A stretch of DNA of 63,923 bases, the filler included, from Craspedostauros australis (Eukaryota): NCBI GenBank assembly GCA_030167865.1. It is 6 parts of 6 records of this genome, joined end to end, with 100 filler letters (N's around TTAATTAATTAA, not from the genome) between each part and the next. Parts side by side here need not be neighbours in the genome. Positions count along the whole stretch, not along the records: positions 25,110 to 35,884 come from JALAGF010005821.1; 5 more parts are not named here. The stretch is one strand, 5' to 3'. Shown one piece after another: positions 1-63,923 of this stretch. The stretch's first letter is position 1, and the number at the start of each line of letters is the position of its first letter. The position numbers and the translations under genes were made by a program. A model generated the notes under the pieces. The model ran no database searches, had not been told where the DNA came from, and saw only the letters and a list, made by a program, of their open reading frames with translations.

Positions 1-20
1 ATTGTTGACAGCAAAACCGA

Positions 21-180
21 TGAAGTGCATTTAATGCACTTCAAATGCATTTTTTGCACTCCATTTGCATTTAATGCACTCCAAGTGCATTTAATGCACT
101 TCAAATGCATTTAATGCACTTCAAGTGCATTTTTTGAACCCCAAATGCATTAAATGCACTCCAAGTGCATTAAATGCAAA
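21..180. repeat. 20-bp tandem array, 8 copies, consensus ~YCAARTGCATTTAATGCACT with near-palindromic core GTGCATTWAATGCAC
   Basis: Units read directly at 21, 41, 61 ... 161. Confidence 0.95.
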
Positions 181-1908
181 AGGAAGCAGGTTCGACGGGA
201 CTCGATGACACTTCAACCAAACGGAAGCAATGACTAAATTTGTCCGAGTAACACCGATTGATAAAGTGGTCATATCAATGAATCAAACGAAGACGTCGCT
301 GCGACATTGCTTTGTCAACATCTCACAAACAACGAAGAAACACAACAAATGACAAAAAGCACTTTGGGGTCGTACTAGTCGTAAACTGAAGTATTTGATG
401 CACTTGCCGGGTATCCCCGTCCCTATTGTCAACAACGAACAACGAACAACAACAACGATCCAATCCGGATTTGTTCCATCTACGGGGACATCTCGGACAC
501 GCGAAAAACGACGCGAACTGACGCAATTTAACTCTGCACTTTCCTGTGAGTGCCGGCGAATGCCGTTCACGCGGAAGAACGTTTGGATCTCGTTCGTCGG
601 TCGTGATGGAATGTGCATTAGCATCACGGCCGACAGAACAAGCAAGATAGATCAGACCCGCGCAGCCGGTTATTTGTATGGTGCGGGTACGAATAAACAT
701 GACACAAGGACAGAACACGACACAGAATGGCGCACGACGATCCGCTGTGTTCTGGACCAATTTGTCCTGCGACAGGCGCGAACACCTTCTGGCTGCGGCA
801 GTTCGTGCACTGGACGCGGAAAGAGGCCGCCAGAGGAATGAAGTTTCGCTATGCGGCGTGGCATGGCGCCATTTCCAACAACATCGACCCGGCGTGGTTT
901 GAACTCTCTCTCTCTCTTTCTCTTCCCTGTTTGTTGAGAAAACGAGAGGTACTGGTAGGGGAAAAACGGACGCGGCAGTTGTCCATCAAGCAATGTCGGC
1001 GAGTGTGCTTCGTTTGCGTTTGCACAAGGACACGGGCGCTTTGCTCCCAAGAACTCTGAAATGGCTTGCATTTTCGTAGCCTGGTGGTCACACACGGCAT
1101 ATTCATGGGGAGTATTATTGCGCAAGAAGAACCATGTGAACGCGGCACGGAGGCGCGCTTGAAGGCAGTAAAAGAGTGCCTTCGCTTCGCACCTAACTTC
1201 CGGAGGTCTTTGCTCGTATCTCAAACTGTGTCACACATAGCGATCGATCTGGAGATGGGTGCTGTGGGATGCCGTCCACGAGTACGACTACATGCTGTAC
1301 CAAGGAACCATCGTCGCAGAGCTGCCTTTTGTTGCGACTAGGGTGATGTTTGCGATTAGGCGAACGTCGGTGTTTGGTGGGCCACAAATGCGTGAATTTT
1401 GACGCTCCCTGTCGTTCTTGTGGGACACAGGCAAACACCACCACTGACATTTTGGGATGGCACAAGACGCGAACGCATGAATAGACCAGCGCCCAACCAG
1501 GGGGACAGCGCCCAGTGACAGATGCGAATAACGCTGTTCCTTCCTTCCGCGGAGCTGTTTCGTCATCCGCTGCGCCTCGCGTGAAAGGACCACCAAATCG
1601 ATTTGCCTTCCTCCGTGTTGGACTTCCTTGTGCGTGATTCATCGTATGTGCCCACAAGCGTGCAGCTGCTCCAGTCGGGGTTGGCTGTGTCGGCGTCACA
1701 AAGTGGCCAACAACACCCGCCCCAGAGCAGAATAAAGCGGACCAGAACACACCACCACTTCCGAAACCAAGCCATCACCAAGGTTGACCCAATCAACACA
1801 CAAAGAGCAGCAGCAACAAGATCGACAGCATCCATCAGTCAATACGGAATCGCTGACATCCGAGGCCAGAACATATTATAAAATATATAATACGACACTG
1901 CAATACCA

Positions 1909-4900
1909 ATGAGCAAAACGATGACAACGATGGCAACTGCAATGGGCATGGATGAAACCATGGCTGCCGTCCCAGATGGACGGGTCCTCGCAGAGACAGG
2001 GTCTGGCACCAGCACCAGTCCTATTGCTATTGCAATTGCTATTGCTAGAAATACACCACACCCAACGGATCCATCAAAGATGTTCACGTCAGGCAAGGAC
2101 TTCTACGATGATGGGTACAATGAGGAGGAACTCAGCGCCAAGCTCGAGACCAAGCTCAACCTCTCCAACATCCCTTTGATGGGACGCCAAGCTGAACTCA
2201 AGAAGCTTCGCAATGCGTATCAGTACATGCTGGAACGGAGCAACGAGGCAGAGAACGGCAATAGCAATGGCAACAACAATGATGCCTACACCAATTCAGG
2301 ATCTCCAACCGCCGGCCAATCTACGAATACAAATGAGGGTGCTTCGTGCTCCACCCCTGTGGTCTTCGTGCGAGGAGCCAGCGGAACCGGAAAGACGAAG
2401 ATGATCAACCAATTCATCAAGGATCTGCAACAGGATCTGGAACAGGAGCCCAATGGCAAGAGCGACGGCAACCACAACAAGTCCGAAGTGCCTTCCGTTG
2501 ATCAAAGAACAAGTAGCAAACCTGGAACCATCCAAGACACTCCACTCCCAAGCCCACGCCCTCACACTTCACAGACTGCGCAGGATGCAAACAATGGCGA
2601 CAATGGAGACATCCCATCGCTTCCTTACTTCATCCAAGGCAAGACCGATGAGCACATACAGGACAGCGACCCTTTTTCCGCCATCATCCAGGCGCTGAAC
2701 GACTTCTGCCGGCAGGTTGGGAATAGTCCCAGTGCAGAGCGACAGCGGATCCGACGCCGCATTCACAAGCACCTCGGCTCCCAAGCAAACGTCATCAGCA
2801 ACCTGGTCCCGGCTATTCACACCTTGCTCTCCTCCGGCAACGCCAAGATCAGCAGCGTGCCACACTCCCAGTTGAACCCAGCCACCAACGAATCAGCTTC
2901 TCAGCACCACCCGTCGCAACCTTCAGCAAAAGGTGCCCCGATTGACGACATCAAACAACAGCAATCTGTGGCATCGGTGTCCAACAGCGGCGCTCCCGAT
3001 TCCGCTCAGATGAAACGTCTAGTGGAACAGCTCGGGGCCAAGGCCGACGTCGCGTGGAATCAACTAAGGTACACCTTGACAACGTTGCTGCACGCCATCT
3101 CGACAAAGCAGCAACCGGTCATCCTCTTCCTCGATGACCTGCAATGGTCTTCGCAAGTCAGCATCGATCTCATCTCGACCTTCCTCTGCGACAAGAATTT
3201 GAAGTACTTCCTCATGATCGGTGCCGTTCGCCAGGACACCAATCCTCACAGCCCAGGTGAGCTCTTGGATCTGAACGACGACAACCCTCTCAGGAAGATG
3301 ATGGAGACCTTGCGCACGCCAGCGGGTTCCAACCTTCGACATGAATCCGCAACCGAGACGTCTGCTTCCAAACATCAAGCATCCTCGCCATGGACGGACC
3401 TGGTGCTGGCGCATCACACGAAGCAGGAGATTGCGGAGTGCCTCTCGATCCTTCTCAACCGCACCGTCGAGGATCTGGAACCGTTCACGTCCAGGATCTA
3501 CGGACGTGCGGAGGGAAACATCTTCTTCACCCTCCAGCTGGTGGAGCAGCTGCAAGAAAGCAACATTCTTGCGTACAGCCACATCACCTTCCAGTGGGAA
3601 TGGCACTGGCCCCAAAGCAACGCCTTTAAAAGCAGCGCCAGCAGTGCCCAGAGCGTCGGCAGCGACAGCTACGCCTTGCCTTTCGCAAGGAACATCGTCG
3701 AGCTCATGTCTCACAAGCTCAGTCGGCTCTCCCCGCAGCTCAAGGCAGCTCTCGCCTGTGCCGCTTACATCCGCGCCACATTCGACCTATCCACGCTCCG
3801 AATGGTCCTCAATGCGCAACCAGCTTCATTCATGTCTCTAGGGGAAAACGCATGCGCGACAGCTGAGGCGATCATCTCCGCGGAGAAGCTCGAGAATCTT
3901 CTGGAGGAGGCCGTGCTGCAAGGATTCCTGACCAATTTTACCGGAGGCAGCACGTACTGCTTCGCCCACGATCGCATCCAGCAGGCAGCATACGAGTCGG
4001 TCCCGTTTGGGGAGGATCGCTGCAAGCTCAAATCAAGAATCGGCAAGTGTCTCTTCGAGTACTGCCGTCCATCGACGCGCTCCATTATCAACAAGGACGA
4101 TGATACTGATGATGTGACCGCCACTGATGAACTCGGTGACGACGATTACAACGATGATAACAGCAATGCACACCCATTGCTAAGCTCGGACGGCCAAGTC
4201 ATCGATCAGACGCTGCTGTACGTTGCCGCGGATCATCTGAACAGCGTGCCAACGAAGGATCATCTCTTCATCGCCAAGCTCAATCTGCAAGCCGGGGACT
4301 TGGCTCTGTCCATGGCGGCCCTGGCGCAAGCCTCCGTGTACTACAGATCGGCATCGAATGCCATGAAGAAGATCCGCGAACCTTGGAATCGCCAGTACAA
4401 GCTCAACCTTCGGCTGTATACATCCAGAGCGAGAATTGAGTTGGCGCTGGGTCGGTACGAGCTGGGATACGAATTAAGCCAAGCTGTGTTGGACCACGCT
4501 AAGACGCTCAATGAAAAGCTCCCGACCTACGTCTCCATGATCCAAGCCCTGGGAGCTCAAGACAAGCAGCAGGAAAGCCTCCGATTGGGACGCAAGGTGA
4601 CTCAGTCGCTGCGCAGCTACCCCAAAGGGTCGTACGGGCTGCATGTCCTGCGGAAGATGATCATGGTGCGCAGGTACACGAAGCGAATATCAGATGAAGA
4701 GATCATGTGCCAACCCCTCGCGACCAACTCCACCGACATCCTTCCCCTCCTCTTTCTCCGCGAGGTATCCATCCGAAGCGTCTTCTGCCAAAACGCCGTT
4801 CATTTGCTGCTTTCCACCTTCAACATCATTCTTTGGTCGACAAAGTACGGCATCACTGAGGACGTAGGCTTGGCATTCGCAAGCTACGGTCTCTTCATGG

Positions 4901-6249
4901 GAAGGCTGGGAGACGAACAAAGCGCCTTGCGGTTCGGGAGGCTGTCAATGAAGATCATGGACAGGACGAAGAGTCCATCCATCAGAGGGCTTGCACATGT
5001 CCTCCGCGCACTCTATATCCATCCATGGAGCGAGCCAATGGGACCTCTCATAAATGGCCACATCCCATGCTACATCTCCAGCATGGAGCACGGCGCCTTC
5101 AGCGATGCGCTGACATGCTGGCAGACATGCAACCCCCTTGCGCAGTCCGAAGGTTATCCGCTCCAAGACGTCTATCGTTCCTACACCGACCTCGTCGATC
5201 AGATGCGACTGTACAAGATCTCATCAGCCACCGGCTTTGTCAATCAAGGTATGCGATTTTCATCCGTCCTGTTAGGTCATAAGGCCGTGGATTGGGAAGA
5301 GTTCAGGGATTTCGGCGAGTCTGGCGACGTCAGCTCGCTCGATCTTCTCGAACTTCGGATGGCTTTCACCGTACATTTACAGCTCTGCGTCATGTTCCAC
5401 AAGTATGACATTGCTGAAGCAATCATCACGAGACACAAGAAGGCTGTGGCTGGCGATAGCTCTTACGCAAGGGCGGTCCAGCGCGTCGTGTGCACTGGAC
5501 TGACAGCGGCTGCCCTGTACCGTCAAACAAGGCAGAAGAAGTACATGAAGTGGCTGAAGGAGATGAGGAAGATGATCAGAACGATGTGCCGCAAGAAGGG
5601 ACTTTCAAGCATCAACCGNTCGTTGCTGCTTCGAGCGGAGCTGCTCTCAGTCACGAAGACATCATCGACAGCACAGCAACTGGACAAGGTGAAGCAAGCG
5701 TATGAGGATGCCATCGTGTCTTCCATTGACTGTGGACACGTTCATGACGCGGCGTTGGCATGTGAGTTGGCAGGTGAGTACATGCTGGCCAACGCAAAGA
5801 TATGTGGGAAAAAAGACATCGTTGAAATTTTCACTCGCTCCTACGAGTACTACAGGCAGTGGGGTGCCGTCCTCAAACTGGAGCATCTGAAACAAGAAAG
5901 AGGAGAGTTCATCAACGAGAAGCTATATGTGAGGCAAGATGGCGACCAGGGCAACAAGATGGTGGTCATCAACTCGGGCACCGGCATCATCCGGAATGCC
6001 ATCACAGGCAAGGTACTCCCAACGTTTGATTACCGCAGCCACTACAACTTGATCTACGCAAGTCAAAAGACAATGGCATCAGCACACAGCGGATCAGTTT
6101 GCGCGACGCCGACTGATGCGTTGACACACGGCGATAATATGCAAAGATCACCAAGGCCTGCCACAGGATTGGAACGTAGGAACGATGGCGACACTGGTGA
6201 TGCCGAGGACGACGAGGTGTCCGTGCTGACTGATGTATCACACCTCTAG
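1909..6249 (+). CDS. Large AAA_16/STAND-type P-loop ATPase (COG3899-like) with helical C-terminal region; no kinase domain visible
   Basis: 1446-aa ORF. Walker A GASGTGKT, Walker B ILFLDDLQW, GNIFF, FAHDRIQQAAY and C-terminal YRQWGA..K, all typical of this family. Confidence 0.9.
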   Translation: MSKTMTTMATAMGMDETMAAVPDGRVLAETGSGTSTSPIAIAIAIARNTPHPTDPSKMFTSGKDFYDDGYNEEELSAKLETKLNLSNIPLMGRQAELKKLRNAYQYMLERSNEAENGNSNGNNNDAYTNSGSPTAGQSTNTNEGASCSTPVVFVRGASGTGKTKMINQFIKDLQQDLEQEPNGKSDGNHNKSEVPSVDQRTSSKPGTIQDTPLPSPRPHTSQTAQDANNGDNGDIPSLPYFIQGKTDEHIQDSDPFSAIIQALNDFCRQVGNSPSAERQRIRRRIHKHLGSQANVISNLVPAIHTLLSSGNAKISSVPHSQLNPATNESASQHHPSQPSAKGAPIDDIKQQQSVASVSNSGAPDSAQMKRLVEQLGAKADVAWNQLRYTLTTLLHAISTKQQPVILFLDDLQWSSQVSIDLISTFLCDKNLKYFLMIGAVRQDTNPHSPGELLDLNDDNPLRKMMETLRTPAGSNLRHESATETSASKHQASSPWTDLVLAHHTKQEIAECLSILLNRTVEDLEPFTSRIYGRAEGNIFFTLQLVEQLQESNILAYSHITFQWEWHWPQSNAFKSSASSAQSVGSDSYALPFARNIVELMSHKLSRLSPQLKAALACAAYIRATFDLSTLRMVLNAQPASFMSLGENACATAEAIISAEKLENLLEEAVLQGFLTNFTGGSTYCFAHDRIQQAAYESVPFGEDRCKLKSRIGKCLFEYCRPSTRSIINKDDDTDDVTATDELGDDDYNDDNSNAHPLLSSDGQVIDQTLLYVAADHLNSVPTKDHLFIAKLNLQAGDLALSMAALAQASVYYRSASNAMKKIREPWNRQYKLNLRLYTSRARIELALGRYELGYELSQAVLDHAKTLNEKLPTYVSMIQALGAQDKQQESLRLGRKVTQSLRSYPKGSYGLHVLRKMIMVRRYTKRISDEEIMCQPLATNSTDILPLLFLREVSIRSVFCQNAVHLLLSTFNIILWSTKYGITEDVGLAFASYGLFMGRLGDEQSALRFGRLSMKIMDRTKSPSIRGLAHVLRALYIHPWSEPMGPLINGHIPCYISSMEHGAFSDALTCWQTCNPLAQSEGYPLQDVYRSYTDLVDQMRLYKISSATGFVNQGMRFSSVLLGHKAVDWEEFRDFGESGDVSSLDLLELRMAFTVHLQLCVMFHKYDIAEAIITRHKKAVAGDSSYARAVQRVVCTGLTAAALYRQTRQKKYMKWLKEMRKMIRTMCRKKGLSSINXSLLLRAELLSVTKTSSTAQQLDKVKQAYEDAIVSSIDCGHVHDAALACELAGEYMLANAKICGKKDIVEIFTRSYEYYRQWGAVLKLEHLKQERGEFINEKLYVRQDGDQGNKMVVINSGTGIIRNAITGKVLPTFDYRSHYNLIYASQKTMASAHSGSVCATPTDALTHGDNMQRSPRPATGLERRNDGDTGDAEDDEVSVLTDVSHL

Positions 6250-8460
6250 TGTCTCGTGGCTAATTTCCGGTTTTTTGGCACTTTTTGGTAATTATTGGTA
6301 ACCATTGGCCTATCGCCGACGGCACAAGCAACCATTCGATGAGTTGATGCCCGTTGCCTGACATCTTCACATTATTAGAAAGAGGAGAGTGAGAGCTATC
6401 TGTTGATGTCTTCATTGTTGGCAAACGGTATCCGCTTGCTGTTCATCTCGATGCCTCTTTTTACCCTTTATCGGCCTTTTTCATACGGACGACGTACGGA
6501 CGTGATTTCGGATTTTTTCGTTGGTAACCATTGGTAACCGTGTAGAGTCTACGACGTTCTGGTACAGAAATTTGGTGCTTCTTCGTCCAATCTCGACCGA
6601 CTGCCTTCCAAAGACCCGCATCCAATTCCGTTTCGTCTATTGCTCAAGTGAATGGCATGGTTGTATTCGCCACTTCATTCTGCTTCGGGTGGTGTGTTGG
6701 TCAGCGGCCCAGGATGCCTTTGTGTGTTGCTTTGGGTGTTTGAAGTTAGTCACTAATGCTCGTGACAGCCTTGATCATCAATCCGTGAACGCACAAAAGT
6801 TCGCGCCAAAAATTATCGTGCGTTTTTACATGTTGTAGATTCGTACTGTGCTGCTCACCTGAGTCTCTCTACTTGATGCAAGGTTGTGCCTCGCGCTGAT
6901 GTCGGATCATCGTGCCGTTTCTTTCAGTCGACGCAGTATCCTCTCTTTTACCTCCCCATGTAGTATTGGTCTTCGTCCTTCACTTCCTCCAAAGATATAT
7001 CAGTTGCAAGTTTTTCGTCACTTCATCGCGTACTATCCTCGCGAGGAAACATCGCTTCCTGATCAGGCGCCAAAACTGTCTTCATTGACACCGGTTGCTA
7101 CACTCTCGCGAAGAATAGCTACCTATCCTGCGCTCATGCGATGGGTGGGGTCGTTGACGCAGCCGCTAATCGTGCTCTATCAAACCGCGTTCGAACCGTT
7201 CTGTGCAGGTAGCCTAATGTTCTATACGATCTCCAGCGCAACTATGGCCAATCGAACATTGGCCTCTACATTGCGCACGTGACACATGCTAAAATGCGCG
7301 CACATGACGTGGAAATTTTGCGCGGCGCAGTTGCACATGCTCAGCGATGCGGAAGATCCAAAAAAGAGCAGTCAGAGCATGGCGAGATTGGACTCCTCGA
7401 TATCAAACAGTCGACTCTGCTCTATTCTGGACTGCTATTGTGTGCTGCTGCTAACCAAGGGATCATGGCTCTCCCAAGCAGGATGGATGCAACAATACAC
7501 ATACATCCAAGTTGCTGTTGCCAAGACTGTTGCTGGTGTACAGTCTTCTGGAGTAGAACTGAACCGCTATTTAATAGAGCTAAACTAGTAACTACCTTAG
7601 AGAGAGACACTACAAACCATCTGACTCGTCCGCAGTCCAGTGGATCGAATCCACACCTCACTCGCACTCATGTTTGGGGACCGATCCAGAACATTGAAGC
7701 AGATCTTTGGGACCCATGTCAAGGAACCAGAAGGGTTCCGAGAACCAGGTCACCGAAACCCATCCTTGCCAAATTGCCGACACATGGGAACGGTGCCTCA
7801 GCAACGCACGTCAACACCCTTTGTCTCTCATGGAACTCAACCAAGGGATCTCGACCCATGGTAGTCAGGCTACACAACCTGTACGCACAGTCACTCAGGA
7901 CACCACAGGAGATCCTCCCTGCAGGGAAGAACCATAGCACTAATCTCATAATCCGCACGTTTCTTCACCATCTACCAGTATTCTAAATTGACTACTTGTG
8001 GAACAGAAGACTCACGTTCGGACCGCTTGCCAATCAAGCCTCTACAGCCAACACCAGCTAACAAGTGATAAGCCAGAATGTTTGGGCTCTATTAGACTAA
8101 CAGTCGCAACAGATTGTCAAGCTCTTAGACCTCTACAAGATGACCGTCACCAACTGCCTCCAGCTCTCCAACCGGCCACCTCCCAAGAGGAGCCCAGGAG
8201 ACAGGACCCAAGCCTTCGAGACCGTCCCCGCGGACCTGAAGGACCCAAGCCTCTCCGCCATCCTTGATGGCGCGCCAGGCTACCCAACGGCTGGGCCATC
8301 CTTGCTATCCTTCACGGATATCGGAGATAGCTTTGCCAAGGTCACCTTCTGACACCCCATCATCGTAGATGCATGGAATCGAAAGGAAAGAACCTACGAA
8401 ACCGAAATCGTGCGCCACGTCCACAAGACCACCTGGAGCGCATTCACGGAACTCAAGGAG

Positions 8461-9609
8461 TGTTGGCAAGTTCCGCTCACGGAAGCCTACGATCGTGGAA
8501 GATGGTGTTGGTTGATAGTCGTTCGTTTGCTATTTCATTACTTGGCTACTCCGATCCTCTCGGTGTACGCCCGTTCTCTTGACCGATGCTCTCGGCACTT
8601 CAATCTGTTTTGTAGATTCAGTCTCCGACTATGAGTTGGTGTGCGAGATGCTCTCTCGCTACTCTTTGTATTCTCTCTCTCTCTCTCTCTCAATATCGTG
8701 TGCTTCGTGCTACACGATACTCCGTGTTCGATGCATACTCCGCACTCGACACTCCGTTCATTCACTGCTGGTTCCTACTCCATGAGTACTTACCATTTGA
8801 AGTTCACCTTCTGTATCCATGATCTTAATGTCCTTCAGTCATCGGATCTTTGCCTCCTGCTCTGACTTGGAGACAGATGTCGACATGGTGACACGATGAC
8901 ATCCTGTTGACGTCAGTAGGCGTCCTTCTGCTCTCCAGATGTCACGTTCCATTGGTGATGCAGNNNNNNNNNNNNNNNNNNNNNNNNNNNNNNNNNNNNN
9001 NNNNNNNNNNNNNNNNNNNNNNNNNNNNNNNNNNNNNNNNNNNNNNNNNNNNNNNNNNNNNNNNNNNNNNNNNNNNNNNNNNNNNNNTTGCAAATTTCCT
9101 CCAGAAATTCTGCTCATTTTCGTGTGTTCCATTTCCACTGTAATTCTGACGAATCACAGCATACTATTGACATGAATGTAGTTATACCGTCCAAGTACGT
9201 ATGAGAGAATAGCGGGTGAACGATGCACATATACACGTACATCTCGACATATACTCACATGTACATCTNNNNNNNNNNNNNNNNNNNNNNNNNNNNNNNN
9301 NNNNNNNNNNNNNNNNNNTCAGATGATATCGTCATCTGAGGTTTAGTTGGGAAGTACCTCGAGATTCTCTTGGTACCATTGATGGATGGACAGACGATGT
9401 TCTAATTCTCTCAGAAATCGTCGATTGCAAATTTCCTCCAGAAATTCTGCTCATTTTCGTGTGTTCCATTTCCACTGTAATTCTGACGAATCACAGCATA
9501 CTATTGACATGAATGTAGTTATACCGTCCAAGTACGTATGAGAGAATAGCGGGTGAACGATGCACATATACACGTACATCTCGACATATACTCACATGTA
9601 CATCTCGAC
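8461..9609 (-). mobile_element. LTR copy (probably solo) of copia family A, the same family as 42415-43266
   Basis: Reverse-complement match to 42415-43266: TGTTGGCAAGTTCCG at 8461 vs CGGAACTTGCCAACA at the 43266 end, shared (CT)n/(GA)n tract, shared AGCAGAATTTCTGGAGGAAATTTGCAA block. Contains N gaps and a duplicated segment. Confidence 0.85.
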
Positions 9610-9761
9610 TTGTATCCTGGGTTTCAAAGATCTCCTTTAATGGTTTGTGCCTGCTCCAAACGTGGTTATGTCCGAAACGTGGTTCAGGCCGATTCGTGGG
9701 AAAACGAGTCATGTGTTCCAGGAAATCCTTCCTTAGCCTAACTGCTAGTTTAGCTCTATTA

Positions 9762-11457
9762 GGAACCGATGATGTTTACAACACGCCCTGGCTGTCCAGC
9801 ATCAAGGAATGGCAAAACGATATGCTGAGTGCCAGAGATTTCGTGGACAGCGTCCGCAACGAACTGCTCGGCAAACGCGTCTTCGTCTTCCTTCGCAATG
9901 GCAAGATACTCAACCTGGCCCGTGGTGCCACCGCCGTCGGCGCGGCCTTCCAAATCCACACGGAGGTCGGTCTCACCATGCACGGCGTGGAGATTAATGG
10001 CAAGGCAGTCCCCGTCTCGTACCAGCTCCAGAATGGCGACGTCGTCTCCATCCTCACGGGCGGGGGCAAGCCCAGCACGTCCTGGATGCAGTATGCCAAG
10101 AGCCGATCCACGCGTTCCAAGCTGCGCGCCTACTTCCGGGGCCAAGCAACGAGAGAGTCTCCACGAGGCAGGCAAGATCCTCATCATGGATCACCTCTGG
10201 ATGCACGGTCCTCTCATCGAGAAGGAGTCCTACCTGGAGGAGTCCTTCACGATCCCCATCACGGTGGAAGAGCTGGCGGTTCTGCTGCCCGGAAACACGC
10301 AGTGGGACAACATTGACGACCTCTTCATCAAGATCGGCAAGCAGAACGATCGATCTCTCCTGCACTCCTTCGTCTCCAAGCTCTTCAAGGTGCCCCTCAA
10401 GGTCCTCCTCAATGCAGAAAAGAACCGCAAGGAATTCATCCCCAGCAGCATCCTCGACGCCGTGCACAAGAGCCAGCGCCGTGCGCGCGATGCGGCGAGA
10501 GCGGCCGCGGCCGAGCAGAATTCCAAGCTGTTGGAGGCTGCTTTCGACGGTGACGGTATTGGGGATGTCGATCCGGATGCGGGTGATGATGACGATGCCG
10601 CACATACCAGCGATCTGGATTGTCACTATCACTACCACCACGAATACGCCACCGCCCACGGCGACAATGGCGACCACGACCCGAACAGCAACCGTCATGA
10701 TGACAGCGCAGCAAATCACAACGGACAGGCTCACAATGACTCTACAAACGATTCGCACGATGGACAAACCAATGGTTGGCCAAAGGCATCGTCAAGTCCC
10801 TTGCCAATCCAAAACAAGAGACCAGCCAGCGTCATTCCAGATGACATCGTGGAGTACGCGGATCCGGAACATCTCTGCGAAAGCTGCCTGCCCGTCCTGG
10901 GAGACGAGATAGTTGGCACACGACCAGAGCACAAGCCCGATTCCACGCCCAAGGTCCATCGATTGGGTTGTCCGCATGCCCAGCTCGCCATCAACCGCGC
11001 GCTGTCCGAAAACAAGAGGCCCGCTGCCGGCCTGTTCGAGTTTGGCCATCTTGGACGCACGGAAGCATTGCGCAGCAGCAGCAGCGCGAAGCACAACAGT
11101 TATAACCACAAGGAGAACGAAATCCCGGTCAAATTGAAATGGTCCGACGTCAACTTCACTGGCGACGACCGCAAGACCCACTTCGTCTGCGAGATCGTCG
11201 TTCACGCGCAGGATCGAAAGCTGCTGCTTGCGGATTGCTCCGAGGTCGTTTCAGAGCTGTCCAGCATCATGATGACGGGCAGCCAAACGACGGATGAGCA
11301 TGCCATCTTGGTATTCCTCGTCAAGGTGGAAGGATTGGAGCATTTGCAGGGCCTGATGGATAATCTGCGCCAGATTCGTTCGGTCATGTCCGTGGAACGG
11401 AGGGTAAGTGCGAGAGAAATGTGGATGGATGGTCCAATACCAACATGCGTGGAGTAG
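9762..11457 (+). pseudogene. 3' part of a long RelA/SpoT homologue (TGS and ACT domains); catalytic HD/synthetase part not present; frameshift near 10140
   Basis: WLSSIKEWQ...VFVFLRNGKILNLARGATAVGAAFQIHTEVG...NGKAVPVSYQLQNGDVVSILT (TGS); CESCLPVLGDEIVG...VHRLGC; AQDRKLLLADCSEVVS...LRQIRSVMSVER (ACT). The frame switches from ORF 9645 to ORF 9829 in a G run. GTAAGT donor near 11403. Confidence 0.85.
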
Positions 11458-11579
11458 CCGCATCACTGTTGTGTACTCGTTTGCAGCTGCCTTTACTGCC
11501 TTCAAGATTCTTGAATCAACACTCGCCAATGTGATNNNNNNNNNNNNNNNNNNNNNNNNNNNNNNNNNNNNNNNNNNNN

Positions 11580-11592
11580 TTAATTAATTAAN
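11580..11592. other. Artificial scaffold linker TTAATTAATTAA between N runs (also at ~17831, ~25054, ~35929, ~62195)
   Basis: The same all-frame-stop linker, flanked by N runs, occurs five times. Confidence 0.95.
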
Positions 11593-13171
11593 NNNNNNNN
11601 NNNNNNNNNNNNNNNNNNNNNNNNNNNNNNNNNNNAATAATGAACAGCCTTGCGCCACCACAGACAAACAACACACTGGAGTATGTAACTGTTGTGCAGG
11701 GGTGATGCGTTTTGTGGACAACCGATATGTCCCTTTCGTGACATCGCTTATGGAAGATCACCTTGCGGAACATGCGACAGAATTGGAGTCGATGCTCAAT
11801 GCCGCACCNNNNNNNNNNNNNNNNNNNNNNNNNNNNNNNNNNNNNNNNNNNNNNNNNNNNNNNNNNNNNNNNNNNNNNNNNNNNNNNNNNNNNNNNNNNN
11901 NNNNNNNNNNNNNNNNNNNNNNNNNNNNNCTGGACCACAAACAGAAAATTCTTCCGACTGGCCAAGGCGAAGCTCAACAAGAATACTGGGGCAAGAAGGG
12001 CATGTCTCTGTTGGGTGCAATGGTGATCACATGTCACAATGACACACTCACTTATTGCTTCATTGATATCATTGTGAAGGGGAGGCCAACTCAAGACACC
12101 CTCCAAGTTGGCGGGCTTCTCGAAATTGTGCAACAACAGGTGAGAAAAATTCTTCCATTGGTCACCGAAATTGTCATCCAATACGATAACGCGTCTTGTT
12201 TCACGAGCCACGAGCACATCCCGCTGATCACATCAGTGCTGAACAAGAACCTTGGAACGCAAAATTTCCCCAAGATTGCGGCCTGGATCTACACCGAAGC
12301 CCAAACCGGAAAAGGCCGCCTCGACACGCACTTTGCGTACATCACTGTTGTGTTGCGAGCCTACGTGCTGGAGGACAATGACATCAAGACGGAACACCAA
12401 CTTTTCGATGCATTGGAAGCTGGCAACATCGCAGGAACAACCACGGTTTTGGTGGATGCAGAATGCCTTGAGGGGCGTGTCCTGAGTTTCCCCGGCATGC
12501 CAAAGAAGCGTTTCTGCGCGAAAGGGCAAAAGGTACGCCAAACGCACAAGGTCAAGTTCGGAGACGATGAGGCCAATTTGGTGGCGGCATCTGGTGTCAC
12601 AGATGACGTACTTGTCCCATGTGTGGAGTGGGAGGGATGGGAAATCAACCGGCTGGGTGTCCGCACGATCGCAGCGCACACGTCAGGAAAGGAACTGTTC
12701 ACCGCCGAATCGCCAAAGAAGAAGAAGAAGACGCGAAAGTGGGGTGCTACTGCGGTGGAGAGCAAGGCACTCGTGTTTCGCGATGCATTGGAGATGGGGC
12801 AAGGAGAGCTACCACACGACCACACCGCAAAATTGAAAGACCAGACCGCGGAAGCCGAAATCCCCCGACTCGCGGTGAAGGGCTGGGCAGTGAAAACAAC
12901 GCGCAGCAACGCGGAGTTACCACGGTACGTACTGCAGAAATTGGATGAAATGAGCACGGCCGCCAAAAACGACCCGAAAAATCGACCAACAGAACACGAA
13001 GCGCACCGTCGACTGAAGGAGCTGGAGGGAACAGAGACTGATTGGTTCACGCAATTGCACGGAAGTCCAATAGAGGAGTTTCGCATTCCACTCACCCAGT
13101 CACGACCAGTCCCACGAGGGAGTCATAACCTGATAGAGACATTTTCCCGGGGGGTGACGAGAAATCACCCC

Positions 13172-13234
13172 CTCGCTGAGTGGAAATGATTTCCACTTCT
13201 GCAGCAGAAGTGGAAATCATTTCCACTCAGCGAG
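13172..13234. repeat. Perfect 63-bp palindrome (31-bp arms, 1-nt loop); each arm contains the palindrome AGTGGAAATNATTTCCACT
   Basis: CTCGCTGAGTGGAAATGATTTCCACTTCTGC-A-GCAGAAGTGGAAATCATTTCCACTCAGCGAG, read directly. Confidence 0.95.
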
Positions 13235-13609
13235 TCCTGGCAAAAGTGTCACTTCCACTTGGATAATAGACTTTGGCCAATCATGTTGTGTTATTTCGTT
13301 CTAGTTTAGTCCTTCTTGTCCTCCACATCCGTCTACGTTGGCCGCCATCGTAGACTTTTGCGTTCGTTTTGGAACAACAAAGAGAAAAACATCATCCATC
13401 ACATCGCCATCACATCACCGTCACATCACCATCGCTCGATTCTCTCATCTCGATTCTCTCATTCTAAGACAATCATCCGTCACAACCCACCTCATGACTA
13501 CACCTCGATGCTCCACATCGACCAACACCTTGCACGAGACATCAACATCACCACCAAATACCACCACACGTGTCGCTTCTGACGTGTAGTCTTCTTCCTG
13601 CTATTCGTC

Positions 13610-14962
13610 ATGGACGGCTCTCCTCCTCCCACGGATCCATCCATTGCTCCGTCGGAGACCAACAGCGACAGCGAGGTCACGACGAGCGGAATGACTGGCG
13701 CACCGGCGACCTTCGTCTTCCCACCATCAGTGTTGGGCAAGGATGAGAAACTCCCACCTGGTTTCGAACGCTGCACTTACAGGTTCACGGTGGCGCAACC
13801 TCCAGCCAACGTTGGTGCTGCCTTCGACGCGCGCAATGGCGACGACGTCAACGCGATGGCCGACTCTGGGAAGCCTCGTGCTTCACCATCAGCCACCCAT
13901 CAGCCTCCGGCAGAACCATCACCACCAAGCAACAGCAACAGCAGCAGCAGCAGCAACAACATCAAGAAGCGGGCGTACCGCCGCAAGAAGGCGCCTGTGC
14001 CTCCTTCCGTATCATCTGCGGTGGCGGCAGCCAGTGATGGCAACACGCCAACCTCTCCCAATTATCCCGCTCCCATCGCCCGCAAATCCAGACCAAAATT
14101 CTTCCCTCCCATGTTCTACAATATGAAGGGGAAGGTGGACCACTTCCCATGGCTGGTGACCCCTCAGCCATGCGACCGAATCCTCATTGACGTCATCATG
14201 AGGAGTCTCAAAAAGCCTTGGATACCGCCAATCGGAGTGGCATGGAGTGCAATCCGCAATGCGGTGCACGTCGAGAATTCGTCGGTGTTTCCCACTGTCC
14301 CGCAACAAAAAGGGCTGAAGGGGAGATTCGAGAATCTCATGCGCTTCACAGCTCTGTACAACCACACCCATCCTCGCAGGAGCGGCATGGCTGAGTCTGT
14401 GAAGTTGTGGCTGGATAATCTCACTGACCTCCAGCAGGAGCGCCAGGAGTATATTGACGATGTCATCGCATCGCAAACAAGAATCGCTGGGCGCAAGAGG
14501 ATCACCGCAATGCAGCAGCATCGCATGCTAGGACTGCGCCCTCCTCAAATGCAAACACAAGTTGGAGCAGCAGCAACAGTGCAGCAACAGAATGTGGCGG
14601 CGCGTGGAGCAGCAGCAACGGTGCGGCGAGAGAATGTGGTGGCAAGCAATGGAGCAGCAGCAACGGCGCGGCGACAGAATGTGGCGGCAAGCAACGGCGA
14701 CGATGCGACCTCGAGTTTGTCTTCTGTGGAGGCGGTGGCTTCTCCGAAGCGATCACGAAACGCGCAGGAGCAGATTCAGTGCACAGTTGGTCTCCTGGAG
14801 AAGCTGGACGAGACTCAGCGTCAGTTTCAAGCGTGGCTCGCTACAGCCACGCCTCCGATTCGTGCGGGACGCAGAGAAGATTCTCCGATTGCGGCATCGC
14901 TCGCCGCTTCTCCGATCGCTCCAACTGAGGGGGCAGCGGCTTCCAACGATGGCAACACCGCC

Positions 14963-14993
<31 letters not shown>

Positions 14994-15277
14994 GCGATCT
15001 CCTCCAGGTCATGTTGAATCAGCAACAACTGATGCTCAACATGAACCGCCATCTGGAGGAGGATAGGAACCGGATGCAGCGCGAGACCTCGCAGTTGCGC
15101 GAGTCGCAAATGCAACTCTCATCCGATGTCAGGTCTCTCGTGAACGCCATGTCCGAAGCTCGACACCACCAGAACCACGACACCGACACCGACACCAACC
15201 ACAACAACAACAACGACGACGACGGCGACGGCGAGAACAGCAACAGCCACAACGGCAACGACGACGCGGGAAAATGA
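13610..15277 (+). CDS. Harbinger accessory protein (Myb/SANT-like segment, coiled coil, low-complexity regions)
   Basis: 555-aa ORF inside the TIRs. The segment DRILIDVI...AWSAIRNAV...LKGRFENLM...RSG resembles Myb-like Harbinger partners. Three 42-45-bp internal repeats at ~14563-14695. Confidence 0.75.
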
Positions 15278-15692
15278 TACTCACCCATTCTTTCGTCTCT
15301 GCATATTTCCACATTCCATACCTTCTTTCCCGCAACCCCTCACATCTCGCAACACATCAACCCACCCATTCGTCGATACTTTCGCCGATCCAATTCGCCG
15401 ATCCATCCTTCAATGCATGCATCCATCCATTCCTCTCTCCACACACGAGACACTCCGCCACAGCATACAGAGCGACACCAAGTAGAGAAGCCGATGCACT
15501 GAATCCCTTGTGCGCACAGCTGCATGCTTCCTTCCGCGTTGACATGCATTCCATCAGAAAACCATTCCCAGCATTCGCTCACTGCACGCAGCACAACCCA
15601 CACGACACAAATGCCCGCGCGCCATGAGTACTACATAATAGTTAGTTGAATACGTATTACATGTACCTCATTAATTCTAACTGTGTGTATGA

Positions 15693-17015
15693 TCATGGGA
15701 TCAGGTCGATGTATTCTTCGAATGTGAGCTTGTGCGATTGGTACCGTGCAGACTGCTGATTACCATTCATGGTGCAATGAATGTTGGCGAGGAATGCAGC
15801 AACAAAATGAATGAGTGTGAGAGGATTCTGTAGTGTTTTGTTGGCGTTGCGAACGCTCACCAAGGGAAAATTCTTCGTGATCTCCTTGAATGCCCACTCA
15901 ACACAGATGCGACCCGACGACATGTCCTTGTTGCACTGCGCCTCGGAGGACCCTGGAACAGTGTCCTTGTATGCAGCAAATATGTATGGATTAGTAGGAT
16001 ATGCTGGATCGCCGTAGAGACGATATGGAGGATTGTTCTCATCCAATGGCATGAGAGCCTCCAATCGCTGTTCGATTTGGCTTTGCTGGAACATGTACCC
16101 GTCACTGCGAGCACCCGCAATTGGCCCAAAATAGTGAATGAGCAACCCATCTGGCGCAACAATGGCTTGATAGTGCAGCCCATGACCACGTTTATAGCCA
16201 GAGTAGAGGTCCTCTTGATTCACCTTGGGACGACAGGTTTCCCAGAACGTGCCGTCGACATACCCGAACACATCGTCCACCAAGCCGTGGGTGAGACGGT
16301 GATTGTTCTCCGCATAGTCAGCGAATCGAGTATGAAACAAACCGATGTCACTCAGGTACGGTTTGCCAATGTTGTAGAAGTAGGAGTAGAAAGTGGAGGC
16401 AATACTGGAAATGCGGACGCTGTCCATGCTGAATCTCTGCTCCATGTCACACAGCCGTCCGCGATGTGCCAGACGGAACAACATGACGAGCAATCCCATT
16501 TCGTATGATACCGTGTATCGATTCTTCACCTGAATGCATGCAGGATCGGCCTCACCAGACACTGCCTGAAACTTGGGCCAGAGACGGTCAGCCAGACGTT
16601 GAAGATCACGCACACGAAAACGAAAGTGACGAACACTTTCGCGTTCGTCCAGTTCCGCGATGGCAATGTTCCTGTTGGTGAACACGGGAGGAGGTCCCAA
16701 TGGAGTGAGGTAGAGTTGCTGCATTTGTAGCACATGACGGCCCAATGCGACGATGTTGCTACAGTGCTGAACCAAAATCGCGACGCCTGCATAATCCAGA
16801 CGTTGGAAGTCGATGTCTGCAAGCTGAGCGATGGCAGCCTCGAATCGAGCGCTGGCTTCTTGCAATGCCTGACGCTCGGGAACAGTATTCCAATTACGAT
16901 GGACCATGGCAACGATGGTAAGCAGTGGTCGAACGTGTGGAGGAGCTGTGTGTGCGAAGGTGCGATGAACACAGAAGAATTGAAGGAGCAGCGAGCATTG
17001 CATGACATGTAGCAT
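15693..17015 (-). CDS. HARBI1-like DDE transposase (DDE_Tnp_4); true start may be the internal MVHRN
   Basis: FGYVDGT, YSGYKRGHGLHYQAIVAPDG, LYGDPAY and RICVEWAF give an intact catalytic D-D-E. Confidence 0.92.
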   Translation of the reverse strand: MLHVMQCSLLLQFFCVHRTFAHTAPPHVRPLLTIVAMVHRNWNTVPERQALQEASARFEAAIAQLADIDFQRLDYAGVAILVQHCSNIVALGRHVLQMQQLYLTPLGPPPVFTNRNIAIAELDERESVRHFRFRVRDLQRLADRLWPKFQAVSGEADPACIQVKNRYTVSYEMGLLVMLFRLAHRGRLCDMEQRFSMDSVRISSIASTFYSYFYNIGKPYLSDIGLFHTRFADYAENNHRLTHGLVDDVFGYVDGTFWETCRPKVNQEDLYSGYKRGHGLHYQAIVAPDGLLIHYFGPIAGARSDGYMFQQSQIEQRLEALMPLDENNPPYRLYGDPAYPTNPYIFAAYKDTVPGSSEAQCNKDMSSGRICVEWAFKEITKNFPLVSVRNANKTLQNPLTLIHFVAAFLANIHCTMNGNQQSARYQSHKLTFEEYIDLIP

Positions 17016-18481
17016 GGAGAGAACGCATCATGCAACATCAAAAAGGAACAGATGATGTGTTGTGACACTCATGGCCAAAATGTGACGCTCTTCGGGAGAA
17101 GCCAAAGGGAACATGTCTAAATTAGATACCCTATAGATGGCGCGAACGGTTATTGACTCCACGTAATCCAAGCAGTATTCTGTCACGCACCAGTCCTGTG
17201 CAGTTTCCGTCACTCGAGAGTCAATGTCGGTGTGACACGTCGTCTGGGGGCCTCTGAGTGGAAATCGAAACAATGCGAAACTCCTCTAATGCGCGTGAAA
17301 TCGCACCTGACCGCGGCGTACTACAGCTCACAACGAGACGCGAAGAAAACAGCCACGGCAGCAGGTACGACCAACAACAACAACAAAATGGCATCAGGAT
17401 CATCACCATCACCATCACCACCATCACCAACAGCAATTGCTATGGAACCAACAGGTACGAAACCATCAGATAAGCAGAAGAGCCAAGAAGAGGAAGAGAT
17501 GGAAGAAGAGGAAAGGGAGAATAGGATGTGGTGTGAGGCCAACACCACCAGGAGGCACGCGGAGAACGAAGAGATGGTCCCGCAAGAAGTGAGGGATGCG
17601 ATTCGNNNNNNNNNNNNNNNNNNNNNNNNNNNNNNNNNNNNNNAACAAAATAAGGACTAATTAATTCAAAATGTGAACAAATTCGCCAAAACCAAGAACA
17701 CGAACACGTTATTTTGGATCGAACTTGTCGGATGTCTATCGCTCAGTTTAGGAGTGGTCCAAAAAAGCGCACATTGACAGGTCCATNNNNNNNNNNNNNN
17801 NNNNNNNNNNNNNNNNNNNNNNNNNNNNNNTTAATTAATTAANNNNNNNNNNNNNNNNNNNNNNNNNNNNNNNNNNNNNNNNNNNNCTGAAACTGCGCGC
17901 GAGAGATTTTTGGCGCGCGGGTTGTTGGGTCGTGCGTGACAAATGATTCACGAGTGCCAACGAAATCGAACCAATCGGTTGGCGGCTCCAATACCAACAA
18001 AACGCAAACGTACGGAAATGGTGTGGAGTTGGGTAAAGTTACAGGATCAGCATCCGTGTGCTCAGACCCACCTTCATCACAGGAGGCCGTGTTCATCATT
18101 CCGTCGGCGATCTGGGAACACCAGTCACACATCTGAACTACCCATCATTGCAGGAGCGTGTTCCGCATCATTGCGTGTGAAGGTCTGTTGATGTGTTGGT
18201 GTTCTGATTCTGCCTCTACTCATCGATGTTTGATGGCGGACCAGCTCCAAGAGCGGAATCTCAGGCTGCTCATATGGATGAATGACTGATGAGACGAAGT
18301 CAAGGCTGACCTGGGAAGGAAGCGCTGCACTGCGTACTGCGAACAGGAGTCGGGGACAACACGTACTCCAACTTTGATGCTCAGCACTGTGTTCTGTGTG
18401 TTTGTGAAAGCCGTGACTGTTTGTTCGTTGTATGTTTTCCAATGATGACTGTTTGACAGCACAAGACGGCCATTGTAGAAT

Positions 18482-18698
18482 CAAACAGGGATACGTGTGA
18501 AACGGTTAAAACGGGGTTAACGTGCGAACACGGGCATCGCCCAACAACAGGAGAACAGTGTACTCNNNNNNNNNNNNNNNNNNNNNNNNNNNNNNNNNNN
18601 NNNNNNNNNNNNNNNATCCTACACGACCCTATAACCCTTATAATCTGAATCCTTTGGGTTTGCAACCCTCAATGACAATGCATGTGTGTGTTAACTTG
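18482..18698 (+). repeat. 5' LTR (contains an N gap)
   Basis: Identical to 24752-24925 where sequenced. Confidence 0.9.
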
Positions 18699-19171
18699 GT
18701 TTATCATTACGCATCCGCTTACGCGGGCCATGCGCAAGCACGCGGGGACCGCCTGAAGAGGCGATGACAATACTGGGACCCCGCTCTGAGGGTGGACCGC
18801 CGTGAGCCGGCACAGCTTGGAATCGTGTTGCATCCCCTTTGACAATGATGTTCTGGTACATATTGGCCGGTGCCAGAGGGATGTACTCCCACCGTTCGCT
18901 TTGGCGTGGTGTGGATGGCAAGACAAGGTGGACGCACCGACCGCAGGCCACGCGGAACCCCTACTGAGACACACGCTCCTACTGAGTGAAAGATCGTGTG
19001 CCTTGTTGCCACATCCGTGCTTCTCAACGTGGGTCGAAATACCGACACACACACACCGAAAACTCACAAGACGAAACACGCTCTGTCCCAGTGGAGGTTT
19101 CTGTCACAATCCAACACCTTGTTGCTTTTTCCTTTTCCCTTTTTGCATACAACAACCGTACGACAGCCAAC

Positions 19172-20653
19172 ATGTTGACCAACAGCGACGAGATCCGCAA
19201 CTACCTTACCAACGTCATGGGTTTCACCAAGGCCGACATTGGCGAGGCACTCAGTGCACAGGGACTGAATACCTTTGACGACCTGTCGATGTTCTCCGAT
19301 GACGACTTGCAAACACTCTGCGATCGTATCCGTAAGGGCAGCGGTCTCGTAGCCAACCCAGCACAGACATCGGGCAACCGCTCTACTACTCCGGCACAAA
19401 TCAAGGATCCCGGAGTCACTATCGGATGGGTGCATGAACTAAAGCTCCGGAAGCTCCGCTATGTGCGCTTCCATTTCGATCGAATCCAGCGTCCTTTCTC
19501 TGCTGCCGAAGCACCGATTGAGCGTCTCAACGCTCTCTGGTCTCTTTTTGAAGAAGAAGTCCGTGCGAAAGACTCGCCTTCAATAGACTTGCCCGATCCC
19601 CTCACTCGTGTGGACAACGTCCGCGAGACGCTCGAGGATATCGCCAACTATCTCGAAAACATGCTTGGAGCAAGCGACACCCCACTGTCCTACATTATCC
19701 GCGAGAATCCTCTCAAGCCTGAAGACAGAATGCCAGCTGTCAACACTCCGTTTGGCTTCCCATCCCTCAAAGAGGAACTCATCGACAGGGCTGCCCATGT
19801 AGGCCTCAAGCATAAGGCCGACAACGCGGCCGTATGGCAGGTCATTCGCCATGTGACCCACGGTGGACCGGCATGGAACTGGGTGCAAGGCAATGAGCGG
19901 TCCCAAGACGGACGCACTGCATACCTGACACTCCAAGAACACTACCGCGGTGACTCCTACCAAGTCCAAACCAAGGCAACCGCGACCGGCATCATCAACA
20001 ACACCTTCTACGATGGCAAGTCACGCAACTTTACATTCGAGACGTACACCCAACGCTTGAACTCTGCCTTCGAAGATATGGCTGCATGTGGTGAACCACT
20101 CGTCGAGGACGCCAAAGTCCGGCACCTGATGCATGGCATTCGTGTGCCACACCTCACCACCGCGTGTGATGCCATCATGCTCAACGAAAGCATCCGTACC
20201 AGCTTCCCCGCCACCGTGAATGCACTCAGCGAAGTGATTGGCCGAAAACAGGCATCGACTCCCACGCGTCAAATCTCGTCCATGGGACGTAACAGCAACG
20301 GCGGCGGTCGTGGCGGTCATTACCGTGCCAACAAACCAGGACGTGGAGGTCAAGGACGGACCAAACAATACAATCCCAACATGGTCATCACTGACCGTCA
20401 TTATCTCCCTGAGGAATGGGCCGTCATGTCGTCCGCTCAGAAGGCACGCGCATTGGAGTTACGCGGCGCACGTGACAAGCGCCGCGGTGTGATGTCTGTT
20501 GGCCGAGGCAGTCCGGCGAAACGCACTCGTGAGGATACGGACGGCCATTACGGGCCCCCTACCCCACCAAATCAGAACGGCAACACTGGTACCAATCAAA
20601 CCGCTGGCATTGGTTCCATGATGTCTCGCCGCAACCAAAATAACCGTTCCTGA
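19172..20653 (+). CDS. gag: CoDi gag
   Basis: ATG at 19172. PLSYIIRE, DNAAVW, DGRTAYLTLQEHYRG and FYDGKSRNFTFETY are typical of diatom CoDi gag; RG-rich tail. Confidence 0.88.
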   Translation: MLTNSDEIRNYLTNVMGFTKADIGEALSAQGLNTFDDLSMFSDDDLQTLCDRIRKGSGLVANPAQTSGNRSTTPAQIKDPGVTIGWVHELKLRKLRYVRFHFDRIQRPFSAAEAPIERLNALWSLFEEEVRAKDSPSIDLPDPLTRVDNVRETLEDIANYLENMLGASDTPLSYIIRENPLKPEDRMPAVNTPFGFPSLKEELIDRAAHVGLKHKADNAAVWQVIRHVTHGGPAWNWVQGNERSQDGRTAYLTLQEHYRGDSYQVQTKATATGIINNTFYDGKSRNFTFETYTQRLNSAFEDMAACGEPLVEDAKVRHLMHGIRVPHLTTACDAIMLNESIRTSFPATVNALSEVIGRKQASTPTRQISSMGRNSNGGGRGGHYRANKPGRGGQGRTKQYNPNMVITDRHYLPEEWAVMSSAQKARALELRGARDKRRGVMSVGRGSPAKRTREDTDGHYGPPTPPNQNGNTGTNQTAGIGSMMSRRNQNNRS

Positions 20654-23600
20654 TCGCAGCATGGAGGGAACCAACAGATCACGTCTGTACATCTCTCCTT
20701 GTCAGCTAACACGCCGCGAGCGGAACTTGACGCACACGCTGACACATGTTGCTTTGGCGACACTGCGTACATTGTGCACACCACGAACCAGACTGTGACA
20801 GCAACCCCCTTTCTTGACTCACTCGGGAACATCGACAACGTGCCAATCGTCACGGCAGTGATAGCATATGATGATCCTGTAACATACCAAACATTTGTTC
20901 TTTTCTTCCCACAATCGATCTACTTTCCTCGTCTTGAGCACCCGTTATTGTGCCCGAACCAGATGCGAGCTGCTGGTGTTGTTATTAATGATGTTCCATT
21001 ACTCATGATCAATGAGGATGAACGGAAACCGGAGGATCACTCGGTGATCTCCTCCCTTAACAACCTCCATATCCCGCTCCAACTACGTGGCACCATATCG
21101 TACTTCCACACAAGAAAACCGACACGACAAGAAGTCCAATCCGACCATGATTGCATCCATGTCATGATGACACAGGAGTCCACCTGGGACCCAGCACACT
21201 GGTCAGCAGGGGACGACGAGGACGCCATCAGAACGACCGTCCCCACAACTTCAACATCCATGTCGCCAACCATCCTACGCGACATCAAGGCAGTCAGCGG
21301 AACGCAGTCCTCCAATCGAAAGGGGACGATCACGCCTGAAGCACTGGCACGACGCTGGCGCATCGGTGTTGATGCGGCTACACGGACGTTACAGGCCACG
21401 ACGCATCTAGCCATGCGCGACTTCCGCAATACAACAGGCACACGACGACTCAACCCGTATGCCATGCAACTGCGCTATCGTCGCTTGAACACACAAGTGT
21501 ATGCCGATACAATGCATGCGAAAACGAAATCCATCCGTGGCAACAAATATGCAATGATATATTGCACACCATTCCACTGGGTTCGTGTGTATCCCGTGAC
21601 AGAACGCAAGAACGCACACCTCACCCTTGATGAGATGTTTCGCGATCACGGCATTCCCCACACAATCATACCTGACAACGCAAAGGAGCTCGTGGCTGGC
21701 GAGTTCCGACGCAAACTGCACAAGGCGCAAGTGTCTATCCGTCCGATCGAGGCGTACATACACAACCAAAACCGTGCAGAGGCGACTATCCGCGAACTGC
21801 GTCGCCACTATCGCCGCTTGATGACTTCCACTAACACGCCCGAATATCTGTGGGATTACTGCTTTGAATACTGCGCGGAGATCCGAAGTCACACAGCGCT
21901 ATCTGTATACGATCTGCATGGTGAAACACCCGCCACCATCCTGTCAGGCAATACAGCCGACATCTCACATATTGCCGAATTTGCATGGTTTGACTTCGTC
22001 TGGTATATCAACATACAGGATGCCTCCATGAACGTGAAGCAGCTCGGACGCTATCTGGGGCCAAGCCGTTCTGTCGGCGAGGCCATGTGCTCGTACATAC
22101 TCACCGCCAATGGCGTCGTTGTTTCCAAGTCCTCTGTCTTGCCTCTTTCACATGATGATACGAACGACGACGTGCTCAAACAAAAGCAAACCGATTTCAT
22201 GACCAAACTGAGCACCAAATGGAACAAACGCATGGAAGGCATGGTGCCAGATGACGACGGCGACGAAGTCGATGACACCGCCGCCGATATCGCCTACCTA
22301 CAGAACACAGAGCCATTGGAACCCATCGTCGAACCCGAAGACGTCGCCAGCGAAGTGTACGACCGGTACATAACAGCGAAGGTCGTCCTGCCGACAGGGG
22401 ACGAGATGCGATTCGGCACTGTGAAACGGAGGAAACGAGACGCAGATGGCAACCTCATCGGCCATTCGCATCACAACCCGATGCTCGACACATCACGCTA
22501 TGAGGTCGAATTCCTCGACGGGCACCAAGAGGCATTCAGTGCCAACCAGATCGCAGAAAACATCTACGCTCGTGTCGACGACGATGGATATGAGACCGTC
22601 CTCATGGACGAGATCATCGATCACAAACGCTTACCCTCTGTCTCTTTTGCTTCTCACAAAACGAAATCCACGAAAGGATGGAAACTATGTATACGCTGGA
22701 AGGACGGATCAACCTCATGGATACACTTACGCAACGCGAAGGAGGCCGACCCCGTCCGTGTGGCTGAATACGCAGAGGCCAATCTGCTTGTGAATGAACC
22801 AGCCTTCAAGTGGTGGGTGCCGCACACCCTCCGCAAGCGACAGCGCATCATCATGGCAACCAAACGGAGACAAGTGCGCAAACAAGAGATGTTCGGTGTT
22901 GCGCTACCGACCTCCGTGCGACATGCGCTTGCCATCGATGCGGAATCGGGCACTGATATGTGGCGCAAAGCGATCGAAAAGGAGATGAAAGCCGTACGCC
23001 CTGCCTTCGATATCAAAGAGACCGACACTCCCAATCCCGTTGGACATCAATACATGGAGTGTCACATGATCTTCGCAGTGAAGGTCGACCTCACACGAAA
23101 AGCGCGATTGGTGGCTGGTGGCCACATGACAGAGGCACCGGCGGCCATCACCTATGCGAGTGTGGTGTCACGCGAGAGCGTGCGCATCGCATTCATGCTT
23201 GCCGCACTCAATGACTGCGACATACTGGCCGCCGACGTCCAAAACGCATACCTGAATGCACCGTGCAGAGAGCGCATATACACGCGATGCGAACCCGAGT
23301 TCGGGTCCGACCAAGGCAAGATTGCCGTCATCTGTCGGGCCTTGTACGGCCTGAAATCCAGCGGAGCCGCTTGGCGCGCGCATCTGGCTGAGACACTGCG
23401 CGATTCGATGGGATACACATCCTGCCGCGCAGACAGCGACGTCTGGATGAAACCAGCTGTGGCGAGCGATGGGTCAGAGTATGATGAATACGTGCTTGTG
23501 TATACAGACGACATCCTTGCGGTGTCCAAACAACCCCAGCGCATCCTAGATGCAATCGGCTCACACTTCTTCCTCAAACCGAGTTCCATCGGCCCTCCTA

Positions 23601-24580
23601 CTACTTACCTTGGCTCCACTATCGCACCATACCACATTGACTCTGATGCAACCCGTCCCAAATGGAGCATGGGATCACGAGCATACATACGAGCCGCCAT
23701 CAAGATCGTAACAAAATGGCTCACAGACCGACAGGGGCGCCTCAAGACAAAGGCACCCAGTGTGATACCGAACAACTACCGACCTGAATTGGATGCAACA
23801 CCGTTGTGCGATGCAGAAGAGACTCAATTCTACCAGCAACTGATCGGCATCCTGCGATGGACCGTTGAGCTGGGTCGCATTGACATCTGCTGTGAAACAT
23901 CCATGATGTCATCGTATTGTGCTGCGCCACGTACAGGTCACCTGCGAACGCTCTTCCACATGTTTGCCTATCTGAACTCACACGATCGTTCTCGTCTTGT
24001 CTTTGATGATGCATACGTTGACAAACCTGCTGTGATACAACCGGAGTGGGGCGACTTCTATGCCGACGCCCACGAACAGATACCGAACGACATGCCACCA
24101 CCACGCGGAAAGGAGGTCCAGATGACTTGCTTCGTTGATGCTGACCATGCTGGCGACCGGGTGACGCGACGGTCGCGCACTGGAGTCCTACTGTACCTGA
24201 ACTCATCGCCCATCCTATGGCACAGCAAGAAACAAAACAGCATCGAAACGTCCACGTTCGGCAGCGAGTTCACCGCGCTCAAGGTGGCGACGGAGATCGT
24301 CATCGGCATGCGCTACAAGCTGCGTATGATGGGCGTCCCTATGGACGGCCCGACAGACATGCGCGTCGACAACCAGAGCGTCGTGTACAACGCCTCGCTC
24401 CCCGCATCACAACTACGAAAGAAAGCCAACGCCATCGCATACCACTTTGTCCGAGAAAGCATCGCGGCGGGTGTGATGACCGTCTCATACGAACCATCAG
24501 AAACCAACCTCGCCGATATGCTCACCAAACCACAGTCAGGGCCAAGACGAACCACTCAAGCACAATGTGTTTTTTTCTAA
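20654..24580 (+). CDS. pol: CoDi pol (protease, integrase, chromodomain-like region, RT, RNase H), in frame with gag past a single TGA
   Basis: ELDAHADTCC (PR); YADT, PDNAKE, QNRAE (IN); EIIDHK...WKLCIRWKDGSTSW (chromo-like); ADVQNAYL, LYGLKSSG, YTDD (RT); FVDADHAG, ETSTFGSEF, NLADMLTK (RH). Confidence 0.93.
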   Translation, partial: SQHGGNQQITSVHLSLSANTPRAELDAHADTCCFGDTAYIVHTTNQTVTATPFLDSLGNIDNVPIVTAVIAYDDPVTYQTFVLFFPQSIYFPRLEHPLLCPNQMRAAGVVINDVPLLMINEDERKPEDHSVISSLNNLHIPLQLRGTISYFHTRKPTRQEVQSDHDCIHVMMTQESTWDPAHWSAGDDEDAIRTTVPTTSTSMSPTILRDIKAVSGTQSSNRKGTITPEALARRWRIGVDAATRTLQATTHLAMRDFRNTTGTRRLNPYAMQLRYRRLNTQVYADTMHAKTKSIRGNKYAMIYCTPFHWVRVYPVTERKNAHLTLDEMFRDHGIPHTIIPDNAKELVAGEFRRKLHKAQVSIRPIEAYIHNQNRAEATIRELRRHYRRLMTSTNTPEYLWDYCFEYCAEIRSHTALSVYDLHGETPATILSGNTADISHIAEFAWFDFVWYINIQDASMNVKQLGRYLGPSRSVGEAMCSYILTANGVVVSKSSVLPLSHDDTNDDVLKQKQTDFMTKLSTKWNKRMEGMVPDDDGDEVDDTAADIAYLQNTEPLEPIVEPEDVASEVYDRYITAKVVLPTGDEMRFGTVKRRKRDADGNLIGHSHHNPMLDTSRYEVEFLDGHQEAFSANQIAENIYARVDDDGYETVLMDEIIDHKRLPSVSFASHKTKSTKGWKLCIRWKDGSTSWIHLRNAKEADPVRVAEYAEANLLVNEPAFKWWVPHTLRKRQRIIMATKRRQVRKQEMFGVALPTSVRHALAIDAESGTDMWRKAIEKEMKAVRPAFDIKETDTPNPVGHQYMECHMIFAVKVDLTRKARLVAGGHMTEAPAAITYASVVSRESVRIAFMLAALNDCDILAADVQNAYLNAPCRERIYTRCEPEFGSDQGKIAVICRALYGLKSSGAAWRAHLAETLRDSMGYTSCRADSDVWMKPAVASDGSEYDEYVLVYTDDILAVSKQPQRILDAIGSHFFLKPSSIGPPTTYLGSTIAPYHIDSDATRPKWSMGSRAYIRAAIKIVTKWLTDRQGRLKTKAPSVIPNNYRPELDATPLCDAEETQFYQQLIGILRWTVELGRIDICCETSMMSSYCAAPRTGHLRTLFHMFAYLNSHDRSRLVFDDAYVDKPAVIQPEWGDFYADAHEQIPNDMPPPRGKEVQMTCFVDADHAGDRVTRRSRTGVLLYLNSSPILWHSKKQNSIETSTFGSEFTALKVATEIVIGMRYKLRMMGVPMDGPTDMRVDNQSVVYNASLPASQLRKKANAIAYHFVRESIAAGVMTVSYEPSETNLADMLTKPQSGPRRTTQAQCVFF

Positions 24581-24751
24581 CAGACAGACTGCGCGACAGT
24601 ACCCAAGGATGGTCGGCCACGGAGTCAATCCGTGGTGGATGGGATGAGCGCCCTGTGGTGCCCACGCATGGGGCATGCAGCAGGTACATACCATGTGAAG
24701 CGAAAATGTGACGATCCGACAGTCAGCAGAGCCACAGCGAATCGAGGGGAC

Positions 24752-24925
24752 CAAACAGGGATACGTGTGAAACGGTTAAAACGGGGTTAACGTGCGAACA
24801 CGGGCATCGCCCAACAACAGGAGAACAGTGTACTCTCTGACAATCCTACACGACCCTATAACCCTTATAATCTGAATCCTTTGGGTTTGCAACCCTCAAT
24901 GACAATGCATGTGTGTGTTAACTTG
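24752..24925 (+). repeat. 3' LTR, 174 bp
   Basis: Follows PPT GAGGGGA and matches the 5' LTR. Confidence 0.9.
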
Positions 24926-25276
24926 GAATTACAGTTCGTCCGTTATCCAACATACATACAGTGTCCGTTATGTTGAAACACAAGTATACCATCGTTCGTT
25001 GAATGTTCTNNNNNNNNNNNNNNNNNNNNNNNNNNNNNNNNNNNNNNNNNNNNTTAATTAATTAANNNNNNNNNNNNNNNNNNNNNNNNNNNNNNNNNNN
25101 NNNNNNNNNATTTGTCGTGTTGTCTCCGTGTTATTTTTACTTGCAATTGCATGAGATCATGTCATGCCTCTCTCATGCTCACAGTTCCAAGAAGACAATC
25201 TTGTGAGCTCGACAGCATTCCNNNNNNNNNNNNNNNNNNACAGTAAACAAACACTCTCCTCACCAACAACAACGAC

Positions 25277-26786
25277 TTGATCACTCTACGTTCTTGGTGC
25301 GGTATCTTCAAACCCATCTACGATTACGTTCTAACACGCAACATCTGGGCCAAGGACTTCTGTGTGTTCTGGGAATCGGCTCAGCTCTTCAAGAAAGTGC
25401 AGGTTGTCCTTGTCCACATGGACGAAAAGTGGTTCTACTCCATTGTCACTCGCAAGCATCTCAAACATGTGCCCCAGATGGGAGTTAAGCCTGTGAAGCA
25501 TCCTGTGCATCACAAGTGTCACATTGACAAGACCATGGCAATTGCATCAACAGTGTTCGTCCCAACAGACAATTGCTTTGATCGAGGAGGAAAGGCGTAT
25601 AAGGTCAACTTCGAACATGTTGGGCACATGGTCCCAGTGCAGAAGACTACGTACAAGCGAACTTGGGTCTCGCCAACGGAGTACAGGTACATTCATGATA
25701 AGAACAAAATCTCTTGCAAGAAGGGTGAACTGTACTTCCAACCACTGGAGATCACAGGCAGCAAGGAATCAGTTGGTCCTCCTGATAAGCCCAAGCCAAA
25801 ATACAGCCTCAAGAAATTCTTCCGCGAAAAAGAAATCCCTGCACTGGATTCTCTCGCCAGCAAAATCAAGGCCGAAACGCGCAAGAGCGTGGTGATTCGG
25901 TACCAGATGGATGGCGCAGGGCCACACAGAGACACAGAACTACTCAGATTCATCAACGAGGAGTTCGACAGTNNNNNNNNNNNNNNNNNNNNNNNNNNNN
26001 NNNNNNNNNNNNNNNNNNNNNNCCATCACGAATGTGAAAGACGATGCGATATTCCCAGCGATGTCAAAACACGTGTCAGCATATCAAGGTGAGCACCATG
26101 GAAGCCAATTGCTTACCACTGACGCATTGTGGAATGCTTGCGAAACCTGTTGGGAGCAATTTGGGCTGGACAAGGTGGTGCGTGCGTATGTTCGCCACCA
26201 TCAGATCGCCTACGCAATTTGTGCTGTGAAAGGAGGTGACAAATTTGTGACGGAGAACAAGGGACTGAGCATGAACGTGCGGAAACAAACGTTCACTGAA
26301 TTTGACGAGATCGGCAACAAGATCGGCGTTACCGTGTCTCACACAGACTTCGTGTTGGAGGAGGATGAGGCAACCAACGCAACCACCAAGAAACCAGCTG
26401 CAACAGGCAACAAAGGCAAATCAGCTGGCTTCAAATTCGCCAAGCCCGACATCCAAGGTATGTACAATGATGCCCTCAAGGTGATGGCTGTCAGTGGACT
26501 GCAGTGCCTGAAAACGAACTTGCCAACAACCAGCAGCCTCATTCCGTTGCTGGAGAAGCAAATCATTGAGACCATCAAATGTGACAAGGAGGCTGAGCAA
26601 CAGAAGAAAGACAAGGAGAAAAAGAAGACGCCCAGGAAGAGCAAAGCCAAGGTCATTGAGCCTCGCAACAACAACAGCAACACCAAGGCAGCACCCACCA
26701 TGAACGCATTTGAAGTGACCATGTTCGCTGGCAAGGACGAGCATCACAGCAAAGCAGAGCAGGATACCAACACAGCAGAGATGTAA
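25277..26786 (+). mobile_element. Tc1/mariner-superfamily transposase (plant-mariner DD39D-like), partial; the frame change coincides with an N gap
   Basis: VLVHMDEKWFY, HIDKTM, YQMDGAGPH and NVKDDAIFPAM motifs. Confidence 0.8.
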
Positions 26787-27440
26787 CTGCAAATCGTAGT
26801 AGTAGTGATTATATGTGTGAGGTACACCTGTGATTCGAATGGTTGTGTGCGCATCGTCTGCTTGATGGCATGGAGGATTGTGGTGTGGTGTGGTGTGTGA
26901 TGTTTGTTTTGTGTTTTGTGACGAGTGGTGTGAATTGTGTGACGCGGACCGTTTTTTTGTGTCGTGAATGGTGTGCGTCGTGGAGCCATCGCGTTGTGTC
27001 GTGCCGCTCTGGTCGGAAAAATTCCAGCCGAACCACACACAAAAACGCTCCAAGGCCTCAACTGCGTCGATCGGAGCGCCAGCACAATCGGTGTGTGTTG
27101 CGCAAACCAATCGAATGGCAAAGGCTCCTCTTTGTTGGTACCACACTCGTACATCTGTACCACATCGTACCATGCCAGTACTCCACTTCCTTTTCATCAC
27201 ACATGTGCAACCCTCGAGATCTTTGCTGCCATCAAGTCCACGCGTCTGTACTTGTCACTGGAGCACCAACGATGCATCCTCTGATCATTCATCTCTGCTC
27301 GTGCCCTGCCGACGGCACCGCACTAGCACGATTGTCATGTATTGGTGGAGCAGAGTAGAGTAGAGCAGATCGCAACGAATACACACCATACAATGCTCAT
27401 ATGCTATATTATGCTATGTTGTGATGTGCTAGTGCAGCTC

Positions 27441-28360
27441 CTATGATATGTTACATACTCGTACACTAAGAGCACAGTCCACTACTCCATGTACTGCTTC
27501 GGGCTTGCTAGATGGAGCAGATTGGACTTCCTCTCTTCGGGGTGCGTCGCCATTGGACGCCTCTTCGTTGATTGTCACGTCCTCCTTGCCGTCATGTCCG
27601 CATTCGTTCCGCTTGGCCTCCTGTCCTGTTTGTGTTGATCGGATGCTTTGCTCCGTCGCTGCAGAAGGGTCCATCTCTTCGCTGCCATCGTGTGTTGACG
27701 AAGACCCCATTACCTGACTGGGATCATCTTGTGATGAACATGATCGAGTCTTTGCGCTGGTCTCGTCTTGCGGAGTGGGCACCGCAGATGCAGATGCCGT
27801 CTCCGAAATGATGGTTGTTTGCGAAGACTTCTTGGTGCTGGCATCGGCTTCTTTCGTTTGTGCGTTGTCTCTTGCAAGTCCCATGGTGCTGAGAACCCCA
27901 ATGGTGGCCAACGATGCAACAGCCAAGGCCAACAGCTGTGATGAGGTGATGCCCGCCTTCTGCTGACCTTTGCTCTCCTCAGACACCACTGCGCCTTGTT
28001 TTGCCTGTGAGTTTGTGACTGTGGCCGTCGCGGATTGGGCCAGGTTGTCCACGATTCCATGGGATCCATCTTGTGGCACACAATGACATCGCCGCTCTCA
28101 CCATCGTACACCTCAAAGCTCGTGCTGTCGTAGTTCACGAGGTTGATGACTGGTGTTGCACCAGCTGGGTTGCTGGTAGACTTGTCGGCGCCAGTGCTGT
28201 GTGCTGAATCGCGTGATGCAAGGGCGTCGTCTCCGTCACCAGTCCATGGATCCTCGTACGAATGCTTCTCCTCCATGGAGTCGCTGATAACGATCACGCC
28301 ATTGGAATGACTCTGCGATGGTCGATTCTGCTGCAAGGCACGGGAAAAACGTTGAAACAC
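27441..28360 (-). pseudogene. 3' part of an S/T/A/D-rich low-complexity gene, frameshifted; probably continues 32217-34690
   Basis: Overlapping ORFs 27710-28360 and 27441-28079, with the same composition and strand as the fragment on the other side of the array-bounded element. Confidence 0.5.
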
Positions 28361-28510
28361 GACTTAGAGCGTGTTCGACCACTTCGACGATTTCCTTTGA
28401 ATCACTGAAGCGATGTTGAAGTTCGACTCAACTGATTGTTGCATTCGTTGCAGAATAACGTTTATAACGTCAATATGTTTAAAAACCGAACTCCAATGAC
28501 AACAAACTGA

Positions 28511-28706
28511 TTCAATGAAAGTAATGACGTTTCAATGAAAGTAATGACGTTTCAATGAAAGTAATGACGATTCAATGAAAGTAATGACGATTCAATGAAA
28601 GTAATAACGATTCAATGAAAGTAATGACGATTCAATGAAAGTAATGACGTTTCAATGAAAGTAATAGCGTTTCAATGAAAGTAATGACGTTTCAATGAAA
28701 GTAATG
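28511..28706 (+). repeat. 20-bp tandem array, 10 copies, TTCAATGAAAGTAAT plus 5 variable nt
   Basis: Units at 28511, 28531 ... 28691. Confidence 0.97.
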
Positions 28707-28989
28707 TCGGACCACGACTGAACGACGAAAACACGACTCACACGATTTTGTCGAAACTCGACGCCACACCAACCGTACACGATGAATCAGTTTTGTATCG
28801 TTCCAAAACAACAAGAACGTGATGTGCGCGCTGCCTGCATCACTGAATGCAGCGAACGATAACGCTGGTTATACATGTGTTCTTGGTGCAAGTACTACCA
28901 TTGCATACTTTGCACAATTGGCACATTCTCTATTTGGCATTGCTGTGACACAGCACAACCGCAAAGCCAGAGCAAGAGAGACTGCGATC

Positions 28990-31500
28990 TATTATATTAT
29001 ATTATATTATAGTATATTATATCATGTTTGTATGGTATGGCAGAGTAGCTCGCGCTAGTATGTACAAGTGCTCCACAACTATCAGTGCTGCATCAGCAGC
29101 AGTGCCATCGCTGAAGGTATGCAGAGATTTCCCATAATAAGTACTGGCCATCACTTGTGTTTGGGTATGTCTGTCGCCATCCCTCCAAACTGCCACATCT
29201 CCACCACAAGAACTGCACCAGTCTACCTATGCCTCCTGACAATCCATATAGGAGTTGATTGTTGCTTGAACCTGCGGCCGCAGTGAGACCTTGTACATGC
29301 AAGCCATGCAGATGAAGCGGAGTACACCGTTGACCTAATCACAATAATAGCTCAAGGATTATACTCAATTCACATGAGAATGCGCCAACTGCGCTTTTCT
29401 CCTCCTCCTTTCTACTCTTCCACTCACAAAGAGGGGGTACAGAATCTGGTTGCTGCATTGGTGTGGCCGGTGATGCGGTACTGAAAGTTGTGCAGGATGC
29501 AACAGCTGTTGCCATCCAGCTGGTCATCTGTTGGAGCTGACTTGAGTGCCAAAGTGCACAACCATCCATTTACATAGCCCAGTTGATACTTCAACGGTAT
29601 CACCAAGGAAAGGGGGCAGCTGTACCATCCGCACTGTCCCATCCGATGTCCGCTTGCTGTATGCGGCTGTTGATATTGGAGGGAGAGTCCTGCCAACTGC
29701 TGAGCCGTGGCACACCTCTGCTGATCTGTCTTGGCCTCCCCATGATACCAGCGGCGACCAAGGGGTGCATTTTCCAGGCCTTCATTTCTGTCCCATCTCC
29801 ACAAGAACTTCACTCCACGTGGATTGTATGAGCAGGCCTTGGCATAACCACATGTGATTTGCGTACTTGGTCTTTTTGCATGTTGGGCGCCTGTTGCTGG
29901 TCCGTACATGCCACTGTTTCATCCGTTTCCCAGACATAATCTTGCTGTAGACTTTCTTGAAGGTGGTGCATTGTTTGGATGCACTCAACCCGCGCATTGC
30001 AGCCACCATGCAACTTGTTCTTGACTGGCTTTGCGAATGAACCGGCTCCAGAGCAACCTATCCATGAATTGACAATTCCAGAGCTGCCCTGGCACGGTCT
30101 TGTATGTGATGGTAGATAGCTTTGTGTGCAATGATAGCAGGCAATACTCTCTCCATGCACTGCAGACATACAGGCAATGCTTCCTTGTATCTCCATGCAC
30201 CACTAGTGCAAACCTGCCAACATGCCCACCAATATGTTCATGTGCACCCAAGGGTCCTTGACGGGCAGCCTCTCATTGTCCTGGTGCCCTTTGCCATGCC
30301 ATCCAGTAGCTCAAGACTGCAGGTTGCAGGCAATGAAATGAGTAGTGCTCGCTAGATCGCTGTCTGCATCCTCCAGCCTGATAGTGTGCACTGGATCGAG
30401 AACCATAAGCGCTGGTGCATTGTCACAGGCAAGCTGGATGTGTCATTTGATCCCATGGACCGGTTGGCATGCTAGATCCACGCAAATATGCTGTAGATAC
30501 CAGCGAGTTCTGATTGATGCAGTTGCACCAGCTGGCTTCCTCATGGCACCTTGTTCACAAATGTGACTCTGGAGACAGGGTTCAGAAACGGTGGTTGCAT
30601 TTCTGCAGCTGGAGTGCCGATTCCATTTTGGATGACCCACCCCTGCAGGCCACGCATTTCCTGTTGCCAACACTGGTGATGAAGGCTTCCTCTCCACCAG
30701 TGGACACCATTTGTTTGGCCGACCATCATTGGCTGCGCTCGGCGCTGCGGAACAACCAGCTGATGATTGCATTCTTCCTCACTGTTGGCTCGATGCAGTT
30801 CAATATGCAGCCTGGGACCAGCTGATCCCCTTGCCAAGTTTCATGAACTGGCAGTGATGGCTTCACAAGGGTGGTGCCTGTCTGGCGATGATACATGCCT
30901 CCCCTGATCCCTCTGCTATGCGCCCAATACAATGATCTTTGACCCACTTCCCGGACCATCTGGCCATCTTCCAACAAGAGGTAGCCTGGGTGTCTGGAAA
31001 ACAGACTGTATCAGGCCCTCAGCCTAGCTTAGATGTTGTTGATCACATTGTTGGCTCCTGGCCAGGAGATGATAACCAACCACCCTAGTTTCCATTGGGA
31101 TAGCTATCACAATCCGAGCAGCGGCCATTTCAGACTCAAATGTGGTTTGGTGTGCCCTCTGGGATGTAGGACTTGCTGTCATATGGTCATTCCATCTGCA
31201 TTGAGAAGGTCTGACTTCCATATGACTTGCAGGTGCACCAGGCAATGATTGATCATAGCCTCTTGCTTCTGGGAGTATTCAAATAGGAGGATTGCATCCA
31301 TAATGAGTTGGTTGTTCTGTCTTGGCGGTTGGAGAGGGGAAGTGGAGAACTACGTACACATGTCAGCCTGTCATGTATTGTCCTTCATCAGGGTAGACAC
31401 TTTGGTTGTGTGGAGATGCTTCATTCCATTGGGTAGCACGAGCACACCTCTGTCAGCCCTGTCTCAAGCACTGTGGCTTTCACCATGGAGCAGAGAAGCA
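28990..31500 (-). mobile_element. Decayed, 5'-truncated non-LTR retrotransposon (Ambal-like diatom LINE with RNase H)
   Basis: Minus-strand fragments in the expected order: NQLIMDAI...MINHCLVHLQVIWKSDLLNADG (~31330-31180), AGWVIQNG (~30640), ACDNAPAL (~30420), GKRMKQW...RPTC...NHMWLC (~29930-29840), QADIGW...G...W (~29650). (ATTAT)n tract at ~28990-29020 is a possible tail. Boundaries approximate. Confidence 0.7.
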
Positions 31501-31964
31501 TACGATTGATGGAGTAGTAATCCGTTGCTCTAGTTCGCACATCAACCCACAGCCAAGCACCCGTCGCCCAACTCCCATCACACCATTCTGCCTCGCAGCC
31601 AAGTTCTCAAATGGGAGACGGAGAAAAAGAACCAGTCGACGCAATCAACCAAATGGCGAGGACGATCAGCCAAACATGGGTCTTTGTAGCAGCAACAATG
31701 CAAGAAGGACAAGTAGAACTCAAAATGGTAACAATACTATAGCAACAGTTGTACTATGTAAGATATAATATTATACATCTGGAACCCAGCTTCTACTGCT
31801 TGTGGTAATGTTATGGATTGTGTCACACAGTAAGGGCAAGCACTTGTTGTGTGCGTGTTTGCATCACGCGCACGATTTTTTGTGTGTGAACGGAGGTCCA
31901 AACGTGGATTCGTCCAATCGTGAATCAAAAGACTCCCACAAACATTCGATGTCAGTCGTGACGT

Positions 31965-32180
31965 TTCAATGAAAGTAATCACGATTCAATGAAAGTAATC
32001 ACGTTTCAATGAAAGTAATCGGCATTCAATGAAAGTAATCACGTTTCAATGAAAGTAATCGGCATTCAATGATAGTAATCACGATTCAATGAAAGTAATA
32101 GCGTTTCAATGAAAGTAATAGCGTTTCAATGAAAGTAATAGCATTTCAATGAAAGTAATGACGTTTCAATGAAAGTAATA
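31965..32180 (+). repeat. 20-bp tandem array, 11 copies, same unit and same orientation as 28511-28706
   Basis: Units at 31965, 31985 ... 32165. Confidence 0.97.
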
Positions 32181-32216
32181 AAATCGACGTTACCGCCTAT
32201 AACGTCTATTTAACTT

Positions 32217-34690
32217 TCATGGATTGCAACATCGGAGTTGGTCTTGGCTCATCGGTGTCGAGGAGTGTCTCGAACACGGGATTGGTGTGGCGAAGGGCGT
32301 TTGTCCGTTCTCCGGACACACTTTCAACGAATTTCCCGTGACTTGCTGGTGATCATCGTTACCCTCGTTGTCACCGGAGCAGTGGTCATCTTTGTCGTCG
32401 AGCACAATGATCTCTTCGACATTTCACGAGCGGGAGGCGCTCTCTGCTGGGGTTTTTTGCTCGATGGAATAATTCCCAGGTGACGCACCACCCTGGCTTC
32501 CGTGGTCGGTGACATCAATTGGGTCATGTTCAGCCGGAGCACCACCAACATCAGCATTGTCGCAATCCTTTTCTGCATTCATCAACAACTTGGTCATGAT
32601 CGCTGCGCCGACCCCAAGGACAACTGCTGCACCTGCGGCTACTCCAGTCGAGGCGTTCTTGGTGACATCGTCCAATGACGACTTCGCTGAGCTGATCGAC
32701 TTGTGGTATGAGTTACGCTCGATGTGACCAGTCGAAACAGTTGCTGATGCTTCTTGAGCGGCGTCGGCAACATCGTTTGTTGAGGCCGCAGACGCGTTGT
32801 TGGTGCAGCTGCTATCGACAGGATTCGAGTTGGCGCTTGCGCTCGTCACCACGCTGACTGCAGGGCTGCCATCAGCTGTGACTTTGGCTTTGGCTGTGGT
32901 TGTGGTCGTGGTTTTGGCCGCAGCTGCCACAGATGCCGCCGTAACGACTGTTGTGGCCACGCCAATAGCTGCGGTGGTTTTCAATGCGTTGGCGTTGTCG
33001 TCCTTGTTGCTGTTGTCATGTTTCCCGAAGCCGCGATCGCTCTGAGTTGTGGATGGCCTCGATTGGTCTTGGTGCCCAACCAGCACCCCAACCTTTTCCG
33101 AGCCAGAGTCCAACAGGCTGTTCAAGACGGACTCATTGAACGACGAAGGGCGTTCGTTTTCCGCAGAGCTGGAAGACAACTTCCTGGTGGAAGCTGCACC
33201 AGATCTCACCGACCGTTCATTCTCGGAGACGGTGAATTCGGAGGCTGTGGATTGACCGCTGTTCGTTCCTCGCGCAGGCATGAGAACGTCCATGCCCTGG
33301 ACGACTGGGATGTCATTGGATGAACGTACGGTTTCCACAAGGTGGCCGACTATCCCTGGGTTGGCTGCACCGGCGACTAGTTCTTGCTCTTCAGATCCCA
33401 GTTGACATGCGTCATTGCTGGCAGATTCGTCCTTGTTGCTGGTTTCGTATGAACTACCAGCAGCCAGTTTGGCTGCAGCAAGATCCATGATGTCTTCGAG
33501 AGGAGCCGGAGGAGGGCTGCTGGTCTCTGTGAGAGGTTCGATGCCTTCTCTCTGCATCTGCAAGNGAATCATTGCTGCAATCTTCGCCTCGTAGTCAGAT
33601 GATGTCGAAGAAGAGAGGTCAACGGCACGGACCTTGCCATTCTTGACACCTTCGGAACGATTTGTGTAGACATCGCTGGATGCCAGGCTGGATGTTCCAC
33701 TTGCGCTGCTCTCTGCCGACGGACGCGACTGCTTGCTGCCACCGGCGTTCTGCGTTGTTTCTGTTGCTGGTCCACCGACGGATGATGATCTGTCTCGTGT
33801 GTTGGAAGATGATGCAGCTGCTGCTGCCACGGCCGCTGCAGTGCCAATTGCGGCTGCTCCGACCACGGCCCCAGAAATGAAAATACCGTAGCTGGTGCTG
33901 CCATTGGAACGGTTGGAGCGTGACTCTCCGTTCGAGTACGTCGAATCGTCGTAGTATACCGATCCGCTTGACAANNNNNNNNNNNNNNNNNNNNNNNNNN
34001 NNNNNNNNNNNNNNNNNNNNNNNNNNNNNNNNNNNNNNNNNNNGTGGAATTGTTGCGTGCTGGACGAGTCTGATTCGTTGAAGCGGACCGACTTTTGCGA
34101 TCCTTCATCTATGACCGAAACGGCCCGCACTTCGATGTTGTCGGTCTGTTCTCCACTGTCGGTAGCTTGCGTCATGGTCACAGCTGGGGGATCGGCCTTT
34201 CGTGCCAATTTCTCGGCCTGCTGTTGATCGTTCGACTGCTGGTCGGCCTCGGACCCAGAAGACAAGGATGCGGAACGCGCTGTTTGTGCCGGTTGCCGCT
34301 TATTTGGAGCAAGCACACGGTTCGCAACGTATGCTCCCGCTGGAAGATCGATGCCTGTTGCAGAGGCTGTTGGCGACGCGATTCNNNNNNNNNNNNNNNN
34401 NNNNNNNNGTCGCTGGTTGGAGACGCGATCCGTGACGTCCATGGATGTGGTCTGACCATCATGATTGCTGTGAATGCTTCAGATGGTGCTCTTTTCGACG
34501 CCGGCACTCGCATTCTTGCTTTGTCCAATCCTGGATGGTGGTTCCTTGCGAAGCAAATTGTTGTAGAACGTTGGCATCGACTGAGAGGCAGCAATTGCAC
34601 CGAAGGCCGCCACCGCCTGCTTACCACGCATCTTTCTGACCGAAGTAGGTGCAGGGATGACAGATACCGAACCTTCCGCCTCTTCCCTGG
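32217..34690 (-). pseudogene. Large low-complexity S/A/T-rich gene with an in-frame TGA at 32424-32426; cut by an LTR at 34691 and by the array element at ~32217
   Basis: ORF 32424-34442 continues in frame into ORF 32217-32405. No recognisable domain. Confidence 0.55.
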
Positions 34691-35884
34691 TGTTGGAAAT
34701 CCGGGGTTAGGTATTAGATTAATCTGTTATCAATCTGTACCAATTTAGAACTGTGAGAACAAACTCCTTGACTCTCCAATTCCAGTTCAGCAGCAAGTGT
34801 AATCTGTAGCAGTTCACCATGATCATGCACTTGTTCATGGTTGCTTTCATCTGCTTCATCAGCTTGCTCTCATGCTCTCTTCTGCAGGTTCATCATGCAT
34901 CATCGTGGTGATTGGCATCTTCTACATTCGAGCAGCATCTCTCATAGACGCACAGGTACCTTCAGCATGGGTCTCAGTCTGATCGATCCCACTTGACCNN
35001 NNNNNNNNNNNNNNNNNNNNNNNNNNNNNNNNNNNNNNNNNNNNNNNNGTATTCCACCTGCGCCATCATCACATACTCACCGGTCATGTTCAATGCATGT
35101 CGCGTCGTCATTCGTGCTCTTGAGCGGATAGGGGCATCGCCTCCGTTTCGCTTTCTCAGAGAAGCGATCCCTTGTCCGTCGATGCGCGTCGACATGTCTG
35201 ATACATATCGACAGTTTCGCCCATAGTCTTGGTTCATGTGCGATTACATCCCTAGAGGTCGATCCATAGGTTCGCCCTCATTACAGCGGTGGTACATGGA
35301 TAGGCTCCATGGTGGGACATGANNNNNNNNNNNNNNNNNNNNNNNNNNNNNNNNNNNNNNNNNNNNNNNNNNNNNNNNNNNNNNNNNNNNNNNNNNNNNN
35401 NNNNNNGTCGAGTTGTGAAGATATTATTGGGAGGTGCGGCAATCATGGGTATCTTGGTAAAAGCGTACCCCCGATTCCTGACACCCTTCCATTGTCGCGT
35501 CGACAATATATCGTTCTTGACTCTGCTCTCTCTTACCCTTCATCACCACCATCCCACTCTCCGTTTCATTAGTCTAATGCTGACCTTGGCTGGATGATAT
35601 CGCCCTTGTGTCTGTCGTAGATCTCCTTCTTCGTGTTCTTGGTGAACCCGTCTGCGATGTTGTCNNNNNNNNNNNNNNNNNNNNNNNNNNNNNNNNNNNN
35701 NNNNNNNNNTTCTCGAATGAAGTGATGTCGTATGTCGATGTGTCTGGTTCGGGCGGATGTGGATGGGTTGGAAGCGATGAAGATTGCTCCCACGTTGTCA
35801 ACCATTACGTCTGCTGGTCTGTGCATCTCCAACCCGATGTCTCTCATCAGTTGGGTGAGGAAGCGGATCTCCTTTCCGGCCTCC
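34691..35884 (-). mobile_element. 3' end of a copia element (family B): RNase H tail, PPT and 3' LTR 34691-35483
   Basis: VDNVGAIFIA, RTRHIDIRHHFIRE and NIADGFTKN. Minus-strand PPT GGAAGGG directly before TGTCAGGAATC...GATTTCCAACA. Confidence 0.88.
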
Positions 35885-37882
35885 NNNNNNNNNNNNNNNN
35901 NNNNNNNNNNNNNNNNNNNNNNNNNNNNTTAATTAATTAANNNNNNNNNNNNNNNNNNNNNNNNNNNNNNNNNNNNNNNNNNNNCTTGGGTCTTTCTTCA
36001 TCTCTCCTGGTCTTGCCTAATCTTGATCTCTGTTTGATCACATATGGATTGATCCGTCTACGTCGACGGGGTGCATGCATCACCCCTGACGATGTTGTTC
36101 TGGATCCTAAGTATTGTTGCCACGTGCTCGATGATGCACTCGGCATGGCTAGACAGGTCAGNGTACCATGACTAANANANAATCTCGATTCCGAGGATCA
36201 CAATGACCGATCCTCTGACGTCATACGATGATGTCAGTGCCTACGTCATGTTCGATGACCGTAGTGACCAAATATCAATCGTGTATCAAGACTCACTCGA
36301 CTATACTCTCAAATCGAGTCGAATCAAAAAATAGTGAATCACGTTTCAGTCATGGGAGATGGGTACCTAATTTCGATCTAGATGTTGATACAATGCGTCT
36401 TCGAGGACTACCCCGAGGGGGATCCTCACGCGGCGTGGAACGTTCTCGCGGAGAAGTTCCGGCCATCCGACGCAGCAACAAAGATCAAACTCAAGCGTCA
36501 ATTCAACAACGAAAAGATGAAGAGAGACTCGGACCCCGACATCTACATTACGCGACTCGAGCTTTTATGCTCACGTCTCCACGATGTCGGATACACGATC
36601 AGTGAAGAAGAGATGATCATGCAGATTCTCAGCACGGTAAGCAACGAGTACAAGACTCACATCGTGAACTTCCATCACCAACTCACGTTCAATCCAGATG
36701 TAGTCACCATCAACGCAATCAGAGGAGTACTCCGAACTGCACACGCCACTCATCAAGGAGGAAAGGCGTACGTCGACGATTTCCAAGACAACACGAAGAG
36801 CAACGACACCGGCTTCACTAGCACCGGTAACTTCAAGGGGACCTGCCACAACTGTGGTATGTATGGTCATAGATCTGCGGATTGCCCCGAACGAAAGAGA
36901 GCGAACAACAAGAAAAACAACAACAAGATGAACGGAAAGCGCAACAACAAGAACAAAGGAAGCGGCTTCAACGGTAAGTGTAACTACTGTGGCATCTTCG
37001 GACACCGCGAGGCGGAGTGCCGAAAGAAGAAGTTCAACGAGAAGAAGAAGGCCGACGAGCAGGCCAACACAACAATGGAAGGACACGACAAGAGCGGCCA
37101 CGAGATGGTACTCTCAGCCAGAGACGCGCCGCTCTGCATGGAGGTGTCCAACAACTACATCGAAGACTCCTTCTTCGATAACTTCGTGTGCGTCGGAAGT
37201 GACGACGAAGTACAGGACGATGAGATCATCCCGGAGTGGCTCAACGACAAGCCAATCATCCACGAGGTGGATCCAAGACGCGAAGTGAGCTATGAATGCT
37301 GCTTCAACGCGAACGACCTGATCGGTCCATACGGTGACGGAGCTGTGATGGGCACTGAGGCCATTGACATCGAAGTCGAAGCGGCCATGAACGCAGAGGA
37401 TGCCGACGCCAACGAGAACGGCACGGATCAAGACAACAACGAGAACGTCTCCGGAGACGAGACGAACGGTGGCAACGTGCTGCCTCCTCCAGCAGCGGGG
37501 AACAACAGAACGGGCATCTTCGACGAAGATGACAGCGATGAAACAGAAGATCATCCAGACGACAGCTTCAACCCAAACGAGCGTGTCGTTTACCCGACGG
37601 ACATCGACTTCCCACCATTCCCGAATCCAAACAACCGGAATGAGCTTCATCGAATCGATACGATCCCATACGCGACAGCAACAGCGATGAGAATGCAGAA
37701 GCATCTTATCTTCGATGCCGTGTCGGCAGTGGGAATGCGAAAGTACCCAGAAATGGAAAGAGGGGTACTCAAGGCAATATGGGTGAACATGATGGGATCC
37801 ATCCTATCCGAGAACTTCAGATCAATCGAAGAGATTCCGCCAACGGGGCGATCATCAATCAGCTATTGGAAGCGGCGGATAC

Positions 37883-38415
37883 TGCCTATTGCCGGCGGAC
37901 GATTGATGTTCATATGATTGCTAATGGTAATGAATGTTGTTGTTGATGATGTAAGATCAAAATTATGATTACTTGAGCTATCTCTCTCCCTTCTGCAGTC
38001 TGCACCTCTTGTCAATCGTATTCATTCATTTCGAGATCATGTTGTTTGTGCCTTATCCCAAACCTGCGCCACTCTCTGTTTGACTTCTCGTTTTGGATGG
38101 AGGTCAGGGTTTGGATGACGATATTCATATGCAAATATTTTTACGATTGAATCTTGACCAATCATTCTTCCAATTGGAGCTTTGACTAATCAGACTTCCA
38201 GTTGGAACCTTGACTCATCCGACTTCAGTTTGAGTCTTGACTAATCTGATTTCAATTTTGATTCACGACTCGTCAGTCTTGATTGACTGTTAACACGACT
38301 CGTAGGTGTGACTGGCAATGTGATTGCTTGGGTGACTTATTGATGACTAGTATCTATTGTGCACAAGTCTAGGTCTTGTGTCATCAATAGTCTATCTAGC
38401 CAGCCGTCTAGGGCA
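37883..38415. mobile_element. 533-bp solo LTR inserted into the copia polyprotein gene
   Basis: TGCC...GGCA termini with 5-bp TSD GATAC (37878-82 and 38416-20); AT-rich interior with degenerate TTGAC repeats. Confidence 0.85.
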
Positions 38416-41400
38416 GATACGGAGACAATCCCAAAGATGGACTTGCATTATACCCTCGGAAGATGCATGCATGTGCTCCTGCGTGAGCGACCACGAGTCA
38501 CACCCTACGATTCAGTCACCGGAACTCATTTGAACAGCACGGTTCCATCGGAGTACGCGGATCCGTACGAAGATAGTGAAGACGATGAAGACATGAACGA
38601 CAACCACAATCCCTACAACGAAGATGGGATTCATGAGGACGAAGAGGACGACCACATCATGGACGACATGGCCGCAGCCGCCATGGAGCAGCTCCACAAG
38701 ATGAGCACCAAGTACAAGGACAAGGTCAACAAGGACACCTGGCTCGCCGACAGCGGAGCTTCGTGTCACATCGTCAATTCGGACGCCGCCCTTTTCAGCG
38801 TGCGGCACATCAAGTCATTCGTCCAAGTGGGAGACAGCTCGAAGCTGGACTCTCCCAAGATGGGATCCATCCGCAAAAAGGTCAAGCAAAGAGACAACAC
38901 TGGCCACATCATCCGGCTTGATGATGTGAAGTACGCACCCAAGATGGCGGTGAACCTTTTCTCTACGAACAAGGCTCTGTACAACGGCTACCAGATGGGT
39001 AGCAACGGAATTCTGATGGACATCATCAACGGATCCGGAACAAAGATCGTGTTTGATCGAGTCTTCCCCACATCCAACGGATTCATCACGGGAGTACAGA
39101 TGTATCCCATCATGCCAACCAACAACGACATGGCTTCGACAGCCATCACCAAGAATCCATCCAAGGAGGTAAGCGTGGCGAACTTCCATAGAATGCTCGG
39201 CCACGCGCCACTCGAGACCATGAAGCGGACTGCCGCTCAATACGGATGGAAAATCATTGGCGAGATGCTGGTGTGTCGCGACTGCGCGGTTGCGAACGCG
39301 AGAGTGAAAAACATCTCGAAGACCAGAATCCCGAGAGCTACTCGCCGCGGCGAGCGCTTCTTCATTGACATTAGTTACACTAAACACATAAGCTTCAGAG
39401 ATAAATGCTACTGGACCCTGATCGTGGACGACTGCATGGACTACTGCTGGAGTTTCTTTCTCAAGAACAAAAGCGACCAACCAGGATACATCAAACGATT
39501 CGTGCAGACGATCAAGTCACAGACAGGTGATCAACAGATCATCTTCCGAGGTGACAACAGCGGAGAGAACAAATCCACGCAGGATACTCTCATCGATGCA
39601 GGACTGAATGTGAAATTCGAGTTCACGGCATCCAACACGCCGCAACAGAACGGTAGAGTAGAACGCAAGTTCGCGTACCTCTACACCAAGATCCGCTCCA
39701 TGCTCAATGGAGCACAACTCGATGAAGAGTATAGGCATGGCCTGTGGGTAGCAGCTGCAAGCACTGCCACCGCCATTGCCGACATCACTGTAGCGAAGAA
39801 TCAGAAGGAGTCACCACATCGCCAATTCTTCGGCAACAATCCACCATATGCAGACACACTCGGCACATTCGGAGAGGTGGGTGTTGTGAAGACTACCTAC
39901 GGTGGGATCACCGCCAAACTCAAGAATAGAGGAGAAGAGATGGTGTTCATTGGATGTGCACACCAACACGCATCAGGGGTCTACAACATGTACAGACCAT
40001 CGACCAAATCACTGGTCTGCTCTCGCGACAACAAGTGGCTCAACCAATCATACGGACAGTTTTGTGGCTGGGCACCAGCACCAAACATATCCAACAAAAC
40101 AGGAACAACAGATGCAGAAGGTTTCACAACCATCGGATGGAAGGGAGCAACGCCAAGGACGACAACGCGTCAAGCGGCTGAGACAAGGAGAGTATCCTTT
40201 GCCGACAGGAACCAATATCATATCCTATCAGACGACGATGAGGAGGATGATGAAGATGATGGAGTAGTAACCCAACTAATCAACAACGACGAAGATCGGA
40301 GCGAATCCGACCCCGAGGATGACGAGGTCCTACCATCTGGCGACGAAGCCGACGATGACACAGGCGTCACTCCTCCGAACACACCAGCGAGGTATACACA
40401 TGACACACCATCAAGACCTCCACCAAGCAAACCAAGCAAGCGTGACATAGCTAGAAAGGAGAGAATCCGACGTCACGAAGCACGAGGCAGGAAGGGAGAA
40501 GCTAATCCCAAGCCGACTGCAGGGAAGAGTATTCCCAGAGCTCTGCGTGAGCTCGCAGACTTCAACAAACGAGGTCGAAAGGAGGAAGGTTATGAGAACG
40601 AATCATCATCCAACAAAGATAGTGACGAACTCAGCCACGAGATAACCGACGAATCCAACAACGAGGAAATCATGGACGAAGAAGAAGAGATCGAGATCAC
40701 TCACCATAGCACAACAGGACTATACGGAATGAATACAATCATCACCGAGTCACCGGCGATCGATATCGGATTGTCGATACAGGACGAGAACAAGGAACCA
40801 GGGAAGCACATCGAACCTACAACGTTCGATGGAGCTTTCAATCATCCAGATCCCATCCATCGAAAGGGATATCGAGCAGCCATCAAGAAGGAATTCGACT
40901 CCATGGATACACGCAAGGTGTACAGCAAGATCAAACGAGACGCCATCCCACGCGGCCGCAGATGCTGCAAATGTAAATGGGTCTTCAAGCTGAAACGCGA
41001 CGGCACACATCGAGCGCGGCTCGTTGCATGTGGCTATTCACAAGTCGCAGGAGTAGACTTCCAAGAGCATTACTCACCCGTCATCCAAGACGTGACCTAC
41101 AGAGTCATGATGGTGATCATGCTGATCAAGAAGATGGACTGCGCACTCGTCGATGTCGTAACGGCATTCCTACATGGAGACCTCGACGAGGAGATCTACA
41201 TGAACTGNCCCAANGGGATGGATCATCAANCAGACGAAGCCCTGACCCTACACAAGCCAATCTACGGGCTTGTGCAGAGCGCCAGGCAATGGTTCAAGAT
41301 GTTGGTATCGACCCTCAAGAACATCAACTTCGAACAGAGCGCGGCAGACCCGTGCTTGTTCTACAGGAAGACGAACGAGGGAAGTATGATCGTGGCCATT

Positions 41401-42414
41401 TACGTGGACGACTGCTTCTGCTGCGGAGACTCCAAGGCATTGGAGACATTCCTGAAGGACATCCAAGGCAGCAAATTCAAGGTAACAATCGAGCGCGGAC
41501 TTGGAGACTACCTCAGCTGCAACATTGAACTGAACCATGACAAGACTAGAGCAACATTGCGTCAACCACATCTCATCCGACATCTCATCGAAGAGTTTGG
41601 AACCAAAGTTGAGAAGATGCAACGCTATGCAACACCGGGAACCCCCGGTCAGATCATCGTACGACCATCCGAAGACAACGGACTACAGAAGGTCGGACCG
41701 GAAGATCATGCCGAATACCGCCGAGGCGTCGGCATGCTACTCTTCCTCATCAAGCACTCGCGACCGGATATCGCAAACCCTGTGAGGAGGTATTGATCGG
41801 GCCAACGAAGGCCGCAATGAAGGAGATGTATCGGATCATCAAATACGTGATCGATACAAAGGACTATGGATTGAAGATCTATCCAGCACGTCCAGACAAT
41901 GACAGCTGGGACATGGAGCTCTTCTGCAATAGCGAATATGCAGGAGACAAGAACACAAGAATCAGCGTAGGAGGGTTCATCCTATACCTGTGCAAGGTAC
42001 CAATCCTTTGGCGATCCAAGGCACAGAAGGCCGTCACACTCAGCTCATCCGAAGCAGAATACATTGCCCTTTCCGAAGCGGCAAAGGAGATCTTCTTCGT
42101 CATGCAGCTACTCGAAAGTGTGGGCGTTCCAGTGAAGACACCGATCAAGGTCCGTGTGGACAACATCGGAGCGATCTTCATCGCCANNNNNNNNNNNNNN
42201 NNNNNNNNNNNNNNNNNNNNNNNNNNNNNNNNNNNNNNNNNNNNNNNNNNNNNNNNNNNNNNNNNNNNNNNNNNNNNNNNNNNNNNNNNNNNNNNNNNNN
42301 NNNNNNNNNNNNNNNNNNNNNNNNNNNNNNNNAGGCCGACTTGCAACGTGAACATGAGAAGTCGTACCTTGACACATCGAGAACATTCGAATGACCGAAT
42401 GCACACAGGAAGGG

Positions 42415-42980
42415 TGCCGAGATATACATGTGAGTATATGTCAAGATGTACGTGTATATGTGCATCGTTCACCCGTTATTCTCTCATACGCACTTGAACG
42501 GTATAACTACATTCGTGTCGATAGTATACTGTGATTCGTCAGAATTACAGTAGAAATGGAAGACACGGAAATGAGCAGAATTTCTGGAGGAAATTTGCAA
42601 TCGACGATTTCTGAGAGAATTAGAACATCGTCCGTCCATCCATCAATGGTACCAAGAGAATCTCGAGGTACTTCCCAACTAAACCTCAGATGACGATATC
42701 ATCTGACAGTCCACTGCATCACCAATGGAACATGACATCTGGAGAGCAGAAGGACGCCTACTGACGTTGACAGGATGTCATCGTGTCACCATGTTGACAT
42801 CTGTCTCCAGGTCAGAGCAGGAGGCGAAGATCCGATGATCGAAGAGCATCAAGATCATGGATACGAGAGGTGAAGTTCAAATGGTGAGTACTCATGGAGT
42901 AGGAACCAGTAGTAAATGAACGGAGTGTCGGTGCGGAGTACGCATCGAACATGGAGTATCGTGTAGTACGAGAACACGAT

Positions 42981-43028
<48 letters not shown>

Positions 43029-43266
43029 CGAAGAGTAGCGAGAGAGGATCTCGCACACCGACTCATAGTCGGTTCATCATCAAGGAACGGAGGACGTTTC
43101 AGAGAGTCAATCTACGAAACAGATTGAAGCGCCGAGAGCATCGGGCAAGAGAACGGGCATACACCGAGAGGATCGGAGTAGCCAAGTAATGAAATAGCAA
43201 ACGAACGACTATCAACCAACACCATCTTCCACGATCGTAGGCTTCCAATCACGGAACTTGCCAACA
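42415..43266 (+). repeat. 3' LTR of family A copia (852 bp) containing a (GA)n microsatellite at ~42984-43025
   Basis: TG...CA termini, preceded by PPT; homologous copies at 8461 and 51169. Confidence 0.88.
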
Positions 43267-43601
43267 GACACTGTGGCACTGCGGACTTGGAGCAGCATCA
43301 GAAACATCATCACAGCTGCACTCATTACAGCATCAATTTGCGCACAAAAATTCGCATCAGCTCATACTGCAACACCTGGAACACCATTCGCAATCGCAGC
43401 AACGGCCACACAACAACAACAGCCAGGCAACAGCATCTCCAGCATCGTGATCACCAATGGCATTGGTACACAGGCCTTTGTACACCAGCATTCGTAGCAG
43501 TCTGTGCGACACCACCTGCAACTGCATTGGCAAAGGCAACAGTTCGACTCCAGCATCAGCATCAGCATCATCAGCAGCACCAGTGTCACGAAGAAAGCAA
43601 G

Positions 43602-44873
43602 ATGCCGTTCACATGGTCTGGTGCCAAGAAGATATTGGAGGAGGAGCTCAAGGCAGGGGCCATCACGAAAGAGATGAAGCCCAAGGAAATCTATGAAAGG
43701 CATGCTGACTTCTCCAACATGAAGTACACCAACTTCCGCAACAACTTGAATCGCCTCCGAAAAAAGTGGAAGAAGCACGAGGAAGATGCCATGGAAGCAG
43801 AGAATGCACTCATTGCTTTCCGCAAAATGGCAATTACGTCGATGCCAACAGGTGTTGGAAATCCGGGGTAGTAGTATAGTCTAATGCTTATTAAACTGTA
43901 CCGTTTTAGAACTGTGAGAACAACATCTTCATTTCTTGCTTCCTCGAAGAGATTGCTCATGATAATAGCAGTAGCTTCCTGTTGTTGCTCCTGTATTCAT
44001 CATTGCAGATCTCCTCCATTGCTCACATCTCATCGTGCATTTCAGGCGCAAATCATCATACATGTTCATGATGATTCCCTTCTACACTCGTACTGTACAT
44101 GCGTGCGGATGTCATGTTTCACTCTCTTCCGATCACACATCCGTTACCTGCTCAGTGCACTCTCCCATGTCGTTCACTCACTTTTCTCACATGTTCACCA
44201 ATGATCACCCTTTGGTCAGAACATGATGTTCTGGCACGATTGATCCAATCCTTCGATGATGTTCCGATCCGCGCTATGTTCTCCTTCGCTGGTTCTCCGC
44301 CATTCACACGATCATGTTCTGAGTTCCGAGCGACTAAGCGTTGTTAGCGCTTTCCCATAGATGTTTGGTCCACCGGTTAACTTCCGTGTTCAAGAACACT
44401 TCGGTGTTCCAGTCTCCCTTTTGCATCCATTGTTCGCCACGCCTGTCCGTTAGTCCTCACGAACACATCATGTCATTCGTCCGTCCGTTGTCCGTCATAC
44501 TCTTGACACACAGAGGAGGATGGCTCACAATCGACTTGGGAGTGAGTCCGACTTTGATAGTTCGGCTTGTCTATATTTGGTATTATGAAAGGGGCGGCAA
44601 TCTAGGATATAGCGACATAATCGCACCCTCGATTCCTGACAAACAGGCAAGCTGAAATGGGATGGTTCTGAAGCTCAGAACGCGATGAGAAGAGACTTCA
44701 AAGATGAACTCTTGAAGTCTCTTACACCCAAGCAACTATATCAAAAGCGGCCATGCTATCAGGAATTCCCTATGGAGCAATTTCGGAAGCACTTTCATGC
44801 AGCAAAACGATCGAAATACGAGTCTTTGTATTGGCAGCAACGCAGAAAGGAAAATCAGAATAGAAAGCGCTAA
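43602..44873 (+). pseudogene. 158-aa basic protein with two internal repeats (W.xA+..L/M...+PK..Y.+..F..FR), interrupted by a solo LTR
   Basis: Joining 43602-43852 to 44648-44873 gives one open frame: MPFTWSGAKKILEEELKAG...MKPKEIYERHADFSNMKYTNFRNNL...PTGKLKWDGSEAQNAMRRDFKDE...LTPKQLYQKRPCYQEFPMEQFRKHF...KR*. Confidence 0.85.
43853..44641 (-). mobile_element. 789-bp solo LTR related to family B
   Basis: Same termini as 34691-35483 (TGTTGGAAATCCGGGG...CGATTCCTGACA); flanked by AACAGG on both sides. Confidence 0.9.
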
Positions 44874-45096
44874 TATAACTATAGCAACAGTCGTCCTGTG
44901 GTGGATGTATCTCGAATCCTGCTTCTACTGGTTGTGGCACGTTTATTGATTGTGTCACATAGCATGGGCAAGAATTTGTTGTTGTGAGCACGTTTGGCAC
45001 ATGATGCGCCTGATTTCGTCGTTGCGCGAATGGAGGTTCAAACGTGGTAGGATCGGCTCATGCGTCCAGACACGAATCAAAGGACCCCAGCGAGTA

Positions 45097-45230
45097 TTCA
45101 ATGAAACTAATCCAGTTTCAATGAAACTAACCTAGTTTCAATGAATCTAACCTCGGTTCAATGAAACTAACCTCGGTTCAATGAAACTAATCCGCTTTCA
45201 ATGAAACTAGTCTACTTTCAATGAAACTAG
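45097..45230 (+). repeat. 20-bp tandem array, 7 copies, TTCAATGAAACTAR plus 6 variable nt
   Basis: Units at 45097, 45117 ... 45217. Confidence 0.95.
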
Positions 45231-45269
45231 AGATACCTAAGATAACGTATATAACGTCCGTGTAACGTT

Positions 45270-45931
45270 CCATGGATGAAGACTCCAGAGTTGGATTTGA
45301 CTTGTCCGCATCGGAGACAGTGTCGAACACGGGATGGGTGGGGCGGAGGACAGGCGTCCACTCCCCAGGCACAGTTTCAACGAATTTACCGTTCCTTGCT
45401 GATCAGCCACACCCAATAACCTCCAAAACAAATAATAAAGGGGAAGGAAGCAGCCACTTCATGGAAGGTGTTCGTTGGGTTCGACGAGGGTGGACTTTGT
45501 GAGGGTCGATCACTCGGTATAATCGAGGGTAGATCACTTGATGTATCCGGGGGTAGATCACTTGGTATATCCGAGGGCAGACCACTCGGTATATCTGAGG
45601 GTAGATCACTCGGTATATCTGTGGGTGTGAAGGTTGGATTTTGTGATGGCCGATCACTGGGGCCATTTGTGGTGGGCTGAGTACTACTGCTGCCCTCTAT
45701 GTTTCTGTTGCTGCTGTTCTCGCCACTGGGGGGGAACGCTACGCCTACTGCAATGGCACCAGCTACACCGACGACCAGGAACACCACCGTAACAACACCT
45801 TTCCAGCTCCATCCTGCCCTCCGAGAAAATGACTTAGGATTCTCATCATCTCTACCGAAGACCCCTGCAACTGCATCTGGAAGATAGATTACATTCTCTG
45901 TGTTATCATCACATGCTGTCTCTTCATCCAT
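45270..45931 (-). pseudogene. Single-pass membrane protein with Pro-Ser (PSDxPS) 12-bp repeats; degenerate 3' part abuts the array element end
   Basis: TM segment GVVTVVFLVVGVAGAIAVGVAF followed by PSDLPSDIPS repeats; the frame breaks downstream. Confidence 0.6.
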
Positions 45932-47057
45932 TGTTGGGTATGGATTTGGCTGCGGCTGCGGCTGTGTAGGTGAGTTTTGCGTCGGTCACACCAGTGACGA
46001 CGATGTGAATGGCACCTGCGCAACTTGGGCTCTCTCTCTGTTTCTCTCAAGATCGTAATTGGTGGTGGTCACGGGAATAGGTTGTTGATGTATTGTGAGG
46101 GTGAGGAAATAAGATGCTCCAAACGATTTCAGGCATGCCAACAAGATCAATGTTGGGCGAGGCAGAGAGAGAAACCTCGCTTCTCTGCAGCAACAATCTC
46201 TTGATCGCACTCATCAGTGAGGTCGTGGTGGCATTTGCACCACGTTTGTCATTTGCATCCGTGACGATGATAGTGGGCAGCTGAGGTGTCAACCATTGGT
46301 AGTGGTGCCCTTTCGTACCGTTTCGTACGCATTGGTGCTGTATCGTCCCCCATCGCACACGCTGTCCTCGTACCACGCACTCTGACACTTATCCTTCTAC
46401 TTCCACAGATGTTCTTTACTTTCACGCACACGGACCAGAACAGCCAAAGCGGTAATACTCGTCTGCTTCTTTGTTTGCATGCTATGATCGCATGCAAGGT
46501 CGCACGCTCGGAAGGCGATGGGCGGAGTGCGAACTACCAACAATACATCAAGGCAGGAGTCGTCAATGCAAACAGAGAAACAGAAGGCAAGGCAGACACA
46601 TCCGCCCCTATTATCGCTTTCTAGGTCGCACCCTCGGAAGGCTATGGGTCAAGCACGAGTAGCAGAAGAGGTCGGTCGGAAGGCAATGCCATGCGAGCAC
46701 ACACCTCTCTACTGTACACTCTAATCGTATCCACCAGCGACCCCCAAAGGCTCCTTCTGAGCGTTGCGTCGATGACCCTTCCAACATGTGCTATGCGACC
46801 ATGTCGGTGACGATGAGAACGATTTCCGAAGAAAGTGAGATGATATATTTGATTTACCGTATATCCCACCCACGACAACAAACAGTCCGACCTTCAGCCG
46901 TCTCATCGACAAAGAAACCAAACGAAAGTCACCAAATTGAGTCTCCGCAAATTGGCGCCAAACAAAACAACACATCGAAACAGACGTGCAGTCACAAGTC
47001 CGTGATTAGACCTCTCTGGACTGCTGAAGGATCGTGCGCGGATACGGCGATGCCAAC

Positions 47058-48604
47058 ATGAGGAGGCCACCAGGATCAGCATCAGCAACAGCATCAGCGT
47101 CAGCATCGTCAACGCCTTGGTCGGTCGGTCCGATCCTTTGGACGGTGCTTGCGATCGCCATCTTCCTCAGCCTTGCGCAGATCTCATCGCTCCGCTTCAC
47201 ATCCAACCTCTTCGATGTCCCTGATGTCGTCATCACATCGTCCAAGGGGGATGGTAACACAGCCACAGCCACATGCTCCCAATGGCCGGAAGCCACTCAG
47301 TCAGGACTGTCGGGCGTGCTGAAGATGCCACCGTTCGACGCGATCCACGACTTCTCGACAGGCCACAGACCGCAGCGGTTCATGGCAGGGTACAGCAGGG
47401 ATGATCTGCTGCAGGGTCGTGGGGTGTCATACGAAGACAACGAGGACGGGACCGTCGACATGACAACGTTCCCTGCTGCGTCATCCACAGCGGACGACAG
47501 CACGCAACGGTTTGCTGGCATGACGCGAGAACAGCCCAGCGATGGCTATTCGGCCGCGTGGCTCGTCACCGTCGACCGCTTGCTCAGCAACAGCCGCATC
47601 AGCCTGCAGCATCTTCACGAGGTGAAGAGCACAACCCTCGAGTAAGGCCACTTCGCAATGAGCAAGAGAAGCTGGAGTCTGCAAGCCGTCGGCATGTTCG
47701 ATATCTTCGTGCACCGTCTGTCGTGCTACAAAAAGATCACGGGCAGGAGCGCGGAGCTGCTGGGCGATACGATCCAGCGTTGGAAGGCATGCAGGATGAC
47801 TACGAGCGCAACAACTTCTACAATAACGCCTCGAAGCAACGCAATGGACACACCTTGGCGATCGTAGCGTACTACGCGGCCAAGCTCGACGGCCCGGCAT
47901 TGCGACGCAGCCAGCTGTTCCTCAACATCACAGTCAAGACGGTGATGGCCGTCTTCCCAAATGTTGTCGTATTCGTGGGAGATCCATCCGACTACGCCTA
48001 CGTCGCGCAGAGCAGCGATCTCAATCGGTATCTGTATGACGTGCAGCTCATCAAGGATCTGCGGTCGTTCGATCGCTTGACGTACGGCACATCGGTCACA
48101 GCGAAGGAGCTGCTGCGGCAGAATGTGTACAGCCAGGATGAGTTTGATTTCGTCTACTACACCGAGGCCGACGAGCTGCCGCACATGCGCGACGTGCACT
48201 ACTTGCTGCGGCATGCGCTGCAGCCAGCACCTACTGGTCGATTCTCTTCGTCCGTCATCATTCCGCATCGTGGCCAACCCATTTCGATTGCGTCGGATGT
48301 GTCGCAGGTGACTTTGGAGACGCACAAGAAGAGGTACGACGACGTAGACTTGGGTGGCAAGCGCGTGGTGCATGATGTGCCGGATCTCATGTCGAGCAGC
48401 TGCTGCTTTGATCGCCCCAACATCCGACATGGACCCTTCGTCAGCCCGCAGGAGTTGATTTCCATCACAAATTCCACGGTGGAGCTGTTCCGGCAGCACC
48501 GCAGCTTCTCGCATGTGGCTGGCACGGGCAACATCTTCAAGAAGATGTTCCGTCTGTGCCGAATGTCAAGTCCGCGGCAGATGTGCTTGTCCTCATCGGC
48601 ATGA
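47058..48604 (+). CDS. Type II membrane protein of an algal expanded family with FVYYTEAD motif (glycosyltransferase-like by inference); frame change near 47630 (intron or frameshift)
   Basis: N-terminal TM ILWTVLAIAIFLSLA; second ORF with VVVFVG, FVYYTEADEL, VIIPHR and SCC. Confidence 0.6.
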
Positions 48605-49372
48605 TGGTGGCGTCGATGGTGGTGTTGGTTTGGAGCTGAGCCGGCTGAGATGATTGCTCGAAGTTATCTGCTCGCCCGGCACGTCCATCAAGACTCACCA
48701 ACGACCAAGCAGGGGGTGCCAACAGACTTACCACTTGACCGACCAGCCATCATCATCATCAGCATCATCGTCTGCATGACAGACCATCATGCTGTTGGCG
48801 GCCGTCTCCAGCATGCCGTGTCAACGCGTCAACGCAAAGCAATCATAACAACAAGTCTCCCATCCTCAAATTAATCACGGCGCCATCGATGGGATCGTTG
48901 TGACGCAATGCTGGCAAAGATTTTGCAGCTGCATCCAGGCTGTGCCAATACGACGTTGCGCTCAGAGCAATTGGTTCGTCGAGTGTGGGGTATCAACCAC
49001 CTCCAGCACGCGTAGCAAGTGATCGAGTGGTGCCGTCGATGTCCCTTGGCTGATTCATATTTCCAAGAGATAAGGTGAGACAAGCCGTCATCGTGCGGCT
49101 TTCGTCGGCGAGTGACCCGCATTTGGGCTGATCCATCCCATTTGCATTGCATGAATAGTATGTCTGATTCAACGCACGCCATAGGAGTACGAGAAGAGTC
49201 AGAGCGTTGCATGTGCCACATTAAACCCAAACTGCTCAGAACCACATATCCAGTTGATTCTCTCCGAATCACGAAGGTAACCGCAATCATGCACTTCATT
49301 TCTACATTATGGCGGCAGATCCCAGGATGACGAGAGCGAGTGCGTAGCATTGTGTTGCGATGCATTAGTTGG

Positions 49373-50470
49373 TTACATAGCCGGAGATGTTAATATCCAC
49401 TTTTCGCCGCCGTCGTCTTCCACCTGCTCTTCGCCGTCTTCGCCAGCATCGTGACCATCGTCATCATCACCATCGCCAATGTTCTGATCCACCAATACTC
49501 CGTCATTGGTCCGATCGTCAGCATCATGGTCCTCGGTGCTTTCCTGATTTTGATGATGAGAATGATCAGCGCCGTCTTCTATTCGTGCATCCGCCATCTC
49601 CTCACCTTCGTTGCCTTCGTCTTCCTGCTCCTCTTCCTCAACGTCGTCGTTGCCGTTTGCGTTACCATTGCCGTTGCCATCACCTGCCATCTCGTCAACT
49701 TCGATGTCGATGGCAGCCATTCCTTCTGCACCATGCTCCTCCGCGGTCGTGTCCGTCCGCATGGCCAAGGCGCGCAATTTCCATGCCTGCTTCTGTTCGG
49801 CGTCCACTCCCGTCTTCCATTGTCCAGCGACGATGCGAATCAGCTGATTGCTGGGCAATTCTGGATTCTGCGCCTTGACTCTTGGATACGTCTCCTGCAC
49901 GAACAGCGTGTACGCCGTTTGCTGACGTTTACGTCGATTGGGATTGATCTTGCGTTTCCTGGCCTTGGGTTTGCGACCCCGTTTCTTGCCCTTGTACTTG
50001 GGAACGCCATTCTCATCGAGGGGTGGCAGTTGGGTTGGATCGATGGCTGCGATGCGGCATGTTGGGGTGGATATCATCGCACGTCACGCGTTGGCCATGG
50101 TTGTTTCATTGTTGCAAATGGTGATGAGTGATAAAGGAGTTTGCGGTGCGATGAGAGATCAAACAAATGAGACAAGACGAAAACCGCAAACTTCATTGTG
50201 TAGCAAAGACAGCGCTTTGCTTGCCACAACCCTGCCTGACTCACCGTACTGATCCTGGGCAGCCTGCGTGACACCGAATTGCACCGACAGCATGCGTGCC
50301 TGCTCGTTGAGGCGGTCGGCCTTTTGCTGTGACAGATCGGCCTCCTGCCTCAGATGGCGCACAAGGGCCTTCGTGGCAGAGAAGTTGGGATCATCAGGAT
50401 CTGACAGCAGCTCCACGAGCAACGCGCTGGTGTCGGCCATTGTGGAATCGTGCGAATTGTCGTTGTGCAT
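49373..50470 (-). CDS. HMG-box protein with AT-hook-like basic motif and acidic tail; exons 50470-50245 and 50046-49373
   Basis: GTGAGT...GCAG phase-1 intron joins QDQY-A-IDPTQ. KKRGRKPK; KRQQTAYTLFVQETYPRVKAQNPELPSNQLIRIVAGQWK. Confidence 0.85.
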
Positions 50471-51168
50471 GTGCCTCTTCTCGTCTCGTCTTGCTTGTGC
50501 GTACTTGCGTAGAGCAACCTATCCTATCTCAACATGACTGTTCGTTGTTGCGCTTGACGCAGCCGCCGGAGGACGGATATAATGGACAAAGGACGACTCG
50601 TATAGTACGAGTATGATGACAATGCTTCCGCAGCTCGAGAAGCGCATTGGATCTGTTGGGTACCAGATTTGTGGTTGTTGTTGGATTTGGAAGTCAAGGG
50701 AGAATTGATGAATGACGGAGATTGCGGTGAAACGATCTCGCCAAAACTCCATCAACTTGTCGCGACTATTCTGCGAAGGCAAAGGGCAAGGCCAACACGC
50801 CGCTTGGGTTGCGTTGGTTCATGACGGCCGCTCGATCATGGCCTTCTCTGTCGCGCTGTCTGCCTCTTCGTCAGATCATTTTGACCTCGCGACTCCATTT
50901 TGCGCGCTTTCTCTCCATCCAAATCCATATCTATGCACTATTGTATTGTTTGCAGTTCATCACGTCATGCCTACCTCTCATGTTTGCCGCAATTGCAGCG
51001 AGTCGTCTCCGCAGTGATTGCGTTTCTCTTTCGCATCATTCAGTCCTTTATCGTTCCTGTAGGATGCTGTGGGCGATACCGTGACGCGCCTGCTTCATGC
51101 TCCGAGTGAGCATTGTCGCATGCAGTCGTGGTATGGCTCCGCTGCGGTTGAACCTGCTTACCTTCCAC

Positions 51169-52650
51169 TGTCGAGATGTACATGCGTGTGCATGTCAAGA
51201 TGTACGGGCATATGTGCATAATTCCCCCGTTATTCTCTTATACATGTACGGACGGTAAAACTACATTCGTGTCAATAGTATGCTGTGATTTGTCAGAATC
51301 ACAGTGGATATGGGACACCCGAAAATGAGCAGAATTTCTGGAGGAAATTTGCAATCAACAATTTCTGAGAGAATCAGGAACATCGTCCGTCCATCCATCA
51401 ATGAACACAGTTGAGATTCAATGAGGGACAGACTACTACCGGACACGGTGTCAACCAGATGGGAGAAATTCTTGTTTTGGTGCGAAACCTTCCGACTTGA
51501 TCGACCACCAAATCTTTTCTCCTCCTTTCTCTCCTCCACTCACGAATCCATCATGACTCAAACATGACCGACCTGATTCACACCTCGCCTTGGGAACTAT
51601 ATGCTCCTCAGATCCTTTTACTACAATACACCTCGATTCCCTCCATGCTGATGACTACTGCACTACTGCCGTAGTCTTGACGCGTGTATCCAACTTGCTT
51701 CAACTCAAGTGATGGAATCCGAGGGTCAGCTCCAACCACAGCCACTGCTTCATGATCGTCACTACCAGGTGTCATGACCTACACTGCAGTGTGTCTACAT
51801 GTATGGAGAGCAAAGCACTGTAATGATCGCCTACCCCGTAGCACTGAACCAAGTACATCAGTGCAGGGTCTCGCCAAGTTGTGTGGCATCGTTTCTTCAC
51901 CCTACCAACAACATAAGCTAACACATAATTAACAGACAAGGATTAGCTACAAAGCACTCTTCTTCTCATTGTTACAGTAACAACTCTTCAATCAGTACAC
52001 CTCTCTTGAACTGCACCACATGGCTATCTTGAAGCCGGCAGATTCACAAGACATCCTCCACCAATTCGCGCCAACTATGCCCGAATCCTAACTAGGGGCA
52101 AGACTGTGTGCTACTGTGGATGATGTATGCTTTGGCAAATGGAATTGAAAGAAATGGAGATGTTGTACTCCCAGTTCCAAATATGCAATAACATGAATAG
52201 GTAACCAGAGACTACTACTAGAGACTGGGTACCCTGGATTTCCAACACACACAAGCATGAGATGATGACGACTGACATCAACACCGAAGTTGTCATCACC
52301 ACTTCGACAGCTGGCTATTTCAGAACAAGAAGGCAAAGATTCGATGACCAAGGGATCAACGAGATCTTGGAGGTGCAACATGAAGTTCAGATGAGACATT
52401 GACGAGCACACGTGAAGCAACGAATCGAGACGAGAGAGGACGATCGACTGCGTGTTGAATACGCAGTAGTACCACAAGGAAGAGAGAGAGAAACAGAGAA
52501 ACAAACGAAGACGAAACAGCGAGAGAGCATCTTGCACCGACTAATGGTCGGGTATCGAGAACTGTCAGACAACATAGTAATGAAATAGCCAGCAAACGGT
52601 AACAACACCACAGTCTACAATAGGAGTATCCGTGCGCTCACCTTGCCAAC
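51169..52650 (+). mobile_element. Family A-related solo LTR with a probable nested family B-like solo LTR (51449-52247)
   Basis: 51169-51402 matches the start of 42415; ends CTTGCCAAC. The inner segment runs TGTCA...CCCTGGATTTCCAACA (~799 bp) with degenerate flanks CACGG/CACAA. Confidence 0.7.
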
Positions 52651-52949
52651 TCACGTCAAGGACACACTCGTGACCCATGGTGGAGTCACGGGTATCCTTT
52701 TGTTGACACTGCCGGGTGAGCGACGGACATTTTCCATGGGATGGATGAGAACAGCCTCACCCATCGACCCAACCGCGCCGTAGCGCACAAGCGAGGAAAT
52801 ACAGGATCGGAGATGGAGTCGATGGCAACAAATCACAATCATAATCGTACCAGAACATCAAGCTCTTGATTGTTCGTCACAAGGATCAGTGCAATAGGTC
52901 GTAGCCACCAACGAAGACGAAGCTCTTGAAGATAGTCACTAGGATAGTC

Positions 52950-53510
52950 ATGAACTCTCCATTCCTCCAGAGCGTCTTCCTCTTCGCTGTGACGTTGGCA
53001 GGTTCGTTGCGGCCAATCGAGCCTTTCCAAGCTGCGGATGTCAACCAAAGAACAGTCTCCGCACGAAGAGCAGGGCGGAGGTCGGTACTAGCAGGCGCGG
53101 GTCGGCCTTTTCACATCAGCTCTTCATCGATACTTTCTCGATCGCCGACAGCAGCTGGTTTGAAGTTCAGCAGATCAGATCACGAGAGCAGCTGTGATGA
53201 GAGAAACATGCCGCCCAGCGACACGGATGGTGACAGCAACGCTGGCAGGTCCGATGACACAAATGACGATGGTAATGACATCGAGGATACCGACGACGAC
53301 GATGACACACACTCGTGCGACGGCATGTCGCTTGACCAGCTGGAAGATCAGCTTCTCTACATCGAGGCCATGGAAGATCGGAACAAGGCGCAGATCGATT
53401 CCTTCATTGATGAACAGGATCAATGGGATTCTATGGAAGAGTGGGAACATCAGACCCTGTTGAGCAAGCCGGCGATTCTGGCCGCCATCCAGCGTATCCG
53501 GCTTTCGTGA
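52950..53510 (+). CDS. Small protein with signal peptide and a possible transit-like S/R-rich segment, acidic linker and helical C-terminus
   Basis: MNSPFLQSVFLFAVTLAG hydrophobic N-terminus; coding-like C-terminus LEDQLLYIEAMEDRNKAQIDSFIDEQDQWDSME. Confidence 0.65.
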   Translation: MNSPFLQSVFLFAVTLAGSLRPIEPFQAADVNQRTVSARRAGRRSVLAGAGRPFHISSSSILSRSPTAAGLKFSRSDHESSCDERNMPPSDTDGDSNAGRSDDTNDDGNDIEDTDDDDDTHSCDGMSLDQLEDQLLYIEAMEDRNKAQIDSFIDEQDQWDSMEEWEHQTLLSKPAILAAIQRIRLS

Positions 53511-56500
53511 GCTTGCAACGATTATCTATAGAACACCTTCCTCTCTGGTTCCCAATCCCAACGCAGAATTGCATACCGCCGGGTTCCTTTCGATAGCAGA
53601 GACGCGCTCGGCTGATGTTCCGCACACGAGCACATCCAGTCACTGCTTCACGAGTGTTCCACCACAGTCTGACGAAGTGTGCTCCGCAACACGGACGAGC
53701 GACGTTGATATACTCGCACCCACGAGAACATGAAGTTTGGCCTCATCCTCCGCATGCAAACAACTGGAGGGCCAACTGCACTTCAACACCATGCTCAGCC
53801 ATGCAACACCCCCAAATTCGGTGCTTCCCGATCTCCAGGGCAACAAATCGAGACTTCCAAAGCCCACACCAACAAGCGTAAATCGTACGCAGAGAAAGCA
53901 TGGCCGTACCACCAACTCTCAAAATCCGGATCTCACATTTATGAGATCGTGGCTCTTGGTCTGCAAAGCTCATCCGACACGAGCGACGACATCCGAAACA
54001 AGCCTGCTGCAATAGATATCATTCCAAATGATCATGATCATTGCCCACGAATCCCGTCCGATCCTGCCGTGACCAGACATCTTCGCCGACCCAAGATTCC
54101 GAACGGACCGAGAGCCGCGCGAAGCGGGAGGTGTTGGGAAGGAGAGAACTTTCATCCGCTTCGTGTGTTGCGTGTGCCGGCTATGAGTGCTCCAGCGTGT
54201 CGGTATAACTCCTCTCTGGAGAGGGCAGAGAGGAAGACGTGTACGCTGGAGGCGCGTATCCGATCATTGCCGATTTCTATCTGCCACCATGAGGACGCGC
54301 CGCATACAGAGAAATGAACATCGCATGTTGATCTTGTGTCCATAGCAATGATACAAACCGCTCGTGGGTGTGTCTTTCGAGCCGCGTCTAACAAAAGCAA
54401 GCCGTTTGAACCTTCAGGTGGTGTTATGCAGCACTCCAAACCTGTCCTTTCAAGTGACCTGCTTTCCCCTTGGCATGACAGGCAAAGCCATGCAACTCGC
54501 AAAGAGAGCAAGGCTGGAGAGGGCGGGATGGCTTGCCAGGTTGGTGCCTGCTTGAGCTCGTTTCTTTGAACTATCCGGACAACTGACAGAGGTGAGGATG
54601 GGATCTCTCGCCTTCTCTCTCCCCAATGATCCCCCACCTTTTCTATCTTCGAAGCGGCCCTACTATACACCAGTGCGACACTCGACACCTGCACTTCGTC
54701 CAGGCTACATGCTGCTCGTGATCTCCACTCCTTCTTGCGATCTGCAGCGGCCCACACACAACCAGAAAAAGTTGGAAGATCTGTCGCTCTCCCACCCTTC
54801 CTCTGCGATGCTCCACACCACGCTGGAGCTTGCCCGAGCGCATTGGAGCACATTGCATCACGCCAACAAGCCGCAGCGATGCTTTGTGCGTCGACGGCAA
54901 TTCGGAATAGAGCACTCTCGGATACCGGATCGCCTTCCCCATTCCTTCGGAGTGTGAGTGAATGTACCTTCTATTGTTCGCATCGGTGAAACGCTGTCTG
55001 TGTGGATGATGGTACCCAAAAGCGACATGGTTGCGTGTGATGTATCCCTTCGGTTCACACCGTGTCGCTTTGTGCCGTGCTGTCCGATCGCGATTCCGTG
55101 GGGTTCTGTTTGCGATCTGTGGTCGACACACAGCAAGGTTGTGTGTGGACTGACTGTCGACTTGGATTGTGTGGGTCGTCCGTCTCGAAGAGTATTCGCT
55201 TCGACGTTGAAGGCCCCCACGTTGTCACTTGTGTCCAAGGTACTTAACATCATACGTGATAGTTGTGTTAAGAATCACTTAAGCCAAACACGATGTTGAT
55301 CGTGCTCGCATAAGAAACCTATCTTTGTGCGACATCGGATCACGAATACTCCGCAGGCCGCACAAGACCCGATGCAGTCGCTCGATGAGAGGAATCAGTG
55401 AAGTCCACCAAGGCGCATCGCTTCGGACACCACAGAACGTCCCCAGGGAATTCGTGCGATGCGCACATGATGATTCAACACAAAACGAATGAACGAAAAA
55501 CACAAAACATCGTTCGCCCTTCACATTTTGTCAACACGCAGAGCCTCCACAATTTAATGGCAGCCGAGCGCCACACGACCGTCGCGAGGGAAGCGAGACC
55601 AACAAACCGATACGCAACCGCGCGCACAGGACAAGTTGGTTCAACAGCAGCCAAGACCAGACGCCATCTCTCTGTTGCCGTGGCTTCTTCGTCTCTGTTT
55701 GCCCCTTGGGTCGTACTTGGCCTTCAAGAGGATTCGTATCGGCACCAGCAACAAGCCATACCTTCCATTCATGCTCGTACTCGCCCGTTCCGGTAGGATC
55801 ACTTGCGACCTTGGGTTGGAGCAGCAACGACGATTCGTGCTCGTGCTCGTATAGGGCTGCCGCGGACTTGTACTCGCATGTGCACAGAAGCCGCAGGGTG
55901 TGAGCTATCTGTCGAGTCTGTCCATCCGCGACAACAGAAGGCAAGGCACTCAAAGCCGCAGTCGGACAGGACGAAAACAACGGCAACAACAACGGCAGCG
56001 TCCACAGCAACGACACCGCAAGGAATAGAAGAAGAACAGCAGGTCCGCACATGGTGCAAGAGACAGAAGCCGGAAGCCCCAGAAACGCGCATCGGTCTTG
56101 CACAAAGATACGAACGGGACAAGGTGCCACAAGAGGAGCGACAACAGCGACTGACCGACTCACCCAAACCAATTCCAATACGATCATCGTCCCACACAAA
56201 CGGAATACGATACGTAGGCGCACAAATTGCACAAACAGTGCGAAGGCCACCAAACAAGTCTATCTCTCTCTCTCTCTCTTTCTGTGCGTGTCTGTGGCCA
56301 ACCTCCAGCCTGCCTCTCGTTGCGGCTCGCATGACAGGCTTCGCTCCCAGCACGCACACCATCCCTTTGCGTTTGTCCCTGCCATCTTACGAGCACCATC
56401 CTCGTACCCATTGTTCGTAGAGGATCAGCGCTGCCATCGCAGTTGCCATCGCAGTCGCAAGGAGAGCCCAGACACATCATAATCTGCAAGGTCACAGCAC

Positions 56501-56602
56501 AACCAAAGGCAGCATCATCCACAGCCTCATCACCACCATTGCCAATACCAGGAAGAACAACATCCTGTAGCAACAACAGCAGAAGCGAGATATTCGGTTG
56601 CA

Positions 56603-58678
56603 ATGATGAGTCGAAGCCCAATGCAGCAGCTGGATCACGATCGTTGCATGACGCTGCCTTTCGAGGGTGCGTGCAACGGCAGACAGAAGATCAACACGCC
56701 AGTCTCCATGGCCATGTCGATGTCAGTCTCAATGTCTGCATCCACATTCACAGCCACCAACGGAAGATTCAGCGCAGACACCGACGACACAGGAAGTGTG
56801 GTTCTCGACGACCTCGGTTCACACTACGATCTCACCAACCTGCGCCAACAAGGCAGCCGTCACAAGCGACAGAACTCGGAGCCCCTGCCACGTTGCAACA
56901 TCGCATCAAGGCCCGGGATCCCCATGCATTGGCCTGCGCCAGATCGCTTCGACAGAGGCGTTCGCAACACCGTCCATCCACTGCATCAGCAAAGGACGAG
57001 GTATGCGGTGGACGTGGTGGGGGTCAGCAGGCATCAATTCATTCATAACAACATCAGCAGCTGCGACAACCGCAGCATCTGCAGCAGCCAAGATCATTGG
57101 GGCGATCGTAGCAGTGGCTGCGGATATGATCATGATCATCAATACCATCATCATCAGGAAGGCCACCGCCGTCATCACAGCATGAACCATGGCAACGGAC
57201 ATCACCAGAGCCATCATCAAAACTACGATCGCCATCCCCACAACCACCATCAGCATCCACTTCAACGCCCACATCAAATGATGCGACCGCCCCACCAGCA
57301 ACAACAACAACATGACTTCAACTACAGCCAGACTCACGACTTCCGGCAAGACCAGATGCGCGACACAAGACGCAATCAACATCCCACAGGTGCTCGTGGC
57401 CACAGACGCAACTACAGTCTCCCACAAGTCAGCAGCACCTACTCTTACGATAGACGTGAATCGTTTGCAGGAACACGCGGAGACAGCGGCAGCTTGCGTT
57501 CCCTCCGAGGCAACGAAGAATCGATCTTCCCAACCAAGGAGGACATCCGATCCACCATCCCGGAAGTTGATGTCGATTGTCTGATGTCCACAATCCCAAA
57601 GCGCAGCTTGAGGCAAGCTCAATCGTCCCATGAACTGCATTACCTCAATAGATACGGAGGCGGCATGCAGACATCGCCCATGCCAAGCTTCGGCCGCCAG
57701 CCAATGCGCCACCTGCCCCCGATGCATCAGGTGCATTCCAACCAATCGTTCCAACGACCATCCACCATGAACTCTGTCAGTGGCATGAAGAATGCCTCGT
57801 GGCACATGACCAACGCATCAGTGGCGCCCACCTTGTTGAGCTCATCTTCGTCGGCATCGTTGCAGTCGTCGCACACTGGCTCCTACTCGCATTCGCACTC
57901 GCATTCGCACTCGTCCCAAGAGGGCCACGTTCGACCAAAGATGTCGTTGCAAGACGTCGCCATCCCTCACCGTGTCCAACAGGAACGGCAGTTCAACGCA
58001 CTGCCAGTGAGATTGCCTGCTCCAATGGCACCCAGGAAGAGAGTGCCACCCAGCTACCACGACGAGAAGGCATGCTGCGATCAGGATGATGATCTGGGAG
58101 ATCAGGACGATGAACGTCTATTCTTATCACCAGACCAACCTCCGAGTCCGCATCGGCCTCCTTACTCGTATGCGCCGCACAGCTACAAGGCCAAGGCACC
58201 TCCAAAGGCTCCCCCAAAGGTACCTCCAAAGGCTCCTCCAAAGGCACCACCTCAGCCACTGCAATCACAGCCGCAATCGACGACGACGACGACGACGAAG
58301 AGATATGCAACCCCAAACAAGGTCATGGTGCAGGTCGCACCAGGAGAGTTCCTGCATCTGCGAGGAGCGCAGGAGACCTGGGAATGCATCAAGAGAGGCC
58401 TATCGTGCACGGTCTCCTGCCTCGAATGCTCGTCGACGTTGCAGTGCGTCCCGGATTGTCAGGTCGTCCTGTGTCCGAGCTGCAAGATGCTGACGCCCCT
58501 CTCAGCCGCTGCCGTTGCCTCGTCCAATGATCAGGCAAAGAAGGCCACACCCACCGGAGAAGATTTTAAACCGCATGCGCGGCAGCAGCTCCCGACGGCT
58601 GAGCCAGGCTTCACATTCCATGCACCAGCCGGTGGGGTGGGACTTGGTCACATCGTGGATTCGCAGCCCGCATCCTGA
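56603..58678 (+). CDS. Low-complexity protein with C-terminal Cys-rich zinc-finger-like domain
   Basis: 691-aa ORF. VQVAPGEFLHLRGAQETW...CLECSSTLQC...VLCPSC...GGVGLG; His/Gln-rich tracts; 12-bp PPKA repeats at ~58191-58250. Confidence 0.8.
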   Translation: MMSRSPMQQLDHDRCMTLPFEGACNGRQKINTPVSMAMSMSVSMSASTFTATNGRFSADTDDTGSVVLDDLGSHYDLTNLRQQGSRHKRQNSEPLPRCNIASRPGIPMHWPAPDRFDRGVRNTVHPLHQQRTRYAVDVVGVSRHQFIHNNISSCDNRSICSSQDHWGDRSSGCGYDHDHQYHHHQEGHRRHHSMNHGNGHHQSHHQNYDRHPHNHHQHPLQRPHQMMRPPHQQQQQHDFNYSQTHDFRQDQMRDTRRNQHPTGARGHRRNYSLPQVSSTYSYDRRESFAGTRGDSGSLRSLRGNEESIFPTKEDIRSTIPEVDVDCLMSTIPKRSLRQAQSSHELHYLNRYGGGMQTSPMPSFGRQPMRHLPPMHQVHSNQSFQRPSTMNSVSGMKNASWHMTNASVAPTLLSSSSSASLQSSHTGSYSHSHSHSHSSQEGHVRPKMSLQDVAIPHRVQQERQFNALPVRLPAPMAPRKRVPPSYHDEKACCDQDDDLGDQDDERLFLSPDQPPSPHRPPYSYAPHSYKAKAPPKAPPKVPPKAPPKAPPQPLQSQPQSTTTTTTKRYATPNKVMVQVAPGEFLHLRGAQETWECIKRGLSCTVSCLECSSTLQCVPDCQVVLCPSCKMLTPLSAAAVASSNDQAKKATPTGEDFKPHARQQLPTAEPGFTFHAPAGGVGLGHIVDSQPAS

Positions 58679-59716
58679 CTCCGGATACTGCCCCTGCCGA
58701 CGCTGCACGCAGACAATAACAAAATTTAGAGCAAGCACACCCAATTTTGATTCACAACCAACCTCGAGCCATCTCTCCTGTTCGGATTTGTGCCGTCCAC
58801 AAAGAGTTCACAAAGAACACACAGCGGAGGAGAGTTGAGTTGAGTTGAGTTGAGTTTAGGAGAAGAGACGGATCAACAAAGTACCTACACTGAAGGTGCA
58901 TCAAAACTCTGTTGAGACTCCGATGAGGCTTCCGGTACAAATAGAGTTCCATTGAGGATACACGCTCCGGTGCCGCGCTTTGTGTTTGCCATGGGACCGC
59001 ACATGCCCTTCCCCTCGTGTGATCATGAGTATGGAACCGCAAACAGACCAGAATGTTGATGGCCTCAACATGAAATGCTCACAGAGTGCTCGTACGAACA
59101 CAGTTTCGGAGGAGTTGGCTTCTTCACATGGTCCATGTTTGTCCAGTTTGTACCTGCATCCGCACCTATTTCCATCTTGGTGGATCAGGGACACCCAACA
59201 TCAATCCCAGACGCCAGAAAGAGGTTTCGAGTTGAAACGAACACAAAACTGGCGTAGACGATCCTCGATCGATTTGTCGAACAGGTCGATTACCGACTGA
59301 AATCGTGTTTCATCAACCCGGCTAATTTTATGTCCGTCCTTGTCCACGTTTGCGTGAATCATTTTCAGAGCGAAAACGACTTACATAATTATTCTATTTC
59401 ACCGCTTCCCCAGATGCGCCACAACTACATTCACGAATTAGTGTTCTACCGCATATCCCAAAGATCGTGCTTTTGTTCGTTTCGTGCGACACAAAAGATG
59501 ATGTCTCTTTGTGCCTGTTTTGCGATGCTGATGGCACAACCAAATTGTTCCCATCATGGATCTCATTGTGGATCCCATCATGGTGAACGCCAGAAGCGAT
59601 CTTCATTTGTGCATAATACTCCAGCACATCTCCGCGCTTCTTGTCAGCTCCACTTGCATACCATCAGATCATACTCAAGCGTTGGGCACACGCTGTGCGC
59701 AATCAAGTCACTCTGA

Positions 59717-61752
59717 ATGCACTTTGGGATGAAGGCTCCTTCATCGCATCCGATGATGCGTCTGAAGAGACAGCAGCTCTTTCTCCCGCATTCGACGCTG
59801 CCACCTCTTTTCATGGTGATGTTGCTGCTGCTGCTGCCGTCGCTCCCGACAGTGTCAGCATCGGCCGAAGGTCAGCACAGCAACTCACAAACGTGGAGAC
59901 AACAGAAAGCGGAGGATGTGATCCATTGGGTGAAAAGCATGTTCGGTGGGCAGTTCAATGAGAAGCAGACGGTGGGAATGGCCGCGGAGACCGCGTTCCA
60001 TCGGTCATCCGATATTGGGCTTGGGACTGTTGCTCACCAACGCATTTCGAGAGGAGAGATGCTGGCGAGTATCCCGTGGGGTGCCATCATCTACGACGAG
60101 AAGAACTTCGGATCCGATGGTTCCTTTTCCTGCGCCACGGCCAACAAGCTCATTGATGAGCTGGAGCTTGGCGAAGACTCGGTCTACGGTCCCTACATTG
60201 AATACCTCCAGAGCCGCAAGCAGCCATCGATGCTCCCAACGACCTGGACTCCGCAAGGCCAGCACCTGTTGCAGCACGTTCTCAATGGCACGATAGCATT
60301 CAACAAAATTCCTCCCAAGGAGCCCACCTCCTGGTTGACCAACGTCTGGGAGAATGGATGTTTGGGAACGCGCTCGGAGGTGGGGGATTTTGCGGCTCTC
60401 ACGGTGCTCACGATGGCACACACGGCTTACCTTGCGCCGATCCTCGACATCTACAACCATGCATCTGGTGCTCGTGCCAACGTCAACGTCCACGTTCGGC
60501 AGGGCATTTCGATCGATCTCTTCGCATCGCGGGAAGTGCAAGCAGGTGAAGAGCTCTGTGTCTCGTATTCTGAAGATGCAACGCGCAGCAGGCCGTCCTG
60601 GTATGGCACCCAAGGTACGTTTGTGATCTGCGGCCAGTCATGATTGCGTATGTATCATGCTGCGTTCTACATTGCGCTACACAGGACTACAGATCTGCAA
60701 AACTAGCGTCCATGCTCCAATGACCCCGTGCGCAAGATGCTGCACGATGGTGTTTGCAAAGATGGATCAATCCGAAAGATGCCTCTCATGCACTACCATG
60801 CACCGATCCACACACACAAATACCCCAACGTCAATATCACACCAAATCACATCATATCGCATCGGCATCCCCAGAACTCTTCCGTGACTACGGATTCATT
60901 GAGGATTACCCACAAAAATGGGCCTTCATCACTGACGACTATCGCATGTATCGGGCGATTTTTCACATCAACAGGCTCCCCACCAGTGCAAAGTTGGACG
61001 CGACAGATCTCAGCGATCAGCAGCAGCAGCAGCAGCGGCAGCTGGAGTATTCCTACGCAGTGACATGGGATCAGACCACGGAAGACGAAGAGCTGCTCCA
61101 AGACATGGTGGTCTCACTGCGACGGTATCTCAATCGGTTGGGACGCATTCGAAGCGGCGAGCTTGCGATGGGACCGCGGGCGTGGGCCGTTGCGCATCAT
61201 GGCACCGCGGACGATGAAATACCATTCTCGGAATGGAATGCGGTGGTCAAGTTTGTGGATGCTGCAATAGTTGTGATCGGAAACGCTTTGAGGGATACTG
61301 ACGACGATGTTGGTGCAGGAATAGATCCGAACCATGCCGAGCATTCCACGCTGTTCGGTTGCATCAACGGCGTCGACGATACCTGCCTTGCCAACCAGCT
61401 GTACCCAGAGTTCATCGCGAAACCTGAACTATACCGCATGAGGTCTGCAACGTGCGACATCCAAACACTGCTGCGCTCCGGTGCGTTCGTCGAACTCAGC
61501 AACTTCGAGAGCGAATACCAGAAGGTGATCTTCATGCAGTCCAAGGAAAATCTTCACATCGACAGCGACGACATGTGCTTGGAACTTGACGGCATCATCC
61601 AGATCTGCGACAGCTACCGACCGCATTACCACGAGTACGCCGTCAACTACGGTGCCCGGTACCTGAAGCAGCTCAAGCGGGCCGCCTTCATCGGTGGTGG
61701 AGACTCCATGATCCTCCAGGAGCTGCTGAAGTATCCCGATCTGGAGCTAGTG
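59717..61752 (+). CDS. Signal peptide + SET-like methyltransferase + spermidine/spermine synthase (aminopropyltransferase) fusion, 3'-truncated; intron 60615-60874
   Basis: APILDIYNH...REVQAGEELCVSY (SET); splicing gives YGTQELFRDYGFIEDYPQ; CLELDGIIQIC..YRPHYHE, AFIGGGDSMILQELLKYP (APT). Similarity stops after LELV. Confidence 0.88.
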
Positions 61753-62250
61753 CCTCAAAGAGCCGGCTGTAGCCAAACAAATTGGCGATGTTTGGCGATG
61801 TTTGGATCACAGAAACTGCTCTGTAGAATGTAGTACATTTTCTACGTAAGTCACGAACAAAAAAGGCTAAAAACAGCATCAACCAAAGTTAAACTCTCCG
61901 GACTTAGCTCGTGTGCGTGTTCCTGTACTCGTCTTTCTATTGTAGCATCGAATATAGTTTATATATACAATCCTAAAGTTTGGTGTCTGTTGCTCTCCTG
62001 CTCGGTGAGCGCTGATTTGATCTGTCAAGCACCCCCATCATTCACGGACGTTTTTGGCTTCTGGTCGGCTTGTTTTCCTGTTCTGGTTGTTCCAAACAAC
62101 TGATCCAACCATCGATGACGTCATGATGACGCAAGCATTGGAACCAGAATNNNNNNNNNNNNNNNNNNNNNNNNNNNNNNNNNNNNNNNNNNNNTTAATT
62201 AATTAANNNNNNNNNNNNNNNNNNNNNNNNNNNNNNNNNNNNNNNNNNNN

Positions 62251-63923
62251 AACACCCTTTGGGCTGATGCTGAACGGAAGGAAATGCAGCAGCTGTTCGA
62301 CTATGGGACATTCGAGTCTCTGGGCAAGCAACAGGCTCCACCAGATGGATACCAGAAGATCCGCCTTCAGTGGGTCTATGCAATCAAGCATGACCTACGG
62401 CATAAGGCTCGATGTGTCGCAGGAGGTCATCTGACAGACTAGTGCAAGGACATGTCCTATGCTGGGGTTGTCAGCCTCCGCTCTCTCCGCATCGCTCTCC
62501 TGGCAGGTGAGCTCAATGGACTCTCCACCATGGTGGGTGATATCGGCAATGCTTACCTCGAAGCATTCACCAAGGAGAAGATCTGCTTCATCGCTGGTGA
62601 GGAGTTCGGTGAGAATGCGGGCCATATGATGCGCATCGTCAAAGCGCTCTATGGCCTGCGTACCTCTGGAGCTCGTTTTCACGAAGCTCTCTCCAACACT
62701 CTCAGAGACATGGGTTTCACCCAATGTCGTTCTGACCCTGACGTCTGGATGCATGATGCTGGCTCCCACTGGGAGTACANNNNNNNNNNNNNNNNNNNNN
62801 NNNNNNNNNNNNNNNNNNNNNNNNNNNNNNNNNNNNNNNNNNNNNNNNNNNNNNNNNNNNNNNNNNNNNNNNNNNNNNNNNNNNNNNATATCATCTGGGA
62901 GCTGACTTTGGTCGAGATCCAGATGGCACTCTGAAGATGAGTCCACATTCCTACATCAAAAGGATGTTGACGAACTTCGAACGCATGTTTGGCGCACTCC
63001 CAAAGAAGGCAAGCTGTCCTCTGGACAAATCCGACAGTCCAGAGTTGGATACTTCACCAGAGCTCTCAGAATTGGACAAGAGGAAGTTCATGTCCTTGAT
63101 CAGTGCCCTTCAGTGGTGCATCTCGCTTGGAAGATTCGATATCTCCGTTGCCGTGATGACCCTGGCTCGATTCAGAGCATCTCCTCGTCAAGGCCACCTC
63201 GACCGGGCCAAGCGTATCTACGGCTACCTTCGGAAGCATCCAGACGGCTCCATCCGCTTCCGCACCGGAATCCCACAGCATGAAGACCACTTCGAAGTCC
63301 CCAAGCATGACTGGCTCTACTCTGTGTATGGAAACACAGCAGAGGAGCTTCCCCATGACGTTCCGTCCCCCAAGGGCAAGCCTGTGCGCATGACGTCTTT
63401 CGTCGACGCCAACTTGCTACACTGCAAAGTGACCGGCAGATCCGCCACTGGAGTGCTGCATCTGATGAACCAGACACCCATCGAATGGTTCAGCAAGAGG
63501 CAAGCAACCGTTGAGACAGCCAGCTACGGATCAGAGTTCGTGGCGGCTCGTCAAGCCACCGAGCAGATCATCTCCCTTCGTCTTGCACTTCGAGAGATGG
63601 GCATCCCTCTCGACGGTCCAAGCTGGATGTTTGGTGACAATCAATCGGTCATCACATCGTCCACAATCCCGATGAGCATGCTATCCAAGCGTCACAATGC
63701 CCTCGCATACCATCGCGTGCGTTCGGCTGTGGCATCAGGAGTCCTCTTCTTCATCAAGATCCAAGGAACTCAGAACGTGGCAGATGTGCTCACCAAGTTC
63801 CTACCTTGGGCCATGTTCTGGCCCCTGGTTCAGCCTATGCTCTTCTGGAAGGGCAACACCTTTCGCAAGAACATGGATTGAACAGATACGAGACACGCTT
63901 TGGGGAGTATCAGATCAAAAGTC
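62251..63923 (+). mobile_element. pol: 3' part of a second CoDi-type copia: RT and RNase H, PPT and start of the 3' LTR
   Basis: GDIGNAYL, LYGLRTSG, FVDANL, ETASYGSEF and NVADVLTK; stop at 63881; GGGGAG then TATCAG at ~63908. Confidence 0.9.

Follow-up and report, generated by a model that had tools for sequence, protein, structure and literature searches.

Diatom DNA transposons are poorly catalogued compared with the Copia-type retroelements of the same organisms. In other systems, short repeated protein-binding motifs, namely the hexamers of Ac/Ds, the 12-bp motifs of En/Spm and the motifs of the P element, are subterminal: they occupy the final few hundred bases at both ends, where they point either way and accompany a short terminal inverted repeat (TIR). 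The published anatomy of Tetris-type foldback elements comprises an outer domain, tandem repeats, an inner domain and a variable, non-coding middle, with a target-site duplication (TSD) of 8-10 bp, and the same source gives the proposal that the repeats internal to the TIR of Galileo are extra transposase-binding sites (PMC4079207). DTC84 of Donax trunculus, a short, non-coding element related to pearl, is described as having a central repeat array, with its flanks as a 'cassette' (PMC3879986). Cryptons, as their description has it, encode a recombinase and lack both TIRs and long direct repeats, showing only 4-6-bp terminal direct repeats (PMC3212892). In the literature on diatoms, searches for foldback transposons returned no such element, judged by title; those on subterminal tandem repeats in transposable elements returned nothing pertinent by title or abstract, and those on MITEs in diatom genomes gave no diatom paper among the matches listed. 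The array motif described below turned up only in incidental, unrelated occurrences, by title among the matches listed.

Here we analyse a block of 4,014 bp (28333-32346) from the diatom Craspedostauros australis, contained in a window of 63,923 nucleotides (the whole stretch of DNA analysed, six genomic parts joined end to end). The block looks like a foldback-type relic rather than a new recombinase-driven element, and we assign a probability of roughly 40% to its being the decayed remnant of a non-autonomous, foldback-like DNA transposon, with a solo arm elsewhere in the window. In such an element the arms would be inverted modules of ~0.7 kb, each made up of an outer domain with a 25-bp box, a TAACGT pair, an array of 20-bp units and an inner domain. 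The two arms would enclose a non-coding middle of ~2.6 kb, and a third copy of the arm at 44790-45401 would be a solo or rearranged arm.

Tandem Repeats Finder reports a left array at 28511-28706 (period 20, 9.8 copies, 95% matches) and a right array at 31961-32179 (period 20, 10.9 copies, 86% matches). Divided into units, the left array (28511-28710, plus strand) consists of 10 copies of TTCAATGAAAGTAAT, each with a 5-nt spacer that is mostly GACGT or GACGA, and the right array (31965-32179, plus strand) of 11 units with the same 15-mer and the spacers CACGA/T, CGGCA, AGCGT, AGCAT and GACGT. The first-pass annotation had described two direct arrays of a 20-bp unit, in 10 and 11 copies about 3.3 kb apart, and this is what is present, both arrays lying on the plus strand with a gap of 3,254 bp (3,454 bp from start to start) and an identity of 89-90% over 197-199 bp. 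Exact TTCAATGAA occurs 27 times in the window, always on the plus strand and always inside an array (10 in the left, 10 in the right and 7 in the third, at 45097-45225), as against a mean of 0.94 and a maximum of 4 in the shuffled window. The palindrome had also been called invariant, which is very nearly right because ten units of the right array keep it and the eleventh, at 32065, reads TTCAATGAT; the AGTAAT that accompanies it is truly invariant, unchanged in 21 of 21 units of the left and right arrays. Binding motifs in Ac/Ds, En/Spm and P elements are scattered, whereas the units here run head to tail, 7-11 at a time, with a strict 20-bp period.

Variation within the unit is unevenly distributed. 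Summed over the left and right arrays, changes affect 1 of 315 positions in the 15-mer TTCAATGAAAGTAAT and 35 of 105 in the 5-nt spacer; in the third array, with edge units dropped, the corresponding counts are 5 of 90 and 9 of 30. Unit position 11 is G in all 21 units of the left and right arrays, and C in six and T in one of the seven third-array units; such fixed differences between arrays amount to concerted evolution around a kept core. A near-invariant 15-mer beside a varying spacer marks a constrained, predicted protein-binding site, and its conservation next to a freely changing spacer is a strong hint, from sequence, of a sequence-specific DNA-binding protein. The earlier proposal that the arrays are protein-loading sites fits this pattern. 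In mechanistic terms, the arrays would be multimerised sites for a sequence-specific, probably dimeric protein that recognises the near-palindrome TTCA-A-TGAA together with its AAGTAAT extension, repeated two helical turns apart; the 20-bp unit as a whole is not self-complementary (10 of 20 matches to its own reverse complement, counted by hand). The candidate binder would be the transposase of the family, an accessory factor of that transposase or a host factor, and in an active element the arrays would recruit many copies of it near the ends.

The arrays are embedded in a larger repeated module. The right inner domain (31650-31964, plus strand), the last 20 bp of which (31945-31964) resemble a degenerate unit (15 of 20 by eye), is homologous to 44790-45096 (z=58; 206 of 285 aligned positions identical), with no significant extension of homology further left. 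The third copy (44790-45401, plus strand) continues with an array of seven units TTCAATGAAACTAAYC.. at 45097-45236, three TAACGT motifs at 45243-45268 and a box at 45375-45399. Over the ~0.7-kb module it is ~70% identical to the right copy (31650-32348), and the alignment of the two ends within a few bases after the same box. Substitutions between these copies look neutral: the lengths of identical runs in the flanks match those in shuffles (P=0.30 and 0.16), with mismatches distributed as neutral decay would leave them, and the outer domain has no codon periodicity because a 126-nt indel-free stretch carries 10, 12 and 15 substitutions by codon position. Arrays need not be paired: the third has no partner in the window, although it shares the flanking module. 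The module thus occurs three times within 17 kb of window coordinates, in unrelated sequence contexts, and a search of the window with nhmmer profiles of both flank types, inner and outer, added no copy to these. Neither blastn nor tblastx shows homology among the stretches that separate the arrays, so that there is no 3.3-kb macro-repeat, and the intervals between modules and the adjoining ORFs likewise show no mutual similarity. A repeated non-coding module in unrelated contexts, with one shared sharp boundary, fits a transposon-derived repeat, a reading that is based on three module copies in one window.

The proximity of the copies could also suggest a functionless local duplication, in which segmental duplication and inversion copied a minisatellite-bearing stretch two or three times and slippage and conversion alone kept the arrays homogeneous. 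Every copy lies within 17 kb of window, the flanks diverge in a neutral-looking way, and neither a TSD nor coding capacity was found. Minisatellites of 20 bp with the same 9-mer also arise independently elsewhere: a metagenome scan for three consecutive (TTCAATGAA N11) units returned 32 loci, about one third of them 10-bp satellites, and among the 19 oriented arrays with a 20-bp period none shares the window flanks (BLAST at E<=1 gave chance matches of 13-44 bp) and one has TAACGT nearby. That one locus, L024, has two direct 20-bp arrays of ACGT-core units and a single ORF that belongs to no Pfam family, and was deemed unrelated. Scans of a viral collection for the array and of prokaryote genomes for a pair of 15-mers gave no matches, and a viral scan for the terminal box gave five loci, all in one unrelated phage gene and without arrays. 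We nevertheless regard local duplication as improbable, as slippage and conversion fail to explain why variation is confined to 5 of the 20 unit positions, and leave unexplained the CG kept in the spacer of 17 of the 21 left and right units. Moreover, the DNA between the copies is not duplicated; only the module was copied, with a defined end.

The arrays had been taken as the ends of the element, but they are not, because homology continues 140-180 bp outward to a 25-bp box that is inverted between left and right. The left terminal box (28333-28357, minus strand) is an inverted copy of TTTCAACGAATTTCCCGTGACTTGC, 25 nt long and 88% complementary to 32322-32346; this inverted pair (22 of 25 matches, ~150 bp outside the arrays) overturns the statement that there is no clean TIR. 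With up to three mismatches, the 18-mer of the box has three matches in the window, one of them in the third copy, against 0.04 expected, and box and array are separated by 153 bp in the left copy, 142 bp in the right and 145 bp in the third. The inversion extends through the outer domain. The left outer domain (28333-28510, minus strand, with a TAACGT pair at 28456-28470) resembles 32183-32358 as its reverse complement, in an alignment (z=7.8) that has 109 matching, 37 mismatched and 36 gapped columns; its forward alignment to the right outer domain gives z=1.2. The right outer domain itself (32180-32346, plus strand) contains GACGTTA/TAACGTC at 32186-32206 and the terminal box at 32322-32346, and is identical to the third copy at 119 of 169 positions. 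In the left inner domain (28711-29040, minus strand), which includes a (TATTA)n run at 28990-29022 found by Tandem Repeats Finder, the distal 105 bp (28934-29038) are inverted relative to 31734-31839; the reverse complement of this domain scores z=6.8 against the right one, and its orientation is less certain than that of the outer domain because the forward alignment also scores z=4.0. Within a single module, a terminal inverted repeat of its own is not significant (P=0.28 for the right copy and P=0.03 for the third).

Inverted ends weigh against the model originally offered for this locus, a Crypton-like element with direct ends that moves through a circle intermediate, with the inverted TAACGT pair as its crossover site. 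The strings on which it drew are present as quoted, GAATAACGTTTATAACGTC at 28453-28471 and GACGTTAccgcctaTAACGTC at 32186-32206. TAACGT is not enriched over the whole window (11 matches against 11.7 expected), and its reported clustering beside the arrays is borne out, with 7 of the 11 no more than 60 bp away from the nearest of the three arrays. Direct arrays, the GACGTTA-7 bp-TAACGTC arrangement of the right copy and the lack of a clear TSD would all suit a Crypton, and CryptonS elements are reported from one diatom, the family being known in stramenopiles, which we count in its favour; the absence of a clear TSD is also a feature of Cryptons as described (PMC3212892). Against this, the outer flanks and the 25-bp box are inverted, the inverted TAACGT pair with its 7-bp spacer occurs in the right copy only, one of three (the left has two direct motifs and the third has three), and homology runs on for ~140 bp past the TAACGT site before it stops. 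No recombinase is encoded (0 of 36 internal and 0 of 13 neighbouring ORFs have a Pfam family above cut-off), although a non-autonomous copy would not need one, and the best direct repeat at the boundaries, CTGCTG versus CTGGTG (5 of 6), is at chance level. Compared with the published Crypton anatomy, then, this locus differs in its inverted ends, in having no recombinase ORF and in a candidate crossover site that is not conserved in the three copies (PMC3212892), and we consider a direct-ended Crypton or circle element very improbable. A Helitron was rejected as well: the shared right end reads ...CCGTGACTTGC or ...CCGTTCCTTGC, without CTRR, as the first-pass annotation had also noted, and the ends are inverted repeats, which Helitrons, with their 5'-TC and 3'-CTRR termini and subterminal hairpin, lack.

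The middle domain (~2.6 kb, 29041-31649, unstranded) is without recognisable coding or RNA content and is not common to the third copy. Across the block interior, none of 36 ORFs of at least 55 aa reaches the Pfam cut-off, and there is no Rfam match and no tRNA; the profile search of ORFs between the paired arrays that had been suggested for recombinases and similar proteins thus came back empty (0 of 36), with no tyrosine recombinase. A 164-aa ORF in the middle domain gave one match only, which is spurious, and the domain shows no similarity to neighbouring intervals. It had further been stated that the block interrupts a minus-strand gene. This does not stand, as a stop codon at 32424-32426 closes the 684-aa minus-strand ORF on the right while it is still 78 bp short of the block, and neither flanking ORF has detectable homologues. 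The block as an intron or insertion within one gene was rejected on the same ground, since a through-ORF appears only when the deletion of the block also removes the stop at 32424-32426. An intron was set aside too because the sole GT donor is out of phase with the acceptor-like CCTTGCAG (28331-28338, by eye). The window is transposon-rich, with two Copia-type elements and a DDE_Tnp_4 ORF. No ends are shared with the PIF/Harbinger-like element at 13-17 kb or with the Copia LTRs, and a link to either was rejected.

The genes around the modules are relevant to a different proposal, that the modules are host cis-regulatory DNA, in which homotypic clusters of TTCAATGAAAGTAAT sites and ACGT-core motifs were locally copied and then selected in place as enhancers, silencers or boundaries of neighbouring genes. 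Selection on binding sites in place would keep the 15-mer core and let the spacers and the 0.7-kb flanks drift, as is seen, and all three arrays share one genomic orientation irrespective of their flanks. A minus-strand ORF has its first ATG 236 bp downstream of the left array, and when the Copia element at ~34692-44641 is removed the arrays are spaced at 3.45 and ~3.18 kb. The gene context is less accommodating: the left module is 5' of a minus-strand ORF, whereas the ORFs next to the right and third modules, also on the minus strand, have the module at their 3' ends. The ORFs beside the modules are not paralogues and have no detectable homologues. A common 25-bp box and a sharp boundary are in addition the features of a copied unit, not of a promoter. 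We consider a regulatory origin unlikely.

A copied unit with its own boundaries could also be derived from a retroelement. In that case the 0.7-kb module would be a self-contained solo or relic LTR, present as three separate relics whose left-right pairing is coincidental; the inner domain and array would correspond to U3 with an enhancer-like repeat, the outer 140-170 bp to R/U5, and TATAACGTC, 19-21 bp after the array, to a TATA-like box. Both module boundaries are common to the right and third copies, the module starts near TG (31654, 44798) and ends near TGATCA (32350-32355, 45400-45405), a TATAA-containing box lies directly downstream of the array in these two copies, and Copia-type elements abound in the window. 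Following CTTGC, the bases TGGTGATCA and TGATCAG bear a possible resemblance to a tRNA-Met primer-binding site, which would favour an LTR. The dinucleotides TG and CA have candidate positions close to each boundary of the right and third copies, although the left module boundary is fixed only to within ~20 bp. A 4-6-bp duplication is missing around the right and the third copy, where the 5-bp flanks differ (CCAAA/TCGTT and TTTCA/GCCAC, respectively). No gag, RT or integrase adjoins any copy except that of a nested, unrelated Copia; the right and third copies lie in direct orientation, but at an identity of only ~70%, and enclose DNA without a retroelement gene of its own. In the left copy, moreover, array and TATA-like box point the opposite way from the flanks, and neither of the two Copia elements in the window has LTRs related to the module. 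On balance an LTR origin appears rather unlikely.

We return to the proposed foldback-like transposon relic, for which the block can be compared part by part with the described systems. Inverted terminal sequences are present, both in the box (22 of 25) and in the outer flanks (z=7.8 as reverse complement versus 1.2), and the middle is non-coding and variable, with no Pfam family in 36 ORFs and no counterpart in the third copy. As in the Drosophila FB, Galileo and Tetris elements, the arms comprise an outer, 'final' domain, tandem repeats and an inner domain around a variable non-coding middle, and non-autonomous and rearranged forms are likewise described there (PMC4079207). The tandem repeats are the exception, since in foldback arms they are inverted and here 27 of 27 cores are on the plus strand. 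The account of those elements differs from our locus in other respects also: the arrays here are direct, the arms are only ~60-65% alike, the unit is 20 bp rather than ~220 bp, there is no 8-10-bp duplication, and we see three arm copies in one window of a diatom host (PMC4079207). With the boundaries varied by ~12-15 bp, no TSD of at least 7 bp with at most one mismatch was found, in agreement with the earlier report of none; the best candidates (6 bp with one mismatch, or 3 bp exact) are at chance level, and an old TSD could have decayed because divergence is ~30%. DTC84 as described has a few to ~10 repeats, a palindrome in each and an array of variable length, which here is 10, 11 and 7 (PMC3879986). 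Its own features are a high copy number, short inverted repeats in the flanks and an AA duplication; the present module has three copies in one window and neither a significant inverted repeat of its own nor an AA duplication (PMC3879986).

The foldback-like relic also leaves the behaviour of the arrays to be accounted for. Both flanks of the left array are inverted, yet the array itself is direct, an arrangement not expected under a simple long-TIR model. Only ~60-65% of alignment columns match between the arms, as against 89-90% between the arrays, and this high identity between diverged arms needs a separate story, for example conversion or re-seeding. The left and right modules may be the two ends of one element, and the pairing could instead represent two neighbouring copies because the right and third copies share both module boundaries. 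Past mobility and the identity of the binding protein are likewise matters on which we infer rather than observe. A further version of the mobile-element explanation, which we rate as distinctly improbable, is that long inverted terminal modules with orientation-fixed arrays of 15-bp sites represent an undescribed family of diatom mobile elements. The array would then be maintained on its own, as an iteron-like platform onto which an oligomerising DNA-binding protein loads, and it would follow from such a separate platform that the array keeps one genomic polarity and a near-perfect core as the arm decays. That arrangement could imply that transposition, or the upkeep of the array, includes a step that is replicative or depends on polarity.

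The value of these observations depends in part on how widely the module is distributed; if it occurs only at this locus, it is a local curiosity. Whatever its origin, the 15-mer is a ready-made probe, with 314 of 315 positions kept and strict two-turn spacing. If the arrays act on genes or chromatin, they would be transposon-borne site clusters turned into regulatory DNA in a stramenopile. If an undescribed direct-array family is real, the array would be more than a passive part of an inverted repeat. And if the foldback-like interpretation is true, a family carrying arrays of sites would add a class to the diatom DNA transposons and provide a handle on the protein that binds them.

The repeats are built around three arrays of a 20-bp unit, a left array at 28511-28710 (10 units), a right array at 31965-32179 (11 units) and a third at 45097-45236 (7 units). 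Tandem Repeats Finder recovered the two arrays that a first-pass annotation had described, both at period 20, with 9.8 copies and 95% matches on the left (28511-28706) and 10.9 copies and 86% matches on the right (31961-32179). Motif counts agree: the 9-mer TTCAATGAA has 27 occurrences in the window, where 0.94 are expected, is confined to the arrays (10 left, 10 right and 7 in the third, 45097-45225) and always lies on the + strand, which bears out the claim of equal orientation. The eleventh unit of the right array carries the variant TTCAATGAT. The TAACGT strings quoted in that annotation are present in the window, and 7 of the 11 matches to TAACGT adjoin the three arrays, with no enrichment overall (11.7 expected). 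A further 20-bp array of 8 units lies at the window edge (26-178); it has the period and core-plus-spacer design of the arrays studied here, its core differs (the palindrome TGCATT(T/A)AATGCA, then a variable tail) and its flanks are unrelated.

What is repeated is a module that extends beyond the array alone. Self-comparison of the window showed 31672-32348 to be homologous to 44814-45401 (68.8% over 423 columns, 71.5% over 305), and pairwise alignment of the right and third copies places the onset of similarity near 31650/44790 and its end at the bases right after CTTGC at 32346/45399. By this extent, four parts make up the module: ~300 bp of inner domain, the array of 20-bp units, the TAACGT cluster, and ~170 bp of outer domain ending in the 25-bp box TTTCAACGAATTTCCCGTGACTTGC. 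With 3 mismatches allowed, the 18-base core of this box is found three times in the window (0.04 expected), on the + strand in the right and third copies and on the - strand in the left, and the box-to-array distances across the three copies are 153, 142 and 145 bp. A flank-profile search found no additional module copies in the window. The terminal box of the third copy (44790-45401) holds the last five codons and stop of a 199-aa ORF (45389-45985, - strand) that has a single hydrophobic stretch and whose coding sequence includes a 24-bp tandem repeat (45500-45626) specifying a P/S/D-rich peptide repeat.

The left and right outer flanks align in reverse complement only (z=7.8, versus 1.2 forward; 28323-28474 against 32183-32358, with 109 matches, 37 mismatches and 36 gap columns), and the left outer flank also aligns with the box of the third copy (z=5.0). 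Within the left inner flank, 28934-29038 is likewise similar to the reverse complement of 31734-31839 (z=6.8); a forward match there is weaker (z=4.0), leaving the inversion of this part less certain. The block, of 4,014 bp, thus has inverted ends at its two limits, 28333 and 32346, which lie ~150-180 bp outward of the arrays. The earlier statement that no clean TIR could be seen is at odds with the inverted outer flanks and inverted 25-bp box that bound the block. Despite its inverted flanks, the left array has the orientation of the right array and, because the 20-bp unit is not self-complementary, runs counter to the flanks that enclose it. Its units most resemble the right array's last full unit (35 bp identical), so that re-seeding of the left array from the right is conceivable.

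In the 21 left and right units taken together, variation affects 1 of 315 sites in the first 15 positions, TTCAATGAAAGTAAT, versus 35 of 105 in the last five. Dropping edge units gives 1/285 and 30/95, and the third array 5/90 and 9/30; units of an array are not independent, so P-values for this contrast are overstated, although the pattern is still plain. CpG decay as the source of spacer variation was ruled out by the spacer CG, retained in 17 of 21 units. Fixed differences separate the arrays: position 11 is G in all 21 left and right units and C (6/7) or T (1/7) in the third. The right and third flanks differ at ~28-30% of positions, their mismatches are distributed like shuffled ones (P=0.30 and 0.16), and a 126-nt indel-free stretch has no codon periodicity (10, 12 and 15 substitutions by codon position). 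With a near-invariant 15-mer set against shuffle-like flank mismatches, the array core is thus maintained and the remainder of the module is drifting. The units look like binding sites, and the near-palindromic core TTCA-A-TGAA, repeated strictly every 20 bp, suggests that a dimeric protein would bind on one helix face.

It is doubtful that the modules represent a cluster of host regulatory sites: the ORFs adjoining the three copies have no mutual similarity, and no homologues were found for the two adjoining ORFs searched. Pfam searches of 13 neighbouring ORFs gave no family. A functionless local duplication is distinctly unlikely, and no duplication was detected in the DNA between modules. 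With the nested Copia-type element (34692-44641) removed, the right and third arrays lie ~3.18 kb apart, close to the 3.45 kb of the left and right; the inter-array DNA itself is not homologous.

The 2.6-kb middle of the block appears non-coding. None of its 36 ORFs of at least 55 aa reached the Pfam cut-off; the longest, of 164 aa, matched one sequence only, a translated tandem repeat (E=9.6e-4), and no Rfam family or tRNA was found there. Nor is there evidence that the block interrupts a minus-strand gene, as had been thought: the 684-aa minus-strand ORF stops 78 bp before it, and an ORF would run through the block only if that stop were also removed. The first-pass annotation, citing Cryptons for comparison, inferred a non-autonomous member of an unclassified family, possibly recombinase-mobilized via a circle. 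Cryptons are described as having a recombinase ORF, no TIRs and short terminal direct repeats (PMC3212892); all three features fail here, and the proposed crossover site occurs in one of three copies and is not conserved, making this model highly improbable.

The anatomy instead recalls foldback elements. In the block an outer domain with an inverted terminal box is followed by tandem repeats, then by an inner domain, and last by the middle that does not code, which is the layout described for elements such as Tetris; the internal repeats of Galileo arms are said to carry extra transposase-binding sites (PMC4079207). Because of this anatomy, our preferred single explanation, held tentatively and at a probability of about 0.4, is a decayed, non-autonomous foldback-like element accompanied by a solo arm. 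The left and right modules would be its diverged arms around the non-coding middle, and the third copy the solo arm. However, no target-site duplication was found at the block boundaries even when these were varied, divergence between the arms is strong, the left array runs direct, and both module boundaries are common to the right and third copies. These common boundaries mean that the module itself may be the true unit. As a rival reading, a solo-LTR-like unit seems unlikely.

Transposons abound in the window, among them two Copia-type elements and a DDE_Tnp_4 ORF. The retroelement at 18482-24926 (RVT_2 in ORF 20654-24580) looks like a young insertion, its LTR pieces being 100% identical (18482-18565 and 24752-24835; 18616-18699 and 24843-24926). 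The second, at 34689-44641, has gag, zinc knuckle, integrase-like and RVT_2 matches at 36382-41796, several N stretches, and putative LTRs alike only at their ends (75-78%) and elsewhere unalignable. The PIF/Harbinger-type DDE_Tnp_4 ORF (15693-17027, - strand) lies beside a 564-aa ORF without a Pfam family; this locus has a perfect 31-nt palindrome (13172-13234) and candidate inverted ends (13068-13094 and 17255-17291) unrelated to the terminal box. A 533-aa ORF (11588-13189), partly masked and lacking any Pfam family, is nearest in a protein atlas to eukaryotic clusters that have DUF7869 and, for a minority, DDE_Tnp_ISAZ013 (scores 0.85-0.88), a lead only to another transposase-like gene. Another dispersed family of repeats (84-96% identity) occurs at 8461-9607, 42418-43266 and 51170-51403, the first two copies mutually inverted. 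The source organism is diatom-like: a RelA/SpoT-type ORF (9829-11457) has named matches to a Bacillariaceae MAG and Fragilaria, the best among the matches listed being 64% identical.

Scanning metagenomes for three cores spaced 20 bp apart gave 32 loci, and none of the 19 arrays of 20-bp period compared has flanks like those in the window; they are independent minisatellites, neutral as to the present finding. One contig (L024) has two long arrays of 20-bp units in equal orientation ~1.5 kb apart (547-1079 and 2438-2946), whose AT-rich TTCAATGAA-like core and (T/G)(A/G)ACGTC motif recall the window's arrays and TAACGT boxes in design; its flanks are unrelated and its only ORF lacks a Pfam family. 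In viral and prokaryote collections, the scans came back empty or with unrelated loci.

Our literature search found no foldback or tandem-repeat-MITE-type element described for diatoms, and transposon-borne tandem arrays are themselves well known, from foldback elements (PMC4079207) and tandem-repeat-containing MITEs (PMC3879986). Of the proposed new unclassified family, an unclassified repeat in three copies stands and a new class is not demonstrated. With its three copies in one window the module is moderately interesting, and what is unusual is the fixed orientation of arrays within otherwise inverted arms, together with a 15-mer that hardly varies, set off very cleanly from a free spacer.

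Follow-up and report, generated by a model that had tools for sequence, protein, structure and literature searches.

The sequence analysed here, referred to as the window, is a stretch of 63,923 nucleotides from Craspedostauros australis (GenBank assembly GCA_030167865.1), which is eukaryotic-looking and rich in transposons, with assembly gaps. Between positions 43602 and 44873 it holds two open coding segments separated by a long insert, and the question raised by this locus is what kind of gene the two segments make up. The reading we favour is that the 158-aa ORF obtained by joining them is probably the accessory (ORF1-type, non-catalytic) gene of a two-gene PIF/Harbinger (PHIS) transposon, broken by an LTR, and that its product, here called the helper, would bind the tandem arrays near the element ends.

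A coding sequence split in two

The features of the split gene, and of a second LTR related to its insert, are the following.

43602..43852, plus strand: helper gene part 1, with the ATG, the first Trp-initiated repeat, the inter-repeat linker helix and the left AACAGG (43847-43852); profile score 89.7 bits
43853..44641, no strand assigned: 789-bp insert with the features of a solo LTR of a copia-type family (TG..CA ends), at the junction of linker and repeat 2; a second copy exists, and a 6-bp AACAGG direct repeat flanks the insert
44642..44873, plus strand: helper gene part 2, with the right AACAGG (44642-44647), the second Trp-initiated repeat, a basic tail and the stop codon (44871-44873); profile score 83 bits, model pLDDT 92.1
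34691..35476, no strand assigned: second LTR of the same family as 43853-44641, adjoining ORF 35569-35928 on the minus strand, the C-terminal end of a copia-like pol

From the ATG at 43602 the frame is open to 43850, followed by two bases (43851-43852), and it resumes at 44648 to reach the stop at 44871-44873. Deletion of 43853-44641 together with one AACAGG joins 83 + 1 + 74 codons into a frame of 158 codons with no stop or frameshift, so the arithmetic of the initial annotation was right. As it now stands the frame ends six codons inside the LTR, giving a 90-aa product that carries repeat 1 only. Profile searches mapped repeat 1 to 43545-43778. The two halves are both basic (pI 9.6 and 10.2) and show a weak likeness to each other, with 21% identity over 48 aa (E 0.001 in a single comparison). 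A scan of the window with the family profile detected this one helper gene copy and no others.

A family of Trp-initiated repeat proteins

An exhaustive phmmer search of 1.84 billion representative proteins with half 1 retrieved 145 proteins at E<=1e-3, 11 at E<=1e-10 and none at E<=1e-30; two of the 145 (P0135 and P0145, both long) appear unrelated by eye. The similarity of the two Trp-initiated repeats, claimed from the window alone, was borne out by this set, since 116 of the 145 homologues of half 1 also match half 2, in order. The best case is the 170-aa protein P0006, in which residues 3-75 correspond to half 1 and residues 83-151 to half 2. Most of the homologues measure 150-300 aa and match in two or three stretches. 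When 58 two-repeat homologues, whose median pI is 9.58, are aligned with it, the window protein retains 21 of the 26 columns conserved at >=80%, and one of the five missed columns is an alignment slip at the first Trp. Because both halves match homologues in order and the conserved columns are kept, the joined ORF is a canonical full-length member of a real protein family. The 158-aa protein is therefore the product of a real gene, interrupted by an insertion.

The helper belongs to no described protein family. None of 60 family members matched any Pfam family at E<=0.01, neither half of the window protein has a Pfam match, and the Myb/SANT/MADF models found nothing in the family even at E<=1-10. 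Comparison of the family profile with PDB sequences gave no match at E<0.2 (two glucanase rows at E 0.22 were the only ones), a word-based protein search with half 1 gave none among proteins of near or longer lengths, and the ESM Atlas returned a best score of only 0.77, which is uninformative. A SAP domain was found in two of 25 relatives (P0150 and P0156), one as an N-terminal and the other as a C-terminal fusion. Helpers carry two or three repeats and, in a single case (L007), five in a row; one clade (L034, L038, L042, L022 and L033) is distinguished by helpers of 393-414 aa that carry three repeats behind an acidic N-terminus.

The insert is a solo LTR by its sequence

The genomic context of the family was obtained by scanning JGI metagenome contigs with the motif [VI]FRKHI[YH]Q, taken from six family members, which yielded 60 loci representing 48 non-redundant groups. 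The last two repeats lie 76-97 nt apart in 55 of the 60 loci, and the remaining five have a single repeat. In the window gene this spacing is 874 nt, that is, 85 + 789.

The insert begins with TGTTGG and ends with CTGACA, and AACAGG stands on either side of it (43847-43852 and 44642-44647). Compared with the LTR at 34691-35476, the insert has some 75 bp in common at the 5' end and some 60 bp at the 3' end, among them TGTTGGAAATCCGGGG and CGATTCCTGACA, and the interiors of the two copies are strongly diverged. The second copy lies directly downstream (minus strand) of ORF 35569-35928, whose C-terminal motif we take to be the C-terminus of a copia-type pol. TG..CA ends, a short flanking duplication and a sister LTR joined to the end of a copia-like pol are the marks of Ty1/copia solo LTRs; the insert differs from these in its 6-bp duplication, where 5 bp is usual for copia elements, and in the strong divergence between the interiors of its two copies.

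It is highly unlikely that the insert acts as an intron and that the gene still yields the full 158-aa protein. In favour of an intron, the 789+6 bp also read as GT..AG from 43852 to 44646, with CAG|GTGTTG and ACAAACAG|G at equivalent points, splicing there restores the frame exactly, and both halves of the gene are still stop-free; but a GT..AG notation is available because AACAGG is duplicated, no related locus is interrupted at that point, and the sequence itself is that of an LTR with a second copy in the window. The second LTR copy, its pol neighbour and the uninterrupted spacing in relatives mark the gap as an insertion and not a conserved intron. Judged on these features, the insert is a solo LTR that cut the helper gene just after the inter-repeat linker.

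Other retrotransposon sequences surround the gene. To its left lies a copia interior with gag (36382-37917) and pol (38347-41796), adjoined by a dispersed repeat at 42403-43266 that ends 336 bp upstream of the helper ATG. This repeat, of up to about 860 bp and with 84-96% identity between copies, is found again at 8461-9622 (inverted) and 51169-51403, and may be the LTR of the adjoining copia element or belong to another transposon. A full-length copia-type retrotransposon at 18482-24926, with two identical 84-bp LTR blocks and a 1308-aa pol ORF containing RVT_2, is probably a recent insertion. Runs of N occur at 34980-36180, with the spacer TTAATTAATTAA between them at about 35930; the assembly is thus broken at this point, and the sequences on both sides may not be adjacent in the genome.

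Two element copies in the window

The features that define the element are listed below.

28331..32348, plus strand: copy B, a complete non-coding derivative of 4,018 bp, with terminal inverted repeats (TIRs) at 28331-28357 and 32322-32348 and arrays at 28511-28706 and 31961-32179 in direct orientation
44814..45401, plus strand: right-end module of the gene-bearing copy A, about 70% identical to 31672-32348
45097..45229, plus strand: subterminal array of copy A, 6.7 units of 20 bp, each unit holding the 17-bp palindrome TAGTTTCA-A-TGAAACTA
45375..45401, minus strand: right TIR of copy A, CAGCAAGGAACGGTAAATTCGTTGAAA, found by pattern match, with the CWGCAAG terminus common to related loci

With up to three mismatches, the terminus CAGCAAGNNACGGNAAATTCGTTGAAA matches the window three times, at 28331-28357 (plus), 32322-32348 (minus) and 45375-45401 (minus), against an expectation of 0.00 from 100 shuffles. 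These three matches define two element copies in the window. The TIRs of copy B agree at 24 of 27 positions, and this copy contains no ORF longer than 164 aa. Copy A is represented by its right end, comprising the helper gene, the array and the TIR; a search of the window with the terminus pattern did not find its left end.

The right-hand 680 bp of copy B are about 70% identical to 44814-45401. The block common to both copies starts within the final ~55 nt of the helper ORF, position 44814 matching 31672, so that from 31672 onwards copy B carries a decayed relic of the end of the helper gene, just before its right array. The initial annotation had placed the stop codon a few bases before a conserved subterminal module. 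This is accurate for the sharply conserved motif TATAGCAACAG, which starts about 6 bp past the stop, but not for the common block, which reaches back into the coding sequence.

A CTG stands at each end of copy B, in direct orientation (28331-28333 and 32346-32348), and the right end of copy A has one too (45399-45401), which may be a target-site duplication. Classical PIF/Harbinger elements have a 3-bp TWA duplication. The CTG flanks depart from it and fit CWG, a duplication that, without an empty site, is inseparable from bases of the TIR itself, because CWG is self-complementary except at its centre.

Within the 20-bp unit of copy A, a palindrome arm of >=8 bp arose in 2 of 1000 shuffles. 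The 17-bp palindrome would suit a protein with two like modules, or a dimer; the initial annotation had suggested that the two domains of the protein may match the 2 x 10-bp structure of the unit. At the edge of the window (26-178) there is another 20-bp array of 7.7 units, TGCATTTAATGCACTCCAAA, with a palindromic core, which may be the subterminal array of a further element lying mostly outside the window.

Two neighbouring ORFs were also inspected. A 684-aa ORF beside copy B (32424-34478), with no Pfam family and no relative in the related loci, was taken as unrelated. On the other side of the helper gene, a 199-aa ORF on the minus strand (45386-45985), also with no Pfam family, converges on the element end; a 24-bp tandem repeat in it (45500-45626) encodes an 8-residue peptide repeat.

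Ends and arrays in related loci

The co-occurrence of homologues with arrays, put forward as a check of the initial annotation, was found, for short-unit arrays, in 26 of the 48 groups. The periods are mostly 10-12 bp or multiples, as determined with Tandem Repeats Finder in counts that have no proper background for array density. More weight falls on position, since the arrays lie between terminus and genes, with one unit at both ends. In L033, a perfect 57-nt inverted repeat (57/57; 408-464 and 8005-8061) encloses the helper and the transposase, with GGCAATATTGCC arrays inside it at both ends. Similarly, arrays of one unit flank the gene pair on both sides in L038 (TGCGTCACGA) and L005 (TTAGTCAACA). 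The array-bounded unit of L038 also contains two further long ORFs (4845-6137 and 6592-7632) without a Pfam match.

The CWGCAAG(A) terminus was found outside the arrays in L016/L027, L037, L021, L022, L033, L034, L038, L041, L057 and L014, and at the right ends of L045 and L025; this makes at least 12 loci, and each of the three element ends in the window has it as well. Local alignment gave low scores and no convincing TIRs for L038, L005, L034 and L027. Palindromes do not characterise the arrays in general: in 34 arrays the longest arm averaged 3.03, and in shuffles 2.96. Nearly all loci encode two repeats irrespective of the array period.

The transposase partner

In the longest loci the family gene adjoins an ORF for a DDE_Tnp_4 (PIF/Harbinger) transposase. 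An iterated profile built from one such transposase detected homologues in 21 of the 60 loci, which fall into 19 of the 48 groups. Where at least one flank is >=2.5 kb long, 12 of 18 groups have such a homologue; among those with shorter flanks, 7 of 30 do. The profile detected none in the other six long-flank groups, nor in 29 groups overall, the contigs being mostly short. The Pfam model DDE_Tnp_4 scored above its cut-off in L038, L034, L048, L014, L008 and L060 and below it in L005, L042, L022 and L033, and found no match in L027, L003 or one half of the split ORF of L033. The helper gene and the gene for a transposase of 407-440 aa are arranged tail to tail in L034, L038 and L042, and in L022 and L033 both genes are on the plus strand. 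The family is thus linked to transposases, termini and arrays.

In agreement with the initial annotation, in which the catalytic partner was not visible, profile and Pfam searches of the window ORFs found no transposase of the helper's lineage. The window does contain a 444-aa ORF on the minus strand (15693-17027) with a clear DDE_Tnp_4 match (E 1.3e-19), and the ORFs beside it have no Myb-like or other Pfam match. This ORF was rejected as the partner of the helper, as it belongs to a different, unrelated Harbinger-type lineage (hhalign probability 2.2%).

A contact between the two proteins was predicted for the L034 pair. The complex of transposase residues 130-440 with helper residues 100-393 scored 0.61, compared with 0.17 for the best of three controls; the mark used for this score is reached by 51 of 78 solved complexes and by 2 of 108 mismatched pairs, in a calibration made mostly on microbes. 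The runs share at least 23% of their contacts, and the partner was modelled with a pLDDT of 45-52, its own fold being uncertain. The confident interface on the helper consists of residues 257-276, the conserved helix between the last two repeats, in which K257, R258, E265, E266 and D272 are invariant in the alignment. The model supports a contact of the helper with the transposase through the inter-repeat linker.

The corresponding helix of the window protein lies within the stretch HEEDAMEAENALIAFRKM and ends a few residues before the LTR insertion point. Insertion just past this helix would therefore have cut repeat 1 and the putative docking helix off from repeat 2.

Predicted fold of the repeats

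The repeats had been described as helical, and the models agree. The AlphaFold2 model of P0006, made with 60 aligned sequences, is all-helical and confident (pLDDT 97.0, pTM 0.65), with two modules that each consist of a helix, a helix, a short helix and a long helix. Repeat 2 of the window protein itself was also modelled as all-helical (pLDDT 92.1). The comparison with known structures that had been proposed alongside the modelling yielded less: a Foldseek search of the PDB gave no match at E<=0.001 with the two-repeat model, nor any at E<=10 with repeat 2 by itself.

Further comparisons were made with VIA in exhaustive mode, for which Z values of 5-6.4 are common among helical proteins and lie below the level that the tool itself treats as meaningful. 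The rows for the two-repeat model included 4fqg_B, a tandem of FF domains (Z 6.4, with an rmsd of 14.7 over 103 residues), 2kiq, a single FF domain (Z 6.3, rmsd 1.8 over 52 residues), and another FF row, 2k85 (Z 5.3), as well as 6p5a_B, a helical portion of the P-element transposase (Z 6.3), and 3ted_A, the DNA-binding domain of Chd1 (Z 5.9). Repeat 2 alone matched a DNA-bound HD-ZIP homeodomain (9lpe_B, Z 6.2, rmsd 2.9 over 68 residues), and about 28 of its best 50 rows, judged by their titles, were DNA-bound homeodomains or Myb/SANT/GARP domains, the SANT, GARP and homeodomain rows having Z values of 4.3-6.2.

The modelled helper is therefore a tandem of three-helix modules that resemble FF, homeodomain and Myb/SANT folds in a generic way, at Z 5-6.4. 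It resembles the tandem FF domains of TCERG1/CA150 and Prp40 in the order helix, helix, short helix, long helix and in a third helix that runs towards the next repeat, but differs from them in Z values of just 5-6.4 and in the lack of a Pfam FF match. FF domains bind phosphopeptides and proteins, not DNA. The predicted fold of the helper is compatible with DNA binding.

Discussion

The accessory-gene reading is supported because genes of this family lie beside DDE_Tnp_4 transposases inside units with conserved termini and arrays of one unit. As regards membership in PIF/Harbinger (PHIS), the DDE_Tnp_4 transposase is present in related elements (19 of 48 groups) and absent from the window's own copies; TIRs are present, with 24 of 27 positions in copy B and 57 of 57 in L033; and a second gene of the Myb/SANT/MADF type was not found at the sequence level (0 of 60 in Pfam). 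This divides the initial annotation, which had seen in the ORF an accessory protein like the Myb-like one of Harbinger elements: the accessory role is upheld by the position beside DDE_Tnp_4 within termini and arrays and by the modelled transposase contact, but the Myb likeness finds no match among the 60 members.

Two-gene Harbingers are known; to our knowledge, bench evidence for how the second protein works exists for very few of them. In the part of PMC9710019 available to us, PIF elements are described as encoding a second, Myb-like protein, and that of Harbinger3_DR from zebrafish as binding a 9-bp subterminal motif and interacting with the transposase. Compared with this ORF1 protein, the helper is likewise encoded by a second, non-catalytic gene in a DDE_Tnp_4 transposon, often tail to tail with the transposase gene, a layout also mentioned for Harbinger elements of a brown alga (a stramenopile) in the accessible part of PMC12477816. 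In length the long helpers (393-414 aa) are comparable to it, both systems have short motifs repeated towards the element ends, and a transposase contact, here a predicted one, is common to both. The helper differs in having no Myb/SANT/MADF match and two to three (once five) tandem Trp-initiated repeats, in the short forms of only 150-190 aa compared with the 300-400 aa quoted for PIF ORF1, and in subterminal motifs that form regular tandem arrays.

Two PHIS groups resemble the element in single traits, as far as the accessible part of Han et al. (2015, PMC4482050) describes them. NuwaI has CWG duplications, TIRs starting with GGG and a Myb/SANT second ORF; the CTG flanks of copy B, in direct orientation, would fit its CWG duplication, but the GGG start and the Myb/SANT ORF set it apart. 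Pangu has ANT duplications and a second ORF without a known motif, resembling the helper in the latter and not in the former. Full-text literature searches turned up no description of a repeat protein of this kind acting as a Harbinger helper, and the family tables of PMC4482050 might list such elements.

The two other explanations of the gene place its function elsewhere. One keeps it within the transposon and takes the helper as an FF-like adaptor between proteins, serving for example in the nuclear import, stabilisation or regulation of the transposase and not in DNA binding; recognition of the arrays would then fall to a helix-turn-helix in the transposase itself or to a host factor. This agrees with the FF domains (4fqg_B, 2kiq, 2k85) that head the structural matches of repeat 1 and of the tandem as a whole, with the complex model that puts a helper helix on the transposase, with the lack of a sequence match to any DNA-binding family, and with a weak HTH_Tnp_4 match in one transposase fragment (15.8 bits against a cut-off of 27). 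We nevertheless consider it unlikely, given that about 28 of the best 50 rows for repeat 2 are DNA-bound homeodomains or Myb/SANT/GARP domains, that the proteins are strongly basic, that a SAP domain was added in 2 of 25 relatives, and that in one bench-tested PIF element the second protein binds a subterminal motif (according to the part of PMC9710019 available to us).

The other explanation is a normal host gene, one that encodes a member of a lineage-specific family of nuclear proteins and lies near repeats by coincidence. It could account for the single copy in the window and for the 29 of 48 groups without a transposase, on mostly short contigs, and the SAP-bearing relatives could be domesticated genes. 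It is made very improbable by the 19 of 48 independent groups that carry one transposase lineage within a few kb, by the conserved termini and arrays that bracket both genes, and by the non-coding copy B, which keeps a relic of the gene's 3' end at the matching place.

Under the favoured accessory-gene reading, the lineage would be characterised by CWG-CAAG(A) termini, short-unit arrays directly inward of both ends (with units of about 10-12 bp or a multiple of that), a DDE_Tnp_4 transposase, and a helper made of two or three Trp-initiated three-helix repeats and a basic tail. By analogy with Harbinger3_DR, the helix bundles of the helper would bind the array motifs specific to their element, the conserved helix between the last two repeats would dock the transposase, and the helper would in this way bring the transposase to both element ends. 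A broader proposition, which we put forward tentatively and with some doubt, is that a lineage of Harbinger elements in microbial eukaryotes replaced its Myb-like helper, or let it diverge beyond recognition, so that a repeat protein reads the arrays and a linker helix docks the transposase.

The annotation of the window that results comprises one broken helper gene and one solo LTR, together with one element that is complete but non-coding and one fragment of a right end. The family counts 145 clusters at 50% identity without a Pfam match, and small basic proteins of this sort in protist genomes and metagenomes can now be annotated as transposon genes. What is gained is a large helper family with a confident fold model and a clear anatomy of terminus, arrays, helper gene and transposase, in which a short conserved helix can be named as the likely transposase-docking site according to the complex model. 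Such elements also lend themselves, as a simple model, to tests of how a helper directs its transposase to the ends of an element. If the proposed mechanism is true, the combination of repeats and linker would represent a new and compact means of directing a DDE transposase to selected DNA, and each family would have a private array "address" that decides which autonomous copy moves which non-coding derivative.

Follow-up and report, generated by a model that had tools for sequence, protein, structure and literature searches.

The window analysed here is the whole 63,923-nucleotide stretch of DNA from Craspedostauros australis (GCA_030167865.1), in which several contigs are joined by N44-TTAATTAATTAA-N44 linkers. 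It carries copia-type retroelements with RVT_2 and gag domains as well as a PIF/Harbinger transposase, the Harbinger copy lying at 13068-17291. Within this setting there are two copies of one arrangement of short tandem repeats, conserved flanking DNA and inverted repeats. Copy A (28333-32346, 4.0 kb) has both of its ends and lies within contig 25110-35884, and copy B, the left part of which is outside the window, lies within contig 35985-62150, on another scaffold as the initial annotation had stated. The description that follows is based on these two copies and their three ends (A-left, A-right and B-right), all within the window, with the following features.

28333-28454, no strand assigned: left inverted repeat of A, with outer block GCAAGGCACGGGAAAAACGTTGAAA
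28455-28471, plus strand: TAACGT motif of A-left, ATAACGTTTATAACGTC, oriented as at the right ends
28511-28710, plus strand: left array of A, 10 units of TTCAATGAAAGTAAT and 5 variable bases, oriented as the right array
28711-31671, no strand assigned: interior of A, 2.96 kb, with no similarity to B and no recognisable protein
31965-32184, plus strand: right array of A, 11 units with a 20-bp period
32186-32206, plus strand: GACGTTA-ccgccta-TAACGTC of A-right, a hairpin with a 7-bp stem that ends in the 9-mer TATAACGTC
32213-32346, no strand assigned: right inverted repeat of A, placed by alignment to B and to inverted A-left
43602-44873, plus strand: two-exon gene beside the right arm of B (exon 1 43602-43868, intron 43869-44636, exon 2 ~44637-44873)
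44814-44877, plus strand: end of the B gene, its last ~20 codons and stop (KYESLYW and a basic tail), the inner limit of A-B homology
44878-45096, plus strand: pre-array conserved region of B, by alignment the counterpart of 31736-31964 in A
45097-45236, plus strand: array of B, 7 units with an exact 20-bp period, each TTCAATGAAACTAAYC and a variable tail
45242-45269, plus strand: TAACGT cluster of B, three direct copies (ATAACGTA, TATAACGTC, then cgtg and TAACGTT)
45267-45401, no strand assigned: right inverted repeat of B, with CATGGAT (45271-45277) near its inner edge

The gene beside B encodes two copies of a helical domain with the pattern W..S.AK..L..D...G....P..Y....F...Y.NFR.NL..LR and belongs to a family of small proteins with two to three helical repeats. 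An exhaustive HMMER search returned 139 cluster representatives at E ≤ 1e-3, 11 of them at E ≤ 1e-10, and the B product ends in a C-terminus typical for such proteins (…FRKHFHAAKRSKYESLYW followed by a basic tail). The matches collected by profile search comprised 44 unnamed or 'hypothetical' proteins, one of which is labelled Ditylum brightwellii, and a single-sequence word search for family names gave nothing. The AlphaFold2 model of the product is confident and all helical (pLDDT 91.6). Comparison with reference collections found no Pfam family, only scores below 0.8 in the ESM Atlas, 0 Foldseek matches of the model to the PDB, and nothing below E 0.27 when the family profile was run against PDB sequences. 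A tblastn search of the window used 141 proteins, namely 138 of the 139 family representatives, the two exon translations of the B gene and the non-family TPR protein P0132; it matched only the B locus itself, with no paralogue in A or in the rest of the window. Upstream of the gene, an LTR-like repeat and a copia element lie 336 bp away, and the contig ends there.

Copy A is organised differently in its interior. A 39-bp spacer separates ATAACGTTTATAACGTC from the left array, and the longest reading frame between the two arrays has 164 codons and no homologues. The 22 interior frames of at least 60 aa gave nothing significant against Pfam, including no RT and no recombinase. On the right side of the interior, a gene vestige of ~64 bp with an in-frame stop (31672-31735) precedes a conserved region of ~230 bp that runs up to 31964. 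Neither in nor beside either copy was a transposase, recombinase or Rep found. Both right ends, that of A and that of B, sit between convergent reading frames.

The relationship between the two right arms is close enough to be measured throughout their length. Self-BLASTN aligned 31672-32072 with 44814-45224 (68.8% identity over 423 columns, E 1.9e-41) and 32045-32348 with 45097-45401 (71.5% over 305, E 1.2e-37), so that the homologous span overall is 44814-45401 in B and 31672-32348 in A. When local alignments were scored against 300 dinucleotide shuffles, homology within this span stood at z 27-37. For the pre-array part (31736-31945 against 44878-45090) the score was 105 compared with 18.0±2.5 for shuffled sequence, with 129 of 180 positions identical (z 35), and for the post-array part (32180-32350 against 45232-45403) it was 95 compared with 16.3±2.1, with 112 of 153 identical. 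The two parts have diverged about equally, at 72% and 73% identity respectively, which fits a single unit. Outside the span the similarity disappears: the outer flanks (32351-32550 against 45404-45600) are at chance (z -1.5), and on the inner side the coding tail still scores z 7.5 while sequence upstream of 31660 in A and 44800 in B is at chance (z 0.9). These results bear out the initial reading of B as a diverged copy of the same right end, including its proposed comparison of identity with shuffled sequence. The individual motif blocks that had been listed for 44878-45090 against 31736-31945 are likewise all present in a MAFFT alignment, the pre-array region of B holding ACTATAGCAACAGT, GCTTCTACTG.TTGTGG, GATTGTGTCACA, GGAGGTYCAAACGTGG and GAATCAAA.

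The limits of the homology differ from those first proposed. The interval 44878..45275 is too short at both sides, since the homology begins ~64 bp earlier, at 44814, and ends ~125 bp later, at 45401. At its inner limit it begins inside the conserved C-terminus of the B gene. Towards the outside, A and B remain colinear without an indel for another 125 bp beyond CATGGAT; ungapped from 32214 and 45267, 96 of 135 positions are identical, and the part past CATGGAT alone gives 84 of 114 identical positions in local alignment (z 26.6). The homology then stops sharply at ...CCGTNNCTTGC (32346-32350 in A, 45401-45403 in B). The suggestion that CATGGAT is either the terminus or a preferred target is therefore not supported, as homology continues past it and ends instead at a 25-bp block that has an inverted copy at A-left.

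Several other readings of the conserved DNA were considered. The pre-array region had no Rfam match. Pairs in which both partners had changed numbered 0 of 38 in its consensus fold and 5 of 39 in the fold of the flank past CATGGAT, a count drawn from two sequences only. Rfam was without a match at E ≤ 1 over 28000-32600; over 43000-45700 the sole match was far under its gathering score (20.5 compared with 54 bits), and a tRNA search found none. Nothing in favour of a structured RNA follows from Rfam, the tRNA search or the consensus folds. A coding function for the flank past CATGGAT was also rejected, as changes are not in excess at third codon positions and stops occur in several of the frames. 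Mismatches between the A and B inverted repeats number 10-15 per codon position in all six frames, and this even spread indicates that the inverted repeat is not coding.

The initial annotation had described a 7-copy array in B that retains the 20-bp period and the core while the remainder of the unit changes, and this description is accurate. Across the three arrays, all 25 intervals (6 of 6 in B) are exactly 20 bp, TTCAATGA is intact in all 28 units (7 of 7 in B), and 26 of these units (6 of 7 in B) retain the near-palindromic core TTCAATGAAA unchanged. The core reads TTCA-A-TGAA, often extended to TTTCA-A-TGAAA. Unit positions 11-15 are GTAAT in 21 of 21 units of A and CTAAT, CTAAC, CTAGT or CTAGA in B, the remainder of the unit being CTAAYC... 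in B versus AGTAAT... in A, and the last five positions are variable within each array. The two arrays of A have the same orientation and the same variant and are 87-90% identical to one another; the B array is ~75% identical to them. Between the consensus cores of A and B there are 0 differences in 10 positions, in surrounding DNA that differs at ~28% of sites. The chance of an unchanged core at that rate (0.72^10, ~0.04) is no more than suggestive of selection on the core, and the strict 20-bp period points to a constraint on phasing. The expectation that period, palindromic core and TAACGT motif are held while spacers change agrees with what the three arrays and their neighbouring motifs contain. 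A search for three phased cores in prokaryotic genomes yielded four MAG loci, all intergenic and with 3-5 repeats, none of which has TAACGT; they were judged to be a case of convergence.

On the outer side of each array lies a TAACGT motif. Each of the three ends carries an exact, plus-strand copy of the 9-mer TATAACGTC, which is absent from the rest of the window. The longer match that had been noted between the right end of B and the left end of A was recovered as described: the 17-mer ATAACGTATATAACGTC at 45242-45258 agrees with 28455-28471 in 16 of 17 positions, in direct orientation. At A-right the 9-mer closes a hairpin with z -3.1, for which 4 of 200 shuffles were as good; a hairpin at the 9-mer is not kept at B-right (z -0.66) or at A-left (z -0.03).

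In contrast to these direct repeats, the outermost sequences of A are inverted relative to each other. The A-left flank (28330-28475) was reverse-complemented and compared with the right flanks by gap-tolerant scoring against 500 shuffles. Inverted A-left (28333-28475) scored 77.5 against the A-right flank (33.4±5.5 for shuffles) and 55 against the B-right flank (31.9±5.1), with 0 of 500 shuffles as good in either case, while the controls in direct orientation were at chance (245 of 500 and 362 of 500 shuffles as good). The inverted similarity is colinear over ~140-145 bp, and because inverted A-left matches both right flanks, the unit is bounded by degenerate inverted repeats of ~140 bp. The A-left repeat is ~31 bp shorter than the right repeat. 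Neither the spacer at A-left nor the post-array sequence there resembles the right arm beyond chance.

The best-kept stretch of the inverted repeat is its terminal 25 bp. This block, TTTCAACGAATTTACCGTTCCTTGC at the outer edge of the B right repeat (45377-45401) and TTTCAACGAATTTCCCGTGACTTGC in the last 25 bp of the right end of A, agrees in 22 of 25 positions between A-left (28333-28357) and A-right (32322-32346), which are inverted with respect to each other, and, as read by eye, in 21 of 25 positions in both remaining comparisons of ends. The terminal-block pattern occurs at three places in the window, at these three ends only, compared with an expected 0.18. Furthermore, the ends of the A-B homology and those of the left-right inverted similarity coincide at the three boundaries. 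CATGGAT lies inside the right repeats of A and B, in a stretch that is poorly kept at A-left and that in A can be read as the array core in degenerate, inverted form. The earlier remark that the left end has no such motif is correct for CATGG itself, but it overlooks that the left flank as a whole corresponds, in inverted orientation, to the right flank.

Immediately outside these boundaries, no exact target-site duplication of at least 6 bp was found when lengths of 2-11 were scanned to within ~15 bp on either side. The short candidates, CTG (3 of 3) or TGCTG (5 of 5) overlapping the repeat, could equally be repeat sequence, and B also shows CTG after CTTG. By reading, the 8 bp before 28334 and the 8 bp after 32345 agree in 1 of 8 positions.

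The arrays and the inverted repeats group differently. For the arrays, A-left and A-right fall together against B, and for the inverted repeats, A-right and B-right fall together against A-left, since A-right and B-right score higher together than either does with A-left in what is a comparison of scores and not a tree. The left-right split of the inverted repeat therefore looks older than the split between A and B. Such an order would be expected if both copies derive from a single element whose ends differ, and it speaks against the repeats of A having arisen by a late inverted duplication. The inverted repeats behave as the long-separated left and right ends of one family, and the arrays are homogenised within each element.

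These observations are best accounted for if the B locus is the right arm of an inverted-repeat DNA element that is non-autonomous or carries cargo, unclassified and mobilised in trans, a reading to which a probability of about 0.5 is given. The right arm of ~590 bp would consist, from inside to outside, of the ~220-bp conserved region, the 20-bp array, the TAACGT cluster and the inverted repeat, and the real terminus would be the well-kept outermost 25 bp (...TTTCAACGAATTTNCCGTNNCTTGC) at 45401. A transposase supplied in trans would recognise the terminal blocks, and the arrays and TAACGT clusters may serve as subterminal, multi-site landing pads for a sequence-specific DNA-binding protein. 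This protein, probably dimeric, would read the near-palindrome TTCA-A-TGAA, and a dimeric binder of a near-palindromic core would be indifferent to the orientation of the array. Under this mechanism selection would act only on core and spacing, and unequal exchange would keep the spacers of one element alike while those of different elements drift apart. Copy A, with both ends but no gene, would be non-autonomous. The ancestral element may have carried a helical-repeat gene or may have captured the 3' end of one.

The inverted-repeat reading is drawn from the sharp common end of A-B homology next to unrelated flanks, from the inverted A-left flank and a terminal block that occurs only at the three ends, and from 20-bp intervals and cores that are kept where spacers differ between A and B. 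Against it stand the small number of copies (two), the lack of a transposase and of a duplication of at least 6 bp, and the fact that arrays and TATAACGTC are direct within inverted flanks, where a mirror-image transposon predicts otherwise. Moreover, the shared unit takes in ~20 codons of a host-type gene, which requires gene capture or cargo, and right ends placed between convergent frames also fit a duplicated intergenic module.

The direct orientation of the internal repeats is what makes site-specific integration worth weighing, since a 9-mer and arrays that are direct inside inverted ends are what a circular intermediate recombining at TATAACGTC into a palindromic target would give. Here the mobile part would run from TATAACGTC to TATAACGTC (28463-32206 in A), circularised and integrated by a tyrosine recombinase in the manner of a Crypton; the target would be the centre of a dispersed palindromic repeat of ~280 bp, to which the inverted flanks belong, and the arrays would flank one core like arm-type sites around a phage attP core. 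The exact, direct 9-mer at both ends of A and at the end of B and nowhere else in the window speaks for this, as do the direct arrays of A with one shared variant at 87-90% identity, the direct 16/17 match of the A-left 17-mer to B-right, and the lack of a long target-site duplication. However, the Pfam search found no recombinase gene in either copy, the bases flanking the 9-mer do not, by reading, form the inverted core-site pairs expected for a tyrosine recombinase, and an empty palindromic site is absent from the window. Inner and outer parts have also diverged equally between A and B (72%, 73%), and integration of this kind requires a second family of elements with independent hits at both loci, or else a composite that moves, which is the inverted-repeat element itself. 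It is the main rival reading and on balance unlikely. Duplication of host DNA with no mobility is somewhat more doubtful again: the 3' region of a helical-repeat family gene and a phased array of binding sites (regulatory, insulator or origin-like) would have been copied as a module by segmental duplication and rearranged in A. The unit does start in the conserved C-terminus of an intact gene in B and of a stop-containing vestige in A, both right ends lie between convergent reading frames, there are two copies in the window, and the family matches come from short contigs, one of them diatom-labelled, that may represent expressed host genes. Such a module gives no reason for flanks that are unrelated outside the unit, for an A-B homology boundary that is also the boundary of left-right inverted similarity, or for an A-left repeat that is further from A-right than B-right is.

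Least probable of the alternatives, and very much so, is a rolling-circle element of the Replitron or Helitron kind with an HUH Rep, in which TATAACGTC would be the short direct terminal repeats, the iterons would be Rep-binding sites next to a right-end hairpin, and the right flank of ~135 bp would have been acquired by parental read-through. Replitrons do combine direct terminal repeats, a right-end hairpin and carry-over of parental flank (PMC10288648), and the A-right hairpin with its 7-bp stem ends exactly in the 9-mer (z -3.1). Set against this, no Rep gene was found in either copy by Pfam, the hairpin is kept at neither B-right nor A-left, read-through leaves the inverted flank at A-left unexplained, and the same source reports Replitrons as absent from diatoms and oomycetes. 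A further, improbable reading is a stramenopile element of a new, non-DDE kind, in which a circular or single-strand intermediate would be resolved at the TAACGT core, the direct arrays would act as the arms of a recombination or origin site, and the helical-repeat protein, whose family was seen only in diatom-type sequences, would be an iteron-binding partner spread by the element.

The corrected anatomy places the boundaries at the inverted repeats (28333, 32346 and 45401) and not at CATGGAT. The 25-bp terminal block CAAGNCACGGGAAANNCGTTGAAA and the TTCAATGAAA array at its 20-bp period could be used as seeds for a family-wide search or for repeat annotation. In addition, the arrays would be a clean natural case in which the core and phasing of a binding site are selected while the spacers turn over. 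If the layout of direct repeats inside inverted ones proved general across many copies, it would suggest a transposition chemistry that is so far uncatalogued for stramenopiles.

Among known systems, the TATGG ends of CryptonS elements had been named as an analogy for CATGGAT. These ends are confirmed in the source, which describes terminal direct repeats of 5-6 bp, mostly TATGG, and a tyrosine recombinase in oomycetes and a diatom, and which characterises the original fungal Cryptons as being without terminal inverted repeats (PMC3212892). The present locus resembles CryptonS in its stramenopile host, in short direct repeats near both ends and in having no long target-site duplication. The analogy does not hold beyond this: the direct repeat here is TATAACGTC, the inverted repeats are long, neither copy yielded a tyrosine recombinase, and CATGG stands away from the boundaries, CATGGAT lying 125 bp inside the homology limit at only the two right ends with no left counterpart. 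In Replitrons the termini carry short direct repeats, the right end forms a hairpin and parental flank is carried over; they are reported as not detected in diatoms or oomycetes (PMC10288648). The direct repeat at both ends of A and the hairpin at A-right are alike, and the homology between copies runs ~140 bp past the direct repeat TATAACGTC; the differences are that no Rep HUH (Y1) transposase was found, that the hairpin is unconserved and that A-left carries an inverted flank.

A diatom MULE of 3.7 kb is described with terminal inverted repeats of ~200 bp and 9-bp duplications (bioRxiv 10.1101/2023.01.02.522487). Copy A is similar in size and compatible in repeat length, but the 9-bp duplication is missing here. 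CACTA/En-Spm and Ac/Ds-type hAT elements carry repeated binding motifs in subterminal positions. The locus is like non-autonomous members of the CACTA, hAT and MULE groups in having inverted ends that are best kept in the outermost ~25 bp, multi-copy short motifs inside them, and copies whose similarity is confined to a few hundred terminal bp, with gene fragments or cargo within. It differs in that its ends are not CACTA, that it has neither the 8-bp duplication of hAT nor the 9-bp duplication of MULE, that its 20-bp tandems are strictly head-to-tail and in the same orientation at both ends, and that no DDE transposase was seen. The arrays of foldback elements belong to the inverted ends and so are themselves inverted. 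Foldback elements and MITEs share with the locus the combination of long inverted ends and short-period tandem arrays, whereas the arrays here are direct and are separated by a unique interior of 3 kb.

PIF/Harbinger elements produce a 3-bp target-site duplication, and the candidate CTG duplication is 3 bp long and ambiguous with repeat sequence. The resident Harbinger was rejected as an autonomous partner, its terminal repeats being unrelated. DIRS-like elements have inverted terminal repeats, an internal region complementary to the joined ends, and RT and recombinase genes. A DIRS reading was excluded because there is no internal copy of the joined ends, the terminal block occurring only at the three ends. 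Finally, the iteron arrays of plasmid and viral origins differ in context, as the present arrays lie in a eukaryotic chromosome with no initiator gene, but they are alike in having 7 to 11 phased direct repeats of ~20 bp with a kept core and variable spacers, and the bacterial MAG loci with 3-5 such repeats have the same TTTCAATGAAA core. Set beside these systems, the locus is most likely an ordinary non-autonomous element with inverted repeats, unclassified, whose subterminal arrays are unusually regular.

The right arm of the putative mobile element that is preserved as copy B is probably split from its left part by a roughly 1.1-kb LTR-like repeat, which occurs in three places with 84-96% identity among the copies. 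One of these immediately follows a copia pol frame (38347-42494) and lies 336 bp upstream of the two-exon gene next to copy B. Beyond the right end of copy B, a frame with a predicted membrane-spanning stretch runs from the flank into the final 13 nt of the inverted repeat, and its C-terminus may have been replaced through the insertion of copy B.

42418-43266; 8461-9607 (reverse); 51170-52551: LTR-like repeat
45389-45985 (-): 199-codon frame
45500-45626: 24-bp coding repeat in the 199-codon frame, 8-residue, IPSDLPSD-like
43869-44636; 34689-34762 with 35422-35483; 52149-52248 (reverse strand): sites of the intron repeat

The 768-bp intron of the neighbouring gene, which is intact, is itself a dispersed repeat. 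Its two ends are found again in the contig of copy A, colinear and about 795 bp apart (83% identity over 76 and 74% over 62), its start is partly repeated at a third site, and the repeat extends over the final 19 nt of exon 1. This repeat resembles an introner-type insertion, removed by splicing. The gene belongs to an unnamed helical-repeat protein family, one member of which, P0171, contains SAP domains (PF02037, PF18953). SAP domains are DNA-binding modules, and their presence here hints, if weakly, at DNA as the target of the family.

Other repeats are found elsewhere in the window, including a PIF/Harbinger copy with terminal inverted repeats (C)AWTAGAGGAGTTTCGCATT, 95% identical over 20. 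Within this copy, 13172-13234 holds a perfect 31-nt palindrome made of the motif GAGTGGAAAT, which is present also in the terminal repeats.

13068-17291: PIF/Harbinger copy
13583-15274 (+): 564-aa frame in this copy, without a Pfam family
15696-17027 (-): DDE_Tnp_4 reading frame in this copy
26-178: second array of 20-bp period, unit TGCATTTAATGCACTCCAAA, 7.7 copies
11536-11635, 17787-17886, 25010-25109, 35885-35984, 62151-62250: N44-TTAATTAATTAA-N44 linkers

The linker sequence was read directly at 35885-35984 and inferred at the other four from their like N44/N44 spacing. As the window strings several separate contigs together, sequences on the two sides of a linker are neighbours only by construction.

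The second array, truncated by the window start, equals the arrays of the element of copies A and B in period and differs from them in its unit, the core of which is a 13-bp palindrome; no similarity was seen between its flank and that element. Repeats of 20 bp also occur in bacteria, where four unrelated MAGs (L001-L004) carry three to five head-to-tail units with the core TTTCAATGAAA in intergenic DNA, in L001 immediately upstream of a ribosome-binding site and start codon. These are probably operator-like arrays that have converged on the same core as the arrays of the element.
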